Assembly: GCA_029548865.1 (NCBI GenBank)
Contig: JAKPMO010000024.1
Span: 99,256-163,255 of the forward strand
Source of the DNA: Caldisericota bacterium
Lineage (GTDB): Bacteria; Caldisericota; Caldisericia; JAAYUI01
Reading direction: 5' to 3'
DNA: 64,000 nucleotides
The position numbers and the translations under genes were made by a program. The notes under the pieces were generated by a model, which ran no database searches, was not told the origin of the DNA, and saw only the letters and a program-made list of their open reading frames with translations. Of this stretch, positions 1 through 64,000 are shown in pieces. Within the stretch, counting starts at the first letter, position 1; every line of letters begins with the position of its first letter.

Positions 1-419
1 CTCCAGGTACTTACAATTCTGCTTGAATAAAAATCGCTAACAAAATTTACCGGCACAACGCCATGCTTCACAAGCAAACCAAGTTTGTCAATGCTTCTAA
101 TCAACAGTATTATTCTTTTTTGTGTGATCTTGTTCTTATCTTTATCATCAACAATATCCAAGCTTTCATAGTTCTTTATGGTTGATGGTTCATCAAGCTC
201 TTTAAATGAATTGATCAATTCAATAGAATTGTCTTCATTCCAGGCGTTTTCCATCATATCAATTATTTTGGTGTAAGACTCCAGCCTCATGTTTTTTTCT
301 TGATTCGCATTGTTTTCATTTGATTTATCTATTGATTTTCGAATAAAAATCAGCGATATGACTGTTACAAAAAAGGTCAGGAGGGCTATTGCCACTCCAT
401 AAAATGTTAGTATCGACAT
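1..419 (-). CDS. Hypothetical N-terminally membrane-anchored protein, 3' end lies beyond the window start
   Basis: Reverse-strand ATG at 417-419 opens a frame with no stop down to base 1. Product starts MSILTFYGVAIALLTFFVTVISLIF (one TM helix) then a charged soluble region. AT-rich DNA. No recognisable family. Confidence 0.35.
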   Translation of the reverse strand, partial: MSILTFYGVAIALLTFFVTVISLIFIRKSIDKSNENNANQEKNMRLESYTKIIDMMENAWNEDNSIELINSFKELDEPSTIKNYESLDIVDDKDKNKITQKRIILLIRSIDKLGLLVKHGVVPVNFVSDFYSSRIVSTW

Positions 420-471
420 AATTGCATCATTTGCTTGCATTGGATCCTACCTCTTTCTAGATTCAATATTT

Positions 472-696
472 TCAATGTAAGAAATTGCATAAAGGTACAT
501 ACAATAAGAACAAACAAAAAATGAAAAGAACAAAGTAAGTGATATAGAAAAAAAATGAACGACCTGGATTGTTTCCATTGATTTTATCAAAACACCAGAA
601 AGACAAAACCATCCCCCCAATAATTAGCAACGCACCCAACAAACATAAAAAACTTTCGAAGTATATACCTGTGGTGTACATGGAACACCTCCCCAT
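472..696 (-). CDS. Small hydrophobic protein (2 predicted TM helices), hypothetical
   Basis: 74-aa ORF with two long hydrophobic stretches. Low-GC DNA. Could be spurious. Confidence 0.3.
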   Translation of the reverse strand: MGRCSMYTTGIYFESFLCLLGALLIIGGMVLSFWCFDKINGNNPGRSFFFYITYFVLFIFCLFLLYVPLCNFLH

Positions 697-716
697 CTTT
701 TAAAAGCTAGAGGGTA

Positions 717-1283
717 TTATATCCCAGTGTCAACAGTCAGATAAAGCTCTTTGTCGCCAGCCGGATTATCGCGGTAGGCATTTATGACCCAGCCGTAAGA
801 GGCACCCTCAACCACAAAGGCAAGAAAATATTTTTTGGGTTCGGATGTGACAATTGCCGGCTCCAGGCGTTTCAAGCCGGTTATCATTTCAATCTGCCTG
901 TTTATGCTCTCATCATTGCACAATGGATTGTCCCACCCGACAACAGCAATCGATTCCATTGGCGGAAGGGTTTTTTGTGTTATCTCGCCAATTTTTTTTG
1001 CTTCAAGGGTCGCTATAAGAAATCTGCCCTTTGGGGAATAAATCTCAGGAAAAGGACTTTGCTTGTCCGGATTGACAAGGCTGTAGTGGTCTTTTGCAGA
1101 GACAATCTTGGCCTGGAGGCCCGGCAATAGCTGGAAATCGGTTTGCGGGCCAGTATAAACAAAATCTGTCGATCTGGGAGTGTTTATCCTTTCAACATCG
1201 GGAGCAACAGAAGGGAGGCCTTTTGCCCCGCAACCCGCAAGAACAATAAACCCTCCAAGAAACAGCAATAAATACTTTTTCAT
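717..1283 (-). CDS. Lipoprotein, hypothetical
   Basis: N-terminus MKKYLLLFLGGFIVLAGC gives a signal peptide plus lipobox (LAGC). No family recognised. Confidence 0.5.
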   Translation of the reverse strand: MKKYLLLFLGGFIVLAGCGAKGLPSVAPDVERINTPRSTDFVYTGPQTDFQLLPGLQAKIVSAKDHYSLVNPDKQSPFPEIYSPKGRFLIATLEAKKIGEITQKTLPPMESIAVVGWDNPLCNDESINRQIEMITGLKRLEPAIVTSEPKKYFLAFVVEGASYGWVINAYRDNPAGDKELYLTVDTGI

Positions 1284-1828
1284 TCTTTTAGGTCAACAAC
1301 TGCGAGGCGCTGCTCCGGATCAGAAGCTGTAGAGATGATTTCGAGTGTGACACCCTTCATGTTCTGCTGGCAATCCATTAGAAGGAAACATTTTACTGGT
1401 TTTGTTATGTCATCTTTGATCTTTGTCAAAGATTTTACACCAAGGTTTTTTTCAGCGACCTGGATGGCCATTTCGTTTTTGGTTTCGTAATACCTGTTGC
1501 CATCAACATCGACGATCTCATACCTGGTAAACTTTGGCTGGAAAGTTGGCGTTTCACCTGGCTTGATTTCCATTTCCAGGAGGTAGAAAAATCCCTGCTC
1601 TGGCCACAGCGGGGAATCTGTTGTTCCATCTTTTTTGATTGCCCTGATGTCAACAGATTTTGTCAGCTTTGTGACATTGAAGGTGCAGCCTCTGACCTGA
1701 AACTCTTTTCCCATTACTTCGTATACTGAGCCACTGCCATCCTGACCCTGTTTGGATTGGCCACCACATGAAACCGCTGTGAAGGCAATTGCCAGACAAA
1801 CAAGCAATATCAAGGTTTTCTTTTCCAT
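1280..1828 (-). CDS. Lipoprotein, hypothetical
   Basis: N-terminus MEKKTLILLVCLAIAFTAVSCGG gives a signal peptide plus lipobox. 4-nt overlap with the downstream lipoprotein gene suggests co-transcription. Confidence 0.5.
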   Translation of the reverse strand: MEKKTLILLVCLAIAFTAVSCGGQSKQGQDGSGSVYEVMGKEFQVRGCTFNVTKLTKSVDIRAIKKDGTTDSPLWPEQGFFYLLEMEIKPGETPTFQPKFTRYEIVDVDGNRYYETKNEMAIQVAEKNLGVKSLTKIKDDITKPVKCFLLMDCQQNMKGVTLEIISTASDPEQRLAVVDLKE

Positions 1829-2166
1829 AATTCCTCCAGGTTATAATAAATCCTCTCCTCCTTGCCGAACAGGTGGACTATTAAGTCACCGAGATCGACA
1901 AGTATCCATTTTGAAGAAGCCCCGCCCTCAAGATTTCTTGGCATTTTTTGCTTTTTGCCAAACTGCTCCAGCCTGTCAACGATGGCCTGGCTCTGGAGCG
2001 GAGAAATGATTGTTGCGACGATAAAGTAATCGCACATTGGCGTCATTCCTTTGATATCCAGCAATACAATGTTCTCAGCCTTCAGCTCATCGAGAATTTC
2101 TACGACTTTTTTTGCCAATTCAAGGGGTTCCAGCTTTGGCCTCCTTGTAGAGTTTATTTTTTTCAA
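1810..2166 (-). CDS. rsfS: Ribosomal silencing factor RsfS (Iojap family)
   Basis: 118 aa. The LELAKKVVEILDELKAENIVLLDIKG...DYFIVAT region is typical of RsfS/Iojap, and the gene sits downstream of nadD as in many bacteria. Confidence 0.85.
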   Translation of the reverse strand: MKKINSTRRPKLEPLELAKKVVEILDELKAENIVLLDIKGMTPMCDYFIVATIISPLQSQAIVDRLEQFGKKQKMPRNLEGGASSKWILVDLGDLIVHLFGKEERIYYNLEELWKRKP

Positions 2167-2737
2167 TATACATCAAAACCTCGTTCGGAACTAGATATCT
2201 GCAGTCTAAACCTGCTTCTAGCCTTTCCCTGACGAGGGTCGAGGAAATATCAATCCTTGGGAAATCAAGCATGAATACTGTTTTGTCAGTCGCACCGCAC
2301 TCCATCAAAACAGATCTGGCCTCTTCAAAGCTTGCCCCAAATCTTGGGGCAACAATAAAATTGGTAAGTCTGGCAATCTTTTCTGGCTCCCGCCAGTTTT
2401 TAAAAGTGGCCATCAAATCTGAACCAGCAATGAAAAAGAACTCATTTTCAGGATCCCCTGATTTCAAGGCCGACAGGGTCTCTACTGTATAAATGGTCTC
2501 TGGGCCAATCTCTCTATCGCTTACCTTAAAAGATGGGTTGTCTTCACAGGCGATGCGGGCCATATTTAATCTATGGGAACCATCTATCTGTGGCCTGTTT
2601 TTGTTTGGAGAAAAAGTGGAACCAGGGACAATGACAATCTCATCAAGCTGGTATTGCTCCCTGGCAAAAACGCCAAGCAAGAGGTGCGCGTTGTGGGGTG
2701 GATTGAAGGTTCCACCCAATATCCCAATCCTACTCAA
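2120..2737 (-). CDS. nadD: Nicotinate-nucleotide adenylyltransferase
   Basis: N-terminal GILGGTFNPPHNAHL is the (H/T)xGH nucleotidyltransferase motif. Length 205 aa. Classic obg-nadD-rsfS arrangement. Confidence 0.9.
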   Translation of the reverse strand: MSRIGILGGTFNPPHNAHLLLGVFAREQYQLDEIVIVPGSTFSPNKNRPQIDGSHRLNMARIACEDNPSFKVSDREIGPETIYTVETLSALKSGDPENEFFFIAGSDLMATFKNWREPEKIARLTNFIVAPRFGASFEEARSVLMECGATDKTVFMLDFPRIDISSTLVRERLEAGLDCRYLVPNEVLMYIEKNKLYKEAKAGTP

Positions 2738-3983
2738 AAGTGAAGCGCTTTCCGGCGATGGTCACCTTGTCGCCTTCTTTTATGCCCATCTGCTTCAATT
2801 TTTTCTCAATGCCAAAGCGATTCATTTGTTTATAAACAAATGCTAGACCATCGAGGCTTTCAAGGTCGGTTTTTGCGACAATTCTCTCCAGGTATGAATT
2901 TTTGACCAGGAATTCCCCACCATCACTGCGCTCGATTTTTGTATCGGTCTGCACTTTCGAAACAATTATCACTTCTTCAGATTTTTTGGCCTGTGGTAGA
3001 GGAACGTCTTTGACTTTCTGCCAGAGTGTATCAATCAGATTTTCTGTGCCAATCCTCTCTTTTGCAGAGATTTTCAGGTATGGAATGTTTCTCTTTGAAA
3101 TAAAATCTTCCAGGGGATCTGGTTTTCCTTCCATAAGATCGATCTTGTTTCCAACAACAAAAGCTGGTTTTAAAAAAGTCTCTTCTGAATAAAGTTTGAC
3201 TTCTCTCCAGAGCATCTCCAGTGTTGCACATGGATCATCCGAGGCCAGGTCGATAAGATAAAGCAAAACTCTGCATCTTTCAACATGACGCAAAAATTCA
3301 AAACCAAGCCCCTTGCCCTGCGATGCACCCTCAATGAGACCTGGAATATCGGCGACAGTAAATCTGTTCCAGTCTTTGGTTGTTATGACCCCAAGCGACG
3401 GTTCAAGAGTAGTGAAAGGATAGTCGCCAACTTTTGGCGAAGCTCTTGAAATCGCACCAAGCAATGTTGATTTGCCGGCATTGGGCATTCCGACAAGTCC
3501 TACGTCGGCAAGTATTTTCAGCTCGATGATGAGCTTGGCTTTTTCGCCTCTCTCGCCGGCCGTGGCAATGTGCGGCGCTTGTCTCCTTGCATTGGCAAAA
3601 TTGGCGTTTCCAAGACCACCTCTTCCGCCTTTTGCAACAAGAAACTCCTGCTTGTCTTCCAGAAGCTCTGCGATCAGGTTGTCTTTGTCTTCCAGATAAA
3701 TGGCAACACCGACTGGAACTTTAATGTAAATATCATCACCAGCAGCACCGGTGCAATTTTCCGAAGAACCATTTACGCCATCTTCAGCTTTCCAGTTTAC
3801 ATGGTCGACAAGATAGGAAAGGTCCCTGAGGTTTGAATCTGCAACAAGATATACGTCACCCCCATGACCGCCCTTCCCTCCGGAAGGGCCGCCTCTGGGG
3901 ACAAATTTCTCTCGTCTGAAAGTAACGACACCATCGCCACCTTTTCCAGCAGCGACCTTAATCGTCACTTCATCTACAAACAT
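2730..3983 (-). CDS. obg: GTPase Obg/CgtA
   Basis: Glycine-rich Obg fold at N-terminus (AGKGGDGVVTFRREKFVPRGGPSGGKGGHGGDVY), G-domain GMPNAGKST, and a C-terminal OCT/TGS-like extension. Lies directly downstream of rpmA. Confidence 0.95.
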   Translation of the reverse strand: MFVDEVTIKVAAGKGGDGVVTFRREKFVPRGGPSGGKGGHGGDVYLVADSNLRDLSYLVDHVNWKAEDGVNGSSENCTGAAGDDIYIKVPVGVAIYLEDKDNLIAELLEDKQEFLVAKGGRGGLGNANFANARRQAPHIATAGERGEKAKLIIELKILADVGLVGMPNAGKSTLLGAISRASPKVGDYPFTTLEPSLGVITTKDWNRFTVADIPGLIEGASQGKGLGFEFLRHVERCRVLLYLIDLASDDPCATLEMLWREVKLYSEETFLKPAFVVGNKIDLMEGKPDPLEDFISKRNIPYLKISAKERIGTENLIDTLWQKVKDVPLPQAKKSEEVIIVSKVQTDTKIERSDGGEFLVKNSYLERIVAKTDLESLDGLAFVYKQMNRFGIEKKLKQMGIKEGDKVTIAGKRFTFE

Positions 3984-4243
3984 CAGTTGGCTTTTGGAAG
4001 AACCACCACACGCTTGCCGGTTTTTCCGACTCTCTGGAACTTGACTACTCCTTGTGTGATTGCAAAGATTGTGTAGTCTCTTCCAATGTCGGTGCCTTCA
4101 CCTGGGTGAAAATGGGTCCCGCACTGCCTGATGATTACTCCACCTGGTAAAACTTCCTGCCCGTCGGCGACTTTTACGCCCCTGTATTTCGGGTTGGAAT
4201 CCCTTCCGTTATGACCGGATCCACCTGCTTTTTTATGTGCCAT
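3983..4243 (-). CDS. rpmA: 50S ribosomal protein L27
   Basis: MAHKKAGGSGHNGRDSNPKYRGVK is a canonical L27 N-terminus. 86 aa. Confidence 0.95.
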   Translation of the reverse strand: MAHKKAGGSGHNGRDSNPKYRGVKVADGQEVLPGGVIIRQCGTHFHPGEGTDIGRDYTIFAITQGVVKFQRVGKTGKRVVVLPKAN

Positions 4244-4252
4244 GATATCCTC

Positions 4253-5407
4253 CTATACAAAAACTTTTTCAACAAAAGGCGAAGTTACAAGCGACAAAAG
4301 TGCACCGTAACCAGGCCTGAACCTGAGTATGTCTCCAACACTCAGACCTGTTGCATCTTCAACATCACATACGACATGGTCCGAAGAACCACCAAGAACA
4401 ATGACGCCCTCGTCAAGCGGCGCGAGGAGCTCCGGGATGCAATCTCCTCTTCCAATATTGATGATGGCGCGTTTTCTTGTTCCTCTATCCTCAAAAACCG
4501 GGTGTGAGCCGTACGCATCCTGCGAGACAATCCCTGTGGGTTTCGATGGTTTGGATTTGAGTTCAATTATCTCGCATGAAAGTTCTACAGTATCAACATC
4601 AAAACCGGGTAGCGGTGTCCTGTCAAGGACATTCATACCCAAAATAATCCCCTCGCCAATCCTGAAATCATTTATAGCCCTGGGGAGCTTGCCAGCCATT
4701 AGCATCGGAACGAAATTTGTTGCTGCAGGAGCAAGATACTTTATCTCCACCTTGTACTCGGAAGATATTTTTGAAGCGAGCTCAATGAACCTTGAGACGG
4801 TGTTTTGATCTGGGACAACACCTGCAAAGCACGTCAATACCGCTCCCAATCCTTCAAGTTCAATCCCAGGCGTCCTTAGCACTTCAAAAACATAAGGAGA
4901 AAGCTCTTCTTCTGTAACACCTTCGCGCAAATCGCCAAGCTCAACCATCAAAATGATCTTTTGGGTCCTGCCAATGGATGATGCAACTTCACCAAGGATT
5001 TTTATCGTTTCAAGGTCACTCTGGAGACTGACACAATCAATCTGTACAAGCTCTTTAAGTCTGCTCATCGAAGGCGGACGAATAAGAAGAAGTGGGGTCC
5101 TGGGGAAAGTTTGTCTAAGCTTCCTGAGACTCTCGATCCTGGAATCAGCCAAACCATCACACCCCCCCTGGAGCATTGATTTTGCAACAGCAACGTCACC
5201 CAAAACGACTTTGGTAACGCCCCAAAGCCTGGCCCCGTGCTCATGAACAAGGGTCGCCATCTTTTTGGCATTCTGCTCAATCTTTTTAGTGTTTATAGTT
5301 AAAAATGGAGTGTTTGGCATATTCCGAATTTTCAATAATACAATATAGTTCAATCCAGTCAATAAAGTCTCGTTCATAGCTGATTTATCCTTGACAATCA
5401 GAAACAC
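4253..5407 (-). CDS. PLP-dependent alanine-racemase-fold protein (COG3457-like putative amino-acid/ornithine racemase); true start probably ~5320
   Basis: TIM-barrel racemase N-domain signature (KIEQNAKKM...GARLWGVTKVVLGD...GCDGLADSRIESL) and length ~355-380 aa. Sits immediately upstream of rpmA, where rplU normally is. Confidence 0.6.
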   Translation of the reverse strand: MFLIVKDKSAMNETLLTGLNYIVLLKIRNMPNTPFLTINTKKIEQNAKKMATLVHEHGARLWGVTKVVLGDVAVAKSMLQGGCDGLADSRIESLRKLRQTFPRTPLLLIRPPSMSRLKELVQIDCVSLQSDLETIKILGEVASSIGRTQKIILMVELGDLREGVTEEELSPYVFEVLRTPGIELEGLGAVLTCFAGVVPDQNTVSRFIELASKISSEYKVEIKYLAPAATNFVPMLMAGKLPRAINDFRIGEGIILGMNVLDRTPLPGFDVDTVELSCEIIELKSKPSKPTGIVSQDAYGSHPVFEDRGTRKRAIINIGRGDCIPELLAPLDEGVIVLGGSSDHVVCDVEDATGLSVGDILRFRPGYGALLSLVTSPFVEKVFV

Positions 5408-5548
5408 CTTCCACTAATATAGTTAGGTTGTGTAACCATATTTATCTGACCTGGCAAGGTTTTATCGATGGTTGGAAAATATTGGAAATCGAAATAAAGG
5501 GCTTATTAAGCCCCTTAGGTCTAATGGCTAAATATGCTAATGAGGTGA

Positions 5549-6904
5549 GTGATGAAAAGTAACGACTATGTAAAGCTAGTTTTGATTTTGTTGATTGTAG
5601 CTTTCTCGGCGTTGATCGCATTTTTCCCGACAGCCTTCACAAAAGAAGCTACGATCGTTGACAGCAAGGGAACCCCCAAGACAATAACCGGCCCCGCCTT
5701 CCCTTACAGGCTCGGCCTGGATCTCAAGGGTGGAATCCATGTTGTGCTTGACGCTATTGATACGCCAGAACAACCAGTCACGGATGAGAAGATTGATCGT
5801 ACAATTGCTGTTCTCGAAAGCCGTATCAACAAACTTGGTCTTTCAGAAACAACTGTCCAGCGTCAAGGCAAACTTAACCGTATAGCGATCGACCTGCCAG
5901 GCTACCAGAACAAGGACGAGGCAATGGCAATCCTTGGCAAAACCGCTCTTCTCCAGTTCAAGGATGCTGATGGAAAGCTTATAATGACGGGTGATAAGGT
6001 CAAGGATGCACAGGCAGTTTACGGACAGGCTGGTAATAGTATAGGTCAGGAATGGCACATCGTTATGACCATGACCCCAGAAGGACAGCAAGCATTTACA
6101 AAAGCAACGGAAGAGGTAGTTGCAAGAACTGATGAAAAATCTCGTTATATTGCAATTTATCTCGACGATGAGCTCCTTATGAAACCAAACGTTAAAGAGA
6201 AGATTGATCTAGATACTGTCTCAATTACCTCAGGTGGTGGTGACCCAACAGAAAAACAGGCCTGGTCACAGCAGTACGCACTCCTTATCGCTGGTGGCGC
6301 ACTTCCGCTCAAATTGAGCTCGGATCCGGCAGAACTTCGCGTTGTTGGTGCTTCACTTGGTCAAGACACGGTGAACAATGTCATCATTGGGGCAATACTC
6401 GCAATGATCCTCGTTGGACTCTACATGCTTCTCTACTACAAAGGAATGGGTCTTGTTTCAATTCTTGCCCTTGGAATATACGTAGTAATTTACCTCACCA
6501 TCCTTCTGCTCGTTGGTCAAGTTTTCTCTCTGCCAGCAATCGGTGGTGCAATTATTTCCATTGGTATGGCTGTTGACTCCAACGTCATCATCTTTGAACG
6601 TGTCAGAGATGAAATCAATAAGGGCAAATTGCCAACCTCTTCAGTATCACAGGGATTTGGCAAGGCCCTCGGTACTGTTCTTGACTCCAACATCACAACT
6701 CTCATCGGTGCTGGCGTTCTTTACTGGCTTGGAACCGGCCCAGTCAAAGGTTTTGCAGTAACACTTGCACTTGGAATCTTCGCCTCATTCTTCACAGCAG
6801 TGTTCGTGACAAGATTTATCATGGACATGATAATAAGGTTCTGGAAACCAGAGCCAGGCTCGCCAATGTTTAGGTTCTTCTATGGCAATGGAGGTGCTGC
6901 ATGA
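5549..6904 (+). CDS. secD: Protein translocase subunit SecD
   Basis: N-terminal TM helix, LGLDLKGGIHVVL (SecD GLDLKGG motif), C-terminal 6-TM block. RBS GAGGTGAG upstream. 4-nt overlap with secF. Confidence 0.9.
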   Translation: MMKSNDYVKLVLILLIVAFSALIAFFPTAFTKEATIVDSKGTPKTITGPAFPYRLGLDLKGGIHVVLDAIDTPEQPVTDEKIDRTIAVLESRINKLGLSETTVQRQGKLNRIAIDLPGYQNKDEAMAILGKTALLQFKDADGKLIMTGDKVKDAQAVYGQAGNSIGQEWHIVMTMTPEGQQAFTKATEEVVARTDEKSRYIAIYLDDELLMKPNVKEKIDLDTVSITSGGGDPTEKQAWSQQYALLIAGGALPLKLSSDPAELRVVGASLGQDTVNNVIIGAILAMILVGLYMLLYYKGMGLVSILALGIYVVIYLTILLLVGQVFSLPAIGGAIISIGMAVDSNVIIFERVRDEINKGKLPTSSVSQGFGKALGTVLDSNITTLIGAGVLYWLGTGPVKGFAVTLALGIFASFFTAVFVTRFIMDMIIRFWKPEPGSPMFRFFYGNGGAA

Positions 6905-8319
6905 AATTTCTCAATCCAATACACTGGGATATTATCGGGAAACTCAAATGGCTTGTTATAACTTTTATAGCAGTCATCGCTTTCGGAATACTGATGATCG
7001 GATTCAGATGGCTCACAACCGGCTCCAGTGCAGATGTTGCCTACTTTATGTTTGAAAAGGCAATCCCTGGCCAGGTGACTGAAATCGCAAAGACAGTCTA
7101 TCAGTTCGAAGAAGTTCAGAAACTTTCAAACTTCTCAATTGAAGTCCCAGCACCAGATGCCAACTACAAAGAGCAGGTCAGGCTAAACATTAGGGCTGAC
7201 AAGCTCACCAATGATGAAGTAAAAAAGATTGGCGAAAAACTTTCTACAGAATATGGAAAACTTGCAAAGGACCCGGCCATTGAAACCATTTCTGTGCCAG
7301 GACAACCATTCAACTGGGGTCTTGATTTCACCGGTGGAACAATCGTTGAGATGAGTTTCAAGAATCCATTTGTCGACAACACCGGCAAAGCACTTCCAGA
7401 TGAAGAAGTAATCAGCAAGGTTAGAACAGCTTTTGCAAAAAATGGCGTCTCGCTCACAGTTGTTCAGGTTGAACGTCTGGCCTCAGAAGCTGAACAGGGC
7501 AAAGATATTGCCAATGCAATCCTCGTCCGTACACAAGAATCATCCACTGACAAACTAAACTCAGTAATAGCAGAACTCACCTCAACATTTGGTGAAGAAG
7601 ACGTAGCAAAGAGAAAGATCGACACAATAGGACCGGTTGTCGGACAGGAACTCAAAAGGTCCGCCATCATAGCACTGGTTATCGCTCTTTCAGTAGTCTT
7701 CATATATATCGCATTCAGATTCCAGGCCAGAATGGGTGTTGCCGCAATCGTGTGTCTGATCCACGACCTTTTGTTTGTTCTTGGCGTCCTCTCCCTGTCA
7801 TGGGTAGAAGTAAATTCAGCGGCGGTGGCAGCCTTGCTCGCAATGATAACGTATGACGTTCAGGACACTGTCGTTATTATGGATCGTGTCAGAGAGAATA
7901 CAAAGCTCTATCTTGGCAAGATACCTTACGACAAGCTCATCAACATGTCTGTGACCCAGACCTACATGAGGTCCTTCAATACACAGTTTGTCACTTTTAT
8001 GTGTGTCGTTGTCCTGCTTTTCTTTGGTGGAAAATCCATCATGGATTTCACCCTCATCTTCCTCTTCGGACAGATCGTTGGAACATACAGCTCAATTTAC
8101 ATTGCTGCCCCGATGCTTGTTGTCTGGAAAAACTTTGAAGACAGAACCAGCACAAAACAGCCTGGAAAAACCTATCAATTATCAACTCCAGAAGGCATTA
8201 AGATAGCAGTAAAGGAAACACAGCCACAGATTAACAAGCCAGTAGTTAAAGATAATCTTGCTGGTAAGCCGCCGGCCAAAAAAGGCCCGCCAAAGAAAAA
8301 ATCCAACAAAAGACGTTAG
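6901..8319 (+). CDS. secF: Protein translocase subunit SecF with ~140-aa N-terminal extension and Lys-rich C-terminal tail
   Basis: GLDFTGGTIVEMSF (SecF motif) followed by the 6-TM SecDF core. 472 aa versus ~300 typical. Tail reads KPPAKKGPPKKKSNKRR. Confidence 0.85.
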   Translation: MKFLNPIHWDIIGKLKWLVITFIAVIAFGILMIGFRWLTTGSSADVAYFMFEKAIPGQVTEIAKTVYQFEEVQKLSNFSIEVPAPDANYKEQVRLNIRADKLTNDEVKKIGEKLSTEYGKLAKDPAIETISVPGQPFNWGLDFTGGTIVEMSFKNPFVDNTGKALPDEEVISKVRTAFAKNGVSLTVVQVERLASEAEQGKDIANAILVRTQESSTDKLNSVIAELTSTFGEEDVAKRKIDTIGPVVGQELKRSAIIALVIALSVVFIYIAFRFQARMGVAAIVCLIHDLLFVLGVLSLSWVEVNSAAVAALLAMITYDVQDTVVIMDRVRENTKLYLGKIPYDKLINMSVTQTYMRSFNTQFVTFMCVVVLLFFGGKSIMDFTLIFLFGQIVGTYSSIYIAAPMLVVWKNFEDRTSTKQPGKTYQLSTPEGIKIAVKETQPQINKPVVKDNLAGKPPAKKGPPKKKSNKRR

Positions 8320-8349
8320 GATTTGAAAATACTATTCAGGGAGGCCTGA

Positions 8350-8733
8350 GTGAAAAAGCTGATCCTTGTTGCTCAAGAAACAGCTGATGCGAGAAAGGGC
8401 GTGTTAAACGCCCTTTCTCCATTATATGCAGAAGGATATTCAATCCTTACATGCATGAGTGGTGAAGAGCTCATCAAGAAGATGTCTCTCGGGCAGGCCT
8501 GTCTGGCCGTAGTCGACCTGACAATGCCTGAACTGAACGGGTTTGAACTCATCAACAAACTCACCTCGGATCCTTCTACGACAAATGTCCCAATAATGGC
8601 ACTCACCCCACCAACACTGGGAGTTTTCAAATATATCACAAGGTGCATGGGCGTTACCTATTTCTTCAACAGGCCCACATCACCAGTCAAAATCCTCGAA
8701 ATGGCAAGGGAATGTATGGGGAGGGCAGAATGA
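8350..8733 (+). CDS. Single-domain response-regulator receiver (CheY-like), atypical N-terminal acidic pocket
   Basis: 127 aa. VVDLTMPELNGFELINKL matches the receiver phospho-Asp and following helix, and the conserved Lys region is present. The N-terminal DD pair is not obvious. Confidence 0.7.
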   Translation: MKKLILVAQETADARKGVLNALSPLYAEGYSILTCMSGEELIKKMSLGQACLAVVDLTMPELNGFELINKLTSDPSTTNVPIMALTPPTLGVFKYITRCMGVTYFFNRPTSPVKILEMARECMGRAE

Positions 8734-9620
8734 ATTTCATATTTGAGAGACTGCCAAAAGGAGCAAAACCAAAACCACTGGCCCAAGAATTCACATCTTC
8801 CCCAAAAGACGCCATTTATACAATGAGAACATCCATGTTCTCGGGTTATCTTGAGGGTAATTTTGTAAACTCAAAATTAGGCATCTACTTTTACAAGGGA
8901 AGGCCCATATTCACCATATACCAGTCCAAAGACTGGTTCGAATTTGGGCAGAAAGCCATAGATTTTGCCACAAAGGACCAGGGATCATCCAGAAATTGCT
9001 ACTCAACAAGCGACGTTGATCCGGATATCCTGAAATGTTTTTGCTCGTTGCTTTCCCCATATCCAATATTCAGGAATTTCTACCCACAGATGCTTGTCAT
9101 TGACGAACTTTTCTCAAGAATGGTGCAGGAGAAATTCACCGGGTGTATATATATTTCAACACTGTCTGACCAAGTTCTGCTTTTTGTTCATGATGGCATG
9201 ATCCTTGAGTGGGAAGAGGGCAAGATAATCAACCGCTACCCGATCGATGAATCCCCGGTAACAAAAGACATGGCAAAAGCAGTCGCCCTGATGAGCGATG
9301 AAAGGGCAGGCATTGATATCTATGAAATGCCTGAAAATCTTTATTCAGACCTGACTTCTTTTGAGTATGGAGTAACATTCAAGACAACCAAAAGTTTGCT
9401 GATACTCAAGGATGCTTTGAGCAAAATCGCAGGTGACGAACTTAAAGGCAAGAGCGTCGATTTCGACAGAGCGCTTGACGAAAACTCAGCTGATATAAAC
9501 AACATTGAAGAGTTTGTCACCAATCTGGAAAAACATCTTACAGTCGATATTTCAAGAAAAATCCTTCAGGGATTGACCGAAAAATTGATGGTTGAGATAG
9601 CAGAGTTCAAAAAATCCTGA
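8730..9620 (+). CDS. Hypothetical protein translationally coupled to the receiver (possible duplicated DUF4388/PATAN-like module)
   Basis: ATGA start/stop overlap with the receiver gene, with GGGAGGG RBS 5 nt upstream. Two internal G-x-IY-x...DG-x-I motifs (GIYFYKGRPIF; GCIYIS...VHDGMIL). The ORF-track start at 8643 is rejected as an in-gene overlap. Confidence 0.5.
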   Translation: MNFIFERLPKGAKPKPLAQEFTSSPKDAIYTMRTSMFSGYLEGNFVNSKLGIYFYKGRPIFTIYQSKDWFEFGQKAIDFATKDQGSSRNCYSTSDVDPDILKCFCSLLSPYPIFRNFYPQMLVIDELFSRMVQEKFTGCIYISTLSDQVLLFVHDGMILEWEEGKIINRYPIDESPVTKDMAKAVALMSDERAGIDIYEMPENLYSDLTSFEYGVTFKTTKSLLILKDALSKIAGDELKGKSVDFDRALDENSADINNIEEFVTNLEKHLTVDISRKILQGLTEKLMVEIAEFKKS

Positions 9621-10443
9621 TTCTGTGGCAAGTATATTTTTTACCAAGCTCCAAAGCCGCTCCCAAAAGGGCGGCTTTTTGTTTGAAAAGGGCAAAAATC
9701 GAACTGCCTGAGCCACTCATACTGGCAATATTTGCACCGTGATCCAGAAGTGCATTTATTGCCTCGCCAATTTTGGGACATACCAAATTAGCCGCTTCAA
9801 AAAGATCATTTTGTGGTGATTTCAACCGATCTGACATACTGCCTGGTCTTGTTGAAACAGGTTTCTGATCCCAATTTGAATACACCCGTGGTGTGGGAAC
9901 ATGACAATCAGGACAAACAAGCAGTATCTCTTCTTCAAAACCCTTCAAAGGTTCAACGATTTCCCCCCTGCCAGTCATCCTTCTCCATCCCTCAAACAGA
10001 AACGATGGTACATCAGAACCAACCTTGGCGGCAATTTCAAACAAAAGGGTATTGTCCAAGCCAATAAAAGAACCAAGACAGGAAATTACTGCAGCTGCGT
10101 CTGATGAGCCACCACCAAGCCCTGCACCATGTGGTATGTTCTTCTTTATTTTTATCTCAACAGAAAAATTCCCATTAAAGGACTCCAGCAAGAGAGATGC
10201 GGCTTTGTATACCAGATTGTCTTTTCCTGGCGCCACTTCGCAGTCTACAGTGATCCCCTTGCCATTACTTATCAAAATGTCTATTTCATCATAAAGATCT
10301 ATTCTGGCAACAAGGGAATCTATTTCATGGTAACCATCCGGCCTTCTGGCCAGAACATGCAGGTCCCAGTTTATTTTTGCGTATGCCCTAGTGCGGAATG
10401 AAACCGGCAAGTCTCTTGAATTGATCGACATTGAGCGTTTCAC
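9607..10443 (-). CDS. ispE: 4-diphosphocytidyl-2-C-methyl-D-erythritol kinase
   Basis: AKINWDLHVLARRPDGYHEIDSL plus GHMP-kinase motif IPHGAGLGGGSSDAAAV. Downstream of ksgA as in Firmicutes. Confidence 0.9.
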   Translation of the reverse strand: MKRSMSINSRDLPVSFRTRAYAKINWDLHVLARRPDGYHEIDSLVARIDLYDEIDILISNGKGITVDCEVAPGKDNLVYKAASLLLESFNGNFSVEIKIKKNIPHGAGLGGGSSDAAAVISCLGSFIGLDNTLLFEIAAKVGSDVPSFLFEGWRRMTGRGEIVEPLKGFEEEILLVCPDCHVPTPRVYSNWDQKPVSTRPGSMSDRLKSPQNDLFEAANLVCPKIGEAINALLDHGANIASMSGSGSSIFALFKQKAALLGAALELGKKYTCHRIRIF

Positions 10444-11212
10444 CTCTCACATTGGGTTCCAGCCCGATGAATGACATTGCGCTTTTCACATCATCTGTAT
10501 CAAACCCCGCTTCAGAAAGTGAATTGACCATTGTTTTTCTTCTAAGCATGAAGGCACCTTCGACCACTCTGATGAAATGATCCTCGGCCCGTTTTGGTAA
10601 TCTTGGTGTCTTCGGTTGGTCGAATGAAACAAAAGCAGAACCGACATTCGGCCTTGGAAAAAATGATGATGGGTGCACTTCAAAAAGTTTTTTGAATGAA
10701 AAAGCATATTGGGCATAAACCGAAAAAGCTGTGTATGATGGATCTCCCGGCGATGCCAGCAGGTGTTTGACAACATCCTCTGGTAGCATAAAGAAAGCGG
10801 GTACATCTGGCGTCTGGTTCGCCCATCTCCGAAGTATTGCAGAAGAGCAGTAATAGGGGAGATTTCCAACGACAACTGTCGGTTTGAGTGATGACAGGTC
10901 CATCTCGAGGACATCGCCAAAAATGAGCTTTATATTTGAAGTAAGGCCGGTCGTTTTGAGCAAGAGTGGGCGAAGATCAGTGTCTATTTCAATGGCAGTT
11001 ACCTGGTGGGCATTTATAGCCAAAGCTGAAGTAAGATAACCAGACCCCGCACCAATCTCTACTACCCAGTCGGAATGTTTGATATTACAGGCATCCATGA
11101 TCCTGTTTATCGCAACAGGATCATGAAGAAAGTTCTGGCCAAAGCTTTTCTTGAGCCTTATCTCGAACTTTTGAAGATCATCTTTGAGATCTTTTAGGCC
11201 ATTCGAGGACAT
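10388..11212 (-). CDS. rsmA: 16S rRNA (adenine1518/1519-N6)-dimethyltransferase
   Basis: FGQNFLHDPVAINRI and SAM-binding EIGAGSGYLT, then NLPY. KsgA family. Confidence 0.9.
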   Translation of the reverse strand: MSSNGLKDLKDDLQKFEIRLKKSFGQNFLHDPVAINRIMDACNIKHSDWVVEIGAGSGYLTSALAINAHQVTAIEIDTDLRPLLLKTTGLTSNIKLIFGDVLEMDLSSLKPTVVVGNLPYYCSSAILRRWANQTPDVPAFFMLPEDVVKHLLASPGDPSYTAFSVYAQYAFSFKKLFEVHPSSFFPRPNVGSAFVSFDQPKTPRLPKRAEDHFIRVVEGAFMLRRKTMVNSLSEAGFDTDDVKSAMSFIGLEPNVRGETLNVDQFKRLAGFIPH

Positions 11213-12182
11213 ACATGTTTACCTTTCTTCTGCCCCATCTCATAGCCTCTTCAGGCTTGTAGAAGAAGACATCAATAATGTTGTTTTTTATTGCGCCACC
11301 GCAATCGCCGGCAATGGCATACCCATAACCTTCCACATACACCTTCGTATAATAGGGTATGACTGTTGGATCAACCGCAATAATTCCATAACCTGATCTC
11401 ATTCCGGTTGCTGTTGTCCATGGATCGGCATCGCATTCTGCAACAGTTGGAGAATAGGCAGTAGCTTCTACAAGAATCTTCTCGATTGCCCCACCAGGCA
11501 TCTCGGCCTCTCCTATTGCCATTTCTTCATGGATTGGTCTGTGGGAGGCTCTTGTTGAAACAAAAGTGGAGGTAACAAGTTTCCCATCCTCGTAAATCTC
11601 CCTGTAAAGATCTTCTCTTTCTCCGCCTGACCCTGGTTTCCACACCACAACCTTGCCCTGGTGGACCTGATTGTTCGGGACATAATCAATCTCGTAAGGT
11701 ATTCTTTCTTTCCTTTTTACAAGTTTGTGTTCCACTCTCACCACTCTTGTAAGCATTGCTCCTGGCCTATATGGGTCTTCTGATACCTGTACCCTATCCA
11801 GCGGGCCAAGTTTTATGCCAATCTTCGAAACGGCATTCCGCAGGTTCTTGCGTGTGCAAAGTATTTGCTTGCGCATGCCATCAAACTGGATAATAACTGG
11901 GTTTGCCTTTTCAAACTCTATTTTTTCGCCAGATCTGAATGTGGTGTCCATGTTTGAAACAACAAACCCCGCTGGTTTTATTACGACTCTGTCTGAGGGG
12001 TCAATCTTAACCCCCATCTCTTGCAGGGCGCCACTTATAGTTTTTTGAAAAGTGACTCCTACATGGAGTTCCTGGCCGATATAAACCGCTACCGCTTTTG
12101 AGCTGGCAAATCCTAAAATGACAAAAACAAAGCCCAGTACGGCAATAATCCAATAAGCTGTTTTGGTGTCTTCACAATTCAT
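11178..12182 (-). CDS. YabE-like cell-wall protein (TM anchor, G5-like domain, C-terminal 3D domain)
   Basis: C-terminus TVIPYYTKVYVEGYGYAIAGDCGGAIKNNIIDVFF is a 3D (MltA-like) domain. A G5-like stretch lies upstream. Start chosen at MNCEDT preceding the TM helix. Position next to ksgA matches B. subtilis yabE. Confidence 0.7.
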   Translation of the reverse strand: MNCEDTKTAYWIIAVLGFVFVILGFASSKAVAVYIGQELHVGVTFQKTISGALQEMGVKIDPSDRVVIKPAGFVVSNMDTTFRSGEKIEFEKANPVIIQFDGMRKQILCTRKNLRNAVSKIGIKLGPLDRVQVSEDPYRPGAMLTRVVRVEHKLVKRKERIPYEIDYVPNNQVHQGKVVVWKPGSGGEREDLYREIYEDGKLVTSTFVSTRASHRPIHEEMAIGEAEMPGGAIEKILVEATAYSPTVAECDADPWTTATGMRSGYGIIAVDPTVIPYYTKVYVEGYGYAIAGDCGGAIKNNIIDVFFYKPEEAMRWGRRKVNMYVLEWPKRSQR

Positions 12183-12204
12183 ACATTTTATGTAGTATAT
12201 ACTT

Positions 12205-13620
12205 GTGAACGTAATTCTGTCAAAGGAAACAATGATAAGAAAGGCCAGGGAAACCCTGGCCAATCATTTTCGGGGTATAAAGCTCCACGATGATGCAATG
12301 ATGGTTGGCGGAACCATCAGGGACATCCTCCTTGGAAGGACGCCAAAAGACATCGACATTGCAACCCCGAAAACTGCCGAACTTGTCCAGGGTTTTGTCG
12401 ACAAGGGATTCACCCATGTCCTGCTGGATGAACAGCGCGACATCCACAGGATGGTTGGGAATGGCGTGCACATCGACATCACCCCACTTCACCATGACCA
12501 TATCCATGACCTGATTGGGAGAGACTTCACCATCAACGCTATTGGGCTTGTTATAAGCACAGAGGAAGTTCTGGACCCGCAAGGTGGAATGAAAGATCTT
12601 TCCAAGAGCCTCGTCAGGGCGCTTTCAGAAGACAGATTTCTTGAAGACCCACTCAGGCTGATAAGGGCATTCAGGATAGCCGCAGACCTCTCCTTCTCCA
12701 TAGATCCTGTCACAAAACGCTTCATCACAAAACACGCCCATCTGATAAACAGGCCAAGCAAGGAAAGGATAAGGGACGAGATTTGCTGGACAATCGAGGC
12801 CCCAAGGTCATACCCGGTCATAGAGGAACTTACAAGGACGGGCATTCTAGGAAGAATACTGCCAGAATTTGCTTCCGTGTCGCAGGTAATAGCCCACAAA
12901 CCACATGCGCTTGGCCTGACCGAGCACCTTCTCTGGACATATAAATACCTTGAAGACATCCTGGAAGATCTCGACTCAATGCTTGGCGATTATGCCGACA
13001 ACGCAAGAGAATTGCTGTCAACAGTGATGGCCTCCGACAGAAGAATGTTCATTTGCACAAAATTGGCAGGTCTCCTTCATGACATAGGAAAACCCCAAAC
13101 AATAACCTACGAGGAAGAAGTTCATTTCCTTGAACATGACAGGGTTGGTTCTGAAATGGTCTCGAAGAGGATGGAAGAATTGAAGTTCTCATCCGCAGAA
13201 ACCAAAACAGTTTCCGGAATAGTTTTAAACCACATGAGGCCACACAACCTCCAGAAGCTGGATAGCGTAACTCCCAAGGCGGTCTTCAAGTATTTCAGGG
13301 ACCTTGAGCAGATAGCCATACCAACTCTTCTGGTTGCCGTGGCAGATGCCTATGCAACCCAGATGATGCCATACGGGTCTTTGGACGCATATCATGAATT
13401 TGTCAAATCAATGGTTGCCGAAAACCAGCAAATGGGCAAACCAAAACCACTCCTCACTGGAGATGAAATAATGAAGCTCCTTGGAATTGACCCTGGACCA
13501 GAGGTGGGACTCGCTGTCAGTTATCTTGCCGAGGCGCAGGCACTCGGTCAGATAACAACAAAAACACAGGCCAAAGAGCTAATAAAATCGAAAGGCTACC
13601 TAAATGAAGGAAACGCTTGA
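12205..13620 (+). CDS. cca: CCA-adding tRNA nucleotidyltransferase with HD domain
   Basis: PolyA-polymerase head (MVGGTIRDILLGRTPKDIDIAT) and a central HD motif (LAGLLHDIGKP). Confidence 0.85.
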   Translation: MNVILSKETMIRKARETLANHFRGIKLHDDAMMVGGTIRDILLGRTPKDIDIATPKTAELVQGFVDKGFTHVLLDEQRDIHRMVGNGVHIDITPLHHDHIHDLIGRDFTINAIGLVISTEEVLDPQGGMKDLSKSLVRALSEDRFLEDPLRLIRAFRIAADLSFSIDPVTKRFITKHAHLINRPSKERIRDEICWTIEAPRSYPVIEELTRTGILGRILPEFASVSQVIAHKPHALGLTEHLLWTYKYLEDILEDLDSMLGDYADNARELLSTVMASDRRMFICTKLAGLLHDIGKPQTITYEEEVHFLEHDRVGSEMVSKRMEELKFSSAETKTVSGIVLNHMRPHNLQKLDSVTPKAVFKYFRDLEQIAIPTLLVAVADAYATQMMPYGSLDAYHEFVKSMVAENQQMGKPKPLLTGDEIMKLLGIDPGPEVGLAVSYLAEAQALGQITTKTQAKELIKSKGYLNEGNA

Positions 13621-14635
13621 AAAATTCGTCCGGATAAGCTCTTCATCATGCCACGAGGAGAAAGTGGCAGAGCTTTTCCAGCAGACAATATCTGAAACAG
13701 GCTATGAAACCAGAACCGACAGAATGGGGAATGTTTATGCAGAAATCCCCTGTGGTGTTGATGGAGCAAAGAAAATCATGATCACCGCCCACAGCGACGA
13801 GCCTGCGCTGGCAGTCCAGGGGTTTACAGAAGACGGTTTTGTAAGAATATGGGACTGGTCGGGGGTTGACCATAAGGTGCTACCAGGACAGGAAGTTGTA
13901 ATACACGGCACTTGCGAAATTCCAGCCATAATAGGAATCCTACCTCCACACCTGACAAAACCGGGTGACAAAAAAGCTGTCCCAATAACAAAACTCTACG
14001 CCGACACCGGCATGCCAGCAGACTGGGTTACCGGAAAGGTAAAAATCGGCGACCAGGTGACATTCAAGAAACGCTTTTCCGAGCTCAAGAATGGCCGTGT
14101 TGCAGGTTGTGCGCTCGATAATAGATTAAGTGTCACAATGCTGCTTGAACTGGCCAAAAAGCTCAAGAGGGTGAAACTGGATGTCGATGTCGTCCTGGTG
14201 TGCACCACACAGGAAGAAATCGGTGCGTACGGAGGCTTTGCTGCTGCAACTGAAGTAAGGCCTGATCTTGCAATAGCAATGGACACTACAATCGCCGAAC
14301 AGCATGGAGAATCTGGCAAGTCATATCTGCCGCTTGACAAGGTCTGCTTGGACAATGGGCCGATAATAAATCCGAAAGTCAGAGCGGCGTTTTTGGGTTC
14401 GGCTGAGAAATTAAACATAAAAACATCTGAGTACATATTCTCTTCGGGTAGCCAAACCGAAGCTGATTCAGCATGGGAAGCGGGGCTCGGAAGGCCAATA
14501 GCTGTTGTCTCGATACCGGTCAGGTACCTCCACCAGCCAGTTGAGACTGTTGACCTTTCGGTTGCAGAAAGCGGCGTTGACATGATGTGCGAGTTTCTGA
14601 TGGGGTTGCCGGCAAGCCTGGAAGGGGTGATCTAA
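13604..14635 (+). CDS. M42 family aminopeptidase (FrvX/TET-like), paralogue 1
   Basis: M42 signatures (ITAHSDEPALAVQG, metal ligands HxDE, catalytic EE). First of three adjacent paralogues. Confidence 0.85.
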   Translation: MKETLEKFVRISSSSCHEEKVAELFQQTISETGYETRTDRMGNVYAEIPCGVDGAKKIMITAHSDEPALAVQGFTEDGFVRIWDWSGVDHKVLPGQEVVIHGTCEIPAIIGILPPHLTKPGDKKAVPITKLYADTGMPADWVTGKVKIGDQVTFKKRFSELKNGRVAGCALDNRLSVTMLLELAKKLKRVKLDVDVVLVCTTQEEIGAYGGFAAATEVRPDLAIAMDTTIAEQHGESGKSYLPLDKVCLDNGPIINPKVRAAFLGSAEKLNIKTSEYIFSSGSQTEADSAWEAGLGRPIAVVSIPVRYLHQPVETVDLSVAESGVDMMCEFLMGLPASLEGVI

Positions 14636-15660
14636 TGGAACTCCTGAAAAAACTTTGCAATGCTTCCGGTGCACCCGGCGACGAGAGTGAAATAAGACAA
14701 GTATTGACGGATTTCTATTCCCAAATGGGCATTGCTCCAACAACAGACCATGTTGGCAACATTTTCTTTGTAAAAGAAGGGAAACCAGGCAAGCCAATAA
14801 TCATGCTTGATGCCCACATGGACGAGGTGGCCCTGCAGGTCATAGGCCATACCTCTGAAGGCGAGCTGAAAATTGCACAGCTTGGCGGGATTGACGACAG
14901 GGTGCTGGCATCCAAGCATGTTCTTGTTGGAAAAGAAAAAATAAGAGGCGTTATAGGGTTAAAACCAATTCACAACCAGAAACATGAAGAATGGGACGTT
15001 GTAACACCAACAAACGCCCTCGTCGTTGATGTGGGTTGCAAGGACAAGGCAGAGGCTGAAAGAACAGCTCCACTTGGGACCACAATAGTTTTTGACACTG
15101 AATTCGAGGACTGGGGCGAGGTCATAAAAGCAAAATCTTTTGATGACAGGGCTGGGTGCTGGGCCGTGTGCAAAACAATGGAAATGGAAACAGAATGCAC
15201 ACTTGTCGGATCATTCACTTTTGGTGAAGAGATAGGCATGAAAGGGGCTGTCTTCGCAGTCAGAAGGTTCATGCCCGATCTGGTTGTTTCACTCGAGGGG
15301 ACATCTGCAGGTGACATGCCAGAGGTTCCAGAACACCAGAATTGCGCAAGGTTCAGATATGGCCCAGTAATAACATTTGAAGATCGCAGTGTTATCATCC
15401 CGAGAAATTACCGTCTTCTGCTTGAAGACACTGCCCAGAAAAACGACATCCAGTACCAGTACAAGGGGACAGTCACTGGTGGAACAAACGCAGGAAGGAT
15501 GCAATTCGAAAACGGTGGCACCCCATGCGTGGTCATCGCCGCACCCTGCAGATATATCCATTCGCCAGTCTCGCTGGCCGCAAAATCAGACCTTGAGGCA
15601 ATGGTCAAACTTTCAAAAACATTCATACAAAGAATTGACAAGGAAGGACTTCCGCAATGA
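14635..15660 (+). CDS. M42 family aminopeptidase, paralogue 2
   Basis: Start set at MELLKKL (TAATG overlap with the previous stop). LDAHMDEVALQV and EEIGMKGA motifs. Confidence 0.85.
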   Translation: MELLKKLCNASGAPGDESEIRQVLTDFYSQMGIAPTTDHVGNIFFVKEGKPGKPIIMLDAHMDEVALQVIGHTSEGELKIAQLGGIDDRVLASKHVLVGKEKIRGVIGLKPIHNQKHEEWDVVTPTNALVVDVGCKDKAEAERTAPLGTTIVFDTEFEDWGEVIKAKSFDDRAGCWAVCKTMEMETECTLVGSFTFGEEIGMKGAVFAVRRFMPDLVVSLEGTSAGDMPEVPEHQNCARFRYGPVITFEDRSVIIPRNYRLLLEDTAQKNDIQYQYKGTVTGGTNAGRMQFENGGTPCVVIAAPCRYIHSPVSLAAKSDLEAMVKLSKTFIQRIDKEGLPQ

Positions 15661-16637
15661 AAGATATAATCCAAAAGCTGGTTTCAATCCCATCTCCATC
15701 AGGTTTTGAGGAAAAGCTCAGGGAACAGGTCACAAAACTCCTTGAGGGCAAAATTGGGGAAGTTGATTTCATGGGCAACCTCGTGGTCAAGCACCCTGGC
15801 AAAGGCCCAAAAATCCTTGTTGAAGCCCAGATGGACGAAGATTCGATAATTGCAAACCACATCGATAAAAATGGTTTTATCAGGTTTTATCCTTCAACTG
15901 CAATGAAGGAAGCAGACATCCTGAACCGTCAGGTCATTTTCCCAAGCGGGGCCTGTGGCTACATCGGAGCTGAGGAAGTAGCAGAAGGGACCGTGCTTGG
16001 TTTTGATAAAATGTTCGTAGATGTTGGAGCACACGATAAAAAAATCGCAATGAAAATGGTCCAGATTGGAGATCATGCATCCTTCCACACGGAATCCAGA
16101 CTTGAAGGTGGAAGAGTCATTGGAGCTTCAAACTGCAAGGTTCCAGTTGCAGTATTGACATGGCTTGTAAACGAATATGATGGCGATGCCAATCTTGTAT
16201 ATGCATTCACCGCACAGGGAAGACTCGGTGGCAGGGGCGCCGCAGCCATCATCACAAGGGAAAATCCGGATATTATCGTTACGATAGATTCAACACCAGC
16301 CACCGACACACCAAACTGCCCCGACAAGGCAAAGATTGATCTGGATGCTGGTCCAGTCCTTGTTGTAAAAGGAAACATTGTCCCAAGAGATATGAACGCC
16401 ATCTCCATTTTTGAGGAAGTGGCAGAGACTTCCGGAATCCAGACCCAACGGACCGTGAAAGATGTCTACGACATGCATGATATGCGCATCGCACGACTTG
16501 TCTCCTCAGCATCAATCATAACCGTTGGTATACCAGCTAGAAGGTTTGGGATGTTTGGCTCGGTTTCTTCAGTTTCTGATGCACAGGCTGCAGGAAAACT
16601 GCTCTCCAAAGCTTTGCGCAAAAAACTCGTCAAATAG
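15657..16637 (+). CDS. M42 family aminopeptidase, paralogue 3
   Basis: MKDIIQKLVSIPSPSGFEE N-terminus typical of M42, with 4-nt overlap onto paralogue 2. Divergent in the metal-site region (QMDEDS). Confidence 0.8.
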   Translation: MKDIIQKLVSIPSPSGFEEKLREQVTKLLEGKIGEVDFMGNLVVKHPGKGPKILVEAQMDEDSIIANHIDKNGFIRFYPSTAMKEADILNRQVIFPSGACGYIGAEEVAEGTVLGFDKMFVDVGAHDKKIAMKMVQIGDHASFHTESRLEGGRVIGASNCKVPVAVLTWLVNEYDGDANLVYAFTAQGRLGGRGAAAIITRENPDIIVTIDSTPATDTPNCPDKAKIDLDAGPVLVVKGNIVPRDMNAISIFEEVAETSGIQTQRTVKDVYDMHDMRIARLVSSASIITVGIPARRFGMFGSVSSVSDAQAAGKLLSKALRKKLVK

Positions 16638-16681
16638 GTTGAAATTTTCCAGCCCACAACTAGACTCGCTTCGGAGGAAAA

Positions 16682-17779
16682 ATGAAAAGAACACCGCTTT
16701 ATGAAAAACATGTAGCACTAGGGGCACAGATTGTCCCATTCGCAGGTTACGAGATGCCGATCCAGTACACGTCAATTCTTGACGAACACAAAACTGTAAG
16801 GGAAAATGCAGGCTTGTTTGATGTATCGCACATGGGCGAGATTGAGATCAAGGGGCCCGAAGCTGTTGCCCTGACTGACCAGATCATGTCAAACAATGTC
16901 GCTGATATGAAACCTGGCACAGCGGAATACACTGTCATGTGCAAGGAAGATGGTGGAATCATTGATGACCTGTTTATCCACTACATCAGCAAAGACCACA
17001 TATTCTTGGTAGTCAACGCATCCAATGTCGACAAGGATTTTGCCTGGATAAAGTCCCACGAACGCCCGGGAGCGCAAGTGACAAACCTTTCCGACCAGTA
17101 TGCCGAAATCGCCCTCCAGGGTCCAAAAGCAGAAGACATCATCAGAAAAGTTGCTGAATTCCCGGTATGGGACCTCCCGTACTTCCATTTTGGGTATGGA
17201 AAAGTGGCAGGCAGGGAAGTCATGGTGGCAAGAACTGGCTATACTGGCGAAGATGGGTTTGAAATCTATACAAGCAACCAGGACGCCCCGCATGTCTGGG
17301 ACGAGCTCCTGAGGGTTGGCAAAGAATTTGGAATTAAACCAATAGGCCTTGGGGCAAGAGATACCCTAAGGTTCGAAGTTTGCTATTGGCTCTATGGCAA
17401 TGAGCTTGACGAGACAATCAATCCTCTCGAGGCTGGACAGAAATTTGTTGTAAAATTCGAAAAGGACTTCATTGGAAAAGAAGCTCTTCTAAAGGCTGAA
17501 GCTGATGGAATCAAGAGAAAACTCGTTTGTTTGAAAATGCTTGAAGAGGGCGGGATTCCAAGGAGCCACTTCAAGGTGTTTGATGGAAGCACGGAAATCG
17601 GGTTTGTGACATCCGGTGGAATGCTCCCAACTGCAGGTTATGTGGGTGCAATGGCCTATGTTCCAACAACATACAAGGTGGGGACAAAGGTAAGCGTTGA
17701 AATAAGGGGAAGAAAACTGGCAGCCGAAATCATCAAAAAACCATTCTACAAGGGAACTTCTGGCAAAAAGAGGGAATAA
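16682..17779 (+). CDS. gcvT: Glycine cleavage system T protein (aminomethyltransferase)
   Basis: TPLYEKHVALGAQIVPFAGYEMPIQY...GLFDVSHMGEIEIKG is a canonical GcvT N-terminus. 365 aa. Confidence 0.9.
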   Translation: MKRTPLYEKHVALGAQIVPFAGYEMPIQYTSILDEHKTVRENAGLFDVSHMGEIEIKGPEAVALTDQIMSNNVADMKPGTAEYTVMCKEDGGIIDDLFIHYISKDHIFLVVNASNVDKDFAWIKSHERPGAQVTNLSDQYAEIALQGPKAEDIIRKVAEFPVWDLPYFHFGYGKVAGREVMVARTGYTGEDGFEIYTSNQDAPHVWDELLRVGKEFGIKPIGLGARDTLRFEVCYWLYGNELDETINPLEAGQKFVVKFEKDFIGKEALLKAEADGIKRKLVCLKMLEEGGIPRSHFKVFDGSTEIGFVTSGGMLPTAGYVGAMAYVPTTYKVGTKVSVEIRGRKLAAEIIKKPFYKGTSGKKRE

Positions 17780-17820
17780 AAAGCCCAAAAAGCAATACAA
17801 AATAAAACAAACGGAGGAAA

Positions 17821-18639
17821 GTGATGCGCGACATCATCCAGCTCGAGAAGGTTGGAAGACAGATAAGAAGGGACATCATCCAGATGACTGCACTGGCAGG
17901 GTCCGGCCATCCAGGCGGATCCCTCTCTGCCACTGACCTGATGGCAGCACTTTACTTCGAGATAGCAAACGTGGACCCATCCAACCCCATGAAAGAAGAC
18001 AGGGACAGGATTATATACTCCAAGGCTCACGTGACCCCGCTCATTTACTCGGTACTTGCAAGGAGGGGATTCTTTGATCCCGAACTCCTCAAGACCTTCA
18101 GAAAACTTGGATCACCCCTTCAGGGCCACCCACATATACACTGCGTTCCTGGGATAGAAATGTCCGGTGGATCACTCGGCCAGGGGATTTCCATAGCCCT
18201 CGGCACAGCAATCGCCGGAAAAATGGACAAGGCACCTTGGAGAGTCTACTGCCTGATGGGTGATGGCGAATTGCAAGAAGGCCAGGTTTGGGAAGCGTTC
18301 ATGGCCGCGGCCCACTACAAGGCAGACAACCTGACTGCAATCATTGACAAGAACGGCCTGGAGATTGACGGCACAACCAAGGATGTCATGAACATTGACC
18401 CGCTCGAAAAAAAGCTGGAGGCCTTCGGATGGCACATCATTGAGTGCGATGGCCACGATTATGGCCAGATACTCTACGCTTTTGACCAGGCAAAACAGAT
18501 AAAAGGAAAGCCGCAGGCCGTCATTGCTCACACAGTAAAAGGCAAGGGTGTTTCCTTCATGGAAAACAACGCCGAGTGGCACGGCAAAGCCCCAAACCAG
18601 GTCGAAACCGAAAAGGCGCTTCTGGAGCTGGCAGACTAA
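17821..18639 (+). CDS. Transketolase, N-terminal (TPP-binding) subunit of a split transketolase
   Basis: GSGHPGGSLSATDLMAALYF and GDGELQEGQVWEAF are TPP-binding motifs. 272 aa and ends cleanly. No C-terminal subunit follows. Confidence 0.85.
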   Translation: MMRDIIQLEKVGRQIRRDIIQMTALAGSGHPGGSLSATDLMAALYFEIANVDPSNPMKEDRDRIIYSKAHVTPLIYSVLARRGFFDPELLKTFRKLGSPLQGHPHIHCVPGIEMSGGSLGQGISIALGTAIAGKMDKAPWRVYCLMGDGELQEGQVWEAFMAAAHYKADNLTAIIDKNGLEIDGTTKDVMNIDPLEKKLEAFGWHIIECDGHDYGQILYAFDQAKQIKGKPQAVIAHTVKGKGVSFMENNAEWHGKAPNQVETEKALLELAD

Positions 18640-18664
18640 TAAATTGGCATTTCCTCAAATATAC

Positions 18665-18696
18665 AAAAACCCCTGGTTTGTCCAGGGGTTTTTGTT
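18665..18696 (+). terminator. Rho-independent terminator after the transketolase N-subunit gene
   Basis: AAAAACCCCTGG-tttgt-CCAGGGGTTTTTG: GC-rich 7-bp stem followed by a T-run. Confidence 0.7.
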
Positions 18697-18789
18697 GTTT
18701 ACCCCAACAGAACCAGGTTGTCTTCTTTTTAGTATCTGCTAAAATAATTCCAGATATCATTCATGCATGTGCAATGGGGAGGTCATGCG

Positions 18790-21700
18790 ATGAAGACAAA
18801 ATCAGGTTTTATTGTCTTGTTTCTCATCATGGCAATCATTTGCCAACAAACCGTAGTGTTTGCGGAATTTGGGCCTGTAAAAGTGGTGCCAGGGGGCCAA
18901 CCAATGCAGACAACGCAAAGGGCCTGCAGGGCAAACCAGCCAACAGCTTTCAGCATAAATTTCAGGCATACTGAAACAATCAATTTTCACGACTGGATCA
19001 AAGTCTGGTTCCCCGCAAATGAAACATTGTGTAGCATTGAAGATGCCTGCGATGGGATACCAGGAATTAGCGGCACGTTAGAAAACGCCAGATTTATTCC
19101 ATGCAAAGATTATTTTGAAAAATATAAGGATAGTAAAGAATCTGATCTTGGCAAGCTCTATAGGATAACAAACAGCGAAACTGCTGATACAGAATTTTTC
19201 GATTGCGAGAGTAACCAGGAACAGAAATCCGATTGTAAGATGATAAAAGACCCATCAGGATTAGGCTATTGGCTGACTGGAACGGTAATGCCAGCGCTTC
19301 CAAAAAACGACGCAAAAAGGGTGGAAAAACTAGGAAACCTAGATCATAAAATAAGATTGGCCGGCATTGATTGCGGTTGTAGCCCTGTCTATCCTGTTAT
19401 TGTAAACATACCTGAAGAGCGCTCACTCAAAATAACAAGTAGCTTTCAGATTTGGAAGGGGAATGGCCCATTCAGAAACAACGATGATTACATCAATCTT
19501 TTTATCCAAAAGGATGTCGGGATAATTTCGCCAATGAGCCCTGGCAAATACTCTGTAATGGTTGCCACAAAACCAGAGCCGATACCTATTGAATCCGAAA
19601 TGTTTGTTATTCCATGCTCATCAATATCAAAACCGGTGGTTTCATTTGAGACAAGTGATATAGAAAGTGCTTCACAGGTCAAAATCAATTTCAGTACTGG
19701 CGAAGGTGGGGCGCTGGACAAAGGCATTTCAAAAATATGGCTGGAATTTCCAGAAGGGTTTTCGCTCCCCAAAGAAGTATTGCCCCAAAATATGAAAATA
19801 AATGGGAAACCATGTCCTAAAAACACGTCCTTGATTGCGACTGACACTCAAACAATCTCGGTTGTTTTGCCAATAGATATAAACAACTCATCAGAAATCG
19901 AAATCGTCTTTTCAAAACTGGCAGGCATAAGGACACCTGGCAAAAAAGGCACCTATACAATCAACGCCTGGACAGACCCCGAACCAGAAAAAGTCGAATC
20001 GGAACCTTTTTTAATTCAAACCAGAACAAGGGTCGAAGTAGAGCCAAACCTGTACATGCATAATGCCAAGTACCTTGCAGTATTTAACATGGATGACAAT
20101 CAGCAGATACGCCTGAATCAGGAAATAATGATCACTTTTCCAGAAGGAACAATACTTCCGGCAACTGCAAAGCAGGGAACAGTTTTGATCAACGAAATAG
20201 GGTATGCACAATCAATATCCATAGAGAACAAAAAAGTCACAATAAAAGCTCCTTTTGAAATCTCAAAAATGCTCAAAATCGAGTTTTCAAAAGAGTTTGG
20301 GATAAAAAACCCTCCAGAAGGTGAGCATGAGCTGTTTTTTACGATTGGCGGCAAAACAAATTCTTATGGCAAATTTACCATCATCTCAAAACCATTGGTC
20401 TCAGATTTGATTCTTTCAGACTACAAGGCCAAAGAAGTATCAGGGTTTTCATTTAAATATTTTCCTTCAGCAACAGGCAATCTTTCACCAGGAGATATCA
20501 TGACCCTGATTTTTCCTGAGGAATATGCGATTCCAGAAAAAATAGCACCTGAAAACATAAAGATTAAAGGTCATCCATCCAGAAATGTCCTTATACAAAA
20601 AAATGAGATCACTCTGACTCTGAATGACGAAGTAGACCTGGAAGACAATGGCACATTAGTCGAGATCTCAAGTGGCGCTGGAATAACAAACCCCGAGAGG
20701 CGAGGTACTTACAGGATAACTGTAAAAACAAGCAAGGATGAAAAGACTGAATCTAATGAGTATTCGACCAAAGAAGCAAAGTTGCTTACCCAGCTTGTTT
20801 TTGAAGACCCATCTGAACCGGATGGCCTTGAATATGATGGGTGGAAATGGTTCAAGAAACCGCCAAAAGTAAAAATCCTTTCATGGAATCCCGATGCTAC
20901 TGTATATTTCTGGTTTGATAACAACGAAGCCCATAAAACTTCACTTGATGAATATCCAAACATAGATTTTGGAGAATATGTACAACTCCAGTCAACATTT
21001 TCTTATTGCTCAGAGCTCGATGATGAGAAAGAGGAGGCCAAATCTGTTAAATTATGGGTTGACAATATTCTTCCAAAGATTTGGGTACAAAGTCCTGAGA
21101 AAAATATTCTGATTACAAATAAAAAGACAATAACAATAGTCGGGAATCGCGCACCAGGAGAATTAAGAGTATACGGAGACCGGAAGTACACACTCGATGG
21201 TGTTTCAATTAATGGCGAAACAATCCTCCAGCCAGAAATTGTAGAAAAAAACTTGTTAAATTCTGCAAAAATGGAATTTGAAAAACAAATTCTGCTAACA
21301 GAGGGAGACAATAAAATAAAAATAAGAGGTTTTGATTTGGCTGGCAACGAGAAAATAATTACCAAAATAGTCACTCTGGATACTACCTCACCTGAAATAG
21401 AAATTGTGACCCCTAATCCCAAAAAACCACAGAAAATTGGTGAAAGTATTGCCATTCAGATCAAAACCGAGACTGGCGCCCTAGTTTACATCAATGGGCA
21501 ATTGGCGGAAAAAATAAAGGAACTTCCCTGGGGGATAGCTGTTTTTGAGGGAAACTGGAATGTTGTGAAAGGCGAGAACAAGATTGAAATAAACTCCACA
21601 GACATGGCAGGCAATGCCAATACAATATTTCTCACTTTCGAGGGAAGCCTCTACGAAAGTATTATTGAATTCTGGATTGGAAAAACCGAATTTTACGTAA

Positions 21701-22092
21701 ATGGTGAGAAAATGCCAAATCCTTCTTCAGCTCCAACTTGCTCTTCTCCGCCCTTGCCAAAAGATTTCAAGGGAACCGCATTTTTACCAATTCAATATCT
21801 GTTAACTAACGCTCTTTATACCAGTGCTTCCTATGATGGAGACACAAATAAAATTACGATCACACAATCTAGCGAGAACGAAATTATCACAGTTATTGAG
21901 CTGGGCATAGGGGAAAAACAAGCCAAAGTTAATGGGGTGGAAGTATGGATTGACAAGAATAAGATCCTATACCCCATAATCATTTCAGGAAGTGTCTTTT
22001 TCCCTCTCAGATTTATGGCCGAGAACTTGAATTGCGATGTTAAGTATGATCCAAAAACCAAGAAAATTACTCTGGCTTATCCAAAACAATAA
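18790..22092 (+). CDS. Large secreted protein (~1100 aa) with C-terminal copper-amine-oxidase-N-terminal-like (CuAO-N) stalk domain
   Basis: GGAGG RBS then MKTKSGFIVLFLIMAIICQQTVVFA signal peptide. Cys-containing N-region, multiple Ig-like/beta-rich segments. C-terminus (GTAFLPIQYL...ITIT...KVNGVEVW...FFPLRFMAENLNCDVKYD) matches the CuAO-N domain used for cell-envelope attachment in Clostridia. Confidence 0.75.
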   Translation: MKTKSGFIVLFLIMAIICQQTVVFAEFGPVKVVPGGQPMQTTQRACRANQPTAFSINFRHTETINFHDWIKVWFPANETLCSIEDACDGIPGISGTLENARFIPCKDYFEKYKDSKESDLGKLYRITNSETADTEFFDCESNQEQKSDCKMIKDPSGLGYWLTGTVMPALPKNDAKRVEKLGNLDHKIRLAGIDCGCSPVYPVIVNIPEERSLKITSSFQIWKGNGPFRNNDDYINLFIQKDVGIISPMSPGKYSVMVATKPEPIPIESEMFVIPCSSISKPVVSFETSDIESASQVKINFSTGEGGALDKGISKIWLEFPEGFSLPKEVLPQNMKINGKPCPKNTSLIATDTQTISVVLPIDINNSSEIEIVFSKLAGIRTPGKKGTYTINAWTDPEPEKVESEPFLIQTRTRVEVEPNLYMHNAKYLAVFNMDDNQQIRLNQEIMITFPEGTILPATAKQGTVLINEIGYAQSISIENKKVTIKAPFEISKMLKIEFSKEFGIKNPPEGEHELFFTIGGKTNSYGKFTIISKPLVSDLILSDYKAKEVSGFSFKYFPSATGNLSPGDIMTLIFPEEYAIPEKIAPENIKIKGHPSRNVLIQKNEITLTLNDEVDLEDNGTLVEISSGAGITNPERRGTYRITVKTSKDEKTESNEYSTKEAKLLTQLVFEDPSEPDGLEYDGWKWFKKPPKVKILSWNPDATVYFWFDNNEAHKTSLDEYPNIDFGEYVQLQSTFSYCSELDDEKEEAKSVKLWVDNILPKIWVQSPEKNILITNKKTITIVGNRAPGELRVYGDRKYTLDGVSINGETILQPEIVEKNLLNSAKMEFEKQILLTEGDNKIKIRGFDLAGNEKIITKIVTLDTTSPEIEIVTPNPKKPQKIGESIAIQIKTETGALVYINGQLAEKIKELPWGIAVFEGNWNVVKGENKIEINSTDMAGNANTIFLTFEGSLYESIIEFWIGKTEFYVNGEKMPNPSSAPTCSSPPLPKDFKGTAFLPIQYLLTNALYTSASYDGDTNKITITQSSENEIITVIELGIGEKQAKVNGVEVWIDKNKILYPIIISGSVFFPLRFMAENLNCDVKYDPKTKKITLAYPKQ

Positions 22093-22104
22093 ACTTTTCG
22101 AGCA

Positions 22105-25100
22105 TCAATTTGAGCGTTTCAGGTGCTTTTCCTGATACTCCCTGACAACATCCACGGTGGCAGGGGCATTCATGGCTGAAAAAACAAACTCTGCCTCAAA
22201 AAAGAACTTCTCTGCGTCCTCAGCATCATATGGTTTTTTGTGTTTTGAGTTGTTCCTTTCACAATAGGCTTTGCCAAGATTGAATGCTGATAAAGCCATG
22301 TAAATTTTGTTTCCCTTTTGAAGCGCGAGTTCCCTGGCATGAACAAACCATCTGATTGCATGATCAAATTCCCTGAAATCTTTTTCAGCCCTGTAAAGAT
22401 AAACATAACCCGCAACAACTGCATGCTCATATTTTTGGGCGTAGCCACCAAAAAGTCCCTCCTCATCAGTAATCAAATTGGCTATAGAAGGATATTTTGC
22501 AATGATTTTTTTGTAGGAAAGGATTGAAACGCCCCAATATGCACAATCAAGCATATATTCTTCAATGCCCAAATTACATGAAATAGTCCAGGCCTTCGCA
22601 AAATACTCCATTGCGTCATCAAACCTTTTCTGTTTTGAAAGCCAATAACAATAAACCTCGTATGGCAATATTTTGCATGCCTCACATTCCTGGAACTCAG
22701 CAAGTCCTATCAAGCGCTCCGTTCTGGGGCCAGATTTTTCCCAGCCATGCGCCAATGTGATAAAAAGAGATTTGTATACAAGCTTCTCCAATTCAACACG
22801 ACTCACTTCAGCACCATCTGGAATGCTTAATTTATTAACGCTTTCAATCGCTTCGTCGAATTTGCCAAGAGCATAAAATGATTTTGATTTAAGTATGGCA
22901 GATTTGGTTTTGTCCCGGAATGTAAGCAAGCCCTTGTCCATATTACTCAACATTTCAATTGTCTTACCATAATTGCCCATGTTGTACTCGAACAATGCAA
23001 GCTCAATCGCATGCCTCTCCGCAACATCCGGGTTCAATTCGGCAACTTCTGACTCAATTTCTTTTGCCATTTCAGATGCATCATCCATCTTCATGTCTCC
23101 AAGAAGGCATGAAAAAAGAACGGCTTTTCCTTCTGCAACTTTGTCTGGCAAGGAGCATTGAGCGATATAGAGCGCCTCTTTCGCAATGTCTTCGGCTTCT
23201 GAAAAGTTTGAATTCTCTTTCAGGGAGAGCGCCAAGTATTCAAAAACCACAAATCTTTCTGATGGTAGACCCATAAGAGCTGGCGTTTTGGCTTCCTTAG
23301 AGCCGATTTTCTGTAATTCACTGTATTCACCAATCTCAAAAAGAAACTTGAGATAATGAATCAATATTAATGAGTATTCCGTATTTACCCCTATTTTTTT
23401 TGCCTGACCAAGCGCTTCCAAAAATAAAGCTTTTGCCTTCTCAAAATCCCCTTTTGCATAAAAAATATCAGAGAGGACCCTCTTTGCCTTAACATCATAA
23501 ACAGGATTGGATTCGCTCACTCCCACGCTATGTATATAATCAATCCATTCGGAATAGGTTTGGGAGCCAAGTGCAATCAATCTTTTTGCACACTCTTCAG
23601 CCCATATTACCGCTTTGTCTATTTCTCCGGCCATTTTGTAGTGTTTTGCTATCTGGCAGGCAATTTCATCAGTTACTTCATCGCTAAATTCTAGGATCTG
23701 CGCAATCAGTTTGTGTGTTTCGTGCTTTTCTGTATCTGGTATCCTAGATTTTACTGTCTCTTTCATAGATGGATAAGCAAACTCATACGTACTCTTGTAA
23801 AAACCATTCCTTTGCTTTAAAAGTGATGACGATATAAGTTCGTAAAAAGCATTCACGCATTGACGTCTTGTGAGACCAAGCGATTTCATAACAATTTCCA
23901 TTTCAAATGGTTCTTCGAAAAGGCACGCAAACTCAAGGATTTTTATGGATATTTGGGAGAGTGAGGAAAGGTGTTGCGATAAAATTGAGCCGGATACATC
24001 TTCAAAGGAAATAGGCCTTTTATAAACAAGCCTTCCACTATCAAGCGCAAGCATTTTTTGTGAAACAAACGTTCTTATGTTGTTTATCAATAGATAGGGA
24101 ACACCACCGAATCTCTCCCAGAGGTCGTTTAAGAAATCATTTGGCACTTCATGACCTCTTAGCATTGATTCCATCATCATTTTTACATTAGATTTCTTAA
24201 GGTTTTTGAGATCAATAAACCTCAAATCGCTCATTCTATGCAATTTCAATCCAATAGCTGCATTGGATCTAAATGTTGGTTCGAGACACGTAAAAACGAC
24301 TATTATCTTCAATTCTGGATTAGAGGAAAGTTCAAAACATACATCAAGGGTTTCCTTGTCAAGATGCTCTATGTCCTCAAGGATGATAACAATGGGCGCT
24401 TCAAACGATATTGCCTTCAAAAATTTCAAAAAAGCGAAAGAGCATGCGCTCTGATTTGGAAAAGATTGGGCAGATTTTCTTTTTGATTTACACAATTGTT
24501 GGCTGAAAAACCCGAGCTCTTTTGAATTTTGCTCTATTAAATCAGAATATTGGTCCAGATTATAGTGTGCAAGATGAAAAGCAAGCTGTTTGAGACCATC
24601 CATCGGTAATGAGTTTGTCGAACCATGTCCCCTTGCCCTCAAAAGCATTTTCCCTGATAACTGCACTATGGAAGCAAATTCATCAACAAGTCTGGTTTTT
24701 CCAATTCCAAATGGCCCAGCAACACAGACTGTTACTGATTGAGTTTGTGAGCTGTTCCAAGAATCAATAAGGTACTGCATCTCAAACTCACGACCCACCA
24801 TATTGGGTTCACAAAGAACCAGCCCAGCAGGTTTATTACTCTTTTCATCTGTGGTGATTGACTGCATTAATGATAGTAATTCTGAAGCGCTTTGTATCCT
24901 TTCGTTTGGGTCTTTTCTCAAGAGACAAAGAATAACGTTGTCGAGCTCTTCCGGGATATCACCATTAAAATGTGATGGAGGGTCGCAAGAAGCATTTATC
25001 AGTTGATAGGCAATTTTTTTCGGGTCTGGAGAGCCAAAGGGTAGGGATTCCGTCAAAGTGTTATACATCGTTGCACCAAAAGAATATAAATCCGCCCTCA

Positions 25101-25671
25101 TATCAATAGCTCCACCCATCAATTGTTCAGGGGCCATATAGTTAAAGGTACCAACCACCATGCCCGTACTCGTTATGCGCCCATTTACAACATTTTTTGC
25201 CAAACCAAAATCAATGAGTTTTACTCTTATTCCGGTTTTGATATCCGGGGAGTCGAGCACAATAAGATTACCTGGTTTAATGTCTCTGTGCACAACGGAC
25301 CTCGAATGGATGTGCGAAAGTATCCCGGCAACATCATAAAAAATACCCAACGCCTGCTCTATGCCGACGTTATGAAGTTTTGAAAGGGGAGTTCCTTTCA
25401 CATACTCCATTATGTAGTAATAATCTTCGCCTTCTCTACAGCAATCCCATACTTTCGGGATACCTGGATGATCAAGGGAGGCCAAGATGGAAGCTTCTGA
25501 AAGAAATCTGTTTTTCTCAACATTGTCCCAGTCATCATCTTTAAAATGTGAAATTTTAATAATCACATCTTCATTACTCTGAAGATCCAGCGCAGCGAAG
25601 ACTTCACCCATTCCTCCGCTTCCAATTTTTCTAAGTAGTCTATAGCGACCAAAAATCAGCCGTTCTTCCAT
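22105..25671 (-). CDS. Ser/Thr protein kinase fused to STAND/AAA NTPase and TPR repeats (PknK/MalT-like architecture)
   Basis: Hanks kinase motifs (GSGGMGEVF; HRDIKPGNLIV; DFGLAK; APE). After the kinase, Walker A GPFGIGKT and Walker B IVIILEDIEHLD. C-terminal ~600 aa are TPR-like helical repeats. Confidence 0.85.
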   Translation of the reverse strand: MEERLIFGRYRLLRKIGSGGMGEVFAALDLQSNEDVIIKISHFKDDDWDNVEKNRFLSEASILASLDHPGIPKVWDCCREGEDYYYIMEYVKGTPLSKLHNVGIEQALGIFYDVAGILSHIHSRSVVHRDIKPGNLIVLDSPDIKTGIRVKLIDFGLAKNVVNGRITSTGMVVGTFNYMAPEQLMGGAIDMRADLYSFGATMYNTLTESLPFGSPDPKKIAYQLINASCDPPSHFNGDIPEELDNVILCLLRKDPNERIQSASELLSLMQSITTDEKSNKPAGLVLCEPNMVGREFEMQYLIDSWNSSQTQSVTVCVAGPFGIGKTRLVDEFASIVQLSGKMLLRARGHGSTNSLPMDGLKQLAFHLAHYNLDQYSDLIEQNSKELGFFSQQLCKSKRKSAQSFPNQSACSFAFLKFLKAISFEAPIVIILEDIEHLDKETLDVCFELSSNPELKIIVVFTCLEPTFRSNAAIGLKLHRMSDLRFIDLKNLKKSNVKMMMESMLRGHEVPNDFLNDLWERFGGVPYLLINNIRTFVSQKMLALDSGRLVYKRPISFEDVSGSILSQHLSSLSQISIKILEFACLFEEPFEMEIVMKSLGLTRRQCVNAFYELISSSLLKQRNGFYKSTYEFAYPSMKETVKSRIPDTEKHETHKLIAQILEFSDEVTDEIACQIAKHYKMAGEIDKAVIWAEECAKRLIALGSQTYSEWIDYIHSVGVSESNPVYDVKAKRVLSDIFYAKGDFEKAKALFLEALGQAKKIGVNTEYSLILIHYLKFLFEIGEYSELQKIGSKEAKTPALMGLPSERFVVFEYLALSLKENSNFSEAEDIAKEALYIAQCSLPDKVAEGKAVLFSCLLGDMKMDDASEMAKEIESEVAELNPDVAERHAIELALFEYNMGNYGKTIEMLSNMDKGLLTFRDKTKSAILKSKSFYALGKFDEAIESVNKLSIPDGAEVSRVELEKLVYKSLFITLAHGWEKSGPRTERLIGLAEFQECEACKILPYEVYCYWLSKQKRFDDAMEYFAKAWTISCNLGIEEYMLDCAYWGVSILSYKKIIAKYPSIANLITDEEGLFGGYAQKYEHAVVAGYVYLYRAEKDFREFDHAIRWFVHARELALQKGNKIYMALSAFNLGKAYCERNNSKHKKPYDAEDAEKFFFEAEFVFSAMNAPATVDVVREYQEKHLKRSN

Positions 25672-25799
25672 TATGTCTAAATTCTAAAACAACAATGAAA
25701 CCAGTCAATCTTGACATATCAGGAACCTAACCTAACATTTATTTTTTAGTTGCACCTTCTGGTCAATAAAAATTGACCCACAAGCCCAAAGGAGGAATT

Positions 25800-26228
25800 G
25801 TGAAGAATTACGAGCAGATGTTTGTTTTGAATCCAGCTCTCGACGAAGAAGCAGAAAAAGCTCTCGCAGAGAAACTCGCCACGATCGTAACAAATGATGG
25901 TGGTGAAGTGCTGGACCTCAAGAAATGGGGAAAAAGAAGGCTGGCCTATGAGATTAAAGGCCAGACTGAAGGTTCCTACTGGGTCCTCACATTCAAGGCC
26001 CCACCCCAGGTACCGCTTGAGCTGAGAAGGATCGTCAAAATCACTGAAGGTTTCCTCAGAGACATCCTTGTTGACCTTACTGACTCAATCAAGGCCCAGA
26101 AAAATCGCGAAGTGCACATGAAGGCCGCCGAAGCACGCAGGGCAGCCAAGGCACTCGCAAGGGACAGAGAAAGAGAGCAGAAACAGGAAACCGAACAGCA
26201 AGTTGAAGAACCCCCCAAGGAGGCCTGA
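25800..26228 (+). CDS. rpsF: 30S ribosomal protein S6
   Basis: AAAGGAGG RBS 5 nt before GTG. VKNYEQMFVLNPALDEE...RRLAYEIKG is canonical S6. The ORF-track start at 25773 has no RBS. The acidic C-tail is common in S6. Confidence 0.9.
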   Translation: MKNYEQMFVLNPALDEEAEKALAEKLATIVTNDGGEVLDLKKWGKRRLAYEIKGQTEGSYWVLTFKAPPQVPLELRRIVKITEGFLRDILVDLTDSIKAQKNREVHMKAAEARRAAKALARDREREQKQETEQQVEEPPKEA

Positions 26229-26671
26229 TGTACAATAAGGTTCTGCTTATAGGCAACCTTACTGCCGACCCAGAAATCCGTTACACTCCCTCAGGTGCCC
26301 CGGTAACAACAATCAGGCTCGCCTGTACAGAAAAGTACAGGTCAAAAAGCTCTACGGAGCTCAAGGAAGAAACGCTCTTCATAAACTGCATTGTGTGGGG
26401 AAATCAAGCCACATCAGCACACCAGTACCTCAAAAAAGGCAGCAAATGCTTTGTCGAAGGGAAACTGGTCATCAGGGAATATGAAAAAGACGGAATCAGG
26501 CGTTGGGTCACAGAAGTAAGGGTGCAGAACCTTAAATTCCTCGGATCACCAACAAAAGGCACATCATTTGAAAACAAGGGACAACCATCCCAGCAACAAC
26601 ATGCGGCCGAGGCCGAGGAAGACGAATTCATGCCGCCAGATTTCAATGACGAAGACATTCCGTTTTCATGA
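26228..26671 (+). CDS. ssb: Single-stranded DNA-binding protein
   Basis: MYNKVLLIGNLTADPEIRYTPSGAPVT OB-fold N-terminus. Acidic C-terminal tip DIPF. Confidence 0.9.
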   Translation: MYNKVLLIGNLTADPEIRYTPSGAPVTTIRLACTEKYRSKSSTELKEETLFINCIVWGNQATSAHQYLKKGSKCFVEGKLVIREYEKDGIRRWVTEVRVQNLKFLGSPTKGTSFENKGQPSQQQHAAEAEEDEFMPPDFNDEDIPFS

Positions 26672-26689
26672 AGAGAGGAGAACTGAAAA

Positions 26690-26962
26690 ATGGATAAAAT
26701 GATGGATGACGATCGCAAAGGCAGAAGAATGGGAAAGGGACGCAAGTTCAGCAAACCCAGAAGAAAAGTCTGCATCTACTGCGCTGACCATAATGACTAT
26801 GTTGACTATAAGGATGTGGCCAGACTTCAAAAATATGTTACCGACACTGGTAAAATCCTTCCAAGGCGTGCCACAGGCATGTGCGCAAAACACCAGAGGA
26901 GACTCTGCACGGCAATAAAGAGGGCAAGAGAAATAGCCCTTCTACCATTTTCTGCGAGGTAG
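26690..26962 (+). CDS. rpsR: 30S ribosomal protein S18
   Basis: RRKVCIYC...[31 protein letters not shown] is the S18 signature. Confidence 0.9.
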
Positions 26963-26968
26963 CTTCGG

Positions 26969-27427
26969 ATGAAAACAAAAGTCATACTTCTTGCAGATGT
27001 ACCAGGTGTTGGTAAAAAAGGTACAGTAGCAGAGGTTGCATCAGGTTACGCAAGAAACTACCTTGTTAAAAACAGTCTTGCACAGATAGCAACCACATCT
27101 TCAATTTCCAACCTTGCATACAATGTTGAGCAAGCAGACAAAAAATCTGCAAAAGCCAAAGCAAGGGCAGAAGAGATAAAGCAGAAGATTGAGGAAAAGA
27201 CAATAACAATTTCGGCAAAAGCGGGCCCAAGTGGAACATTATTCGGTTCAATAACCGCAGACATGATCTCAAAAGCCATGAAGCGCGACCTCAATATCGT
27301 AATGGACAAAAAATCCGTAGATCTTGATGAACCAATCAAAAGCACTGGAATCCATACAATTCCGGTGAAGCTCCATCACGAAGTTGTCGCCGAGCTGAAG
27401 CTCGAAATAGTACCTCAGTCCAAGTAA
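26969..27427 (+). CDS. rplI: 50S ribosomal protein L9
   Basis: MKTKVILLADVPGVGKKGTVAEVASGYARNYL is a canonical L9 N-domain. 152 aa. Confidence 0.9.
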   Translation: MKTKVILLADVPGVGKKGTVAEVASGYARNYLVKNSLAQIATTSSISNLAYNVEQADKKSAKAKARAEEIKQKIEEKTITISAKAGPSGTLFGSITADMISKAMKRDLNIVMDKKSVDLDEPIKSTGIHTIPVKLHHEVVAELKLEIVPQSK

Positions 27428-28491
27428 GGAATCTTCCAGGCGCCGATGATGCCAGATTCAGTTATATACCCGGTCACAAGATCAAAGGGTGCAACATCAA
27501 AGGCCGGGTTAAAAACTGAAATGCCGTCCGGCGCCATTTTTATTCCATTAAAGACAACCAGCTCTTCAGCTGGTCTTTCTTCTATCGGTATTTCTTTCCC
27601 ACTCTCAATCGTCAGATCAAACGTGGAACGCGGCGCAGCCACATAGAACGGTATGTCATATTGGTGGGCGGAAATCGCAAGTTGTAAAGTTCCAATTTTA
27701 TTTGCCACATCACCATTTCTTGCAATCCTGTCTGCTCCAACAATTATCAAATCAACCATTCTCTTGCTCATAAGAAGAGATGCTGCCATATCTGGTATCA
27801 GTGTGTCAGGAACACCAGCACTGACAAGCTCAAAACTTGTGAGTCTTGAACCCTGGAGATATGGCCTGGTTTCAGTATTAAAAACAGATACTTCTTTGCC
27901 ATCGATCAGCTTCGCCCATACGATACAACCCAGTGCCGTACCAAATCCTCCTGCGGCAAGCGACCCGGAATTGCAATGGGTGAGAATTCTCATTCCAGGT
28001 TTGATGAGCGTTGAGGCATTCTTGGCAATCAGAAAGCTCTTCTCGTGGTCCTCAACTTCAATTTTCTTGGCTTCCTCAATTGCTTTTGTAAGGTCGCTTC
28101 TTGCAATTCCCAATATTCTATCAACTGCCCACGGGAGATTTACTGCAGTTGGTCTTGCTTTTTTTAGTTCAATGGCGGCTTTTTCAATGTTCCCTGGGTC
28201 TTTCATGACTGCCAGTGCCATTCCATAGGCACCTGCTATCCCTATCATGGGAGCACCCCTGACCATCATATTTTTTATCGCAAGTGCAACTTCTTCCCAA
28301 TTATCAACGTTAACGTAGACAATTTTGCCAGGCAAAGCGCGCTGGTCCAATATTTTCAAGATACTGTCTTCAAAGACCAACGGCCTTGGAATTTTTGACT
28401 GAGCAAGAAGCCATGAAAGTTCTTCCCTTGAAAATGCTGATTCTTCTTCCATAATCTTGACCTCCTTCTTATCAGATGGTCGATACACCAA
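27415..28491 (-). CDS. mtnA: S-methyl-5-thioribose-1-phosphate isomerase (eIF2B-like family)
   Basis: WEEVALAIKNMMVRGAPMIGIAGAYGMALA plus C-terminal GADRIARNGDVANKIGT. Start uncertain (MEEES at ~28452 also possible). Confidence 0.8.
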   Translation of the reverse strand: MVYRPSDKKEVKIMEEESAFSREELSWLLAQSKIPRPLVFEDSILKILDQRALPGKIVYVNVDNWEEVALAIKNMMVRGAPMIGIAGAYGMALAVMKDPGNIEKAAIELKKARPTAVNLPWAVDRILGIARSDLTKAIEEAKKIEVEDHEKSFLIAKNASTLIKPGMRILTHCNSGSLAAGGFGTALGCIVWAKLIDGKEVSVFNTETRPYLQGSRLTSFELVSAGVPDTLIPDMAASLLMSKRMVDLIIVGADRIARNGDVANKIGTLQLAISAHQYDIPFYVAAPRSTFDLTIESGKEIPIEERPAEELVVFNGIKMAPDGISVFNPAFDVAPFDLVTGYITESGIIGAWKIPYLD

Positions 28492-29227
28492 GACAAGACA
28501 ATCTTAGGACTTCCGAGATGATCTCCATTCTCGCGTTAAAGATGTCAAGCACTTCTTGGTGTGAAATTAGGGCAGTGCTGACTCCGGCAGCCAGGTTTGT
28601 TATCACTGCCAGCGAAGCAAAATTTATCCCAAATTCTCTGGCCAAGGCAATTTCTGGACAACCTGTCATTCCTACAATATCTGCCCCAATAATTGAATAT
28701 GCTTTTATTTCAGCGGGCGTTTCAAACCTTGGCCCCTGAGTACAAATATAAACCTGGTTTTCATAAAAACGCTGGCCAAGTTTCTGAAGCGAGTTCTTCA
28801 GTACCTCTGACAATTTTTTAGAGTAAGGCTCTGACATATCGGTGTGGACAACGGAGCCAGGCTTGTCATGAAAGGTGCCATTACGCCCCCATGTAAAATC
28901 AATAAACTGTCCAATTATGGCAAAATCACCTGGTTTAAACTTTGGATTTATTCCCCCTACTGCATAAGTTGAGAAAATATTTCTCACACCAGAATCGTAT
29001 AGGGCCTTGATGTTTGCTCTGTAATTTATTGCCGCAGGCTGTATTGAATGTGTCCTGCCGTGTCTTGCAAGAAAAACAATTTCGAGAGAGCCAACATGAC
29101 CTTTTTTCAGCTTTGCTTCACCATATTCATTCTCTGCAATCAGCTCAACTGCATTCTCAATCCATGGGATGTCATAGATACCAGAGCCACCTATGATGCC
29201 AATCATATCAGGCAAAACCCTTTGCAA
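28472..29227 (-). CDS. mtnP: 5'-methylthioadenosine/methylthioinosine phosphorylase (PNP/MTAP family)
   Basis: MIGIIGGSGIYD N-terminus and the PNP-family phosphate/ribose-binding region. 251 aa. Confidence 0.85.
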   Translation of the reverse strand: MQRVLPDMIGIIGGSGIYDIPWIENAVELIAENEYGEAKLKKGHVGSLEIVFLARHGRTHSIQPAAINYRANIKALYDSGVRNIFSTYAVGGINPKFKPGDFAIIGQFIDFTWGRNGTFHDKPGSVVHTDMSEPYSKKLSEVLKNSLQKLGQRFYENQVYICTQGPRFETPAEIKAYSIIGADIVGMTGCPEIALAREFGINFASLAVITNLAAGVSTALISHQEVLDIFNARMEIISEVLRLSCLGVSTI

Positions 29228-30476
29228 ATTCGTTGACTTTTTCTATTGTTTCCTGGACATCAAAGGTTGTTATTTTTCTGTTCCAAACTACAAATTCACC
29301 ATCAACCATTACATGCATGACATCACTTGGGTCTCCAGCGTAAACAACGTGTGAAAGACAGGAATATACAGGATTCAGTCTTGGTGATGAATAATCGAGT
29401 ATCACAATATCAGCGATCTGTCCTGGTGCAATTATCCCAAGGTTTTTCCAGCCCATCGCATGCGCACCATTTTTGGTTGCCATTTCAAGGGCCCTGTAAG
29501 CAGGAACAGATTGTGGATTACCAGTGACCTTCGCACAGAAACTTGTCCATCTCATTTCTTCAAACATGTTAAGGTCATTATTGCTGGCAGGGCCATCAGT
29601 CCCAATTGTCATCCTTAAACCAGCTTTTTCCATGGCTTCAACCCTTGGCATACCAGAGGCAAGCTTGAAGTTTGAACTTACGTTTAAGGCAGGAACAACG
29701 CCTTTTTTTGCCATTATCTCCATGTCTTCATCTTCAAGATGAACGCAATGGGCGGCAATGAACGGGACCTCAAACGCTCCAAGTTTGTTTAAAACAGCAA
29801 CTGGTGTTCCACCATTTTTGGAAATGCAGTCCGAAACCTCTTTTTTCGTTTCAGAAACATGCATGTGGATTGGGATATGCCTGTCAGAAGCAACCCTAAC
29901 AACTTTTTCCATGTATGCAGGAGGGCAGGTGTAGATTGCGTGGGGGCCAAGCATCGTATGTATCCTGCCTTTCCCCTGGCCTTGCCATCTTTGACAAAAT
30001 GCCCTGCCTACTTCTATTTCTTTTTCTCCGGAGGAGCTGACCAGTCCCTTTGAAAGACAAGCCCTTATTCCAGTCTCCGAGACGGCTTTGGCCACTTCAT
30101 CCATAAAGAAGTACATATCGGCAAAACAGGTTACGCCACCCAAAAGAAGCTCTGCTATGGCAAGTTTTGTTGCCCAATAAACGATCTCATCGGTCAGCTT
30201 GTCTTCTCTGGGAAATATTTCTTTTTCAAGCCAGGTCTGGAGCTGGAGATCGTCTGCCACTCCCCTAAACATTGACATGGCCGCATGGGTATGAGTGTTT
30301 GTAAGCCCAGGAATAACCACCTGTTTTGGTCCATCTACAACTTTGTCAAAATAGCCATCCGGCTGTCCTATGCCGACATCTATTATCTGGTTTTCCTCTA
30401 CGATCACATATCCATCAAACTCTTCAGGCATTGTTGGGACGAGCGGTATGATTTTCCCCACTATGGCGGTTTTCAT
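29208..30476 (-). CDS. mtaD: 5-methylthioadenosine/S-adenosylhomocysteine deaminase (amidohydrolase)
   Basis: HTHAAMSMFRGVADDLQLQTWL, HVSE and the DG/HCVH amidohydrolase metal ligands. 422 aa. Confidence 0.85.
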   Translation of the reverse strand: MKTAIVGKIIPLVPTMPEEFDGYVIVEENQIIDVGIGQPDGYFDKVVDGPKQVVIPGLTNTHTHAAMSMFRGVADDLQLQTWLEKEIFPREDKLTDEIVYWATKLAIAELLLGGVTCFADMYFFMDEVAKAVSETGIRACLSKGLVSSSGEKEIEVGRAFCQRWQGQGKGRIHTMLGPHAIYTCPPAYMEKVVRVASDRHIPIHMHVSETKKEVSDCISKNGGTPVAVLNKLGAFEVPFIAAHCVHLEDEDMEIMAKKGVVPALNVSSNFKLASGMPRVEAMEKAGLRMTIGTDGPASNNDLNMFEEMRWTSFCAKVTGNPQSVPAYRALEMATKNGAHAMGWKNLGIIAPGQIADIVILDYSSPRLNPVYSCLSHVVYAGDPSDVMHVMVDGEFVVWNRKITTFDVQETIEKVNEFAKGFA

Positions 30477-32050
30477 TGGCTAAGTACCTCCTGGATCGCT
30501 TTCGGGATCGAATTGGCAACATCCGTTGACATGGTTCCATACTCGGTGTGCTCTTTTGAGGTCATCTCACCAGCAAACCCAAAAAGATGGCAACCCAAAA
30601 CACTGGCATCGAAAGGAGAAAGACCCTGCGAAACAAGGGAAGCTATAAAACCTGAAAGAACATCGCCAGAGCCACCCTTTGACAAGGCCGAGTTGCCAGT
30701 TGTATTTATGTAATACTGGCCAGATGGGGACGCAATTATTGTCCTGGCAGATTTGAGCACTGTAATAGAACCATATCTATTTGAAAATCTTCTGGCAGTA
30801 GCAATCGGGTCAGTTGTAACATCACTTGCAGCAGTGCCAAATCTTCCGGCCTCGCCCCAATGTGGCGTCAAGATTGTTGGCCAGCCATGCTCCGCCCTTA
30901 AAAGAAGTGATCCTGGAGATTTTGACAGCACATTCAATGCATCCGCATCAACTATTACAGGGATTTCTATCTTCCCAAGCACTTCCCCAATGAAATGGGA
31001 AAGGCCTGGGGCCCTTGAAAGGCCTGGACCAATAACTATGCAACTCGCATCGAAAGCTGCTTTTAGGACATGCTCTGCGGCATGTTCGGAAAATGCGCCA
31101 TACTCATCGGAAGGCGCCCCTTTTACGATCATTTCCGGATATCTTCCAGCAACGCTTTGGTATATAGATTCAGGCACAATAACAGTTGTCAGGCCAGAGC
31201 CACCACGTAATGAGCCAAGCCCTGAAAGAATCGGTGCCCCTGGGAATTCTGCAGACCCCCCAACAATCAGGATTTTGCCAAAAGACCCCTTATGGCCTGA
31301 CTGTGTTCTTTCAGGCAAGAGCCACGATGCCTCTTGCGCTGTCAAAACATTGGCCTCTATGTACGGATCATCGAGTAGAACTTTTGGAAATCCAACATTT
31401 GTAAGCAAAAGCTTTCCCACCATTGAAGCACCCGGATAAAGCAGGTGGCCAATCTTTGGCAAGCCAAAAGTGCATGTAACATCGGCCTGTACAGCAAGAC
31501 CCGGTACTTTACCGGTTGAACCATCGACACCGCTTGGTATATCGCAGGAGAGGACTGGAAGATTGACAGAATTTACAAGTTCGATTGCCTGGGCAATCGC
31601 TCCTTTTGGAGCTTCCAAAAGCCCGGTTCCCAACAGGCAATCTATTATTAAATCAGCTTTTTTAACAGCTTGTGACAATTTTCCAAGGTTTTGATCAGTT
31701 TCGCCAACATGGAGTTCTATAAAACCAGAAAATCCCTTCGCCAGAATCCCGAAATTGATTGCCTGGTCACCTGTCAATTCTTCGGATTTGCAGAGTAGAA
31801 AAACCTTTGTTTGGATACCCTCCATGGCCAGGTGTCTTGCGCAAACAAAACCATCACCACCATTGCCACCTTTTCCGCAAACAATCACAGGACTTTTTGT
31901 TGAAAATTCGCTCATGGCAATATCGCAAAGAGAAGCCCCGGCATTTTCCATAAGAAGCATGGATGGAACGCCAAACCTTGCGGATGTTTGTTCGTCAATC
32001 TCTCTCATCTGGGCTGAAGTTACGGTTTTCATTGATTCCTCCAAGTCCAT
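30473..32050 (-). CDS. nnr: Bifunctional NAD(P)H-hydrate repair enzyme (YjeF-N epimerase + YjeF-C dehydratase)
   Basis: N-domain GKGGNGGDGFVCARHL. C-domain GPGL...GSGDVLSGFIASL. 525 aa. Confidence 0.9.
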   Translation of the reverse strand: MDLEESMKTVTSAQMREIDEQTSARFGVPSMLLMENAGASLCDIAMSEFSTKSPVIVCGKGGNGGDGFVCARHLAMEGIQTKVFLLCKSEELTGDQAINFGILAKGFSGFIELHVGETDQNLGKLSQAVKKADLIIDCLLGTGLLEAPKGAIAQAIELVNSVNLPVLSCDIPSGVDGSTGKVPGLAVQADVTCTFGLPKIGHLLYPGASMVGKLLLTNVGFPKVLLDDPYIEANVLTAQEASWLLPERTQSGHKGSFGKILIVGGSAEFPGAPILSGLGSLRGGSGLTTVIVPESIYQSVAGRYPEMIVKGAPSDEYGAFSEHAAEHVLKAAFDASCIVIGPGLSRAPGLSHFIGEVLGKIEIPVIVDADALNVLSKSPGSLLLRAEHGWPTILTPHWGEAGRFGTAASDVTTDPIATARRFSNRYGSITVLKSARTIIASPSGQYYINTTGNSALSKGGSGDVLSGFIASLVSQGLSPFDASVLGCHLFGFAGEMTSKEHTEYGTMSTDVANSIPKAIQEVLSQ

Positions 32051-32168
32051 TCTATGTAAATGGAGTCTAAAGGCAACCTTGAAAAGAGAGATTTGGAACC
32101 TAGAATCTAGGAAAAGATTTGTAAAAACGAATTTATCATGTTGGTGTCAAAGGGCTTAAGGAGGTTTA

Positions 32169-32618
32169 ATGATCTGGTTTACATGGCAGATGTGGTTGAT
32201 TGTGGCGCTTATTTTTGGAATCATCGAGATAGCAACGGTGAATTTTTATACGATATGGCTGGCTATCGCTGCTGTAATAACTGCAATTCTGTCAGTTTTT
32301 GGTCTTGGCATTCCAGGGCAAATACTCGCATTTTCTTTAATATCACTCCTTTTAGTACTTCTTTCTGAGGCAATAGTAAGGAAGGTCATTTTTGGGGGAC
32401 ACCAGGAGATAAAAACAAATGTCGATGCACTTAAAGGCCAGGAAGGAATAGTAACTTTCAAGATTGACAATCGAAGGGGTGAGGGTATTGTAAAAATAAG
32501 GGGAACGGATTGGTCGGCAAGGTCAGACGATGACGAGTCAATACCTGAAGGAACCATTGTAATAATACAAAGGATTGAGGGTGTAAAAGTCATCGTAAGA
32601 TCAAAGGAAACAAAATGA
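32169..32618 (+). CDS. NfeD-family membrane protein (short form, OB-fold C-domain)
   Basis: Two N-terminal TM helices plus a C-terminal beta-rich domain (GIVKIRGTDWSARSDD...GTIVIIQRIEG). Upstream of an SPFH gene. AAGGAGG RBS. Confidence 0.75.
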   Translation: MIWFTWQMWLIVALIFGIIEIATVNFYTIWLAIAAVITAILSVFGLGIPGQILAFSLISLLLVLLSEAIVRKVIFGGHQEIKTNVDALKGQEGIVTFKIDNRRGEGIVKIRGTDWSARSDDDESIPEGTIVIIQRIEGVKVIVRSKETK

Positions 32619-32746
32619 AAAAATTTTTCTGGATAATCACATTACTTTCGGCAATCTTTCTAGGTTTTTGGTTTGGTTCTAATATGGCCTTCGACAAAGC
32701 CATATATGACGATGAAGATTAGAAAAAATCATTTTTTAAATATAAA

Positions 32747-33688
32747 TTGGAGGGAATTGTACAAATGACCACAGAGAGCGTAATTGGTTACATTATTTTA
32801 GCCTTCGTAATTATTTTTGTACTGTCAACAATCATCAGATCGGTAAGAATGGTCCACCAATCAAAAGTGATGATAGTTGAAAGACTCGGGCGTTATTCAA
32901 GGACCCTCAGGCCTGGGCTCCACGTTCTTATCCCATTCATTGACTCGGTAAGAGCAGAGGTTGACCTCAGGGAACAGGTGCTGGATTACCCACCGCAATC
33001 AGTCATCACAAAAGACAACGTCTCAGCAGAGATCGATACTGTAATTTACTACTACATTACAGACCCGGTAAAGGCCATATATGAAATAATCGACCTCAAC
33101 CAGGCCATACTGAAACTCTCAATGACAACGATAAGAAACATCATCGGTGACCTTGACCTCGACAGGTTGCTTACCTCTAGAACTCAGGTTAATACAGAAC
33201 TTAGGGCAATCATCGATGAAGCAACCGATCCATGGGGTGTAAAGGTCAACAGGATAGAGCTGAAATCCATTGAGCCACCATCGGAAATCGTTGACGCCAT
33301 GACCAAACAGATGAAGGCCGAGAGGGATAAAAGGGCTGTAATCCTAGAATCTGAAGGCATCAAGCAATCCAGGATACTTGAAGCAGAGGGCCTCAAGCAG
33401 TCCAAAATACTCGAAGCAGAAGGGCAGAAGCAGGCAGACATCCTCAAGGCAGAGGGTGAGGCAAAAGCTTGGGAAACCCTGTGGACAGCAAAATCGGGCT
33501 CGATAAAGATGTATCTTGACGCAATCAAGCAATCGGGTATTGATGAAAAAGTCCTCGCGGTAAAATACCTCGAATCACTTGGCGAAATAGCCAATGGACA
33601 AGCAAACAAGGTCTTCATTCCCTATGAGGCCACTGGAATGCTCTCTTCGCTGGGCGCAATAAAAGAACTGTTCACTAAAGAAAAATAA
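32747..33688 (+). CDS. SPFH/band-7 (stomatin-like) protein
   Basis: N-terminal TM, SPFH core (DLREQVLDYPPQSVITKDNV..), and coiled-coil repeat ILEAEGLKQSKILEAEGQKQADILKAEGEAKA. Confidence 0.85.
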   Translation: MEGIVQMTTESVIGYIILAFVIIFVLSTIIRSVRMVHQSKVMIVERLGRYSRTLRPGLHVLIPFIDSVRAEVDLREQVLDYPPQSVITKDNVSAEIDTVIYYYITDPVKAIYEIIDLNQAILKLSMTTIRNIIGDLDLDRLLTSRTQVNTELRAIIDEATDPWGVKVNRIELKSIEPPSEIVDAMTKQMKAERDKRAVILESEGIKQSRILEAEGLKQSKILEAEGQKQADILKAEGEAKAWETLWTAKSGSIKMYLDAIKQSGIDEKVLAVKYLESLGEIANGQANKVFIPYEATGMLSSLGAIKELFTKEK

Positions 33689-33753
33689 CCATCTTTTTGT
33701 GGCATAAGACTTGCAGGACGGGGGCCACCATGTTAACATAAGCCCCTGTCCTG

Positions 33754-34632
33754 ATGAATAGAACTTTGATAATAGTCTGTGGCTTATCAGGCGCAGGCAA
33801 ATCACGCTCTTTAGCAGCCTTTGAGGATATTGGTTATTTCACTGTCGAGAACCTTCCACTCGAGCTTCTTTCAAAATTTGTCAGCCTTGGCATTGATGCC
33901 AAGGACAATATGGAACACATGGCAGTAACGCTCCGGCTCCCGGAAGAAGAAAACTACATCGATACACTCAAAGAGCAAATAGACACCATTTCTGCAAGTG
34001 GCGTAGATGTTGGTGTGCTCTATCTTGAAGCAAATACTGACACACTCATCCGCAGATATCAGGAAACCAGGCGCAAGCATCCACTCTTAAACTCGGACAC
34101 CAATGGAAGCATTTTTGATGCGATTCAAAGGGAAAGACTCTTGCTTAGATCGCTCAAAAAGATCGCTACACAAATAATTGACACCTCAGCACTCACCCCA
34201 CAGGACTTGAAGGTCAGAATATCAAAGATATACACAATAAAAAGTGGCAAAGCCAATCTCACGATAACTTTTCTGTCCTTTGGATTCAGGTATGGTGTGC
34301 CATCTGAGGCTGATCTTGTCATGGATGTCCGTTTTATCAACAATCCCTATTACGATGAATCTTTAAGGGAACTCGATGGAACAAATGTGAAAATAGCAAA
34401 CTTTGTTCTCTCGGACGAATCGGCACAAAATTTTCTTTTGGAATTTACAAACCTTCTCAAATTCCTCCTCCCGCAATATCTTGCAAAAGAGGGCAAAAGC
34501 CATCTCACCGTTGCATTCGGCTGCACAGGCGGAAAGCATCGCTCTGTGGTAATAGCCTCTGAAATGGCCAACAGGTTAAAGCAGGAAGGCTATGATGTAA
34601 CCGTGGTTCATAGGGACAAAGACAAGCAATGA
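33754..34632 (+). CDS. rapZ: RNase adapter protein RapZ (YvcJ/YhbJ)
   Basis: P-loop IIVCGLSGAGKS near N-terminus and C-terminal GCTGGKHRSV. 292 aa. Confidence 0.9.
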   Translation: MNRTLIIVCGLSGAGKSRSLAAFEDIGYFTVENLPLELLSKFVSLGIDAKDNMEHMAVTLRLPEEENYIDTLKEQIDTISASGVDVGVLYLEANTDTLIRRYQETRRKHPLLNSDTNGSIFDAIQRERLLLRSLKKIATQIIDTSALTPQDLKVRISKIYTIKSGKANLTITFLSFGFRYGVPSEADLVMDVRFINNPYYDESLRELDGTNVKIANFVLSDESAQNFLLEFTNLLKFLLPQYLAKEGKSHLTVAFGCTGGKHRSVVIASEMANRLKQEGYDVTVVHRDKDKQ

Positions 34633-35912
34633 CAACCAAAGAGCTCGTTAGGATTGTCTATCGCCCTGGTGCAGGCGTGAAGAGGTGGTTCCTCCTGACA
34701 CTTCTTGCTGGAATGATCATTTCCTTTGGGATACTGACTCTCGATTGGGCCTCGGGTTCCCAAAGGATAATGGGCTGGATCGGCGAGCTGTTTGCCAGAA
34801 TTACCGATAATACCAATCTCCCATCCTGGTTCCTGCCTGTTATTGGGTGGTTGATGATAGGTGTCGGCACTGCTATTGCCGTATCTTCCCTGATCCAGTC
34901 GATAATCTCGATGCTCAGGATAGTTGGCCAGCCTTCCACAAAAATTACCAAAAGCAGTGGCCCCAAGGTCGTTGTTCTCGGTGGTGGCACAGGCATCCAT
35001 CCAGTTCTTCTGGCACTCAAATCAATCGGCACCTCGGTCACAGCCGTTGTCACAGTCGCCGATTCTGGTGGTTCAACCGGAAAATTGAGGCAGGAATTTT
35101 CAATGCTAGCGCCCGGAGATATAAGGCAGTGTCTCCTTGCATTGTCCGATCAGCCATTGTTCGACAAAATCATAAGATACAGATTTACAGGACAGGACTC
35201 TTCCCTCGCCGGACATTCAATGGGCAACCTTGTCATTGCAGCACTCACTGACACCGAAGGCGATTTTACAGAAGCAGTGTTCAGGCTCTCGAAACTCATG
35301 GCAACAAAAGGCACGGTCATTCCTTTCACGATTGATGACGTTTCACTTTGCGCAAAGTATGAAGATGGCACTGTTGTTTCCGGTGAAGCCAACATTCCAA
35401 AAATCAACAAACCAATAAAAAATGTCTTCTTTAACCCACCCTATGCCAAGCCATACGTCAGGGTCATAGAGGCCATCGCTGAAGCAGATTTTGTTATTGT
35501 TGGCCCAGGAAGTCTCTATACATCAATAATGCCAACACTCCTTCTTGCACCAATTGTTGACACAATGATAAACTCAAAAGCAAAGAAGATTTTTATGGCA
35601 AATGTGATGACTGAATCAGGCGAAACAAATGATTACACAATTCTTGATCATCTTGAAGCCATCAAAAAACATACAAATGCCGACATTTTTGATATGGTAA
35701 TTTCCAGCAACACTCCACTCCCAGAAGAAGTATTGGAAAAATATAGCCAATCAAACGCATCTCCCTTATATGCAAGCCCAGAAGACATGGCCCTGATAGA
35801 GAACCTTCTGACCGAAGATCTTGCAACCATCGATGATGGCCTTGCAAGACATTCAGTGCAGAAACTTTCAAGGGTTTTGTCAAAAATCATCTTTAAAGGA
35901 AGAAAGAAGTAG
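34629..35912 (+). CDS. yvcK: YvcK/CofD-family gluconeogenesis/morphology factor with ~95-aa N-terminal membrane extension
   Basis: VVVLGGGTGIHPVLLALK...VVTVADSGGSTGKLR are UPF0052 signatures. Two predicted TM helices precede the domain. 4-nt overlap with rapZ. Confidence 0.85.
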   Translation: MTTKELVRIVYRPGAGVKRWFLLTLLAGMIISFGILTLDWASGSQRIMGWIGELFARITDNTNLPSWFLPVIGWLMIGVGTAIAVSSLIQSIISMLRIVGQPSTKITKSSGPKVVVLGGGTGIHPVLLALKSIGTSVTAVVTVADSGGSTGKLRQEFSMLAPGDIRQCLLALSDQPLFDKIIRYRFTGQDSSLAGHSMGNLVIAALTDTEGDFTEAVFRLSKLMATKGTVIPFTIDDVSLCAKYEDGTVVSGEANIPKINKPIKNVFFNPPYAKPYVRVIEAIAEADFVIVGPGSLYTSIMPTLLLAPIVDTMINSKAKKIFMANVMTESGETNDYTILDHLEAIKKHTNADIFDMVISSNTPLPEEVLEKYSQSNASPLYASPEDMALIENLLTEDLATIDDGLARHSVQKLSRVLSKIIFKGRKK

Positions 35913-35914
35913 CA

Positions 35915-37258
35915 ATGCCCAGTCAATCAGTTCGTGTATCAGGCACTATCAAACTCAAGACAAACCTCAGGGGAGTCCTCAAACTCCATGAAGCATTAAA
36001 AATTCTTTCGATGCCAGCCGCCGACCTCAGGGAAACAATCCAGGGTTATCTGGCATCAAACCCTATTTTGGAAGAAGAACCATACAAGCCAGATCCGGAG
36101 GCAGAAATCCGCGATCGCATCGAGTACAAGACCAGGGCAACAGATGCCGAAGGACTTTTTTCAGAAGAACAGATAAAATCTCATGAAAAAACCCTGTATG
36201 ACATTTTAATGGAAGAACCCCAACTGTCATTTGATGATGAGGAAAAAGCAACCATAAAAGAATTCCTCATTGGAAACATTGACGATGACGGATACCTGCT
36301 CTGCTCGATAGAAGAAGTTGCAGACCAGCTTGAAGTTCCGGAAGGGACTGTAGAGGAAGTTCTAAATTGCATTCAGGAAGCTGCTCCGCCTGGTGTCGGT
36401 GCCAGAAACCCCCAAGAAGCATTGGTGTTGCAAATTAAGCATGATTTGGATGATGAAGAAGACAGAAAAATTGCAATATCCCTGGTCATGGAACACTACC
36501 AAAACCTCAAGAGGAGAAAAATAGGCGAGGTAGCCCAGAACCTCAACGTATCTACTGAAAAAATTGGCGAATTGTGGGACAGGATTGCGAAATACTCCCT
36601 GTCACCAGGAGCCAATTACGCCCCAAAGGCAGACTACATAACACCTGAAATACAAGTCAGGGCACTCGGCGACCAACTCCAGGTGCTTCCACTAAGGGAC
36701 GGTATTCCAAACATAGTAATAAACCAGGAATACGCCCAAATACTGAAAGATAATCATGAAGATGATGAAACCTCAAACTATCTTAAAGACAAAATGCAAG
36801 AGGCCAAATGGCTTATAAGAGCCATTGACCAGCGCAAAAAAAACATGATGAGAATAGTGACCGAGGTATCCAAGGTCCAGGGGGAATTTTTCAAGGGCCC
36901 GACAACCGAAATCAGGCCGCTCACACTAAAAGATATCGCTGACAAGCTAAAACTTTCCCCATCAACAATATCAAGGGCTATCAATTCAAAGTATGTATTA
37001 ACAGCAAAGGGCACCTACCCGTTAAAGCATTTTTTCACAGGTGGCTTCAGCAATGGCAAGACCATGGTTTCAAATCTGACAGTGAGGGAAATGGTAAAAG
37101 AGATTTGCGCAAAGGGGTGCCTTACTGACAAGGAAATCGCAGATGAAATCGGCAAACAGCTCTCAATCAAGCTCTCAAGAAGGGCCGTCGCACAATACAG
37201 GAGCGATATGGGAATTCCGTCCTCACTCGAGAGAAAGAAGCGGCTTCCTAAAGAATAA
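35915..37258 (+). CDS. rpoN: RNA polymerase sigma-54 factor
   Basis: Region I (LKLHEALKILSMPAADLRETIQGYLASNPILEEE), C-terminal HTH, and RpoN box SRRAVAQYR. Confidence 0.9.
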   Translation: MPSQSVRVSGTIKLKTNLRGVLKLHEALKILSMPAADLRETIQGYLASNPILEEEPYKPDPEAEIRDRIEYKTRATDAEGLFSEEQIKSHEKTLYDILMEEPQLSFDDEEKATIKEFLIGNIDDDGYLLCSIEEVADQLEVPEGTVEEVLNCIQEAAPPGVGARNPQEALVLQIKHDLDDEEDRKIAISLVMEHYQNLKRRKIGEVAQNLNVSTEKIGELWDRIAKYSLSPGANYAPKADYITPEIQVRALGDQLQVLPLRDGIPNIVINQEYAQILKDNHEDDETSNYLKDKMQEAKWLIRAIDQRKKNMMRIVTEVSKVQGEFFKGPTTEIRPLTLKDIADKLKLSPSTISRAINSKYVLTAKGTYPLKHFFTGGFSNGKTMVSNLTVREMVKEICAKGCLTDKEIADEIGKQLSIKLSRRAVAQYRSDMGIPSSLERKKRLPKE

Positions 37259-38255
37259 GCATCGCATCGCCAAAACTGTAGAATCTGAAACGCTTTTCAA
37301 TGGCGTATTCATAGGCTCCGAATATCTTTTCTCTTGAGGCAAGCGCCGAAACCAGAAGAAGCAGCGTTGACCCCGGGAGATGGAAGTTTGTTATCAGATG
37401 GTCAATAATTTTGAAGTTGTATCCAGGTTTTATAAAAAGGTTCGTTTCTCCTGAACCAGGCACAACAAGACCATCTTTATCAGATGCAGATTCCAGCGTC
37501 CTCACAACAGTCGTTCCACAGGCAAAAATACTGCCCCCTGTTTTTTTGGCTGAATTGATGGTCGAGGCTGCTTCCTCTGAAACACTGTACCATTCAAATT
37601 CCATCTTGTGTTCATCAATATTGTTCGTTTTCACCGGTCTGAATGTACCAATTCCAACATGCAAGGTGACTTTTACAATTGAAACACCCCTAGATGAAAG
37701 CTCCTGCAAAAGTTGTTCTGTAAAATGAAGACCGGCAGTAGGCGCAGCAACAGCCCCCGGGACCTTTGCATACACCGTCTGGTATCTGCCAGGATCAATT
37801 TTTTCATTGTGGACATACGGAGGAAACGGTATTTTCCCAAGTTCCAGGATTTTCTCGTCCTCCATTTCGAACTTCACAATCCTGCCGCCGTCGGATGTTC
37901 TTTCCATAATAATGGCCCTGTGTCCATCAATGATTACCTCGGCCCCCTCTTTAAGCCTCGAGCCAGGCTTTACAAGACATTTCCATGTCGAAGGGGCCTC
38001 CCATTTAAGCAAAAATACTTCCACGTTCCCGCCTGTAGGTTTTTTGCCAAAAATCCTGGCAGGAATGACTTTTGTATCATTCAGAACAAGGACATCCCCT
38101 TTTCCAAAATAAGACAGAACATCCCTGAAAATCCCTTCTTTCAAATTTCCTGTCGACCTGTCAAGGACAAGCAGCCTCGACATATCACGGACATCTGAGG
38201 GTTTTTGGGCAATCAGTTCCTTGGGGAGTTCATAAATAAAATCCTTGAGTTCCAT
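37248..38255 (-). CDS. queA: S-adenosylmethionine:tRNA ribosyltransferase-isomerase
   Basis: MELKDFIYELPKELIAQKPSDVRDMSRLLVLDRSTG is a canonical QueA N-terminus. The ORF-track upstream extension to 38453 is rejected. 11-nt tail overlap with rpoN. Confidence 0.9.
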   Translation of the reverse strand: MELKDFIYELPKELIAQKPSDVRDMSRLLVLDRSTGNLKEGIFRDVLSYFGKGDVLVLNDTKVIPARIFGKKPTGGNVEVFLLKWEAPSTWKCLVKPGSRLKEGAEVIIDGHRAIIMERTSDGGRIVKFEMEDEKILELGKIPFPPYVHNEKIDPGRYQTVYAKVPGAVAAPTAGLHFTEQLLQELSSRGVSIVKVTLHVGIGTFRPVKTNNIDEHKMEFEWYSVSEEAASTINSAKKTGGSIFACGTTVVRTLESASDKDGLVVPGSGETNLFIKPGYNFKIIDHLITNFHLPGSTLLLLVSALASREKIFGAYEYAIEKRFRFYSFGDAMLIL

Positions 38256-38295
38256 TATCGAGAAGAGCATAGCAAAAATTGCAACATGTTCTAGA

Positions 38296-38916
38296 ATGGT
38301 TTGTGTGAGGACAATAAAAATCCCGGTCTGCTCGTCAACCCAGGATGTGGCAAAAGAGCTGGCCGAAAAAGGCACCGAGGACATGACTGTCATTGTTGCC
38401 GAAGACCAGACTGCTGGCAGGGGGAGACAGGGAAAAACATGGGCTTCGTCCATCGGCGGGCTCTGGACAACAATAATTCTGCGCCGCGAGGTTCCTCTGG
38501 ACCTTGTTCCTTATATCGCACTGGCATCAGGATTGGTAATAAAGAAAGCTCTTCTGGAGAGAGTGGGCATAAACGCGACAATCAAATATCCAAACGACCT
38601 GCTTTTTGACTGTAATGGCGAGTGGAAAAAGCTCTGTGGAATACTTTGCCAGTCATCAATTGTTTCCGGGCAGCTCCGATATGTTCTGGTTGGCGTGGGA
38701 TTGAATGTAAACAACAAAACCCCTTCTTATGCAACCTCCCTGAAACAGATAACTGGAAAAGAGCATGATCTTGATTTGATGGCAAAAATCGTCTCCGAGG
38801 CCGTGTCTTTCGGAACATTAAAATTGGTTGAACACGGAAAAATGAAGGTCATTAAAGACCTTTTTAACGATGGAGCAATCGAAATGCCACTTGACAATAT
38901 TTTTGAAAATGAATAG
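38296..38916 (+). CDS. birA: Biotin--[acetyl-CoA-carboxylase] ligase (group I, no HTH)
   Basis: GRGRQGKTWAS motif and BPL catalytic domain. Start chosen at MVCVRTIKIP. ATG at 38245 is possible but would overlap queA. Confidence 0.8.
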   Translation: MVCVRTIKIPVCSSTQDVAKELAEKGTEDMTVIVAEDQTAGRGRQGKTWASSIGGLWTTIILRREVPLDLVPYIALASGLVIKKALLERVGINATIKYPNDLLFDCNGEWKKLCGILCQSSIVSGQLRYVLVGVGLNVNNKTPSYATSLKQITGKEHDLDLMAKIVSEAVSFGTLKLVEHGKMKVIKDLFNDGAIEMPLDNIFENE

Positions 38917-38928
38917 TAAATTATCACC

Positions 38929-39147
38929 ATGCCTATATATGAATACACTTGCCCAAAATGCGGACACGACTTCGAAGTGTTCACAGTAAAGATAGAAGAA
39001 GGAACACCATCCTGCCCAAAATGTGGCTACGAAAAAACAAAAAAGAGAATATCAATGCTTGGCTACCTGAAGCATCCGGATCACGGTGGACAAGGGAAGC
39101 TCACATCCGGGAGCACCGGCTGTAGCGATGGCTCCTGTTCAAAATAA
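38929..39147 (+). CDS. FmdB-family zinc-ribbon protein
   Basis: MPIYEYTCPKCGHDFEV...CPKCG is the FmdB/CxxC-x17-CxxC signature. Gly/Ser/Cys-rich tail. Confidence 0.7.
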   Translation: MPIYEYTCPKCGHDFEVFTVKIEEGTPSCPKCGYEKTKKRISMLGYLKHPDHGGQGKLTSGSTGCSDGSCSK

Positions 39148-40387
39148 AACAAAAGCGCAAAAAAAAGAAAACCCTTATCTTAAGGCATTTCTTTCATGGT
39201 TCGGAAAAGAGCTGGGCAAAAGCCCGAATTCAGTAAAAGCTTACCACTGGGAACTTTCCCGCTTTTTCAATTACCTTGGCCAAAACGACATCACCATTCC
39301 AGAGTGCAAAAGATTGCACATAAGAGATTTTCTCACAGAACTCAACCAGGACAATTCATCACACACAAGGGCCAGAACGCTTTTTTGCATCAAAACGTTC
39401 TTCAGGTTCCTCTACAGGGAAGGATACATACCGTCAAACCCTGCCGAAACAATTGATCCACCCAAGCAGACCCAGAAAGTGCCAAAATTTTTGCTTGCAA
39501 ACCAGTTTCGAAAGCTGATAAAAGAGCTCTGCCTTGAGGCTGAGAAAGAAAACAACACACAAAAGAAGGTCCTGAAGGTTGCCTATGAATCGGAGCCTGG
39601 CCCAGATTCATTTTTTATTCTTCTGAGAATGCTTGGATTGAACATGGAAGAAATATCCTCACTCTCTGTTTCAAAAATAAACATCAGGAGCAAAACCATT
39701 TCTCTTAATGAAAACAAAAAAATCCTGCTGGACCAAAAATCATCTGCTTGTGTGGCCCAATTCATAAACAATCAGGAACTGCAAAAATCTTTTTTTGAAG
39801 GTAACAGCAGAAAAAAAGCTTTCAAAAACCATATTTCATGGCTTGAATCAAATGGCGCCACTCAAGAAGAAGCAACCCATGGACTGGAAAGTTTTCGGGT
39901 AAACCCGGCCAAAAGGGACCTGGCGATCATAAGCCTTTTGCTGGGAACTGGAATCAGGCGAAGCGAGCTGGTTGGCCTGAACAGGCAAAACTACAATGAA
40001 GAATCGAAAACCATCATGGTCACAAGAAAAGGTGGCGACCAGCAGATTGTCGAGGTCGGCGATGAAGTCTGTGTTGCGCTTTCTCGCTACCTTGGTACAC
40101 GCAGGGACAACCTTGACCCAATGTTTCTTTCTGCAAAAGGAAAAAGGCTCAGCAATGAAGGTCTCTGGCTGATTACCAAGAAAATCCTTGGAAAATTTGG
40201 GCTTGAAGGTTCCACACATACACTCAGGCACACGTTTGTAACCGAACTCGTCAGGCAGGGAGTTCCTGTGGCAATCGTTCAATCTGTGGTCGGACACAAA
40301 AGCGCACAAACCACGATGAGATACACTCATATCATATCTTCAGACAGAAGAAATGCCATTTCCAAGATCAAGCTCGGCATAAAATAG
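39128..40387 (+). CDS. Tyrosine-type site-specific recombinase (XerC/XerD-like, with ~100-aa insertion)
   Basis: N-terminal SAM-like core-binding region (SPNSVKAYHWELSRFFNYL). C-terminal catalytic RHTF...GHKSAQTTMRYTHI (R-H-R-Y). About 420 aa versus ~300 for Xer. Start chosen at MAPVQN. Confidence 0.75.
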   Translation: MAPVQNKTKAQKKENPYLKAFLSWFGKELGKSPNSVKAYHWELSRFFNYLGQNDITIPECKRLHIRDFLTELNQDNSSHTRARTLFCIKTFFRFLYREGYIPSNPAETIDPPKQTQKVPKFLLANQFRKLIKELCLEAEKENNTQKKVLKVAYESEPGPDSFFILLRMLGLNMEEISSLSVSKINIRSKTISLNENKKILLDQKSSACVAQFINNQELQKSFFEGNSRKKAFKNHISWLESNGATQEEATHGLESFRVNPAKRDLAIISLLLGTGIRRSELVGLNRQNYNEESKTIMVTRKGGDQQIVEVGDEVCVALSRYLGTRRDNLDPMFLSAKGKRLSNEGLWLITKKILGKFGLEGSTHTLRHTFVTELVRQGVPVAIVQSVVGHKSAQTTMRYTHIISSDRRNAISKIKLGIK

Positions 40388-40397
40388 GGCCACTCCG

Positions 40398-40425
40398 TTT
40401 ACAACAGCTCTTTATGATGTATAAT
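40398..40425 (+). promoter_or_regulatory. Sigma-70-type promoter upstream of the FHA-kinase operon
   Basis: TTTACA-16 nt-TATAAT, followed by GGAGG RBS and ATG at 40443. Confidence 0.5.
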
Positions 40426-40442
40426 TCGAGGATGGAGGTAAA

Positions 40443-40958
40443 ATGATCGAATGTCCCGTTTGCGGCAGAGCAAACCTTGGTGGTGTTTTGTGTTGCGAAT
40501 CGTGCGGAGCAAAGCTCGAGCAGAAAGATGAACATTTTGAAAATGTCCTCCAGAACCCGAACCTGATAAGGTTCCCGCACCCTCCAAGCACTGTAACTTC
40601 ATCGCATCCTGCCATCAAAACACAGGTGGAGATGGTTGGAAGGTTAGCACTTAATGACGAGCACCAGTTCATCCTTGATGGCAAAAACGAATATCTGATA
40701 GGCAGAGCTGACAAATTGGCAGGGATAGTTCCTGAGATCGACCTTACTAATTTCGACAAGGAGATGGTAACATCAAGAAGGCACGCCTGTGTGACAAAAA
40801 AAGGCGACTCATACATAATTGAAGATCTTGGCTCAACAAATTTTACCTATCTGAATGGAAGAATGCTCTCCCCAAAAACCCCCACAAAGCTTGATGACGG
40901 GGACGTTATCAGGATAGGAAAAGTTTATCTGGTGTTTTCAAGAATAAAGAAAAACTAG
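40443..40958 (+). CDS. Zinc-ribbon + FHA domain protein
   Basis: N-terminal CPVCGRANLGGVLCCESCG zinc ribbon. FHA core YLIGRADK...SRRHACV...EDLGSTNFTYLNGRML...GDVIRIG. Confidence 0.8.
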   Translation: MIECPVCGRANLGGVLCCESCGAKLEQKDEHFENVLQNPNLIRFPHPPSTVTSSHPAIKTQVEMVGRLALNDEHQFILDGKNEYLIGRADKLAGIVPEIDLTNFDKEMVTSRRHACVTKKGDSYIIEDLGSTNFTYLNGRMLSPKTPTKLDDGDVIRIGKVYLVFSRIKKN

Positions 40959-40979
40959 GATTTTTATTGGAGGAAACCT

Positions 40980-43385
40980 TTGGAAAACAGGGTTATAGTC
41001 AAGAAATACAAATTGCTTGAACCTCTGGCATCTGGTGGAATGGCAACTGTTCACTTGGCAAAAAATCTTGCCACAGACGAGATTGTCGTGGCAAAAATAC
41101 CCAATTTCTCGGGGCTTCCAAATAAGGAAAAGTTCGAAAGAAGGTTTCTGAGAGAAGCCCAGATACTCTCAAAAATAAACAGCAGGTATGTTGTCAAAAT
41201 ACATGATTTTGGCAAAGAGGAGTCAACTGGAGAGTACTTCCTTATTCTAGAATACCTCCATGGCAAAACACTCGAGGAGATAGCTCAAGGGAAAGAAAGG
41301 ATTCCAGTTCCAACAGTTGTTGACCTCACAATGCAAATTGCAGAGGTACTGGGTGACCTGCACGATCAAGGAGTTGTCCACAGGGACATAAAAAGCTCCA
41401 ACATCAAAATATCTTCCGAAGGCAACATCAAGCTCTTCGATTTTGGAATAAGCAAGGGCGAGGACCTCCCAAGCATGACCAGGTCTTCTGACTTCCTGGG
41501 AACACTCCAGTACATGTCGCCAGAGCAGACTGATGGAAGGGAAGTCGACATAAGGTCTGACATATACTCGACCGGCATCGTCATTTATGAAATGCTGTTT
41601 GGCAAGTTGCCTTTTGATGCGCCATCGCCTGTTGAAGTAATCGAAATGCAGAGACACAAACAACCAAAGATACCCCCCGAAGCCAAAGAAAGGGGCATTC
41701 CAGCTTCTCTGCTGTCCTTGATGTTCAGATGTCTTGAAAAAAATCCTGCCGACAGGTTTCAAACCCCCCAAGAGCTGGCCGCAGCATTGAGGGCAGTTTC
41801 CGAAGATTTGGGGATGACCCAATCTGAAAGGGACGCCTATAGAAAAACCAAACTCACTCAGATAGCCCTTTCTTCTCCGCAATCAACTTTTAGAACACGG
41901 GCAAGAAGAAAACAAACCATGACAATAGCCCTCACAGTCGCAGGGATTATTGCCATATCTTCAGGTATCTGGCTATCAAGGGGTTGCACAAAACCACTGG
42001 AACCAGACTTTCTGGTTGCCCAGGGCGAACTTGTGCAATACCAGATTCCGCTTGCAACACCACCTGGAACAAAAGATATAGAAGCCACAATAAGTAAGTC
42101 TCCGGATGGATTGTCAGTAAAGCTTGAAAAGCAAATGGAAAACGAGGGTGAAAATTGGGTCCTCTCAATATATTCCAACCTCACAATGCCCATAGGTGTT
42201 TATGAAATAAAGCTTGGCGTACAATACACAAGAGATAACGATCTCAAAGAAAATGAGGAGACAAGCTTCAATGTTGGGGTAATAAAAGGCAATCTTGGCA
42301 ACAAAGCAATCAGGTTGATCAGTTCGGATGAAATCCCCAACGATCCGAACTCAAAGGTCGAGAATGCCGTCAAAATCAATGGAAAAATCTTTGTGCCTGT
42401 TGAAACAATTGCATCAGGGACAAAAGCTCAGACCGAATGGGACAGGGAATCCGGAAAGCTGACATACTGGACCCCAGACAAGACAATCGAGCTCAAAAAA
42501 GGTGAAAAAACTCTGAAAGAAAATGGCTCGGAGAAGCCATTGAATGAAGCGCCTGTTGTGCTCAATGACTCAATGATGGTCTCCGGTAATGTTGCCGAAA
42601 CGTACATGGACACAGCTGTGACATCAAAAAATGATTCTGAAATTGAATTGACATTCAAACAGTCCACGCCTGGCTCAAAAATTTCAATAAGCACCAAAGA
42701 CGAAAAGGGCAATGACATCAAAGGCGCAATTGTATTGATAAACCAGAACTACAAGGGCAAAACACCAATAAAAATAGAACTTCCGAATGGCGTCTACCAG
42801 ATAAAGATACAAATGGGCGGTTTTAACGATATAAACGACGAGATAAAACTTGTGACAACCAAAACCCTTGATTTGAGCTATCCACTGGTCGCAATACAGC
42901 AAAAACCGCCAGAGCAGGAAAAGAAACCGCCAGTAGAAACGAAACCCAAGCAAAACGGGTTTCTTGATCTTAGCGTCAATGTCCCATGGGGCTCTTTCAT
43001 TGTTGACGGAAAAACCCAGCAAAATATTACAAGCCTTTCACTGGAGCTTGCACCGGGCAAACACAAGGTTGTATACAGGCTAAAAGATTTCCCCGACCAG
43101 ACAAAAGATGTCCAGATCGAACCAGGGCGAAGAAACTCAGTCAAATTCCAGATTTCCTCAGGCATCCTCAAGGTGACATGCAATGTGGTAGGCATTGTAT
43201 ACATAGACAACATTGAGTTCTCGGACAGGATTTTCACAAGTCCCAAGGAACCATACATAAGGGAAGTGGCCGCAAAAACGTATATAATCCGCGTCGACAA
43301 AAGTGGATACAAGATGCAGACGAAATCTGTAAAAGTTGAGCCTGGCAAAACCACAACAGTGGAGTTTAACCTGGAACCAAAATGA
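40980..43385 (+). CDS. Hanks-type Ser/Thr protein kinase with TM segment and extracellular CuAO-N-like + PEGA domains
   Basis: TTG start 5 nt after GGAGGA. Kinase motifs ASGGMATVH, HRDIKSSNIKI, DFGISK, SPEQ. One TM helix (~res 305-325). Ectodomain carries a CuAO-N-like segment (KINGKIFVPVETIA...) and two PEGA-like modules (LPNGVYQIKI; LAPGKHKVVY). Confidence 0.85.
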   Translation: MENRVIVKKYKLLEPLASGGMATVHLAKNLATDEIVVAKIPNFSGLPNKEKFERRFLREAQILSKINSRYVVKIHDFGKEESTGEYFLILEYLHGKTLEEIAQGKERIPVPTVVDLTMQIAEVLGDLHDQGVVHRDIKSSNIKISSEGNIKLFDFGISKGEDLPSMTRSSDFLGTLQYMSPEQTDGREVDIRSDIYSTGIVIYEMLFGKLPFDAPSPVEVIEMQRHKQPKIPPEAKERGIPASLLSLMFRCLEKNPADRFQTPQELAAALRAVSEDLGMTQSERDAYRKTKLTQIALSSPQSTFRTRARRKQTMTIALTVAGIIAISSGIWLSRGCTKPLEPDFLVAQGELVQYQIPLATPPGTKDIEATISKSPDGLSVKLEKQMENEGENWVLSIYSNLTMPIGVYEIKLGVQYTRDNDLKENEETSFNVGVIKGNLGNKAIRLISSDEIPNDPNSKVENAVKINGKIFVPVETIASGTKAQTEWDRESGKLTYWTPDKTIELKKGEKTLKENGSEKPLNEAPVVLNDSMMVSGNVAETYMDTAVTSKNDSEIELTFKQSTPGSKISISTKDEKGNDIKGAIVLINQNYKGKTPIKIELPNGVYQIKIQMGGFNDINDEIKLVTTKTLDLSYPLVAIQQKPPEQEKKPPVETKPKQNGFLDLSVNVPWGSFIVDGKTQQNITSLSLELAPGKHKVVYRLKDFPDQTKDVQIEPGRRNSVKFQISSGILKVTCNVVGIVYIDNIEFSDRIFTSPKEPYIREVAAKTYIIRVDKSGYKMQTKSVKVEPGKTTTVEFNLEPK

Positions 43386-46045
43386 GAAGAAACTTTCTTC
43401 TATTAGCAGTTATTTCATGTCTCTTTGCAACGGGTATATCACTTGCCAAACCATCTTTCGACTGGTGGCCAATGATAGGGCATGACAATCTTAAAAGTGG
43501 TATAAGCAAGGATAATTATCTCCCTTTCACGCTACCTTTTAGTGAAAGCAAAAAGGGGTCCTGGGACGTATCACTTTCAAATCTCGGTGGGCTGGGAACA
43601 CCGGTCGTAAAAGATGGAGTTTTATATATTGTCCAACAGGGTTTTTACGACAAAAGGAGTGGCAATAGGCAAGAGGGAACTCTCAGACAGTATGACATAT
43701 TTACCGGGAACCTTCTCCTAGAACAAACTTTCAATGCCGTGGATGTACCAGAGCCAGGAGTGGTTGGGAGTCCTGCCATCTGGGGAGGAAATGAAGAAAA
43801 AACAGTCGTGGTTGGAGATTATCTTGGAAACATAGTCTATTTCAGGGGTATTTTCCCAAAAAAACTTGTTGATGCAGGCGGGGAGAGAACACCAATCACT
43901 TCGTCGCCAACCATATACGACAATACCTGTTACATTGGTTCCGATTCAGGAAATGTCTATGCCTTCGATCTTGCCGAATTAAGAATAACAGATTCATTCA
44001 AGGCAAAAGGAAAGATAACAACTTCGCCATCTGCGTTGAAAGATCTCATTGTTTTTGGCGATGATTCGGGGAGTTTTTTTGCATACAACAGAAAAACCGG
44101 CAAGCAGATCATAAATGCCCAGCCATCAACAAGAGATGACATATCAATAACTTCATCATCATGTATTACTGAATCACAAGGAAAAACATATGCGATTTTT
44201 GGTTCCTCAAAAGGTTTTGTGCACCGAATAACAATAGGCGGAAGTAATATCGGGCAAATTGTAAGTTTCAGGACAAGCCCCGACAGGAGAACACAGAGGC
44301 CAACTTTCTGGGCAACGCCAACCGTTGTGGATGACCAGATTTATGCAGGCGCAGACGATGGCAACTTGTACAGAATAGACCTGGGAACAATGAAATCGGC
44401 CGGAATGATAGATTTGAAAAATCCAATTTTTGCGCAAGCAACCTCGGCAGGCAAATACCTCTATGTTTGCACTGCATCGCTTGACAGCGAAGAAAATCCT
44501 GCCAGAGAGGGAAGCCTGTATACAATTGATCTTGATACATTCACAATCAATCAAACCAATGACAGTGGTATTGAGATCAAGGGTGGCTCCCTCACACAAC
44601 CGGTGATAGCTGGCGGATATATGTTTGTGGCCTCCAGGTCGGGCAAAATTTACCGTTTTGAGGGCGCCAGGCCACAGCTAATGGTTTCACCAACCCAAAT
44701 CAATTTTGGTACCATAAAATTCGGCACAGCAGGACAAAAGGATATTGTCATTAGTAATAATGGTCCTGGCGACCCGCCACTTGTCGGTGAAATCCTGGTG
44801 GATGAACAGTCGAAACTATGGCTTTCAGTCGACAAGTCGGAGTTCAAAACTTCTGGAGAAACAAAATTAACAGTAAAAGCAAGTTCTTCTAATATCAAAG
44901 ACATCAGGGAGACAGAGTATTCAGGCACTATAAGTATTGAAACCAACGCCGGAATACAAACCATTGAAGTAAAAGCAACTTTTGCGCCTGATTTGCCAAG
45001 AATACAAGTCTCAAGCTCCCAAATTGATTTCATGGACACATACAGAGGACGAAAAAATTTGAGAGAGTTTACTGTAAGCCTGGCAAAAGGATCAATGGCA
45101 ACTCTTGATTTCAAACCCTCCGAAAACTGGCTCGAATGCTCTCCACAATCAGCAACCCTCTCTGAAGGGAAAAAAAGCATAAAAATATCAGTGACTGCTT
45201 CAACTGAGAACCTTCCCATAGGGAAATATGCGGCAACAATCCAGATCGGGGACCAGAAAACAATTGCCAATCCAGTCACACTGCCAGTAACAATCAATGT
45301 TGTTCCCCAACCTGCAAGACCGAGCATAGTTAACTCCTCAGTAGAAGTTGTTTTCCAGGACTGTTTTGTGGACAAACCAAAAGAAGCGGTCTTCCAGATA
45401 CTAAACTCCGGCGACAATGATTTGAAGGAGGGCATAAAACCAATACTTTCAACCTCGTGGCTTTCAAACCCGCGCTTTGTCAAAAACAAAGGTAATTCAT
45501 GGCTATACATATGCACGATCTCACCTTCAACATTCTGGCCAAATCAACAATATACAGCATCTATCAACACCATGATAAGCTCGACGCCAATTACGCTAAA
45601 AATTACTGTAAAAACAATGCACATACCCGAATGCAAGATAGAATTTTCAATAGGATCAAAGCAGTACATTGTGAATGGAAGATCTCTACCAATGGATGCT
45701 CCGCCTTATGTTTCCAAAAATGGCAGCACTATGGTTCCAATCAGATATATAGGGGACCCACTTGGTTATTTCTACAAAGCACAGACGGAATGGGTAAAAG
45801 AGCTGAAAACGGTATTGTTTACGCTGGCTGGAACAACACTAAGGCTCATAGTGGACTACCAGAATGCCATAGTGGAAAGGGCCGATGGCTCCATAGACAC
45901 GGTAAAACTGGCTTCTCCCCCAGAGATAAAAAATGGCAGGACATTCATCCCGCCAAGAATTATTGGTGAAACGTTTGGTGCAAAAATATCTTGGGACGAC
46001 AGAACCAGAAAAGCCACCCTCGTATTTAACCAACCACCACCCTGA
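43382..46045 (+). CDS. Secreted PQQ-like beta-propeller protein with C-terminal CuAO-N-like domain
   Basis: 4-nt overlap with kinase gene. Signal peptide MRRNFLLLAVISCLFATGISLA. Repeated propeller-blade motifs (G.vYa.D...G) and Ig-like middle region. C-terminus IVNGRSLPMDAPPYV..GSTMVPIRYI...TFIPPRIIGETFGAKISWD is CuAO-N-like. Confidence 0.7.
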   Translation: MRRNFLLLAVISCLFATGISLAKPSFDWWPMIGHDNLKSGISKDNYLPFTLPFSESKKGSWDVSLSNLGGLGTPVVKDGVLYIVQQGFYDKRSGNRQEGTLRQYDIFTGNLLLEQTFNAVDVPEPGVVGSPAIWGGNEEKTVVVGDYLGNIVYFRGIFPKKLVDAGGERTPITSSPTIYDNTCYIGSDSGNVYAFDLAELRITDSFKAKGKITTSPSALKDLIVFGDDSGSFFAYNRKTGKQIINAQPSTRDDISITSSSCITESQGKTYAIFGSSKGFVHRITIGGSNIGQIVSFRTSPDRRTQRPTFWATPTVVDDQIYAGADDGNLYRIDLGTMKSAGMIDLKNPIFAQATSAGKYLYVCTASLDSEENPAREGSLYTIDLDTFTINQTNDSGIEIKGGSLTQPVIAGGYMFVASRSGKIYRFEGARPQLMVSPTQINFGTIKFGTAGQKDIVISNNGPGDPPLVGEILVDEQSKLWLSVDKSEFKTSGETKLTVKASSSNIKDIRETEYSGTISIETNAGIQTIEVKATFAPDLPRIQVSSSQIDFMDTYRGRKNLREFTVSLAKGSMATLDFKPSENWLECSPQSATLSEGKKSIKISVTASTENLPIGKYAATIQIGDQKTIANPVTLPVTINVVPQPARPSIVNSSVEVVFQDCFVDKPKEAVFQILNSGDNDLKEGIKPILSTSWLSNPRFVKNKGNSWLYICTISPSTFWPNQQYTASINTMISSTPITLKITVKTMHIPECKIEFSIGSKQYIVNGRSLPMDAPPYVSKNGSTMVPIRYIGDPLGYFYKAQTEWVKELKTVLFTLAGTTLRLIVDYQNAIVERADGSIDTVKLASPPEIKNGRTFIPPRIIGETFGAKISWDDRTRKATLVFNQPPP

Positions 46046-46134
46046 TCAAACCAGGAAAATAACGTCTCCCAGTCTCATTAGAACTCACCCAAAAATAACT
46101 TGAATGCAACCTAACATTTCATATATTCGAAATC

Positions 46135-46476
46135 ATGAAATATTTGGATGAAGAAAATGAAAGAGAACTTCAGGAAATTTCAGACATATTCTCGGCTCTG
46201 TCTTCCCCAAAGAGGCTCAAAATAATCTCCTTAATCGAAGATGGACCCTTATCAGTCACTGAAATAGCCCAGAAAATGAAGTGCAGGCCACCATGTGTTT
46301 CACAACACCTCTCGGTTCTCAAATCATGCAAAATAGTTGATTGTGAGAGAACTGGTCATGAAATGGTCTACAAATTGGCACTTTCGTGCGTCAAATCATT
46401 CATATCTTGTCTGCTAGGAAAATGTGATAGCAACGATTCTGGGTGTTCAATTGTAAAATCAGTCCATGCAAAATAA
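46135..46476 (+). CDS. arsR: ArsR/SmtB-family transcriptional regulator
   Basis: Winged-HTH LSALSSPKRLKIISLIEDGPLSVTEIAQKMKCRPPCVSQHLSVLK with Cys residues for metalloid sensing. 113 aa. Confidence 0.8.
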   Translation: MKYLDEENERELQEISDIFSALSSPKRLKIISLIEDGPLSVTEIAQKMKCRPPCVSQHLSVLKSCKIVDCERTGHEMVYKLALSCVKSFISCLLGKCDSNDSGCSIVKSVHAK

Positions 46477-46493
46477 CAAAACAGGAGGAAATG

Positions 46494-46733
46494 ATGAAAA
46501 TACAAGTGCTAGGAATGGGATGCGCAAAATGCCACTCCCTCGAAGCAAATGTCAGAGAAGCTGTTGCAAAGATGGGCATCGATGCTGAAATTGAGCCAAT
46601 CAAGGACATACAGAAAATCGTCGAGATGGGTGTTATGGCAACACCAGCAATCGCAATTGATGGAAAAGTTGTCTCTTCAGGAAGGATGCTCTCTCCATCG
46701 CAGATAACGGAGCTCATAAAACAAAACCAATAA
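46494..46733 (+). CDS. Redox-active disulfide protein 2 (small thioredoxin-fold protein, TIGR00412-like)
   Basis: AGGAGG RBS. MKIQVLGMGCAKCHSLEANVREA...GVMATPAIAIDGKVVSSG matches the ~78-aa CxxC family often found in ars operons. ATG at 46491 also possible. Confidence 0.8.
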   Translation: MKIQVLGMGCAKCHSLEANVREAVAKMGIDAEIEPIKDIQKIVEMGVMATPAIAIDGKVVSSGRMLSPSQITELIKQNQ

Positions 46734-48217
46734 TGAAGAATACAACAAAAATTCTCCTTTCCATACTTGTGCTCGTGATTGCCATTGTGAATACAAACGC
46801 GATGTTTCAACCAGGAATACCTGACAATGGTCTGGTAGCAAACGATGATTGGGCCTCATCTCCACAGTCGCAAGTCTGGGAAAAACAGTTGCAAACAGAT
46901 ATCGTCTCCGGACCCGTTTTTATCGGCTCAAGAGTAGCTGTGGCGCTTGGAAACTCGCAAGTAAATGCTTTCAGCATCTATTCAGGAAAGCTGGCCTGGT
47001 CATACAAGCTTGACCAGAAACCAAACCAGATAGCCTCAGGTAGTGATTCGGTTTTTGTCAAAACAGCCAGGCAGGTCACTTCCATTGGAGATGGCGGGCA
47101 AAAAAACTGGATATTCCAGACAGAGGCGAACATAACTACGGATTTGGCAATCCTTGGCAATATGCTATTTTTTGGGTGTGCTGACGGGAATTTCTACTGT
47201 GTTAACACCAAAAATGGCAAAAAAATCTGGCTATCTGCTTTCAAGTCAATACCAAATATAGGCCCGAAAATGCTTGGTGAAGATTACCTGTTTTTTGCAT
47301 CCACAGACAAAAAGCTCTATTGCCTCAACACATCGTCAGGAAAACAGAAGTGGGAACTTGCCCTGGATGACTCGCCAGAATGGATTTTTGCCGACCAGAA
47401 CAGGGTACTTGCGCAAGAAGGCAAATATCTTTTTGCAATCGAGGCCCAAAGCGGAAACCCAAGATGGAAATATGAAACAGGCACTGGCTCTTTACAGGCG
47501 GTTTCGTCAAAAGGCAAGTTTTTTGTCACGACTCCGGCTTTGGCGATAGATTGCTTTGATGCCAACTTCTTTGGCAAGGCATGCTGTATATCGACAGGCA
47601 AAAGATTGTGGCTGTCACAACTGGATTCTTTCCCGACAACAAGATTGTTCTGTTCCGAAGAAACAATTTTTGTCCCAAAAGGCAACTTGATTGAAAAAAT
47701 ATCTGTGGCTGATGGCTCAAAACAGGGCAATATCACGCTTGACAAGAAGATTGAATCGATTGACCTGCAAGGAGACAACATTGCAATAATCTCTGGGAAC
47801 ACGATTTCCCTCTTCAATAAAGTGCCGGAAAAAATCACATTCGTGGTTGGACAAAAAGAACTGGGCAGAGATTCTTTTGCTGTTGAGATGGACGTTGCAC
47901 CAGTCATAATTGATGGTAAATCATTCCTGCCAGCAAGGTATGTTTGCGAACCTTTTGGCGGCTCGGTCTCATGGGACCAGGGATCAAAAAAGACAACTTG
48001 CCAGCTGAATGGCAAAACATTGAGTCTATGGGTCGGGAAAAATACCGCCAGAACAAGCGGCGGTGACAAGCAGATCGACAGCAACCCCAAAATAATCCCA
48101 TTCATACAAAATGGAAGAGTAATGCTACCAATGAGATTTTTAGCAGAATCACTTGGATTAAAAGTAGGCTATGAAAACAAAAAGATAAGTATTGAAAATG
48201 AAAGAGGCCAAAAATGA
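46733..48217 (+). CDS. Secreted PQQ-like beta-propeller protein with C-terminal CuAO-N-like domain (shorter paralogue of 43382..46045)
   Basis: TAATG coupling to the upstream gene. Signal peptide MKNTTKILLSILVLVIAIVNTNA. Blade motifs (NGKKIWL; SGKQKWEL; GNPRWKY; GKRLWLS). C-terminus IIDGKSFLPARYVCEPFGGSVSWD...GRVMLPMRFLAESLGLKV. Confidence 0.7.
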   Translation: MKNTTKILLSILVLVIAIVNTNAMFQPGIPDNGLVANDDWASSPQSQVWEKQLQTDIVSGPVFIGSRVAVALGNSQVNAFSIYSGKLAWSYKLDQKPNQIASGSDSVFVKTARQVTSIGDGGQKNWIFQTEANITTDLAILGNMLFFGCADGNFYCVNTKNGKKIWLSAFKSIPNIGPKMLGEDYLFFASTDKKLYCLNTSSGKQKWELALDDSPEWIFADQNRVLAQEGKYLFAIEAQSGNPRWKYETGTGSLQAVSSKGKFFVTTPALAIDCFDANFFGKACCISTGKRLWLSQLDSFPTTRLFCSEETIFVPKGNLIEKISVADGSKQGNITLDKKIESIDLQGDNIAIISGNTISLFNKVPEKITFVVGQKELGRDSFAVEMDVAPVIIDGKSFLPARYVCEPFGGSVSWDQGSKKTTCQLNGKTLSLWVGKNTARTSGGDKQIDSNPKIIPFIQNGRVMLPMRFLAESLGLKVGYENKKISIENERGQK

Positions 48218-48636
48218 GAAGAAACATTTTATCAAGCTTTGTTTTATTGGCGGTTTTTGCAGGCTCCATTTTTCTAGCATCATGTGGAAGCAATGGGAAT
48301 CTTCCTTGTGTTAGTGAGGGGGAAACTGGTAATGGCACCATTTCGATCAAAAATGATTCTGGAATGCCAATGGTGGTCAAGGTTGGAAGGGCAACCTGCA
48401 AACCCTGCATAGTAATGACAGACACAGTCAATGAGATCGGCAAGGAGCTTGAAGGAAAAATCCAGATCGCAATTGTCGACATTGACGAAGACCCTGAAGC
48501 AGTGGAGAAGTTTCAGATACAGGGTATTCCAACAACATTCGTATTTGATGCGTCAGGCAACCAGACTTTCAGGAAAACCGGCATCGCAACAAAGGATGAG
48601 CTTGTAAGTGAGCTCAAGAAAGCAGGAATGCAGTGA
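48214..48636 (+). CDS. Thioredoxin-fold lipoprotein (TlpA/ResA-like)
   Basis: Lipobox LASCGS. CxxC as ATCKPC. Thioredoxin-fold spacing of the downstream Pro (GIPTTFVF). Confidence 0.7.
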   Translation: MRRNILSSFVLLAVFAGSIFLASCGSNGNLPCVSEGETGNGTISIKNDSGMPMVVKVGRATCKPCIVMTDTVNEIGKELEGKIQIAIVDIDEDPEAVEKFQIQGIPTTFVFDASGNQTFRKTGIATKDELVSELKKAGMQ

Positions 48637-49037
48637 AAAACAATATCACAAACACAATCATTCTTGTCATAGTGGCCCTTGCCGCACTGGGTCTTCTATC
48701 GTACAAACTCTTTTTCGAGAAGGGATCCGATTTTCCAAAACCTCAAAAAGGTGAGGTCACAATCGTCGAGCTTGGGGCAGACCTTTGTGAACCATGCACA
48801 AAACTCCGCCCCATAATGGAAGACCTGAAAAAAGAACTTGAGGGAAAAGCTGTTCTAAACAGCCTTCTTATAGATAATTCAATGAAATCTTTCTACAACG
48901 TGAAAGTAATCCCGGTCATCATCATCTTCGACAAAGAAGCAAATGAGGTAGCTAGAAGAATATTTTCACTTGAAGAAGTAGATGATGCCAGAAACTGGAT
49001 AAAAGAGAAAACTGAACCCCTGGGGGTGCAGTGGTGA
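48633..49037 (+). CDS. Membrane-anchored thioredoxin-fold protein
   Basis: N-terminal TM helix then GADLCEPCTKLRP (CxxC) and the VIPVIIIF cis-Pro region. 4-nt overlap on each side. Confidence 0.7.
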   Translation: MKNNITNTIILVIVALAALGLLSYKLFFEKGSDFPKPQKGEVTIVELGADLCEPCTKLRPIMEDLKKELEGKAVLNSLLIDNSMKSFYNVKVIPVIIIFDKEANEVARRIFSLEEVDDARNWIKEKTEPLGVQW

Positions 49038-49717
49038 TCGAGTCCCTCCTCCAGTCAATACAAAGCAACCCCTGGATTGCACCATTTACGGTGTTTTTCA
49101 CCGGGTTTCTCACGGCTTCCAATCCTTGCGTTCTTGGCATGATACCCCTCATGATCGGGGCATCAGGGGCATACCAGGGCGAAGACAAGTCCTACTGGAA
49201 AGCTGCAAAGTTCTCTCTGCTATTTGTCCTCGGCCAGTCAATCTCTTTCATGGTGCTGGGGATAATCGCAGCACTCATTGGTCAGCAGGCAACGCTGACC
49301 GGCCCCTGGTGGACATACTTCATGGCTTTCCTCTGCATTCTGATGGGACTAATGTTCGCTGATATAGTCAAATTCAACATCCCAGTGCCAAAGATACTGA
49401 CAAAACCAAGAACAGGGCTCTTCGGGGCTTTTATCCTGGGCGTTCTTTTTGGCTTTGTCTCAACACCCTGTGCTGTACCGATTCTTTCAGTATTGCTCGC
49501 TTTGATAGCAACAGGCGGAAACACATATTTTGGCGGCCTTCTCCTGCTCTGCTATGCCCTCGGGCATTCAGCTCTTCTTCTTGTGGCAGGCATCTCGATA
49601 GGTGCCGCGCAGGCCTTCATAAACAATCGGAACTTGAGAACAACTTCTCTTGTTCTCAGAAAAGTATTTGGACTTCTAATCATCGGCTTTGGGTTCTACC
49701 TGCTCTATATAGCCTAA
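49031..49717 (+). CDS. ccdA: Cytochrome c biogenesis/thiol-disulfide transporter CcdA (DsbD TM-domain family)
   Basis: Six TM helices. First Cys in NPCVLGMIPLMIG, second in STPCAVPIL. This is a DsbD_2 signature. Confidence 0.8.
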   Translation: MVIESLLQSIQSNPWIAPFTVFFTGFLTASNPCVLGMIPLMIGASGAYQGEDKSYWKAAKFSLLFVLGQSISFMVLGIIAALIGQQATLTGPWWTYFMAFLCILMGLMFADIVKFNIPVPKILTKPRTGLFGAFILGVLFGFVSTPCAVPILSVLLALIATGGNTYFGGLLLLCYALGHSALLLVAGISIGAAQAFINNRNLRTTSLVLRKVFGLLIIGFGFYLLYIA

Positions 49718-49732
49718 ATTTCTGGAGGAAAA

Positions 49733-50701
49733 ATGGACATCTTCGCACCAGTAAACTGGTTTGCAAAATGGCTCACATACGACATTTTCAGAATACAGCA
49801 CGAATCACTGCTTGGAGAAGCTGTCAGTTTCTTTGTTTTTGACACCATAAAAGTCTTCATGCTTCTCATCGCAATCATATTTGTGGTTTCCTACCTGAGA
49901 ACATACCTGCCACCAGAGAAAGTCCGGTTCTTTATCTCAAAGAGAAACAAAATAACTGGACACATTATGGCTGCAGCCTTCGGTATCATAACGCCATTTT
50001 GCACCTGCAGTGCGATCCCGCTCTTTCTGGGCTTCCTGGAAGCCGGTGTCCCGCTTGGCGTGACATTCTCATTCCTCATAGCCTCGCCAATGATAAACGA
50101 GGTGGCACTGGTAATGCTCCTTGGCATGTTTGGGTGGAAGGTGGCTCTGATTTACATTGCATCAGGAATGATAATTGCCATTGTGTCAGGACTCGTCATC
50201 GGCCAGCTCAAGGTGGAAAACCTGGTCCAGCAATTTGGGACCGGGAAAAAAGCCTGTGCCTGCGCAGAAGATGGGATGCCTCTAAAAGCAAAGGACAGGG
50301 CATCATACGCCTGGAGCTATGTTGTGGATGTCCTAAAAAAGGTTTGGCCATTCATCGTTGGCGGAATAGCTGTCGGGGCCTGGATACATGGTTATGTTCC
50401 TGTTGACTTCATGGCAAAAATTGCCGGTGGAAACAACTGGTGGGCAGTTCCAGTAGCCACGCTGATCGGGATTCCCCTTTACAGCAATGCCGCAGGCATC
50501 ATCCCGCTTGTTTCTGTTCTTACAGAAAAGGGCGTCAGCCTCGGGACAACCCTTGCCTTCATGATGGCTGTTACCGGCCTTTCGCTCCCCGAGTTCCTGA
50601 TCCTGAGGACCGTCATGAAAACCAAACTAATCCTTATTTTCGCTGGCATTGTTGGTATCGGGATAATCCTCACAGGCTATCTGTTCAACGCAATATTGTA
50701 G
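49733..50701 (+). CDS. arsP: ArsP-like permease (DUF318/COG0701), putative trivalent organoarsenical efflux
   Basis: Polytopic membrane protein with the family-specific TPFCTCSAIP motif (the TPFcSCS motif of ArsP) in the first half. Confidence 0.75.
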   Translation: MDIFAPVNWFAKWLTYDIFRIQHESLLGEAVSFFVFDTIKVFMLLIAIIFVVSYLRTYLPPEKVRFFISKRNKITGHIMAAAFGIITPFCTCSAIPLFLGFLEAGVPLGVTFSFLIASPMINEVALVMLLGMFGWKVALIYIASGMIIAIVSGLVIGQLKVENLVQQFGTGKKACACAEDGMPLKAKDRASYAWSYVVDVLKKVWPFIVGGIAVGAWIHGYVPVDFMAKIAGGNNWWAVPVATLIGIPLYSNAAGIIPLVSVLTEKGVSLGTTLAFMMAVTGLSLPEFLILRTVMKTKLILIFAGIVGIGIILTGYLFNAIL

Positions 50702-50717
50702 AAAAAGGGACTCAAAC

Positions 50718-51785
50718 ATGAGTGATACAACTGAACCAAAATTGTCTCTTCTGGACAAGCTTTTACCCCTCTGGATAGTGGCCGCAATGCTTCTGGGGGT
50801 GGCCATCGGTAAACTGTTTCCATCCCTTGGACCGGTGTTGAACTCGATAAAAATCGCCGATGTTTCACTGCCAATAGCCATTGGCCTCCTCTGGATGATG
50901 TATCCAGTATTGACAAAAGTAAAATACGAAAAGATCTCCAGTTTGGTATCCAACAAAAAAATATTCTCATACTCGATTGTATTAACCTGGGTCATAGGCC
51001 CCGCCCTAATGTTTGGGCTAGCATGGCTAATGCTTCCAGATATGCCAGAGTACAGAACAGGGATAATCCTCGTAGGATTGGCACCTTGCATTGCAATGGT
51101 GCTCGTCTGGAACATGCTGGCCAAAGGAAGCGGTGAAATAGCAGCAATTCTTGTGGCCATAAATTCAGTTATCCAGATATTCATGTATTCAGTTCTCGGA
51201 TTCTTCTATCTCGAAGTTTTGCCTGGATGGCTTGGCCTCAACCAGACGCAAATACAGATTTCAATGTGGCAAATAGCAAAAAGCGTTCTCATTTATCTTG
51301 GCATACCGCTTCTTGCAGGCTACCTTACCAGAAAAATCCTGATCCAGAAAAAAGGTGAGGCATGGTTTGAAAAACACTTTTTGCCAAAGTTGTCACCAAC
51401 AGCACTTGTGGCATTGCTTTACACAATCGTTCTCATGTTCTCAATGCAGGGTGAAAAAATCATTTCTTTGCCATTTGACGTATTGAGGATTGCACTACCT
51501 CTTCTGTGCTACTTCCTTATTATGTGGTTCGGCACATTCTTTGGAGCAAAAACACTAAAATTCAATTACAGTGAATCGGCATCGGTGGCATTCACTGCCG
51601 CTGGGAACAATTTTGAACTGGCAATCGCGGTTTCGGCAGGAATTTTTGGCATTGCCTCCGGGCAGGCGCTGGCAGCTGTTGTTGGGCCACTCATTGAAGT
51701 TCCGATCCTTGTTTCGCTTGTGTATGTCTCGCTTTGGGCGCAAAGATTTTTCAAGGAAAGATCTGCTAACTCGGCATTGGGTTAA
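50718..51785 (+). CDS. acr3: Arsenite efflux transporter ACR3
   Basis: LSLLDKLLPLWIVAAMLLGVAIG N-terminus and 10-TM BART-superfamily profile. 355 aa. Confidence 0.9.
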   Translation: MSDTTEPKLSLLDKLLPLWIVAAMLLGVAIGKLFPSLGPVLNSIKIADVSLPIAIGLLWMMYPVLTKVKYEKISSLVSNKKIFSYSIVLTWVIGPALMFGLAWLMLPDMPEYRTGIILVGLAPCIAMVLVWNMLAKGSGEIAAILVAINSVIQIFMYSVLGFFYLEVLPGWLGLNQTQIQISMWQIAKSVLIYLGIPLLAGYLTRKILIQKKGEAWFEKHFLPKLSPTALVALLYTIVLMFSMQGEKIISLPFDVLRIALPLLCYFLIMWFGTFFGAKTLKFNYSESASVAFTAAGNNFELAIAVSAGIFGIASGQALAAVVGPLIEVPILVSLVYVSLWAQRFFKERSANSALG

Positions 51786-51792
51786 ATTTCGC

Positions 51793-51832
51793 AAAAAAGC
51801 ACGAGAGAAGCATTATAAAATCCTCTCGTGCT
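51793..51832 (-). terminator. Intrinsic terminator between convergent acr3 and M23-peptidase genes
   Basis: AGCACGAGAG-15 nt loop-CTCTCGTGCT. On the minus strand it is followed by TTTTTT, so it is strongest for the M23 gene. Possibly bidirectional. Confidence 0.65.
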
Positions 51833-51845
51833 TCAAGCACATAAT

Positions 51846-53024
51846 TTACTCAGCAAGCATAACCAGATTCGGGTCTGTTATTTGTTCAATCTTGCCGCCT
51901 ACAAAATCCTTGAGGTTTGTGAATTTCATGGGCAATCCCCTTGAATCAAGTACCGACGGGCCATTCATGATGTGAAAATGCAGGTGTGGAGCATCCGAGT
52001 TGCCAGAATTGCCGCAAAGTCCCAATACCTGTCCCTGTTTCACAATGTCGCCCTTTTTGACCTTCACCGAGCCATTTATCAAGTGGGCGTAGAACGTGAA
52101 CTCGCTTCCGGAGTGTTCCAGAATGACATAGTTCCCACCAGCCATTGCCACTGCGCCAAATTTCTCCATGACTTTCTCCAGCTCCTCCTTGGACAGTCTT
52201 GAGCCGAGATACGGCGGGTTGTTTGGCACACCGTCAACACAATCAACAACCACACCATCTGCGGAAGCAATAACCGCCTTGCCCCAGCAACCATAGTCTT
52301 CGTTCTTGCCAGATGGAGGGTACATCATCAGGTTAGGTTTCTGGATCATCAAATCAAAAGCAAATTCCTGGCTGCTGTTGACCCTGTGGCCATAGTTGGC
52401 ATTGTATGTATTGATGGCCATCCATATACCTTTGGCAGGGAAAATATACTTGTTTTTCAAAACATATTCTGCAACTTGCAAGCCCAGGTCTCTGGAGAAG
52501 GTCTTGTTACCCTTCTGGAATTCAATATGGATGTTGCATTTTGTTGCCGGATTGTCCGAGTAAAACCTGAAGGGAATGTTTATAATTGCGGCCTCCTGGC
52601 CGGGCTCTATTACAACAGATTTGGACGTCTTTTTCAGATCAACAAAGCCCGATGTTCCAAGAAAAATGCCCTCCTGGAAATCATATGTCATCTTCTCAAA
52701 TTTCTCTACATATTTCCCAAAAAGTGAGTTCAGTTCTTCACCTTTATAAATCAAACTGAAGATTTCTCGCTCATTTGCAAAAATCGTAAAAGTCATTGAT
52801 TTTACTTCAATGACTTCTTTGCCATCGTTTGCAATTTTCACTGCTTTCAAAAGGAAATCAGATTCAATACCAAGCTTTACGTCTCTTGTTGCATTGTAAA
52901 TAACATCTGCAGGAAGTGTTGTAATAAAAAGATTTTCACCAGAACCAGCATTTTCGTTTGTCATGCCACACCCCAATGAACAAATGGCCAGCAAAATAGT
53001 CAACGCAAAAGGCATCAGTTTCAT
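51846..53024 (-). CDS. M23-family metallopeptidase lipoprotein (LytM-like)
   Basis: Start at MKLMPFALTILLAICSLGCG (lipobox). C-terminal HSGSEFTFYAHL...GNSGNSDAPHLHFH M23 motifs. The ORF-track start at 53120 is rejected. Confidence 0.85.
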   Translation of the reverse strand: MKLMPFALTILLAICSLGCGMTNENAGSGENLFITTLPADVIYNATRDVKLGIESDFLLKAVKIANDGKEVIEVKSMTFTIFANEREIFSLIYKGEELNSLFGKYVEKFEKMTYDFQEGIFLGTSGFVDLKKTSKSVVIEPGQEAAIINIPFRFYSDNPATKCNIHIEFQKGNKTFSRDLGLQVAEYVLKNKYIFPAKGIWMAINTYNANYGHRVNSSQEFAFDLMIQKPNLMMYPPSGKNEDYGCWGKAVIASADGVVVDCVDGVPNNPPYLGSRLSKEELEKVMEKFGAVAMAGGNYVILEHSGSEFTFYAHLINGSVKVKKGDIVKQGQVLGLCGNSGNSDAPHLHFHIMNGPSVLDSRGLPMKFTNLKDFVGGKIEQITDPNLVMLAE

Positions 53025-53082
53025 TTCGACCTCCTGTCTACAAATTATAGCGACAGGGTGGGCCCACGTCAAAATTGGCACA

Positions 53083-53119
53083 TGCCTGACGAAACCGAGA
53101 GACGGGGTTTCGTCAGGCA
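53083..53119 (-). terminator. Stem-loop downstream of the giant repeat-protein gene
   Basis: TGCCTGACGAAACC-9 nt-GGTTTCGTCAGGCA (14-bp stem), 12 nt after the stop of 53132..56968. The T-tract is weak. Confidence 0.5.
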
Positions 53120-53131
53120 CTGGTATGGAAA

Positions 53132-56100
53132 CTATTTGATATGGATAACTCTGGACTGTCTTGCTGATCTACCAAAGGAATCAACGCAGGTTATCAGGAC
53201 CTCAAAATCACCCTGACTTGAATAGGAATTCTCAAAACTGACCAGATTGTCTTTGCTCTGTATCGTTTTGGTGGATTTGGTTCCATTGCCCCAATTCACT
53301 GTGATTTCATATGGTGGGGCCCCACCCTCGACGGAGAGGTCAAGTTTTATTTCTTCATTTACTCTTGCTTCGTTTGTCTTTGTATTAATACCCTTCCAAG
53401 TTGCGTCAAGAACAATCTCTTTCGTCGGTGGCTGTTTGCAAACACTTATCGTGGCATAATCTGTGACTGCTTCTGCGGAATCGGACACAGCGCTGGCCTT
53501 GTTGGTTATCGTCAGACAATTTCCGGCGAAAGACAAGGATTTTGCAAGACTGAATTTCAGCAAATAGGTCTTTGACTGACCCGGTGACAAACTCCCAACC
53601 TGGTACCTGATTTTGGAAGGGCCAGCAGCGCCGGACGGGAGTGAAGAAACATATTTGAGCTCCCTTGGGAAAACATCATCGAGAACAACGTTTGTGGCAT
53701 CAAGATTGCCGATATTTCTGATGGTTATCTGGAACGCAAATATGTCATCAATGTTGTACTGGAAAGCTTTTGCTTTCTTTGTGACTTCCAGAATAGCTTT
53801 TTTTACAGGTTTTTTTGTGTTGACTGCAACATTGTTTGACAACGCCGGCACTCCCTGGTCCAGTGCGTGCCTTGAAAAAGCCTGGTTGTTTATCTGTGAA
53901 TCTACCGGTGTTTCTTCAACTATTGCAGAAAAACCGAACGAACGCGGTGCCGTGGGTGGGAGATATTTTATAAGCGAGGCCGTGTAAAGATCAGGTGTTT
54001 GATTGTACCACCCAATGAACGGCTCATCGAAATTGTCCTCCATTGCCATTGATACGGCATTGGCAAAATTTGTATACTGTGCGTCAAACCCTCCACCGGT
54101 ATAGGCATTTGCACCGGTGATCGGGTCGAATGGCTGCTTGTTTCCCCCAATCCACCTTGTTCCGTCCCATCTGGCAAAATATATACCCCTGTTTCCGGCA
54201 ATGTTGCCCCACCAGGAAACACACTGGTTGCCAGTTTTATCAACATCTATGCACGTTATTTTAGCCGCAAGGCGCGTTGGGCTGGATGGCCCTCCACCAA
54301 TAACAGCATTCATAGCAACGATGCCATTGGCACCAGTCGCCGGATTATAAGGCATTCCATTGGCCCCAACCCATTGGGTGCCATCCCATTTTACAGAAAC
54401 TATTGCAGTCCCGCCATAAGAGTAGTCGTGCCAGACAATGTTCGGGTTGTCGAATCCATCCAGGCAAAGTGAAGGATAGCTCGAATAGCCACCGTTTCTG
54501 CTAACATTTGCATTTGCGCCGGTGACCGGATCATAGGGGAGACCATTTGCTCCAACCCAGGTGGCGCCATTCCATTTGATGTACACAACATCATAGCCAC
54601 CATAGGAACCTTCTGACCATGAAACACACGGATTTCCAGAACTGTCAAGCCTCAAGACTGGAAATTCCGAGCTGCTGCTTGTTTTGCTTATATCAGCATT
54701 TGCGCCATTATATGGAACACCCTGCACGTTTACCCAGGCAGTTCCATCCCATTTCAGGAAATTGACATCAAAGCTGTATGGAGGCCCGTAATAGTCATAC
54801 CAAACGAGGTTTGGGTTGTTCTGGCCATCTATTGCAAGGGAAACACCGTAAGAAGTGCTTGGCGTATTGCTCACATTGGCATTGGAGCCATCATACTGCT
54901 CGCCCTGAGCATTGACCCACATGTAACCATTCCATCTTACAAAGAATATGTCCCAGCTTGAAACAACGTCCGGGTGGATTTTCTCGCCCCAGGCAATGCA
55001 CGGATACCCATATTTATCAATTGCCAGCGAGGCACCATCTGAATCAGTAATGCTCTTGCTCACATTGGCATTTGCACCGGTCAGCGGATCGTAGGGCTGG
55101 CCATTCACACCAACCCACCTGGCGCCGTCCCATTTAACAAAAAATATGTCATACCTGAAATCATCATGGCCAACATAATCTGAAAATGCCAGGCAAGGAC
55201 GCCCATTAGGACCAAGCGCAAGCGAAACCTGGGCAGCAGTGCCGCTCACAAGCGCATTGTCTGCTACAGGGTCAAAAGGGATGTTGTCGGCTGTGGTCCA
55301 CCCTTGCGGTATTGGCCCCCAGCGAAGCATTGTTCCTGCCTGCGAACCATCCGGTGGCTCTCCAGGGGTCCAGCTCGAACCATTGTCCGTGGAGTATGAA
55401 AGGTCATTGAGCGGGGTTGCGCTCCCCGCAAGATAGTGCGTTCCAGCAGGGACTGTATCATAAACATAAGGGTCAATTAGAGGATCGTTGTTTGGATTGT
55501 TAAAGCTCCAGTCAATCTTGTAATGGAGTGTATCCCCTACCTTCACCTGCTTGCCTGAGTCGTCATATGCACCATCTCCATTTGTGTCCACTGATTTCGT
55601 GATGGTGAAACTGCCGTCGAAACTTGATGTCCACCTGGTAAATAAGATCTCAGGATCACCAGAAGTGTAGTCCATCCATGCAATGCAGGGGTTGCCTGAC
55701 GGGTCAATGGCAAGAGAAGACGAATATGAATCTCCTGAATTGTTGCTCACATTTCCGTTTGTGGCAGTTAGTGCTGCACCTGAAACATTCACCCATGAGG
55801 AGCCGTTCCACCTGGCAAATAAGATCTCATAATTGCCAAGTGTATTATCGTACCATGTAATGCAGGGATTGCCAGAAGGATCGAGAGTAAGACTAGGATA
55901 CCATGAATATCCCGAATTATTGCTTACGTTCCCGTTGGTGGCTGTAAGTGTTGTACCTGAAACATTCACCCATGAGGATCCATTCCATCTGGAAAAAAAG
56001 ATCTCATAATTGCCAGGGGTGTTGTCACACCATGCGATACAGGGGTCGCCAGATGGATCGAGAGTAAGAATAAGATACCATGAACATCCCGAATTACTGC

Positions 56101-56968
56101 TTACATTGCTATTTGTAGCTGTAAGTACTACTCCAGATGCATTGACCCATGATGCGCCATTCCATCTAGTAAAGAAGATTTCGTAATTGCCTGGTGTGTT
56201 GTCCTCCCACGCAATGCAGGGGTTGCCAGAAGGATCAAGAGCAAGGGAAGGATACTCTGACCACCCTGAATTGTTGCTCACATTGGCATTGGTTGCCGTG
56301 ATTATGGCACCCGAAACATTCACCCATGAGAAGCCATTCCATCTGGCAAAGAAGATTTCATCATTGCCAGGGGTGCGGTCTGTCCATGCAATGCAAGGGT
56401 TACTGGAGGAGTCTAGGACAAGGGAAGGCCCATATGAATCTCCTGAATTATTGCTTACGTTCCCATTGGTGGCTGTAAGTGTTGCACCCGAAACATTCAC
56501 CCATGAGGAGCCATTCCATCTGGCAAAAAAGATTTCAGAATTGCCAGGGGTGTAGTCGCTCCATACAATGCAAGGGTTACTGGAGGAATCTAGGGCAAGG
56601 AAAGGCCGATATGAACCTCCTGAATTGTTGCTCACATTGGCATTGGTTGCCGTGAGCGTTGCACCTGAAGCATTCACCCATGAGGAGCCATTCCATCTGG
56701 CAAAGAAGATTTCATCATTGCCTGGTGTGTTGTCTTCCCACGCAATGCAGGGGTTGCCAGAAGGATCAAGAGCAAGGGAAGGACCCCATGAACCTCCTGA
56801 ATTGTTGCTCACGCTTATGTCTATTGGCTGTGGGTTTGCATTTCCAATATATGGTGATCCACCGGCGCCAACCCATCCAACCACTGCCTCTGCCGTCTTT
56901 GGTGCAGGTACAACTGCAAAGCAAGCAAACATAATCGATACAGCAAGCAAAACCCTAATCATCTTCAT
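53132..56968 (-). CDS. Giant secreted repeat protein: ~7 near-identical 60-aa blade repeats + ~7 degenerate 65-70-aa repeats, DUF11-like and PKD/Ig-like C-terminal domains
   Basis: Signal peptide MKMIRVLLAVSIMFACFAVVPAPKTAEA. Repeat unit NVSNNSG.S..PSLALDPSGNPCIAW.D.TPGN.EIFFARWNGSSWVNVSGATLTATN. Second series has ...W.G..WVG.NG.PYDP.TGANA. C-terminus LDATNVVLDDVFPRELKYV (DUF11-like) and a PKD-like final module. Confidence 0.8.
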   Translation of the reverse strand: MKMIRVLLAVSIMFACFAVVPAPKTAEAVVGWVGAGGSPYIGNANPQPIDISVSNNSGGSWGPSLALDPSGNPCIAWEDNTPGNDEIFFARWNGSSWVNASGATLTATNANVSNNSGGSYRPFLALDSSSNPCIVWSDYTPGNSEIFFARWNGSSWVNVSGATLTATNGNVSNNSGDSYGPSLVLDSSSNPCIAWTDRTPGNDEIFFARWNGFSWVNVSGAIITATNANVSNNSGWSEYPSLALDPSGNPCIAWEDNTPGNYEIFFTRWNGASWVNASGVVLTATNSNVSSNSGCSWYLILTLDPSGDPCIAWCDNTPGNYEIFFSRWNGSSWVNVSGTTLTATNGNVSNNSGYSWYPSLTLDPSGNPCITWYDNTLGNYEILFARWNGSSWVNVSGAALTATNGNVSNNSGDSYSSSLAIDPSGNPCIAWMDYTSGDPEILFTRWTSSFDGSFTITKSVDTNGDGAYDDSGKQVKVGDTLHYKIDWSFNNPNNDPLIDPYVYDTVPAGTHYLAGSATPLNDLSYSTDNGSSWTPGEPPDGSQAGTMLRWGPIPQGWTTADNIPFDPVADNALVSGTAAQVSLALGPNGRPCLAFSDYVGHDDFRYDIFFVKWDGARWVGVNGQPYDPLTGANANVSKSITDSDGASLAIDKYGYPCIAWGEKIHPDVVSSWDIFFVRWNGYMWVNAQGEQYDGSNANVSNTPSTSYGVSLAIDGQNNPNLVWYDYYGPPYSFDVNFLKWDGTAWVNVQGVPYNGANADISKTSSSSEFPVLRLDSSGNPCVSWSEGSYGGYDVVYIKWNGATWVGANGLPYDPVTGANANVSRNGGYSSYPSLCLDGFDNPNIVWHDYSYGGTAIVSVKWDGTQWVGANGMPYNPATGANGIVAMNAVIGGGPSSPTRLAAKITCIDVDKTGNQCVSWWGNIAGNRGIYFARWDGTRWIGGNKQPFDPITGANAYTGGGFDAQYTNFANAVSMAMEDNFDEPFIGWYNQTPDLYTASLIKYLPPTAPRSFGFSAIVEETPVDSQINNQAFSRHALDQGVPALSNNVAVNTKKPVKKAILEVTKKAKAFQYNIDDIFAFQITIRNIGNLDATNVVLDDVFPRELKYVSSLPSGAAGPSKIRYQVGSLSPGQSKTYLLKFSLAKSLSFAGNCLTITNKASAVSDSAEAVTDYATISVCKQPPTKEIVLDATWKGINTKTNEARVNEEIKLDLSVEGGAPPYEITVNWGNGTKSTKTIQSKDNLVSFENSYSSQGDFEVLITCVDSFGRSARQSRVIHIK
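55400..56850. repeat. Tandem ~180-bp coding repeats (about 7-8 copies, >85-95% nucleotide identity) inside the giant protein gene
   Basis: Recurring cattcacccatgaggagccattccatctggcaaagaagatttcat at ~55789, 55965, 56140, 56318, 56498 and 56678 (period 176-180 bp). Also visible as repeated peptides in the spurious plus-strand ORFs 56187..56555 and 56568..57074. Confidence 0.8.
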
Positions 56969-57070
56969 GGCTTCTACTCCCTCGAGCAAGCATGTAATTA
57001 ACCAAAAGGCAATGTTACTCTTCTATCGTTATAAGTCAAACAACCATATTATTTATAATATATGTAAAAA

Positions 57071-57490
57071 TTAATTTTTTATAGACTCATTTATATTCAA
57101 AAATGGGCATAGATCAAAATTGTCATGGGATTGTTTATTATCTGGAGATAAAACGTATCCTAGTTCAGAGTGCAAGTCATTCTTTCTAAAGCTGTCGCAG
57201 GAAACTACAGATCCAGGCAAAACAATTTTCTCTAATTCTGTGTTATTTTTTATATTATTATATATTGTTAAATTATCTTGATACACATAAGCTGGTCTAA
57301 AATCAAAACCATCGATGGCTGATCCAACCATTATTCCCATTGGTCTTTTGTCAGTTACATCTGCGATGCTAACTCCAACTTTGTGATCACCAAAATTCAC
57401 CACTACAGTGTTTTCTTGAGCAAGATAACACATGGCAACAATAGGAAGCAACACTCCTATTATGATTAAAATAACACTTCTTCTCTTCAC
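57071..57490 (-). CDS. Small membrane-anchored hypothetical protein; first gene of the low-GC island
   Basis: MKRRSVILIIIGVLLPIVAMCYLA is an N-terminal TM helix. 139 aa. AT-rich. Confidence 0.4.
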   Translation of the reverse strand: MKRRSVILIIIGVLLPIVAMCYLAQENTVVVNFGDHKVGVSIADVTDKRPMGIMVGSAIDGFDFRPAYVYQDNLTIYNNIKNNTELEKIVLPGSVVSCDSFRKNDLHSELGYVLSPDNKQSHDNFDLCPFLNINESIKN

Positions 57491-57531
57491 AAGTTTTTTG
57501 CTAACAACATCTTTTCTTCAAATTGACAAAA

Positions 57532-58752
57532 TTACATTTTCACCGAATATGTACCCCTATTGGTCAGAAAATAGAGTGCACCATCGCGATCTTCATAACG
57601 GGCCAAATAAACCTCAGTTCCATTTTCAAAAGGTTGGATATTATCAACAGTGAACTCGGCCGAACCAGCTACTCCCTCTTTCACTCTAACTATTTTGTAT
57701 CCATCACCAATTTTGAACAGGTAGGATTTATACAAAAAATCTTTAGGTGCATGACCACTATCGTTATTTCTGTTCAATTGCAATGGTGTTACTGCTTCAT
57801 ATCCCTTGCCATCGATCACCTTAACAAATTTCGCTCTATCGCTTTTGCGCTTGGCATCCTTGATCCAACAAATACCGTCAGAATATGGGAAAATCATATC
57901 ATCAGAGAACCCTGGCCTTACATTTTCAACTGGTAGTTTGAAATTGTTGCCTACATCAAAATCACGGACATGCGCAAAAGTGCTTGACGAAAGCAGAAAT
58001 TTACCATCAGAAAAAACGTAGGAGTAATCCTCATATGGGTCATCTTTAGCATTCATTGATTCTATCTTGTTCGGTTCCAAACATGGATCAGAAGCTATTT
58101 TCTCAAAAATTTTCGCTATTCCGTCCTTCTGATCAATCGTGTAATATCTTAATTTGCAGCCATCATTGACTATAAATAATGGAAACTCCGGAAAGATGTC
58201 GTATCCATTATTTACTTTCATTATGCCAAGATCCAGCCCACTATATAAAAGTTTTGCCTCGATAAATCCATTACCTCTAAGAACTAATTGCCGATCTTCA
58301 ATATCAGATGATGGTTCATGTATGGTTTTCTTGCTTATTATCACATCTGATTTGGTTTTTGTTTCCCACAATATCTTCTTTTTCGGTATATCATAACAAG
58401 CAAGATAATTGGAATCTTCCATCTTGCTTAAAACTGACAGAACAAGGGTGCCACCGGTAAAAAATAATGAGTGGTCAATATATTTGCCGCTTAATTCTGT
58501 TTCCCAAACCGGCATTTTTCTTGTTATGTCCTCATAACCAAACATTCTGGTGCCATCTTTGCTGACGGTCAGCAAAAACCTGTCACTTTTAAATGGAGCC
58601 TTATCAACATAACTTATTGGCTTTTCTTCAAAGGGTTTGTTATCGATGAGGTTCCATTTGATATAATTTTCTGGCGCTCCACAGGAAATCAAAGCGGCTG
58701 CAATCAACAAAACAATGGACGATTTTAGGGATATACAGCTCATGGCCACCAA
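57532..58752 (-). CDS. Lipoprotein, hypothetical (possible beta-propeller; ~406 aa)
   Basis: Lipobox LISCGA. PQQ/propeller-like KKILWETK motif. Low-GC DNA. Confidence 0.5.
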   Translation of the reverse strand: MVAMSCISLKSSIVLLIAAALISCGAPENYIKWNLIDNKPFEEKPISYVDKAPFKSDRFLLTVSKDGTRMFGYEDITRKMPVWETELSGKYIDHSLFFTGGTLVLSVLSKMEDSNYLACYDIPKKKILWETKTKSDVIISKKTIHEPSSDIEDRQLVLRGNGFIEAKLLYSGLDLGIMKVNNGYDIFPEFPLFIVNDGCKLRYYTIDQKDGIAKIFEKIASDPCLEPNKIESMNAKDDPYEDYSYVFSDGKFLLSSSTFAHVRDFDVGNNFKLPVENVRPGFSDDMIFPYSDGICWIKDAKRKSDRAKFVKVIDGKGYEAVTPLQLNRNNDSGHAPKDFLYKSYLFKIGDGYKIVRVKEGVAGSAEFTVDNIQPFENGTEVYLARYEDRDGALYFLTNRGTYSVKM

Positions 58753-59984
58753 AAATTATGTGAGTCTTTGTTTCCTCTTATTAGTCGTACGTTGGTTGTA
58801 TAAATACCTTCGTTTGTAAAAAGTGTTATTTTTGAATTTGTAGCGCGCGCGGAATAGGATCTAACATTTTTTATAATCCCGTTAATAGGAGTAAAACCTA
58901 TCTCTGTGTATCCTTTATCAGACATCCAGTAGCCTTTCAGCGTGTATCTACCACCCATCTGTTTTCCAAACAAATAAAAACTCTCCTGAATACCCAGAGA
59001 GAAATCTATTATACCAATACATTCCAGACCAGGGTCATTTATCGAATAGGAAACATCCCCATTCTTTTTCGACACAGCTATAATGCCAGTGTCATTATAG
59101 AAAAACTCATTGGCCATCCAGTGATTCTCTTCAACAGCTTTAGGCCAACATTGTTTTAACAATGAATGTTTCTTTTCCCACACAATCTTGCCAGAAATCA
59201 AATCTATGCTGTAAACAGAGTTGCCATTATAGAACATGAAAGCCCTTGTATCGTCAATTACATTCCTTGCTATTGTACTTACAAAAAACGTTTTTTCTAT
59301 TTCCCCACCAGGAATACTGATGGTTCTTTCCAACTTCAGGTTATTATAAACAAACATATTGTTTCCATCATAACAAACAAACCTGAAATTGCTGCCATAA
59401 TCACCGAATTTGCATAATGCAACTTTTTGGCCAAAATCTTTTTCGAGTATCAATTCTCCATACAAGTCATATACTTGCAGATGTTTCCCATCTTCTGAAA
59501 GACACATGATTTTTTCAAGCTGTTTGTCATCATTGATATAAAAAGAATTAACAATTTTTGCAGATTTGGTGTCTTTTTCCCAGAACAAATAGGCCTCAGA
59601 CCAATCACTTTTACACACCCTTATAACGTCAACAATTTTATTGCCAGCGTTTGTACGTATAATTGCAAGCAAATGCTCTGAGTCATATTTGGTAAAACAG
59701 TCCTGTTTATAGTAAACACCGGCAAGCTCACAACCTGATGCTGTCCATGCTATCGAAAGTATCTCGCCACCAACATCAAACTCGCGAATTCTAGATAACA
59801 CCTTATTAACCAGGACCAGTTTACTTTCTTCAGCCACAACGACCTCACCACCATACAAAACAAGTAAAGGCTTAAATACTTCGTCACTTACTTTCTGCAC
59901 GCTGTTGATTTTCAATATGCATCCTCCAACAGAAGCACAAAATATGATTATTAATATTACCGGAATTGATATTGCCTTTTTCAT
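58740..59984 (-). CDS. Lipoprotein, hypothetical (possible beta-propeller; ~414 aa)
   Basis: Signal peptide with ASVGGC lipobox. ISGKIVWEKK motif. 13-nt overlap with the downstream lipoprotein gene. Confidence 0.5.
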   Translation of the reverse strand: MKKAISIPVILIIIFCASVGGCILKINSVQKVSDEVFKPLLVLYGGEVVVAEESKLVLVNKVLSRIREFDVGGEILSIAWTASGCELAGVYYKQDCFTKYDSEHLLAIIRTNAGNKIVDVIRVCKSDWSEAYLFWEKDTKSAKIVNSFYINDDKQLEKIMCLSEDGKHLQVYDLYGELILEKDFGQKVALCKFGDYGSNFRFVCYDGNNMFVYNNLKLERTISIPGGEIEKTFFVSTIARNVIDDTRAFMFYNGNSVYSIDLISGKIVWEKKHSLLKQCWPKAVEENHWMANEFFYNDTGIIAVSKKNGDVSYSINDPGLECIGIIDFSLGIQESFYLFGKQMGGRYTLKGYWMSDKGYTEIGFTPINGIIKNVRSYSARATNSKITLFTNEGIYTTNVRLIRGNKDSHNFWWP

Positions 59985-60108
59985 GCTCCTCCTTTAGCTA
60001 AAAGTTTCCTTTTCCATGGCCTCAGTGTTCTTAGATTGAGAGACGGATTTTTCCCACACTCTCCTACTTGTTTTTTTGGAACTATCAGATCTTCGAGAAT
60101 TTATAATA

Positions 60109-61362
60109 TCATTTGAATACAATCTTGAATGGACGTTTGATGCTGTATTGGTAAACACGGCTGTGAGTCAAGAATACATGATTTTCTATATAATTTTCAT
60201 AACCATTTTGGTTTGTATCCAAAAGAAAAATATATCCTCTATATTCACCCTCAAAGGATTCACAGGTGACAACCTTGGCTTTGCCTTCTGTGGCAAGGAT
60301 AAGGACAGGTTCATATTTGTTGCCACCAAGTTGTCTGAGGAAAATGGCCGTATTTACTGAAGAGAATACATTGTTCTCATTATTATTTAAGCTATCTATC
60401 AGCTTCCATCCATCACCATCAACAATTAACTTTGTTTCTCCGGTGCTGGAGGATATGGCCATTATGCCTTGTTTTGTTGGGACAAAGTAGCATCCCAATC
60501 TGTCTACTCCGTTCCCAATGATGTCAATCTGTTTTTTCCATAATACTTTCTTCTCTTTGAATGATACACTCCAGGCATTGGAGCCATCATAGAACAATAC
60601 TTCATTGTTGTCTCTTACATTGAAGTAACCTATGAGTATCATTCTGTCATTGATTGGAACATCATCCAGTTTGATTGTTCCATCAATAGAGCCATCATCG
60701 TTGTAATGTGTAAGGAATTGGCCATCGAAAATGTATAATGATTCGGTAAAATATTCCCTCTCTGGACCTGAGATAAATGATGGTTTGTCCAATTTGAGTA
60801 TTTTCGGTTCGTCTTTTAAATTCGATGTAAGATACATGTAAATTGTGTCGTTTTTTGATGTAGTACAAAATAGGTGATATGGGGAGAGGTACAATATGCG
60901 ATTGCAGGGTGTTTTTGTGCATCCTGATATAGTGAATTTGTCACCCTGTTCGTTTATTTTGCATATGTAATTGCCATCCTCTTTTTGAATCAAAAAGAAG
61001 TATTTGCCGAGTTGTGATATTATTTTGCCTGGAAACTCCAGATAATTGTCTTTATTTGTAATGGCATCAAGCAATTCATTGGTTATGTAGCCGTCATCTC
61101 CTATCTTGAGTTTCGCTATGCCGTTACCATAAAAATAGTATCCAGGATATCCCCATGCCCATCCACATATTTCTTTGATTTCCTTTTTTATGCTGGTGCT
61201 ATCAAGGTGGTTGGTTCGATTGATGATGAAAGCATCGTTGGATTTTTTCCCAAAGGTATTGATGATGCCCACCTCCTTTTGACACAAGACACAAGAGGCT
61301 ATGAAGAGGAGGGCCAGTACAGCAGCAACCACCGTTACAACAACCCACATTTTCTTATTCAT
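60109..61362 (-). CDS. Tandem-array lipoprotein paralogue 1 (417 aa)
   Basis: MNKKMWVVVTVVAAVLALLFIASC (lipobox IASC). AGGAGG RBS 10 nt upstream. Shares long identical blocks with paralogues 2 and 3 (e.g. FLTHYNDDGSIDGTIKLDDVPINDRMILIGYFNVRDNNEVLFYDG; RVYQYSIKRPFKIVFK C-terminus). Confidence 0.6.
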   Translation of the reverse strand: MNKKMWVVVTVVAAVLALLFIASCVLCQKEVGIINTFGKKSNDAFIINRTNHLDSTSIKKEIKEICGWAWGYPGYYFYGNGIAKLKIGDDGYITNELLDAITNKDNYLEFPGKIISQLGKYFFLIQKEDGNYICKINEQGDKFTISGCTKTPCNRILYLSPYHLFCTTSKNDTIYMYLTSNLKDEPKILKLDKPSFISGPEREYFTESLYIFDGQFLTHYNDDGSIDGTIKLDDVPINDRMILIGYFNVRDNNEVLFYDGSNAWSVSFKEKKVLWKKQIDIIGNGVDRLGCYFVPTKQGIMAISSSTGETKLIVDGDGWKLIDSLNNNENNVFSSVNTAIFLRQLGGNKYEPVLILATEGKAKVVTCESFEGEYRGYIFLLDTNQNGYENYIENHVFLTHSRVYQYSIKRPFKIVFK

Positions 61363-61588
61363 TTTATCAGTACCTCCTCTTCATGTTCTCTGTTATGATT
61401 TTATACCACTGTCAAGGTATTGGTTTTTTGTAGTTCTTGCCAACTTTGCTTTTTGCAGAAACGGTACCTTTGAGAGAATGCATAGTATACCTATCATCAT
61501 TACCGTTAGTTGTGACTATAAGATCATCAATTGTTTTCCCAAGATTTTCAAAAGCTTTTCCAAAAGCATTCTGTGAGGATTTATGACA

Positions 61589-62833
61589 TCATTTAAACAC
61601 GATCTTGAATGGACGCTTGATGCCGTATTGGTAAACACGATCGTGGGTGAGGAAAACGAAATTATATTGATCATTTGGAGTGCCACCATCGCGATGTATG
61701 TCTATCAAGAAAAAGTACCCTTTGTATTCACCCTCAAAGGGTTCACAGGTAACAACCTTGGCTTTGCCTTCTGTGGCAAGGAGAAGGACAGGTTCATATT
61801 TGTTGTTGCTGAGTTGTCTAAGAAAAGCAAAAACGTCACCGGAAGAATATGTGTTGCGCTCGTTATCATTTGCACTGTCTACCAGTTTCCACCCATCACC
61901 ATCAACAATTAATTTTGTTTCTCCGGTACTGGAGGATATGGCCATTATACCTTGCTTTGTTGGTGCAAAGTAGCATCCCAATCTGTCTGCTCCCTGACCG
62001 ATGATGTCAATCTGTTTTTTCCATAGCACTTTTTTATCTTTAAAAGAGATGCCCCAGGCATTGAAACCATCATAGAAGAGGACTTCGTTGTTGTCTCTTA
62101 CGTTAAAGTAGCCTATAAGTATCATTCTGTCATTGATTGGAACGTCATCCAGTTTGATTGTTCCATCAATAGAACCATCATCGTTGTAGTGGGTGAGGAA
62201 TTGGCCATCGAAAATGTATAATGATCCCCTGAAGTGATTTCTCTCCGGACTCGAAATGAATGAAGGTTTGTTGAGTTTCAATATCTTTGGAGTGTTTTTC
62301 AAATCAAATGCAGGATACATATAGATCACATCATTGTCAGATGTTGTGCAGCATAAATAATCCTGAATATAACATACTATGCGACTGCAGGGTGTTTTTA
62401 TATATCCTGATATAATGAATTTGTCATCCTGTTCGTTTATTCTGTATAAATAATTGCCATCACTACGTTCAATCAAAAAATCATTCCACATTCGTGATAT
62501 TATCTTCCCTGAAAATCCGATATAATTATTTTTATTTATGATCGTATCTAATAGATCATCAGTTATATAGTCACCTCTTATTTTGAATTTCGATATGCTG
62601 TTAGCATAAGAATAGTATCCAGGGTATTCCCATCCATATACTTCTTTGATTTCCTTTTTTATGCTGGTGCTCCCAAGGTGGCTGGTTCGGTTTACGATGA
62701 AGGTCATATCAGATCTTTCTCCAAAGGTATTGATGATACGCACCTCCTTTTGACACAAGACACAAGAGGCTATGAAGAGGAGGACCAGTACAGCAGCAAC
62801 CACCGTTACAACAACCCACATTTTTTTATTCAT
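61589..62833 (-). CDS. Tandem-array lipoprotein paralogue 2 (414 aa)
   Basis: Identical signal peptide/lipobox, conserved central and C-terminal blocks, divergent in residues ~40-230 and ~330-400. Confidence 0.6.
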   Translation of the reverse strand: MNKKMWVVVTVVAAVLVLLFIASCVLCQKEVRIINTFGERSDMTFIVNRTSHLGSTSIKKEIKEVYGWEYPGYYSYANSISKFKIRGDYITDDLLDTIINKNNYIGFSGKIISRMWNDFLIERSDGNYLYRINEQDDKFIISGYIKTPCSRIVCYIQDYLCCTTSDNDVIYMYPAFDLKNTPKILKLNKPSFISSPERNHFRGSLYIFDGQFLTHYNDDGSIDGTIKLDDVPINDRMILIGYFNVRDNNEVLFYDGFNAWGISFKDKKVLWKKQIDIIGQGADRLGCYFAPTKQGIMAISSSTGETKLIVDGDGWKLVDSANDNERNTYSSGDVFAFLRQLSNNKYEPVLLLATEGKAKVVTCEPFEGEYKGYFFLIDIHRDGGTPNDQYNFVFLTHDRVYQYGIKRPFKIVFK

Positions 62834-63038
62834 TTTATCAGTACCTCCTCTTCATGTTCTCTGTTATGATTTTATACCACTGTCAAGGTATTGGTTTTTT
62901 GTAGTTTTTGCCAACTTTGCCTTTTTCAGAAACAGCGCCTTTGAGGGAATGCATAGTATACCTATCATCATTACCATTAATTGTAACTATACGATCTTTA
63001 TCTCCCAATCTTGCAAAAGCACTTCTAAGTTTCTAATA

Positions 63039-64000
63039 TTATTTAAATACATACTTAAACGGATGCCTAATACTGTATTGATAAACACAGCATTGAGTCA
63101 AGAATACATTGTTATCTATATAATTTTCATAACCATTTTGGCTTGTATCCAAAAGATGAATGTATCCTCTATATTCACCCTCAAAAGGCGCACAGGTGAC
63201 AACCTGGGCTTTGCCTTCTGTGGCAAGGATAAGGACAGGTTCGTATTTGTTGTTGCTGAGTTGTCGGATAAAAACGAAAATATCACCGGAGGAGTATGTT
63301 CCATGCTCATTATCACCCCAGCTGTCTACTAGCTTCCATCCATCACCATCAATAATTAACTTTGTTTCTCCGGTATTGGAGGATATGGCCATTATGCCTT
63401 GCTTTGTTGGGACAAAGTAACACCCCAATCTGTCTACTCCGTTCCCAATAATGTCAATCTGTTTTTTCCATAGAACTTTTTTATCTTTAAAAGAGATGCC
63501 CCAGGCATTGAAACCATCATAGAAGAGGACTTCGTTGTTGTCTCTTACATTGAAGTAGCCTATGAGTATCATTCTGTCATTGATTGGAACATCATCCAGT
63601 TTGATTGTTCCATCAATAGAGCCATCATCATTGTAGTGTGTAAGAAATTGGCCATCGAAAATGTATAATGATTCGGTAAAATATTCCCTCTCTGGACCTG
63701 AGATAAATGAAGATTTACCCAACTTGAGTATTTTTGGTGCGTCTTTTAAATAATCCCATTTATCCATTCTTGGATACATGTAAATCGTGTCGTTCTTTGA
63801 TGTAGTACAAAATAGGTGATATGGGGAAAGGTACAATATGCGATTGCAGGGTGTTTTTATGTATCCTGATATAGTGAATTTGTCATCCTGTTCATTTATT
63901 CTGCATATGTAATTGCCATCCTCTTTTTGAATCAAAAAGAAGTATTTGCCGAGTTGTGATATTATTTTGCCTGGAAACTCCAGATAATTGTCTTTATTTG
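63039..64000 (-). CDS. Tandem-array lipoprotein paralogue 3, N-terminus beyond window end
   Basis: Frame stays open to base 64000. 63936-64000 matches 60985-61060 of paralogue 1. The ORF-track Met at 63935 is internal. Confidence 0.55.
   Translation of the reverse strand, partial: NKDNYLEFPGKIISQLGKYFFLIQKEDGNYICRINEQDDKFTISGYIKTPCNRILYLSPYHLFCTTSKNDTIYMYPRMDKWDYLKDAPKILKLGKSSFISGPEREYFTESLYIFDGQFLTHYNDDGSIDGTIKLDDVPINDRMILIGYFNVRDNNEVLFYDGFNAWGISFKDKKVLWKKQIDIIGNGVDRLGCYFVPTKQGIMAISSNTGETKLIIDGDGWKLVDSWGDNEHGTYSSGDIFVFIRQLSNNKYEPVLILATEGKAQVVTCAPFEGEYRGYIHLLDTSQNGYENYIDNNVFLTQCCVYQYSIRHPFKYVFK

What the first reader, a model, noticed from the sequence alone, without database searches (positions are those of the whole stretch)
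57000..64000. Low-GC island of >=6 consecutive minus-strand lipoprotein genes ending in a tandem array of mosaic paralogues
From ~57.0 kb the DNA becomes visibly AT-richer than the preceding core (rough visual estimate, mid-30s % GC versus ~45-50% for the core). It encodes only envelope proteins: a small TM protein, two ~410-aa lipoproteins (overlapping by 13 nt) and at least three ~415-aa lipoprotein paralogues in head-to-tail tandem (period 1471 bp). The paralogues share identical signal peptides, identical C-termini and long identical central blocks, but differ in discrete cassettes. That pattern is typical of gene conversion or recombinational shuffling among surface-protein families (antigenic or receptor variation). 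The proteins carry W-containing propeller-like motifs but match no family I can name. The array continues past the window end.
Basis: partly seen in the sequence, partly recalled or inferred. Interest (0 to 1): 0.65.

Follow-up and report, generated by a model that had tools for sequence, protein, structure and literature searches.

The report
Toxin-linked array of membrane-anchored propeller genes
The low-GC tandem genes are real, but they are best read as a strain-variable bank of probable immunity genes left behind an RHS "contact-weapon" toxin gene of an uncultured Caldisericales bacterium, each copy still carrying a scrap of the toxin gene's end.

Summary
Window 57-64 kb is 36.7% GC against 44.4% for the rest. 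It carries six consecutive minus-strand genes, ending in three tandem mosaic paralogues (period 1450-1480 bp).

Two points change the picture:
- **Anchor, not lipoprotein.** The lipobox is not conserved across the family. The conserved feature is an N-terminal transmembrane helix followed by a roughly 7-bladed beta-propeller.
- **Toxin-gene relics in the spacers.** Each spacer between copies contains the last ~50 codons, the stop codon and the 49-nt leader of an RHS/YD-repeat toxin gene.

In four independent assemblies a 2412-aa, Sec-exported RHS protein sits 49 nt upstream of the first copy. Its core is conserved and its C-terminal domain varies between strains. One of these contigs (L042) is the orthologue of the window's locus.

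Copy number varies from 1 to 7 between strains. Recombination tests are strongly positive. All copies are intact, with dN/dS of about 0.2.

The best reading (about 0.55) is an array of immunity genes of a new fold, paired with a new RHS toxin domain. Function is inferred from gene position only, and copy numbers rest on short-read metagenome assemblies. The family occurs only in Caldisericales.

The parts
63039..64000 (-). Array copy c3: the C-terminal ~319 aa of a membrane-anchored beta-propeller paralogue, cut by the window end.
   Evidence: The frame is open to base 63998. It is 87% nt identical to c1 and 77% to c2, with alternating tracts.
62883..63023 (-). Relic of the last ~46 codons plus the stop codon of an RHS toxin gene, in the c3-c2 spacer.
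   Evidence: tblastn with the RHS C-terminus gives 70% identity, E=2.4e-12. The alignment to three live RHS 3' ends is.
62834..62882 (-). Conserved 49-nt leader of c2 (TGgTATAAA extended -10-like box and GAGGAGG ribosome-binding site). It is identical to the RHS-to-first-copy intergenic region in relatives.
   Evidence: Promoter function is inferred; the generic promoter scan found no enrichment.
61589..62833 (-). Array copy c2 (414 aa): N-terminal transmembrane helix, linker and ~7-bladed beta-propeller.
   Evidence: The exact protein is on JGI contig Ga0116243_10000140.
61412..61573 (-). Relic of the last 53 codons plus the stop codon of an RHS toxin gene, in the c2-c1 spacer.
   Evidence: tblastn gives 68% identity, E=2.1e-14. 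By eye on the alignment it differs at only a few positions over ~200 nt from the live RHS 3' end and leader of contig L042.
61363..61411 (-). Conserved 49-nt leader of c1. The TATAAA box is at 61405-61400 and GAGGAGG at 61379-61373.
60109..61362 (-). Array copy c1 (417 aa), used for the structure model.
   Evidence: AlphaFold2 gives pLDDT 75 and pTM 0.73: helix 3-30, disordered 27-73, then an all-beta domain. The best PDB matches are BamB and other propellers, TM 0.4-0.57.
59985..60108 (-). Array boundary spacer. Its first ~40 nt still resemble the start of the other spacers; the rest is unique.
58740..59984 (-). 414-aa distant paralogue (about 19% identity to c1) with a lipobox-like V-G-G-C. 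It is highly conserved between strains.
   Evidence: hhalign against the family profile gives probability 100%. The exact sequence is listed in 64 blocks of the collection.
57532..58752 (-). 406-aa distant paralogue (about 22% identity to c1) with lipobox-like L-I-S-C. In some strains it is fused to the array leader and N-terminus.
   Evidence: The chimeric form is seen in L029, L030, L032, L042 and P0044.
57071..57490 (-). 139-aa protein with one N-terminal transmembrane helix. It marks the end of the low-GC block.
   Evidence: No family matched.
53132..56989 (-). Flank: 1285-aa BNR-like/DUF11/PKD surface protein at core GC, with internal 177-bp repeats.
   Evidence: Orthologues of 865-1285 aa flank the array in relatives.
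51846..53120 (-). Flank: M23 peptidase, used as a synteny anchor.
   Evidence: It is 86% aa identical to the M23 gene downstream of the RHS-headed array in L042.

Best explanation
The array is the downstream part of an RHS (YD-repeat) polymorphic-toxin locus of an uncultured Caldisericales bacterium.

**Shown.** In relatives, a 2412-aa Sec-exported RHS protein ends 49 nt before the first array gene. Its core is conserved and its ~450-aa C-terminal domain varies between strains. Each later array unit is [last ~50 codons + stop + 49-nt leader of that RHS gene] + [gene for an N-terminally membrane-anchored, outward-facing ~7-bladed beta-propeller]. The units recombine with one another, giving mosaics, 1-7 copies per array and exchange between two arrays.

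**Inferred.**
- The propellers are immunity proteins that bind the incoming toxin domain at the outer face of the membrane.
- Keeping several diverged, individually expressed copies protects against the different toxin alleles carried by neighbouring strains.
- One illegitimate duplication, from inside the RHS 3' end to the propeller stop codon, created the first extra unit. Unequal crossing-over in the conserved leader and 5' coding region then expanded and shuffled the array.
- In this genome the RHS gene most likely lies a few copies beyond the window end.
For: 1. **RHS-to-family junction.** It is seen in four independent assemblies with an identical 49-nt leader: L002/L020, L019, L021 and L042. 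MAG contig L033 shows it too.
2. **Orthologous locus.** L042 is a single 32.9-kb contig: RHS, then five copies each separated by a relic, then a 406-type gene, a 139-type gene, the DUF11 protein (90% aa to the window), M23 (86%) and SBF.
3. **Relics in the window.** Both window spacers match the RHS C-terminus (E=2e-14 and 2e-12). Spacer 61363-61588 is nearly identical to the L042 RHS 3' end over ~200 nt.
4. **RHS hallmarks.** YD repeats, the Rhs_assc_core domain and a PxxxxDPxGF motif are present, as is a signal peptide. The core is 92-100% identical between contigs and identity drops to 42-90% after the motif.
5. **Different toxin allele, different first propeller.** The L021 copy is at most 76% identical to any other.
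6. **All copies look functional.** They are intact, dN/dS is 0.2, and they share one leader and ribosome-binding site.
7. **Strain variation and recombination**.
8. **Topology.** A positively charged N-terminus, a helix and an extracytoplasmic propeller suit a toxin that arrives from outside.
9. **Related loci.** Other RHS loci alternate orphan RHS C-terminal fragments with 360-470-aa N-terminally anchored proteins.
Against: - There is no functional test. Immunity is inferred from position only.
- The protein is large (412 aa) and a full beta-propeller. Zhang et al. [quoted passage not shown] The nearest precedent is the partial propeller Tsi1.
- The toxin domain has no recognisable activity. 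Pfam, NCBIfam and PDB gave nothing, and the structure model failed at pLDDT 32.
- Family members also occur away from any RHS gene. A second array lies between a Fer4_5 gene and a 49-aa/691-aa gene pair. Single-copy genes lie downstream of sbcCD in more distant relatives.
- The relic type co-varies with the upstream gene's tail (r=0.33, p=0.007), not with the downstream gene (r=0.10, p=0.16). Units are therefore not inherited as intact 'toxin tail + cognate immunity' modules.
- No region has dN/dS above 1.
- The RHS gene itself is not in the window.
- All comparative data come from short-read metagenome assemblies that mostly break inside the array.
Confidence: 0.55

Rival explanations
1. The array is a polymorphic surface-protein family (adhesin, receptor, or phage- or predator-evasion protein) diversified by recombination. 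Its link to the RHS gene is only positional: the first duplication happened to start inside the neighbouring gene's 3' end.
For: - The family exists without RHS in a second array and as a single-copy gene after sbcCD.
- Even that single-copy orthologue is low-GC (36% against 49%). Its 5' two-thirds are 51-64% nt identical between two relatives whose flanks are 80-90% identical. Hypervariability is therefore intrinsic to the family.
- The mosaic is real.
- The relic does not co-vary with the downstream gene.
Against: - The gene directly after a polymorphic RHS C-terminal domain is the immunity gene in characterised systems (Poole 2011, PMC3150448).
- The junction is conserved in four assemblies carrying different toxin alleles.
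- Relics are also present in the RHS-less array, so that array derives from the RHS-linked one.
- No elevated dN/dS was found.
- There is no expression-site and silent-cassette layout.
Confidence: 0.22
2. The propellers are accessory partners of the RHS protein. They might act as a surface anchor, an export or activation helper, or a self-recognition partner, rather than as neutralising immunity proteins.
For: - Linkage to RHS is tight.
- They share a membrane-anchored extracytoplasmic location with a Sec-exported RHS protein.
- Their size and fold are atypical for immunity proteins.
- The best fold matches are BamB and EMC1, which are scaffold subunits of membrane-protein assembly machines.
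Against: - An accessory factor would not be expected in up to seven diverged copies, nor in arrays and single-copy loci lacking RHS.
- The fold matches are generic (TM 0.4-0.57).
Confidence: 0.12
3. Much of the apparent mosaic structure and copy-number variation is an artefact of short-read metagenome assembly across 1.47-kb repeats drawn from mixed strains.
For: - Nearly all contigs end inside the array.
- L002 (RHS, seven copies, then the 49-aa/691-aa pair) and L009 (Fer4_5, five copies, then the 414-aa gene) are reciprocal joins of the two arrays. L002 shares three 100%-identical copies with L003, which has a different upstream flank.
Against: - The copies are 12-30% diverged at nt level, so they are separable by assemblers.
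- Identical alleles recur in independent samples (L009_e = L013_a; L011_a = L014_a).
- The single-copy and three-copy states are each seen in three assemblies.
- The relics and the RHS junction cannot arise from mis-joining.
Confidence: 0.06

Closest known systems
Rhs / WapA-type polymorphic toxin-immunity loci with orphan modules (Poole et al. 2011, PMC3150448; Zhang et al. 2012, PMC3482391)
   Same: - A large YD-repeat shell protein with a conserved core.
- A PxxxxDPxG motif followed by a strain-variable C-terminal domain.
- A separately translated gene immediately downstream.
- Further downstream, units that retain pieces of the toxin gene.
- Recombination and rearrangement at the locus.
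- Sec signal peptide, as in WapA-type toxins.
   Different: - The relics keep only the last ~50 codons of the toxin gene. They lack the DPxG motif and the toxin domain, so they cannot reload the main gene.
- The downstream genes are all paralogues of one family rather than unrelated immunity genes.
- The putative immunity protein is a 412-aa membrane-anchored full beta-propeller.
- The toxin domain has no known relatives.
Polyimmunity loci and orphan immunity gene arrays (Zhang et al. 2012, PMC3482391)
   Same: - Four or more tandem, independently expressible putative immunity genes.
- They are sometimes found without an adjacent toxin gene, as in the Fer4_5 array.
- The proposed role is pre-emptive protection against neighbours' toxins.
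   Different: - Described loci mix different immunity families, whereas this array holds one recombining family.
- Extended loci were reported only from Proteobacteria, Bacteroidetes, Firmicutes and Actinobacteria, not from Caldisericota.
Tsi1, the periplasmic immunity protein of the Tse1 amidase (Benz et al. 2012, PMC3391265)
   Same: An extracytoplasmic all-beta immunity protein, described as a partial beta-propeller.
   Different: Tsi1 has three sheets and belongs to a type VI secretion effector pair. There is no sequence relation, no array and no membrane helix.
BamB / PQQ-like 8-bladed beta-propeller lipoproteins
   Same: An envelope-anchored beta-propeller. BamB chains are the top Foldseek hits (E=2e-8).
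   Different: - Pfam PQQ_2 and NCBIfam BamB models score far below their cut-offs (E=0.05-0.2).
- TM-scores are only 0.4-0.57.
- The model has about 7 blades.
- The anchor is a transmembrane helix, and there is no Bam context.
Gene-conversion antigenic variation systems (pilE/pilS, vlsE, msp2). Characterisation is from my own knowledge.
   Same: Tandem related cassettes with conserved and variable blocks, and recombination between them.
   Different: There is no single expression locus and there are no promoterless partial cassettes. All copies are complete and under purifying selection.

Membership tests
RHS/YD-repeat polymorphic toxin system | A large protein with RHS/YD repeats and the RHS repeat-associated core domain. 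| tested here: met
   In relatives, not in the window. L020 RHS has RHS_repeat at E=1e-71, YD_repeat_2x at E=1e-61 and Rhs_assc_core at E=4e-18 over residues 1881-1961. The window holds only 3' relics.
RHS/YD-repeat polymorphic toxin system | A PxxxxDPxG[LWF] motif that separates a conserved core from a strain-variable C-terminal domain. | tested here: met
   The motif is NPVSFGDPSGF at about residue 1957. Identity between contigs is 92-100% before the motif and 42-90% after it.
RHS/YD-repeat polymorphic toxin system | A cognate immunity gene immediately downstream that neutralises the C-terminal domain. | not testable with these tools
   The position criterion is met: a 49-nt gap and its own ribosome-binding site in four assemblies. 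Neutralisation and binding cannot be computed here.
RHS/YD-repeat polymorphic toxin system | Orphan modules, meaning toxin C-terminal fragments that retain the DPxG-encoding region plus an immunity gene. | tested here: not met
   The relics in the window and its relatives cover only the last ~46-53 codons. Classical orphans with the motif occur in more distant loci, L046 and L047.
Bacterial lipoproteins (Lgt/Lsp substrates) | A conserved lipobox [LVI][ASTVI][GAS]C at the end of the signal peptide. | tested here: not met
   For the array family, I-A-S-C or F-I-A-C is present in 16 of 43 homologues. The rest have A-F-C, R-A-S-C with Trp, or no Cys. The 406-aa and 414-aa genes do carry lipobox-like L-I-S-C and V-G-G-C.
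BamB / PQQ_2 beta-propeller family | A match to the family profile above its curated cut-off. | tested here: not met
   PQQ_2 scores 11.7 bits against a 27.6 cut-off, and only for the 414-aa gene. BamB models score 10-12 bits against cut-offs of 285-423.
Beta-propeller fold (structural class) | Repeated four-stranded antiparallel blades closed into a ring. | tested here: met
   The AF2 model has pLDDT 75 and pTM 0.73, with about 28 strands in about 7 blades. Foldseek found 423 PDB propeller matches at E<=1e-3. The blade count is read from the strand list, not from coordinates.
Antigenic-variation cassette system | One expression site plus silent, truncated donor cassettes. | tested here: not met
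   All copies are full-length with an identical leader and ribosome-binding site. dN/dS is 0.2.
Integrative genomic island | A flanking tRNA, an integrase and direct repeats. | tested here: not met
   The window has no tRNA. In spanning contigs the array lies between RHS or Fer4_5 and core genes, and no integrase was called. The window was not specifically scanned for integrases.

The most novel reading that the evidence does not exclude
This is a new class of immunity protein: a full beta-propeller tethered to the outer face of the cytoplasmic membrane. It would intercept a previously unknown ~450-aa RHS toxin domain that contains a glycine-zipper-like hydrophobic segment and may be membrane-active. 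The immunity genes are kept as a recombining, strain-specific repertoire in two arrays. Exchange between those arrays may also drive large chromosomal rearrangements in Caldisericota.
Probability: 0.35. Interest if true: 0.72.

Novelty: new variant of a known kind. Interest (0 to 1): 0.58.

Why it matters
**If the immunity reading is right**
- It adds a new fold (a full beta-propeller, membrane-tethered) and a new toxin domain to the polymorphic-toxin catalogue.
- It extends extended immunity arrays to Caldisericota, a barely studied phylum that is common in anaerobic digesters.
- It gives a clean natural example of how an immunity-only array forms: the scars of the toxin gene's 3' end are still readable in every spacer.

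**Practical consequences**
- These repeats break almost every metagenome assembly of this lineage at the same place.
- The orphan propeller family (8 clusters among 1.84 billion representatives) now has a testable function.

**If the reading is wrong**
The locus is still a well-documented, strain-variable recombining surface-protein array. That would be of moderate interest.

Tried and rejected
**Searches that found nothing or failed**
- Pfam, NCBIfam, PADLOC and PHROGs scans of all six island proteins and of the toxin C-terminal fragment P0051 gave nothing above threshold.
- A PDB profile search with the toxin C-terminal domain gave only noise.
- AlphaFold of the toxin fragment P0051 without an alignment was unusable, at pLDDT 32.
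- The generic sigma-70 promoter and terminator scan found no more sites than shuffled sequence. The promoter in the leader is therefore only an inference from conservation.
- A literature search for Caldisericota together with Rhs or polymorphic toxins found no prior description.

**Tests that went against or did not support the immunity reading**
- I tested whether each relic co-varies with its downstream gene, as the 'module' idea predicts. It does not (r=0.10, p=0.16). It follows the upstream gene's tail (r=0.33, p=0.007), as simple linkage predicts.
- A region-wise dN/dS analysis found no sign of positive selection, with a maximum of 0.37.
- I compared the 360-470-aa genes that follow orphan RHS fragments in L046 and L047 with the window family. 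The result is inconclusive: hhalign probability is 45% at E=2e-4, with BLASTP links only through P0048 and P0049.
- C-terminal-domain-only similarity between those loci and the L020 toxin is marginal (E=0.001-0.008, CT-only BLAST).

**Readings considered and rejected**
- Antigenic-variation cassette system.
- tRNA/integrase island.
- BamB orthologue.

Full report
**1. The observation**

Window 57001-64000 is 36.7% GC and the first 57 kb are 44.4%. A second low-GC stretch (38-40%) lies at 19-25 kb.

Six ORFs follow one another on the minus strand:
- 139 aa with one transmembrane helix (57071-57490)
- 406 aa (57532-58752)
- 414 aa (58740-59984); the overlap with the 406-aa gene is 13 nt for the longest ORF and 4 nt for the ATG start used by JGI
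- three head-to-tail paralogues: c1 (60109-61362), c2 (61589-62833) and c3 (63039 onward, open to the window end)

c1/c2 are 78% identical at nt level, c1/c3 87% and c2/c3 77%. Identity in 50-nt blocks ranges from 46 to 100%. A 52-aa block is identical in all three proteins.

The mosaic is not a chance pattern. Among 254 informative sites, c3 switches between c1-like and c2-like states in 99 runs, against 144.8 +/- 6.6 in shuffles (p<1e-4). One tract holds 15 consecutive c2-type sites.

**2. What the proteins are**

No Pfam, NCBIfam, PADLOC or PHROGs model matches.

AlphaFold2 with 34 homologues gives a usable model (pLDDT 75, pTM 0.73). It has a helix at residues 3-30, a disordered linker to about residue 73, and then an all-beta domain of about seven four-stranded blades. 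Foldseek finds hundreds of propellers, with BamB on top, but TM-scores are only 0.4-0.57. The fold is a beta-propeller; membership of the BamB family is not supported.

The 'lipoprotein' label fails as a family feature. The window copies read L-F-I-A-S-C, but most homologues have A-F-C or no cysteine at all. The conserved feature is a positively charged N-terminus followed by a hydrophobic helix. That is a membrane anchor with the propeller outside the cell; the topology is inferred.

The 414-aa and 406-aa genes are distant paralogues (19-23% identity; hhalign probability 100%).

The family is tiny. There are 43 clusters at 90% identity among 5.8 billion proteins, the named ones all from Caldisericales MAGs. 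There are 8 clusters at 50% identity among 1.84 billion representatives. Among 185,579 species genomes it occurs only in Caldisericales/Caldisericia MAGs, plus two short contigs binned as Bacteroidota that are probably mis-binned.

**3. The key finding: the spacers are scars of an RHS toxin gene**

The window matches JGI metagenome contig Ga0116243_10000140, which ends inside the array. Almost every other assembly of this locus also ends there.

In contig L002/L020 a 2412-aa protein ends 49 nt before the first array copy. Its last ~55 residues (...GNDGRYTVGSLRGAVSAKGKVGKNYKKPIP*) are the sequence found in every inter-copy spacer.

tblastn of that C-terminus hits window 61573-61415 (68% identity, E=2e-14) and 63023-62886 (70%, E=2e-12). 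The stop codon and the following 49 nt (TGgTATAAA ... GAGGAGG ... ATG) are conserved in all units.

The upstream protein is a bona fide RHS polymorphic toxin:
- It has a Sec signal peptide.
- It has RHS/YD repeats and the Rhs_assc_core domain.
- It has the motif NPVSFGDPSGF.
- Between three contigs the core is 92-100% identical, and identity falls to 42-90% directly after the motif.

The ~450-aa C-terminal domain has no Pfam, NCBIfam or PDB relatives. It contains a glycine-rich hydrophobic segment, MGMGAMFMGMLL.

The RHS-to-propeller junction recurs in L019 (ENA), L021 (JGI), L033 (MAG UR.bin110) and L042 (MAG GCA_019136575.1).

L042 is decisive for the window. One 32.9-kb contig reads RHS, five copies each separated by a relic, a 406-type gene, a 139-type gene, the DUF11 protein (90% aa to the window's), M23 (86%) and SBF. 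This is the orthologue of the window's locus. In addition, the window spacer 61363-61588 is nearly identical over ~200 nt to the 3' end of the L042 RHS gene.

**4. Variation between strains**

There are two arrays in this lineage:
- One is headed by RHS and ends at the 414/406/139-DUF11-M23 genes. This is the window's type.
- The other lies between an OAD operon/Fer4_5 gene and a 49-aa/691-aa gene pair. It holds 1 copy (L005, L034, L035), 3 copies (L043-L045) or 4 copies (L003), and its spacers also carry relics.

Contigs L002 (RHS, 7 copies, then 49/691) and L009 (Fer4_5, 5 copies, then 414) are reciprocal joins of the two arrays. They are either real inter-array recombinants or assembly chimeras. 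I cannot tell which.

Across 19 distinct copies, 51% of site pairs fail the four-gamete test. Neighbouring sites are far more compatible: PHI is 0.328 against 0.511 +/- 0.005 in permutations.

Some strains carry a chimera of the array leader and N-terminus fused to the 406-type body.

All copies are intact. dN/dS is 0.2 overall. The variable cassettes (c1 residues 61-210, 321-345 and 381-400) have high dS of about 1.1, rather than high dN/dS. This pattern fits old alleles being shuffled, with the conserved blocks homogenised.

**5. Interpretation**

The position directly after a polymorphic RHS C-terminal domain is what defines immunity genes in characterised Rhs, CDI and WapA systems (PMC3150448; PMC3482391). 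Several further features fit an immunity repertoire against a toxin delivered from outside:
- each copy has its own leader;
- the copies are intact and diverged;
- the repertoire differs between strains;
- the predicted location is extracytoplasmic.

I hold this reading at about 0.55. The reasons for caution are:
- It rests on gene position alone.
- A full propeller of 412 aa would be unprecedented. Zhang et al. state that such domains had not been found among immunity proteins. Tsi1 is only a partial propeller.
- The relic type does not co-vary with the downstream gene.
- More distant homologues are single-copy genes after sbcCD with no RHS nearby. They are nevertheless also low-GC and hypervariable in their 5' two-thirds.

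More distant RHS loci (L046, L047) alternate classical orphan RHS C-terminal fragments with 360-470-aa N-terminally anchored proteins. Their sequence relation to this family is only suggestive.

The rival readings are:
- a polymorphic surface protein linked to RHS by accident (0.22);
- an accessory partner of the RHS protein (0.12);
- largely an assembly artefact (0.06).

**6. Verdict**

The antigenic-variation, island and lipoprotein ideas are not.

The feature is best described as a new variant of a known kind. It is an RHS polymorphic-toxin locus whose downstream array consists of immunity-like genes only, from a novel membrane-anchored propeller family, each preceded by a short scar of the toxin gene.

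Noticed in passing
window 56000-56812 (inside ORF 53132-56989, minus strand): A 177-bp tandem repeat (4.6 copies, 77% matches) encodes BNR-like repeats of the 1285-aa DUF11/PKD surface protein. Orthologues range from 865 to 1285 aa between strains, so the repeat number is itself polymorphic.
   Followed up: partly
window 18763-25671: A second low-GC stretch (38-40%). It covers a 1109-aa protein with Glucodextran_B and Cu_amine_oxidN1 domains and a convergent 1188-aa Ser/Thr kinase-AAA_16-TPR protein. In relatives the kinase lies about 10 kb from the Fer4_5-side array.
   Followed up: partly
L002 (RHS, 7 copies, then 49/691) versus L009 (Fer4_5, 5 copies, then 414): These are reciprocal joins of the entrances and exits of the two arrays. 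If real, they imply a large rearrangement (for example an inversion) by recombination between the arrays. Otherwise they are assembly chimeras.
   Followed up: partly
L029 1579-2838; L030 about 1500-2758; L032; L042 14062-15213; P0044: A chimeric gene joins the array leader, signal/TM region and 'CQKEVGI' to the body of the 406-aa paralogue, with the 414-aa gene missing. This marks a recombination hotspot in the conserved 5' region.
   Followed up: partly
L038 10001-11227 and L040 10001-11191: Distant single-copy homologues (47-49% identity to c1) lie 20-66 nt downstream of sbcCD. Their GC is 36% against 49% for the upstream flank. Their 5' two-thirds are 51-64% nt identical, where the flanks are 80-90% identical.
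   Followed up: yes
L046 1-8495 and L047 1-13065: These are classical orphan arrays. RHS C-terminal fragments of 571-622 aa retain the NRYIYCHQNP..DPAGY motif and alternate with 360-470-aa lipobox- or TM-anchored proteins. L046 also encodes a 1440-aa multi-PQQ propeller protein nearby.
   Followed up: partly
L019 9700-10100: The RHS gene of this contig is interrupted by a frameshift inside the C-terminal domain, giving ORFs of 2078 aa and 316 aa. Coverage is only 4.6x, so this is either a pseudogene or a sequencing error.
   Followed up: no
window 63987-64000: The window extends 14 nt beyond the end of the matching JGI contig Ga0116243_10000140. The window was therefore taken from a slightly different record of the same assembly or genome.
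   Followed up: no
L031, L032 (JAKPTX010000150.1, JAKPTX010000228.1): Two short contigs carrying the array are binned in a 'Bacteroidota' MAG. Their gene content and identity to Caldisericales loci suggest mis-binning.
   Followed up: no
RHS C-terminal domain, L020 residues about 2306-2325 (MGMGAMFMGMLLNG): A glycine-zipper-like hydrophobic segment is invariant in the aligned toxin alleles. It may hint at a membrane-active toxin.
   Followed up: no
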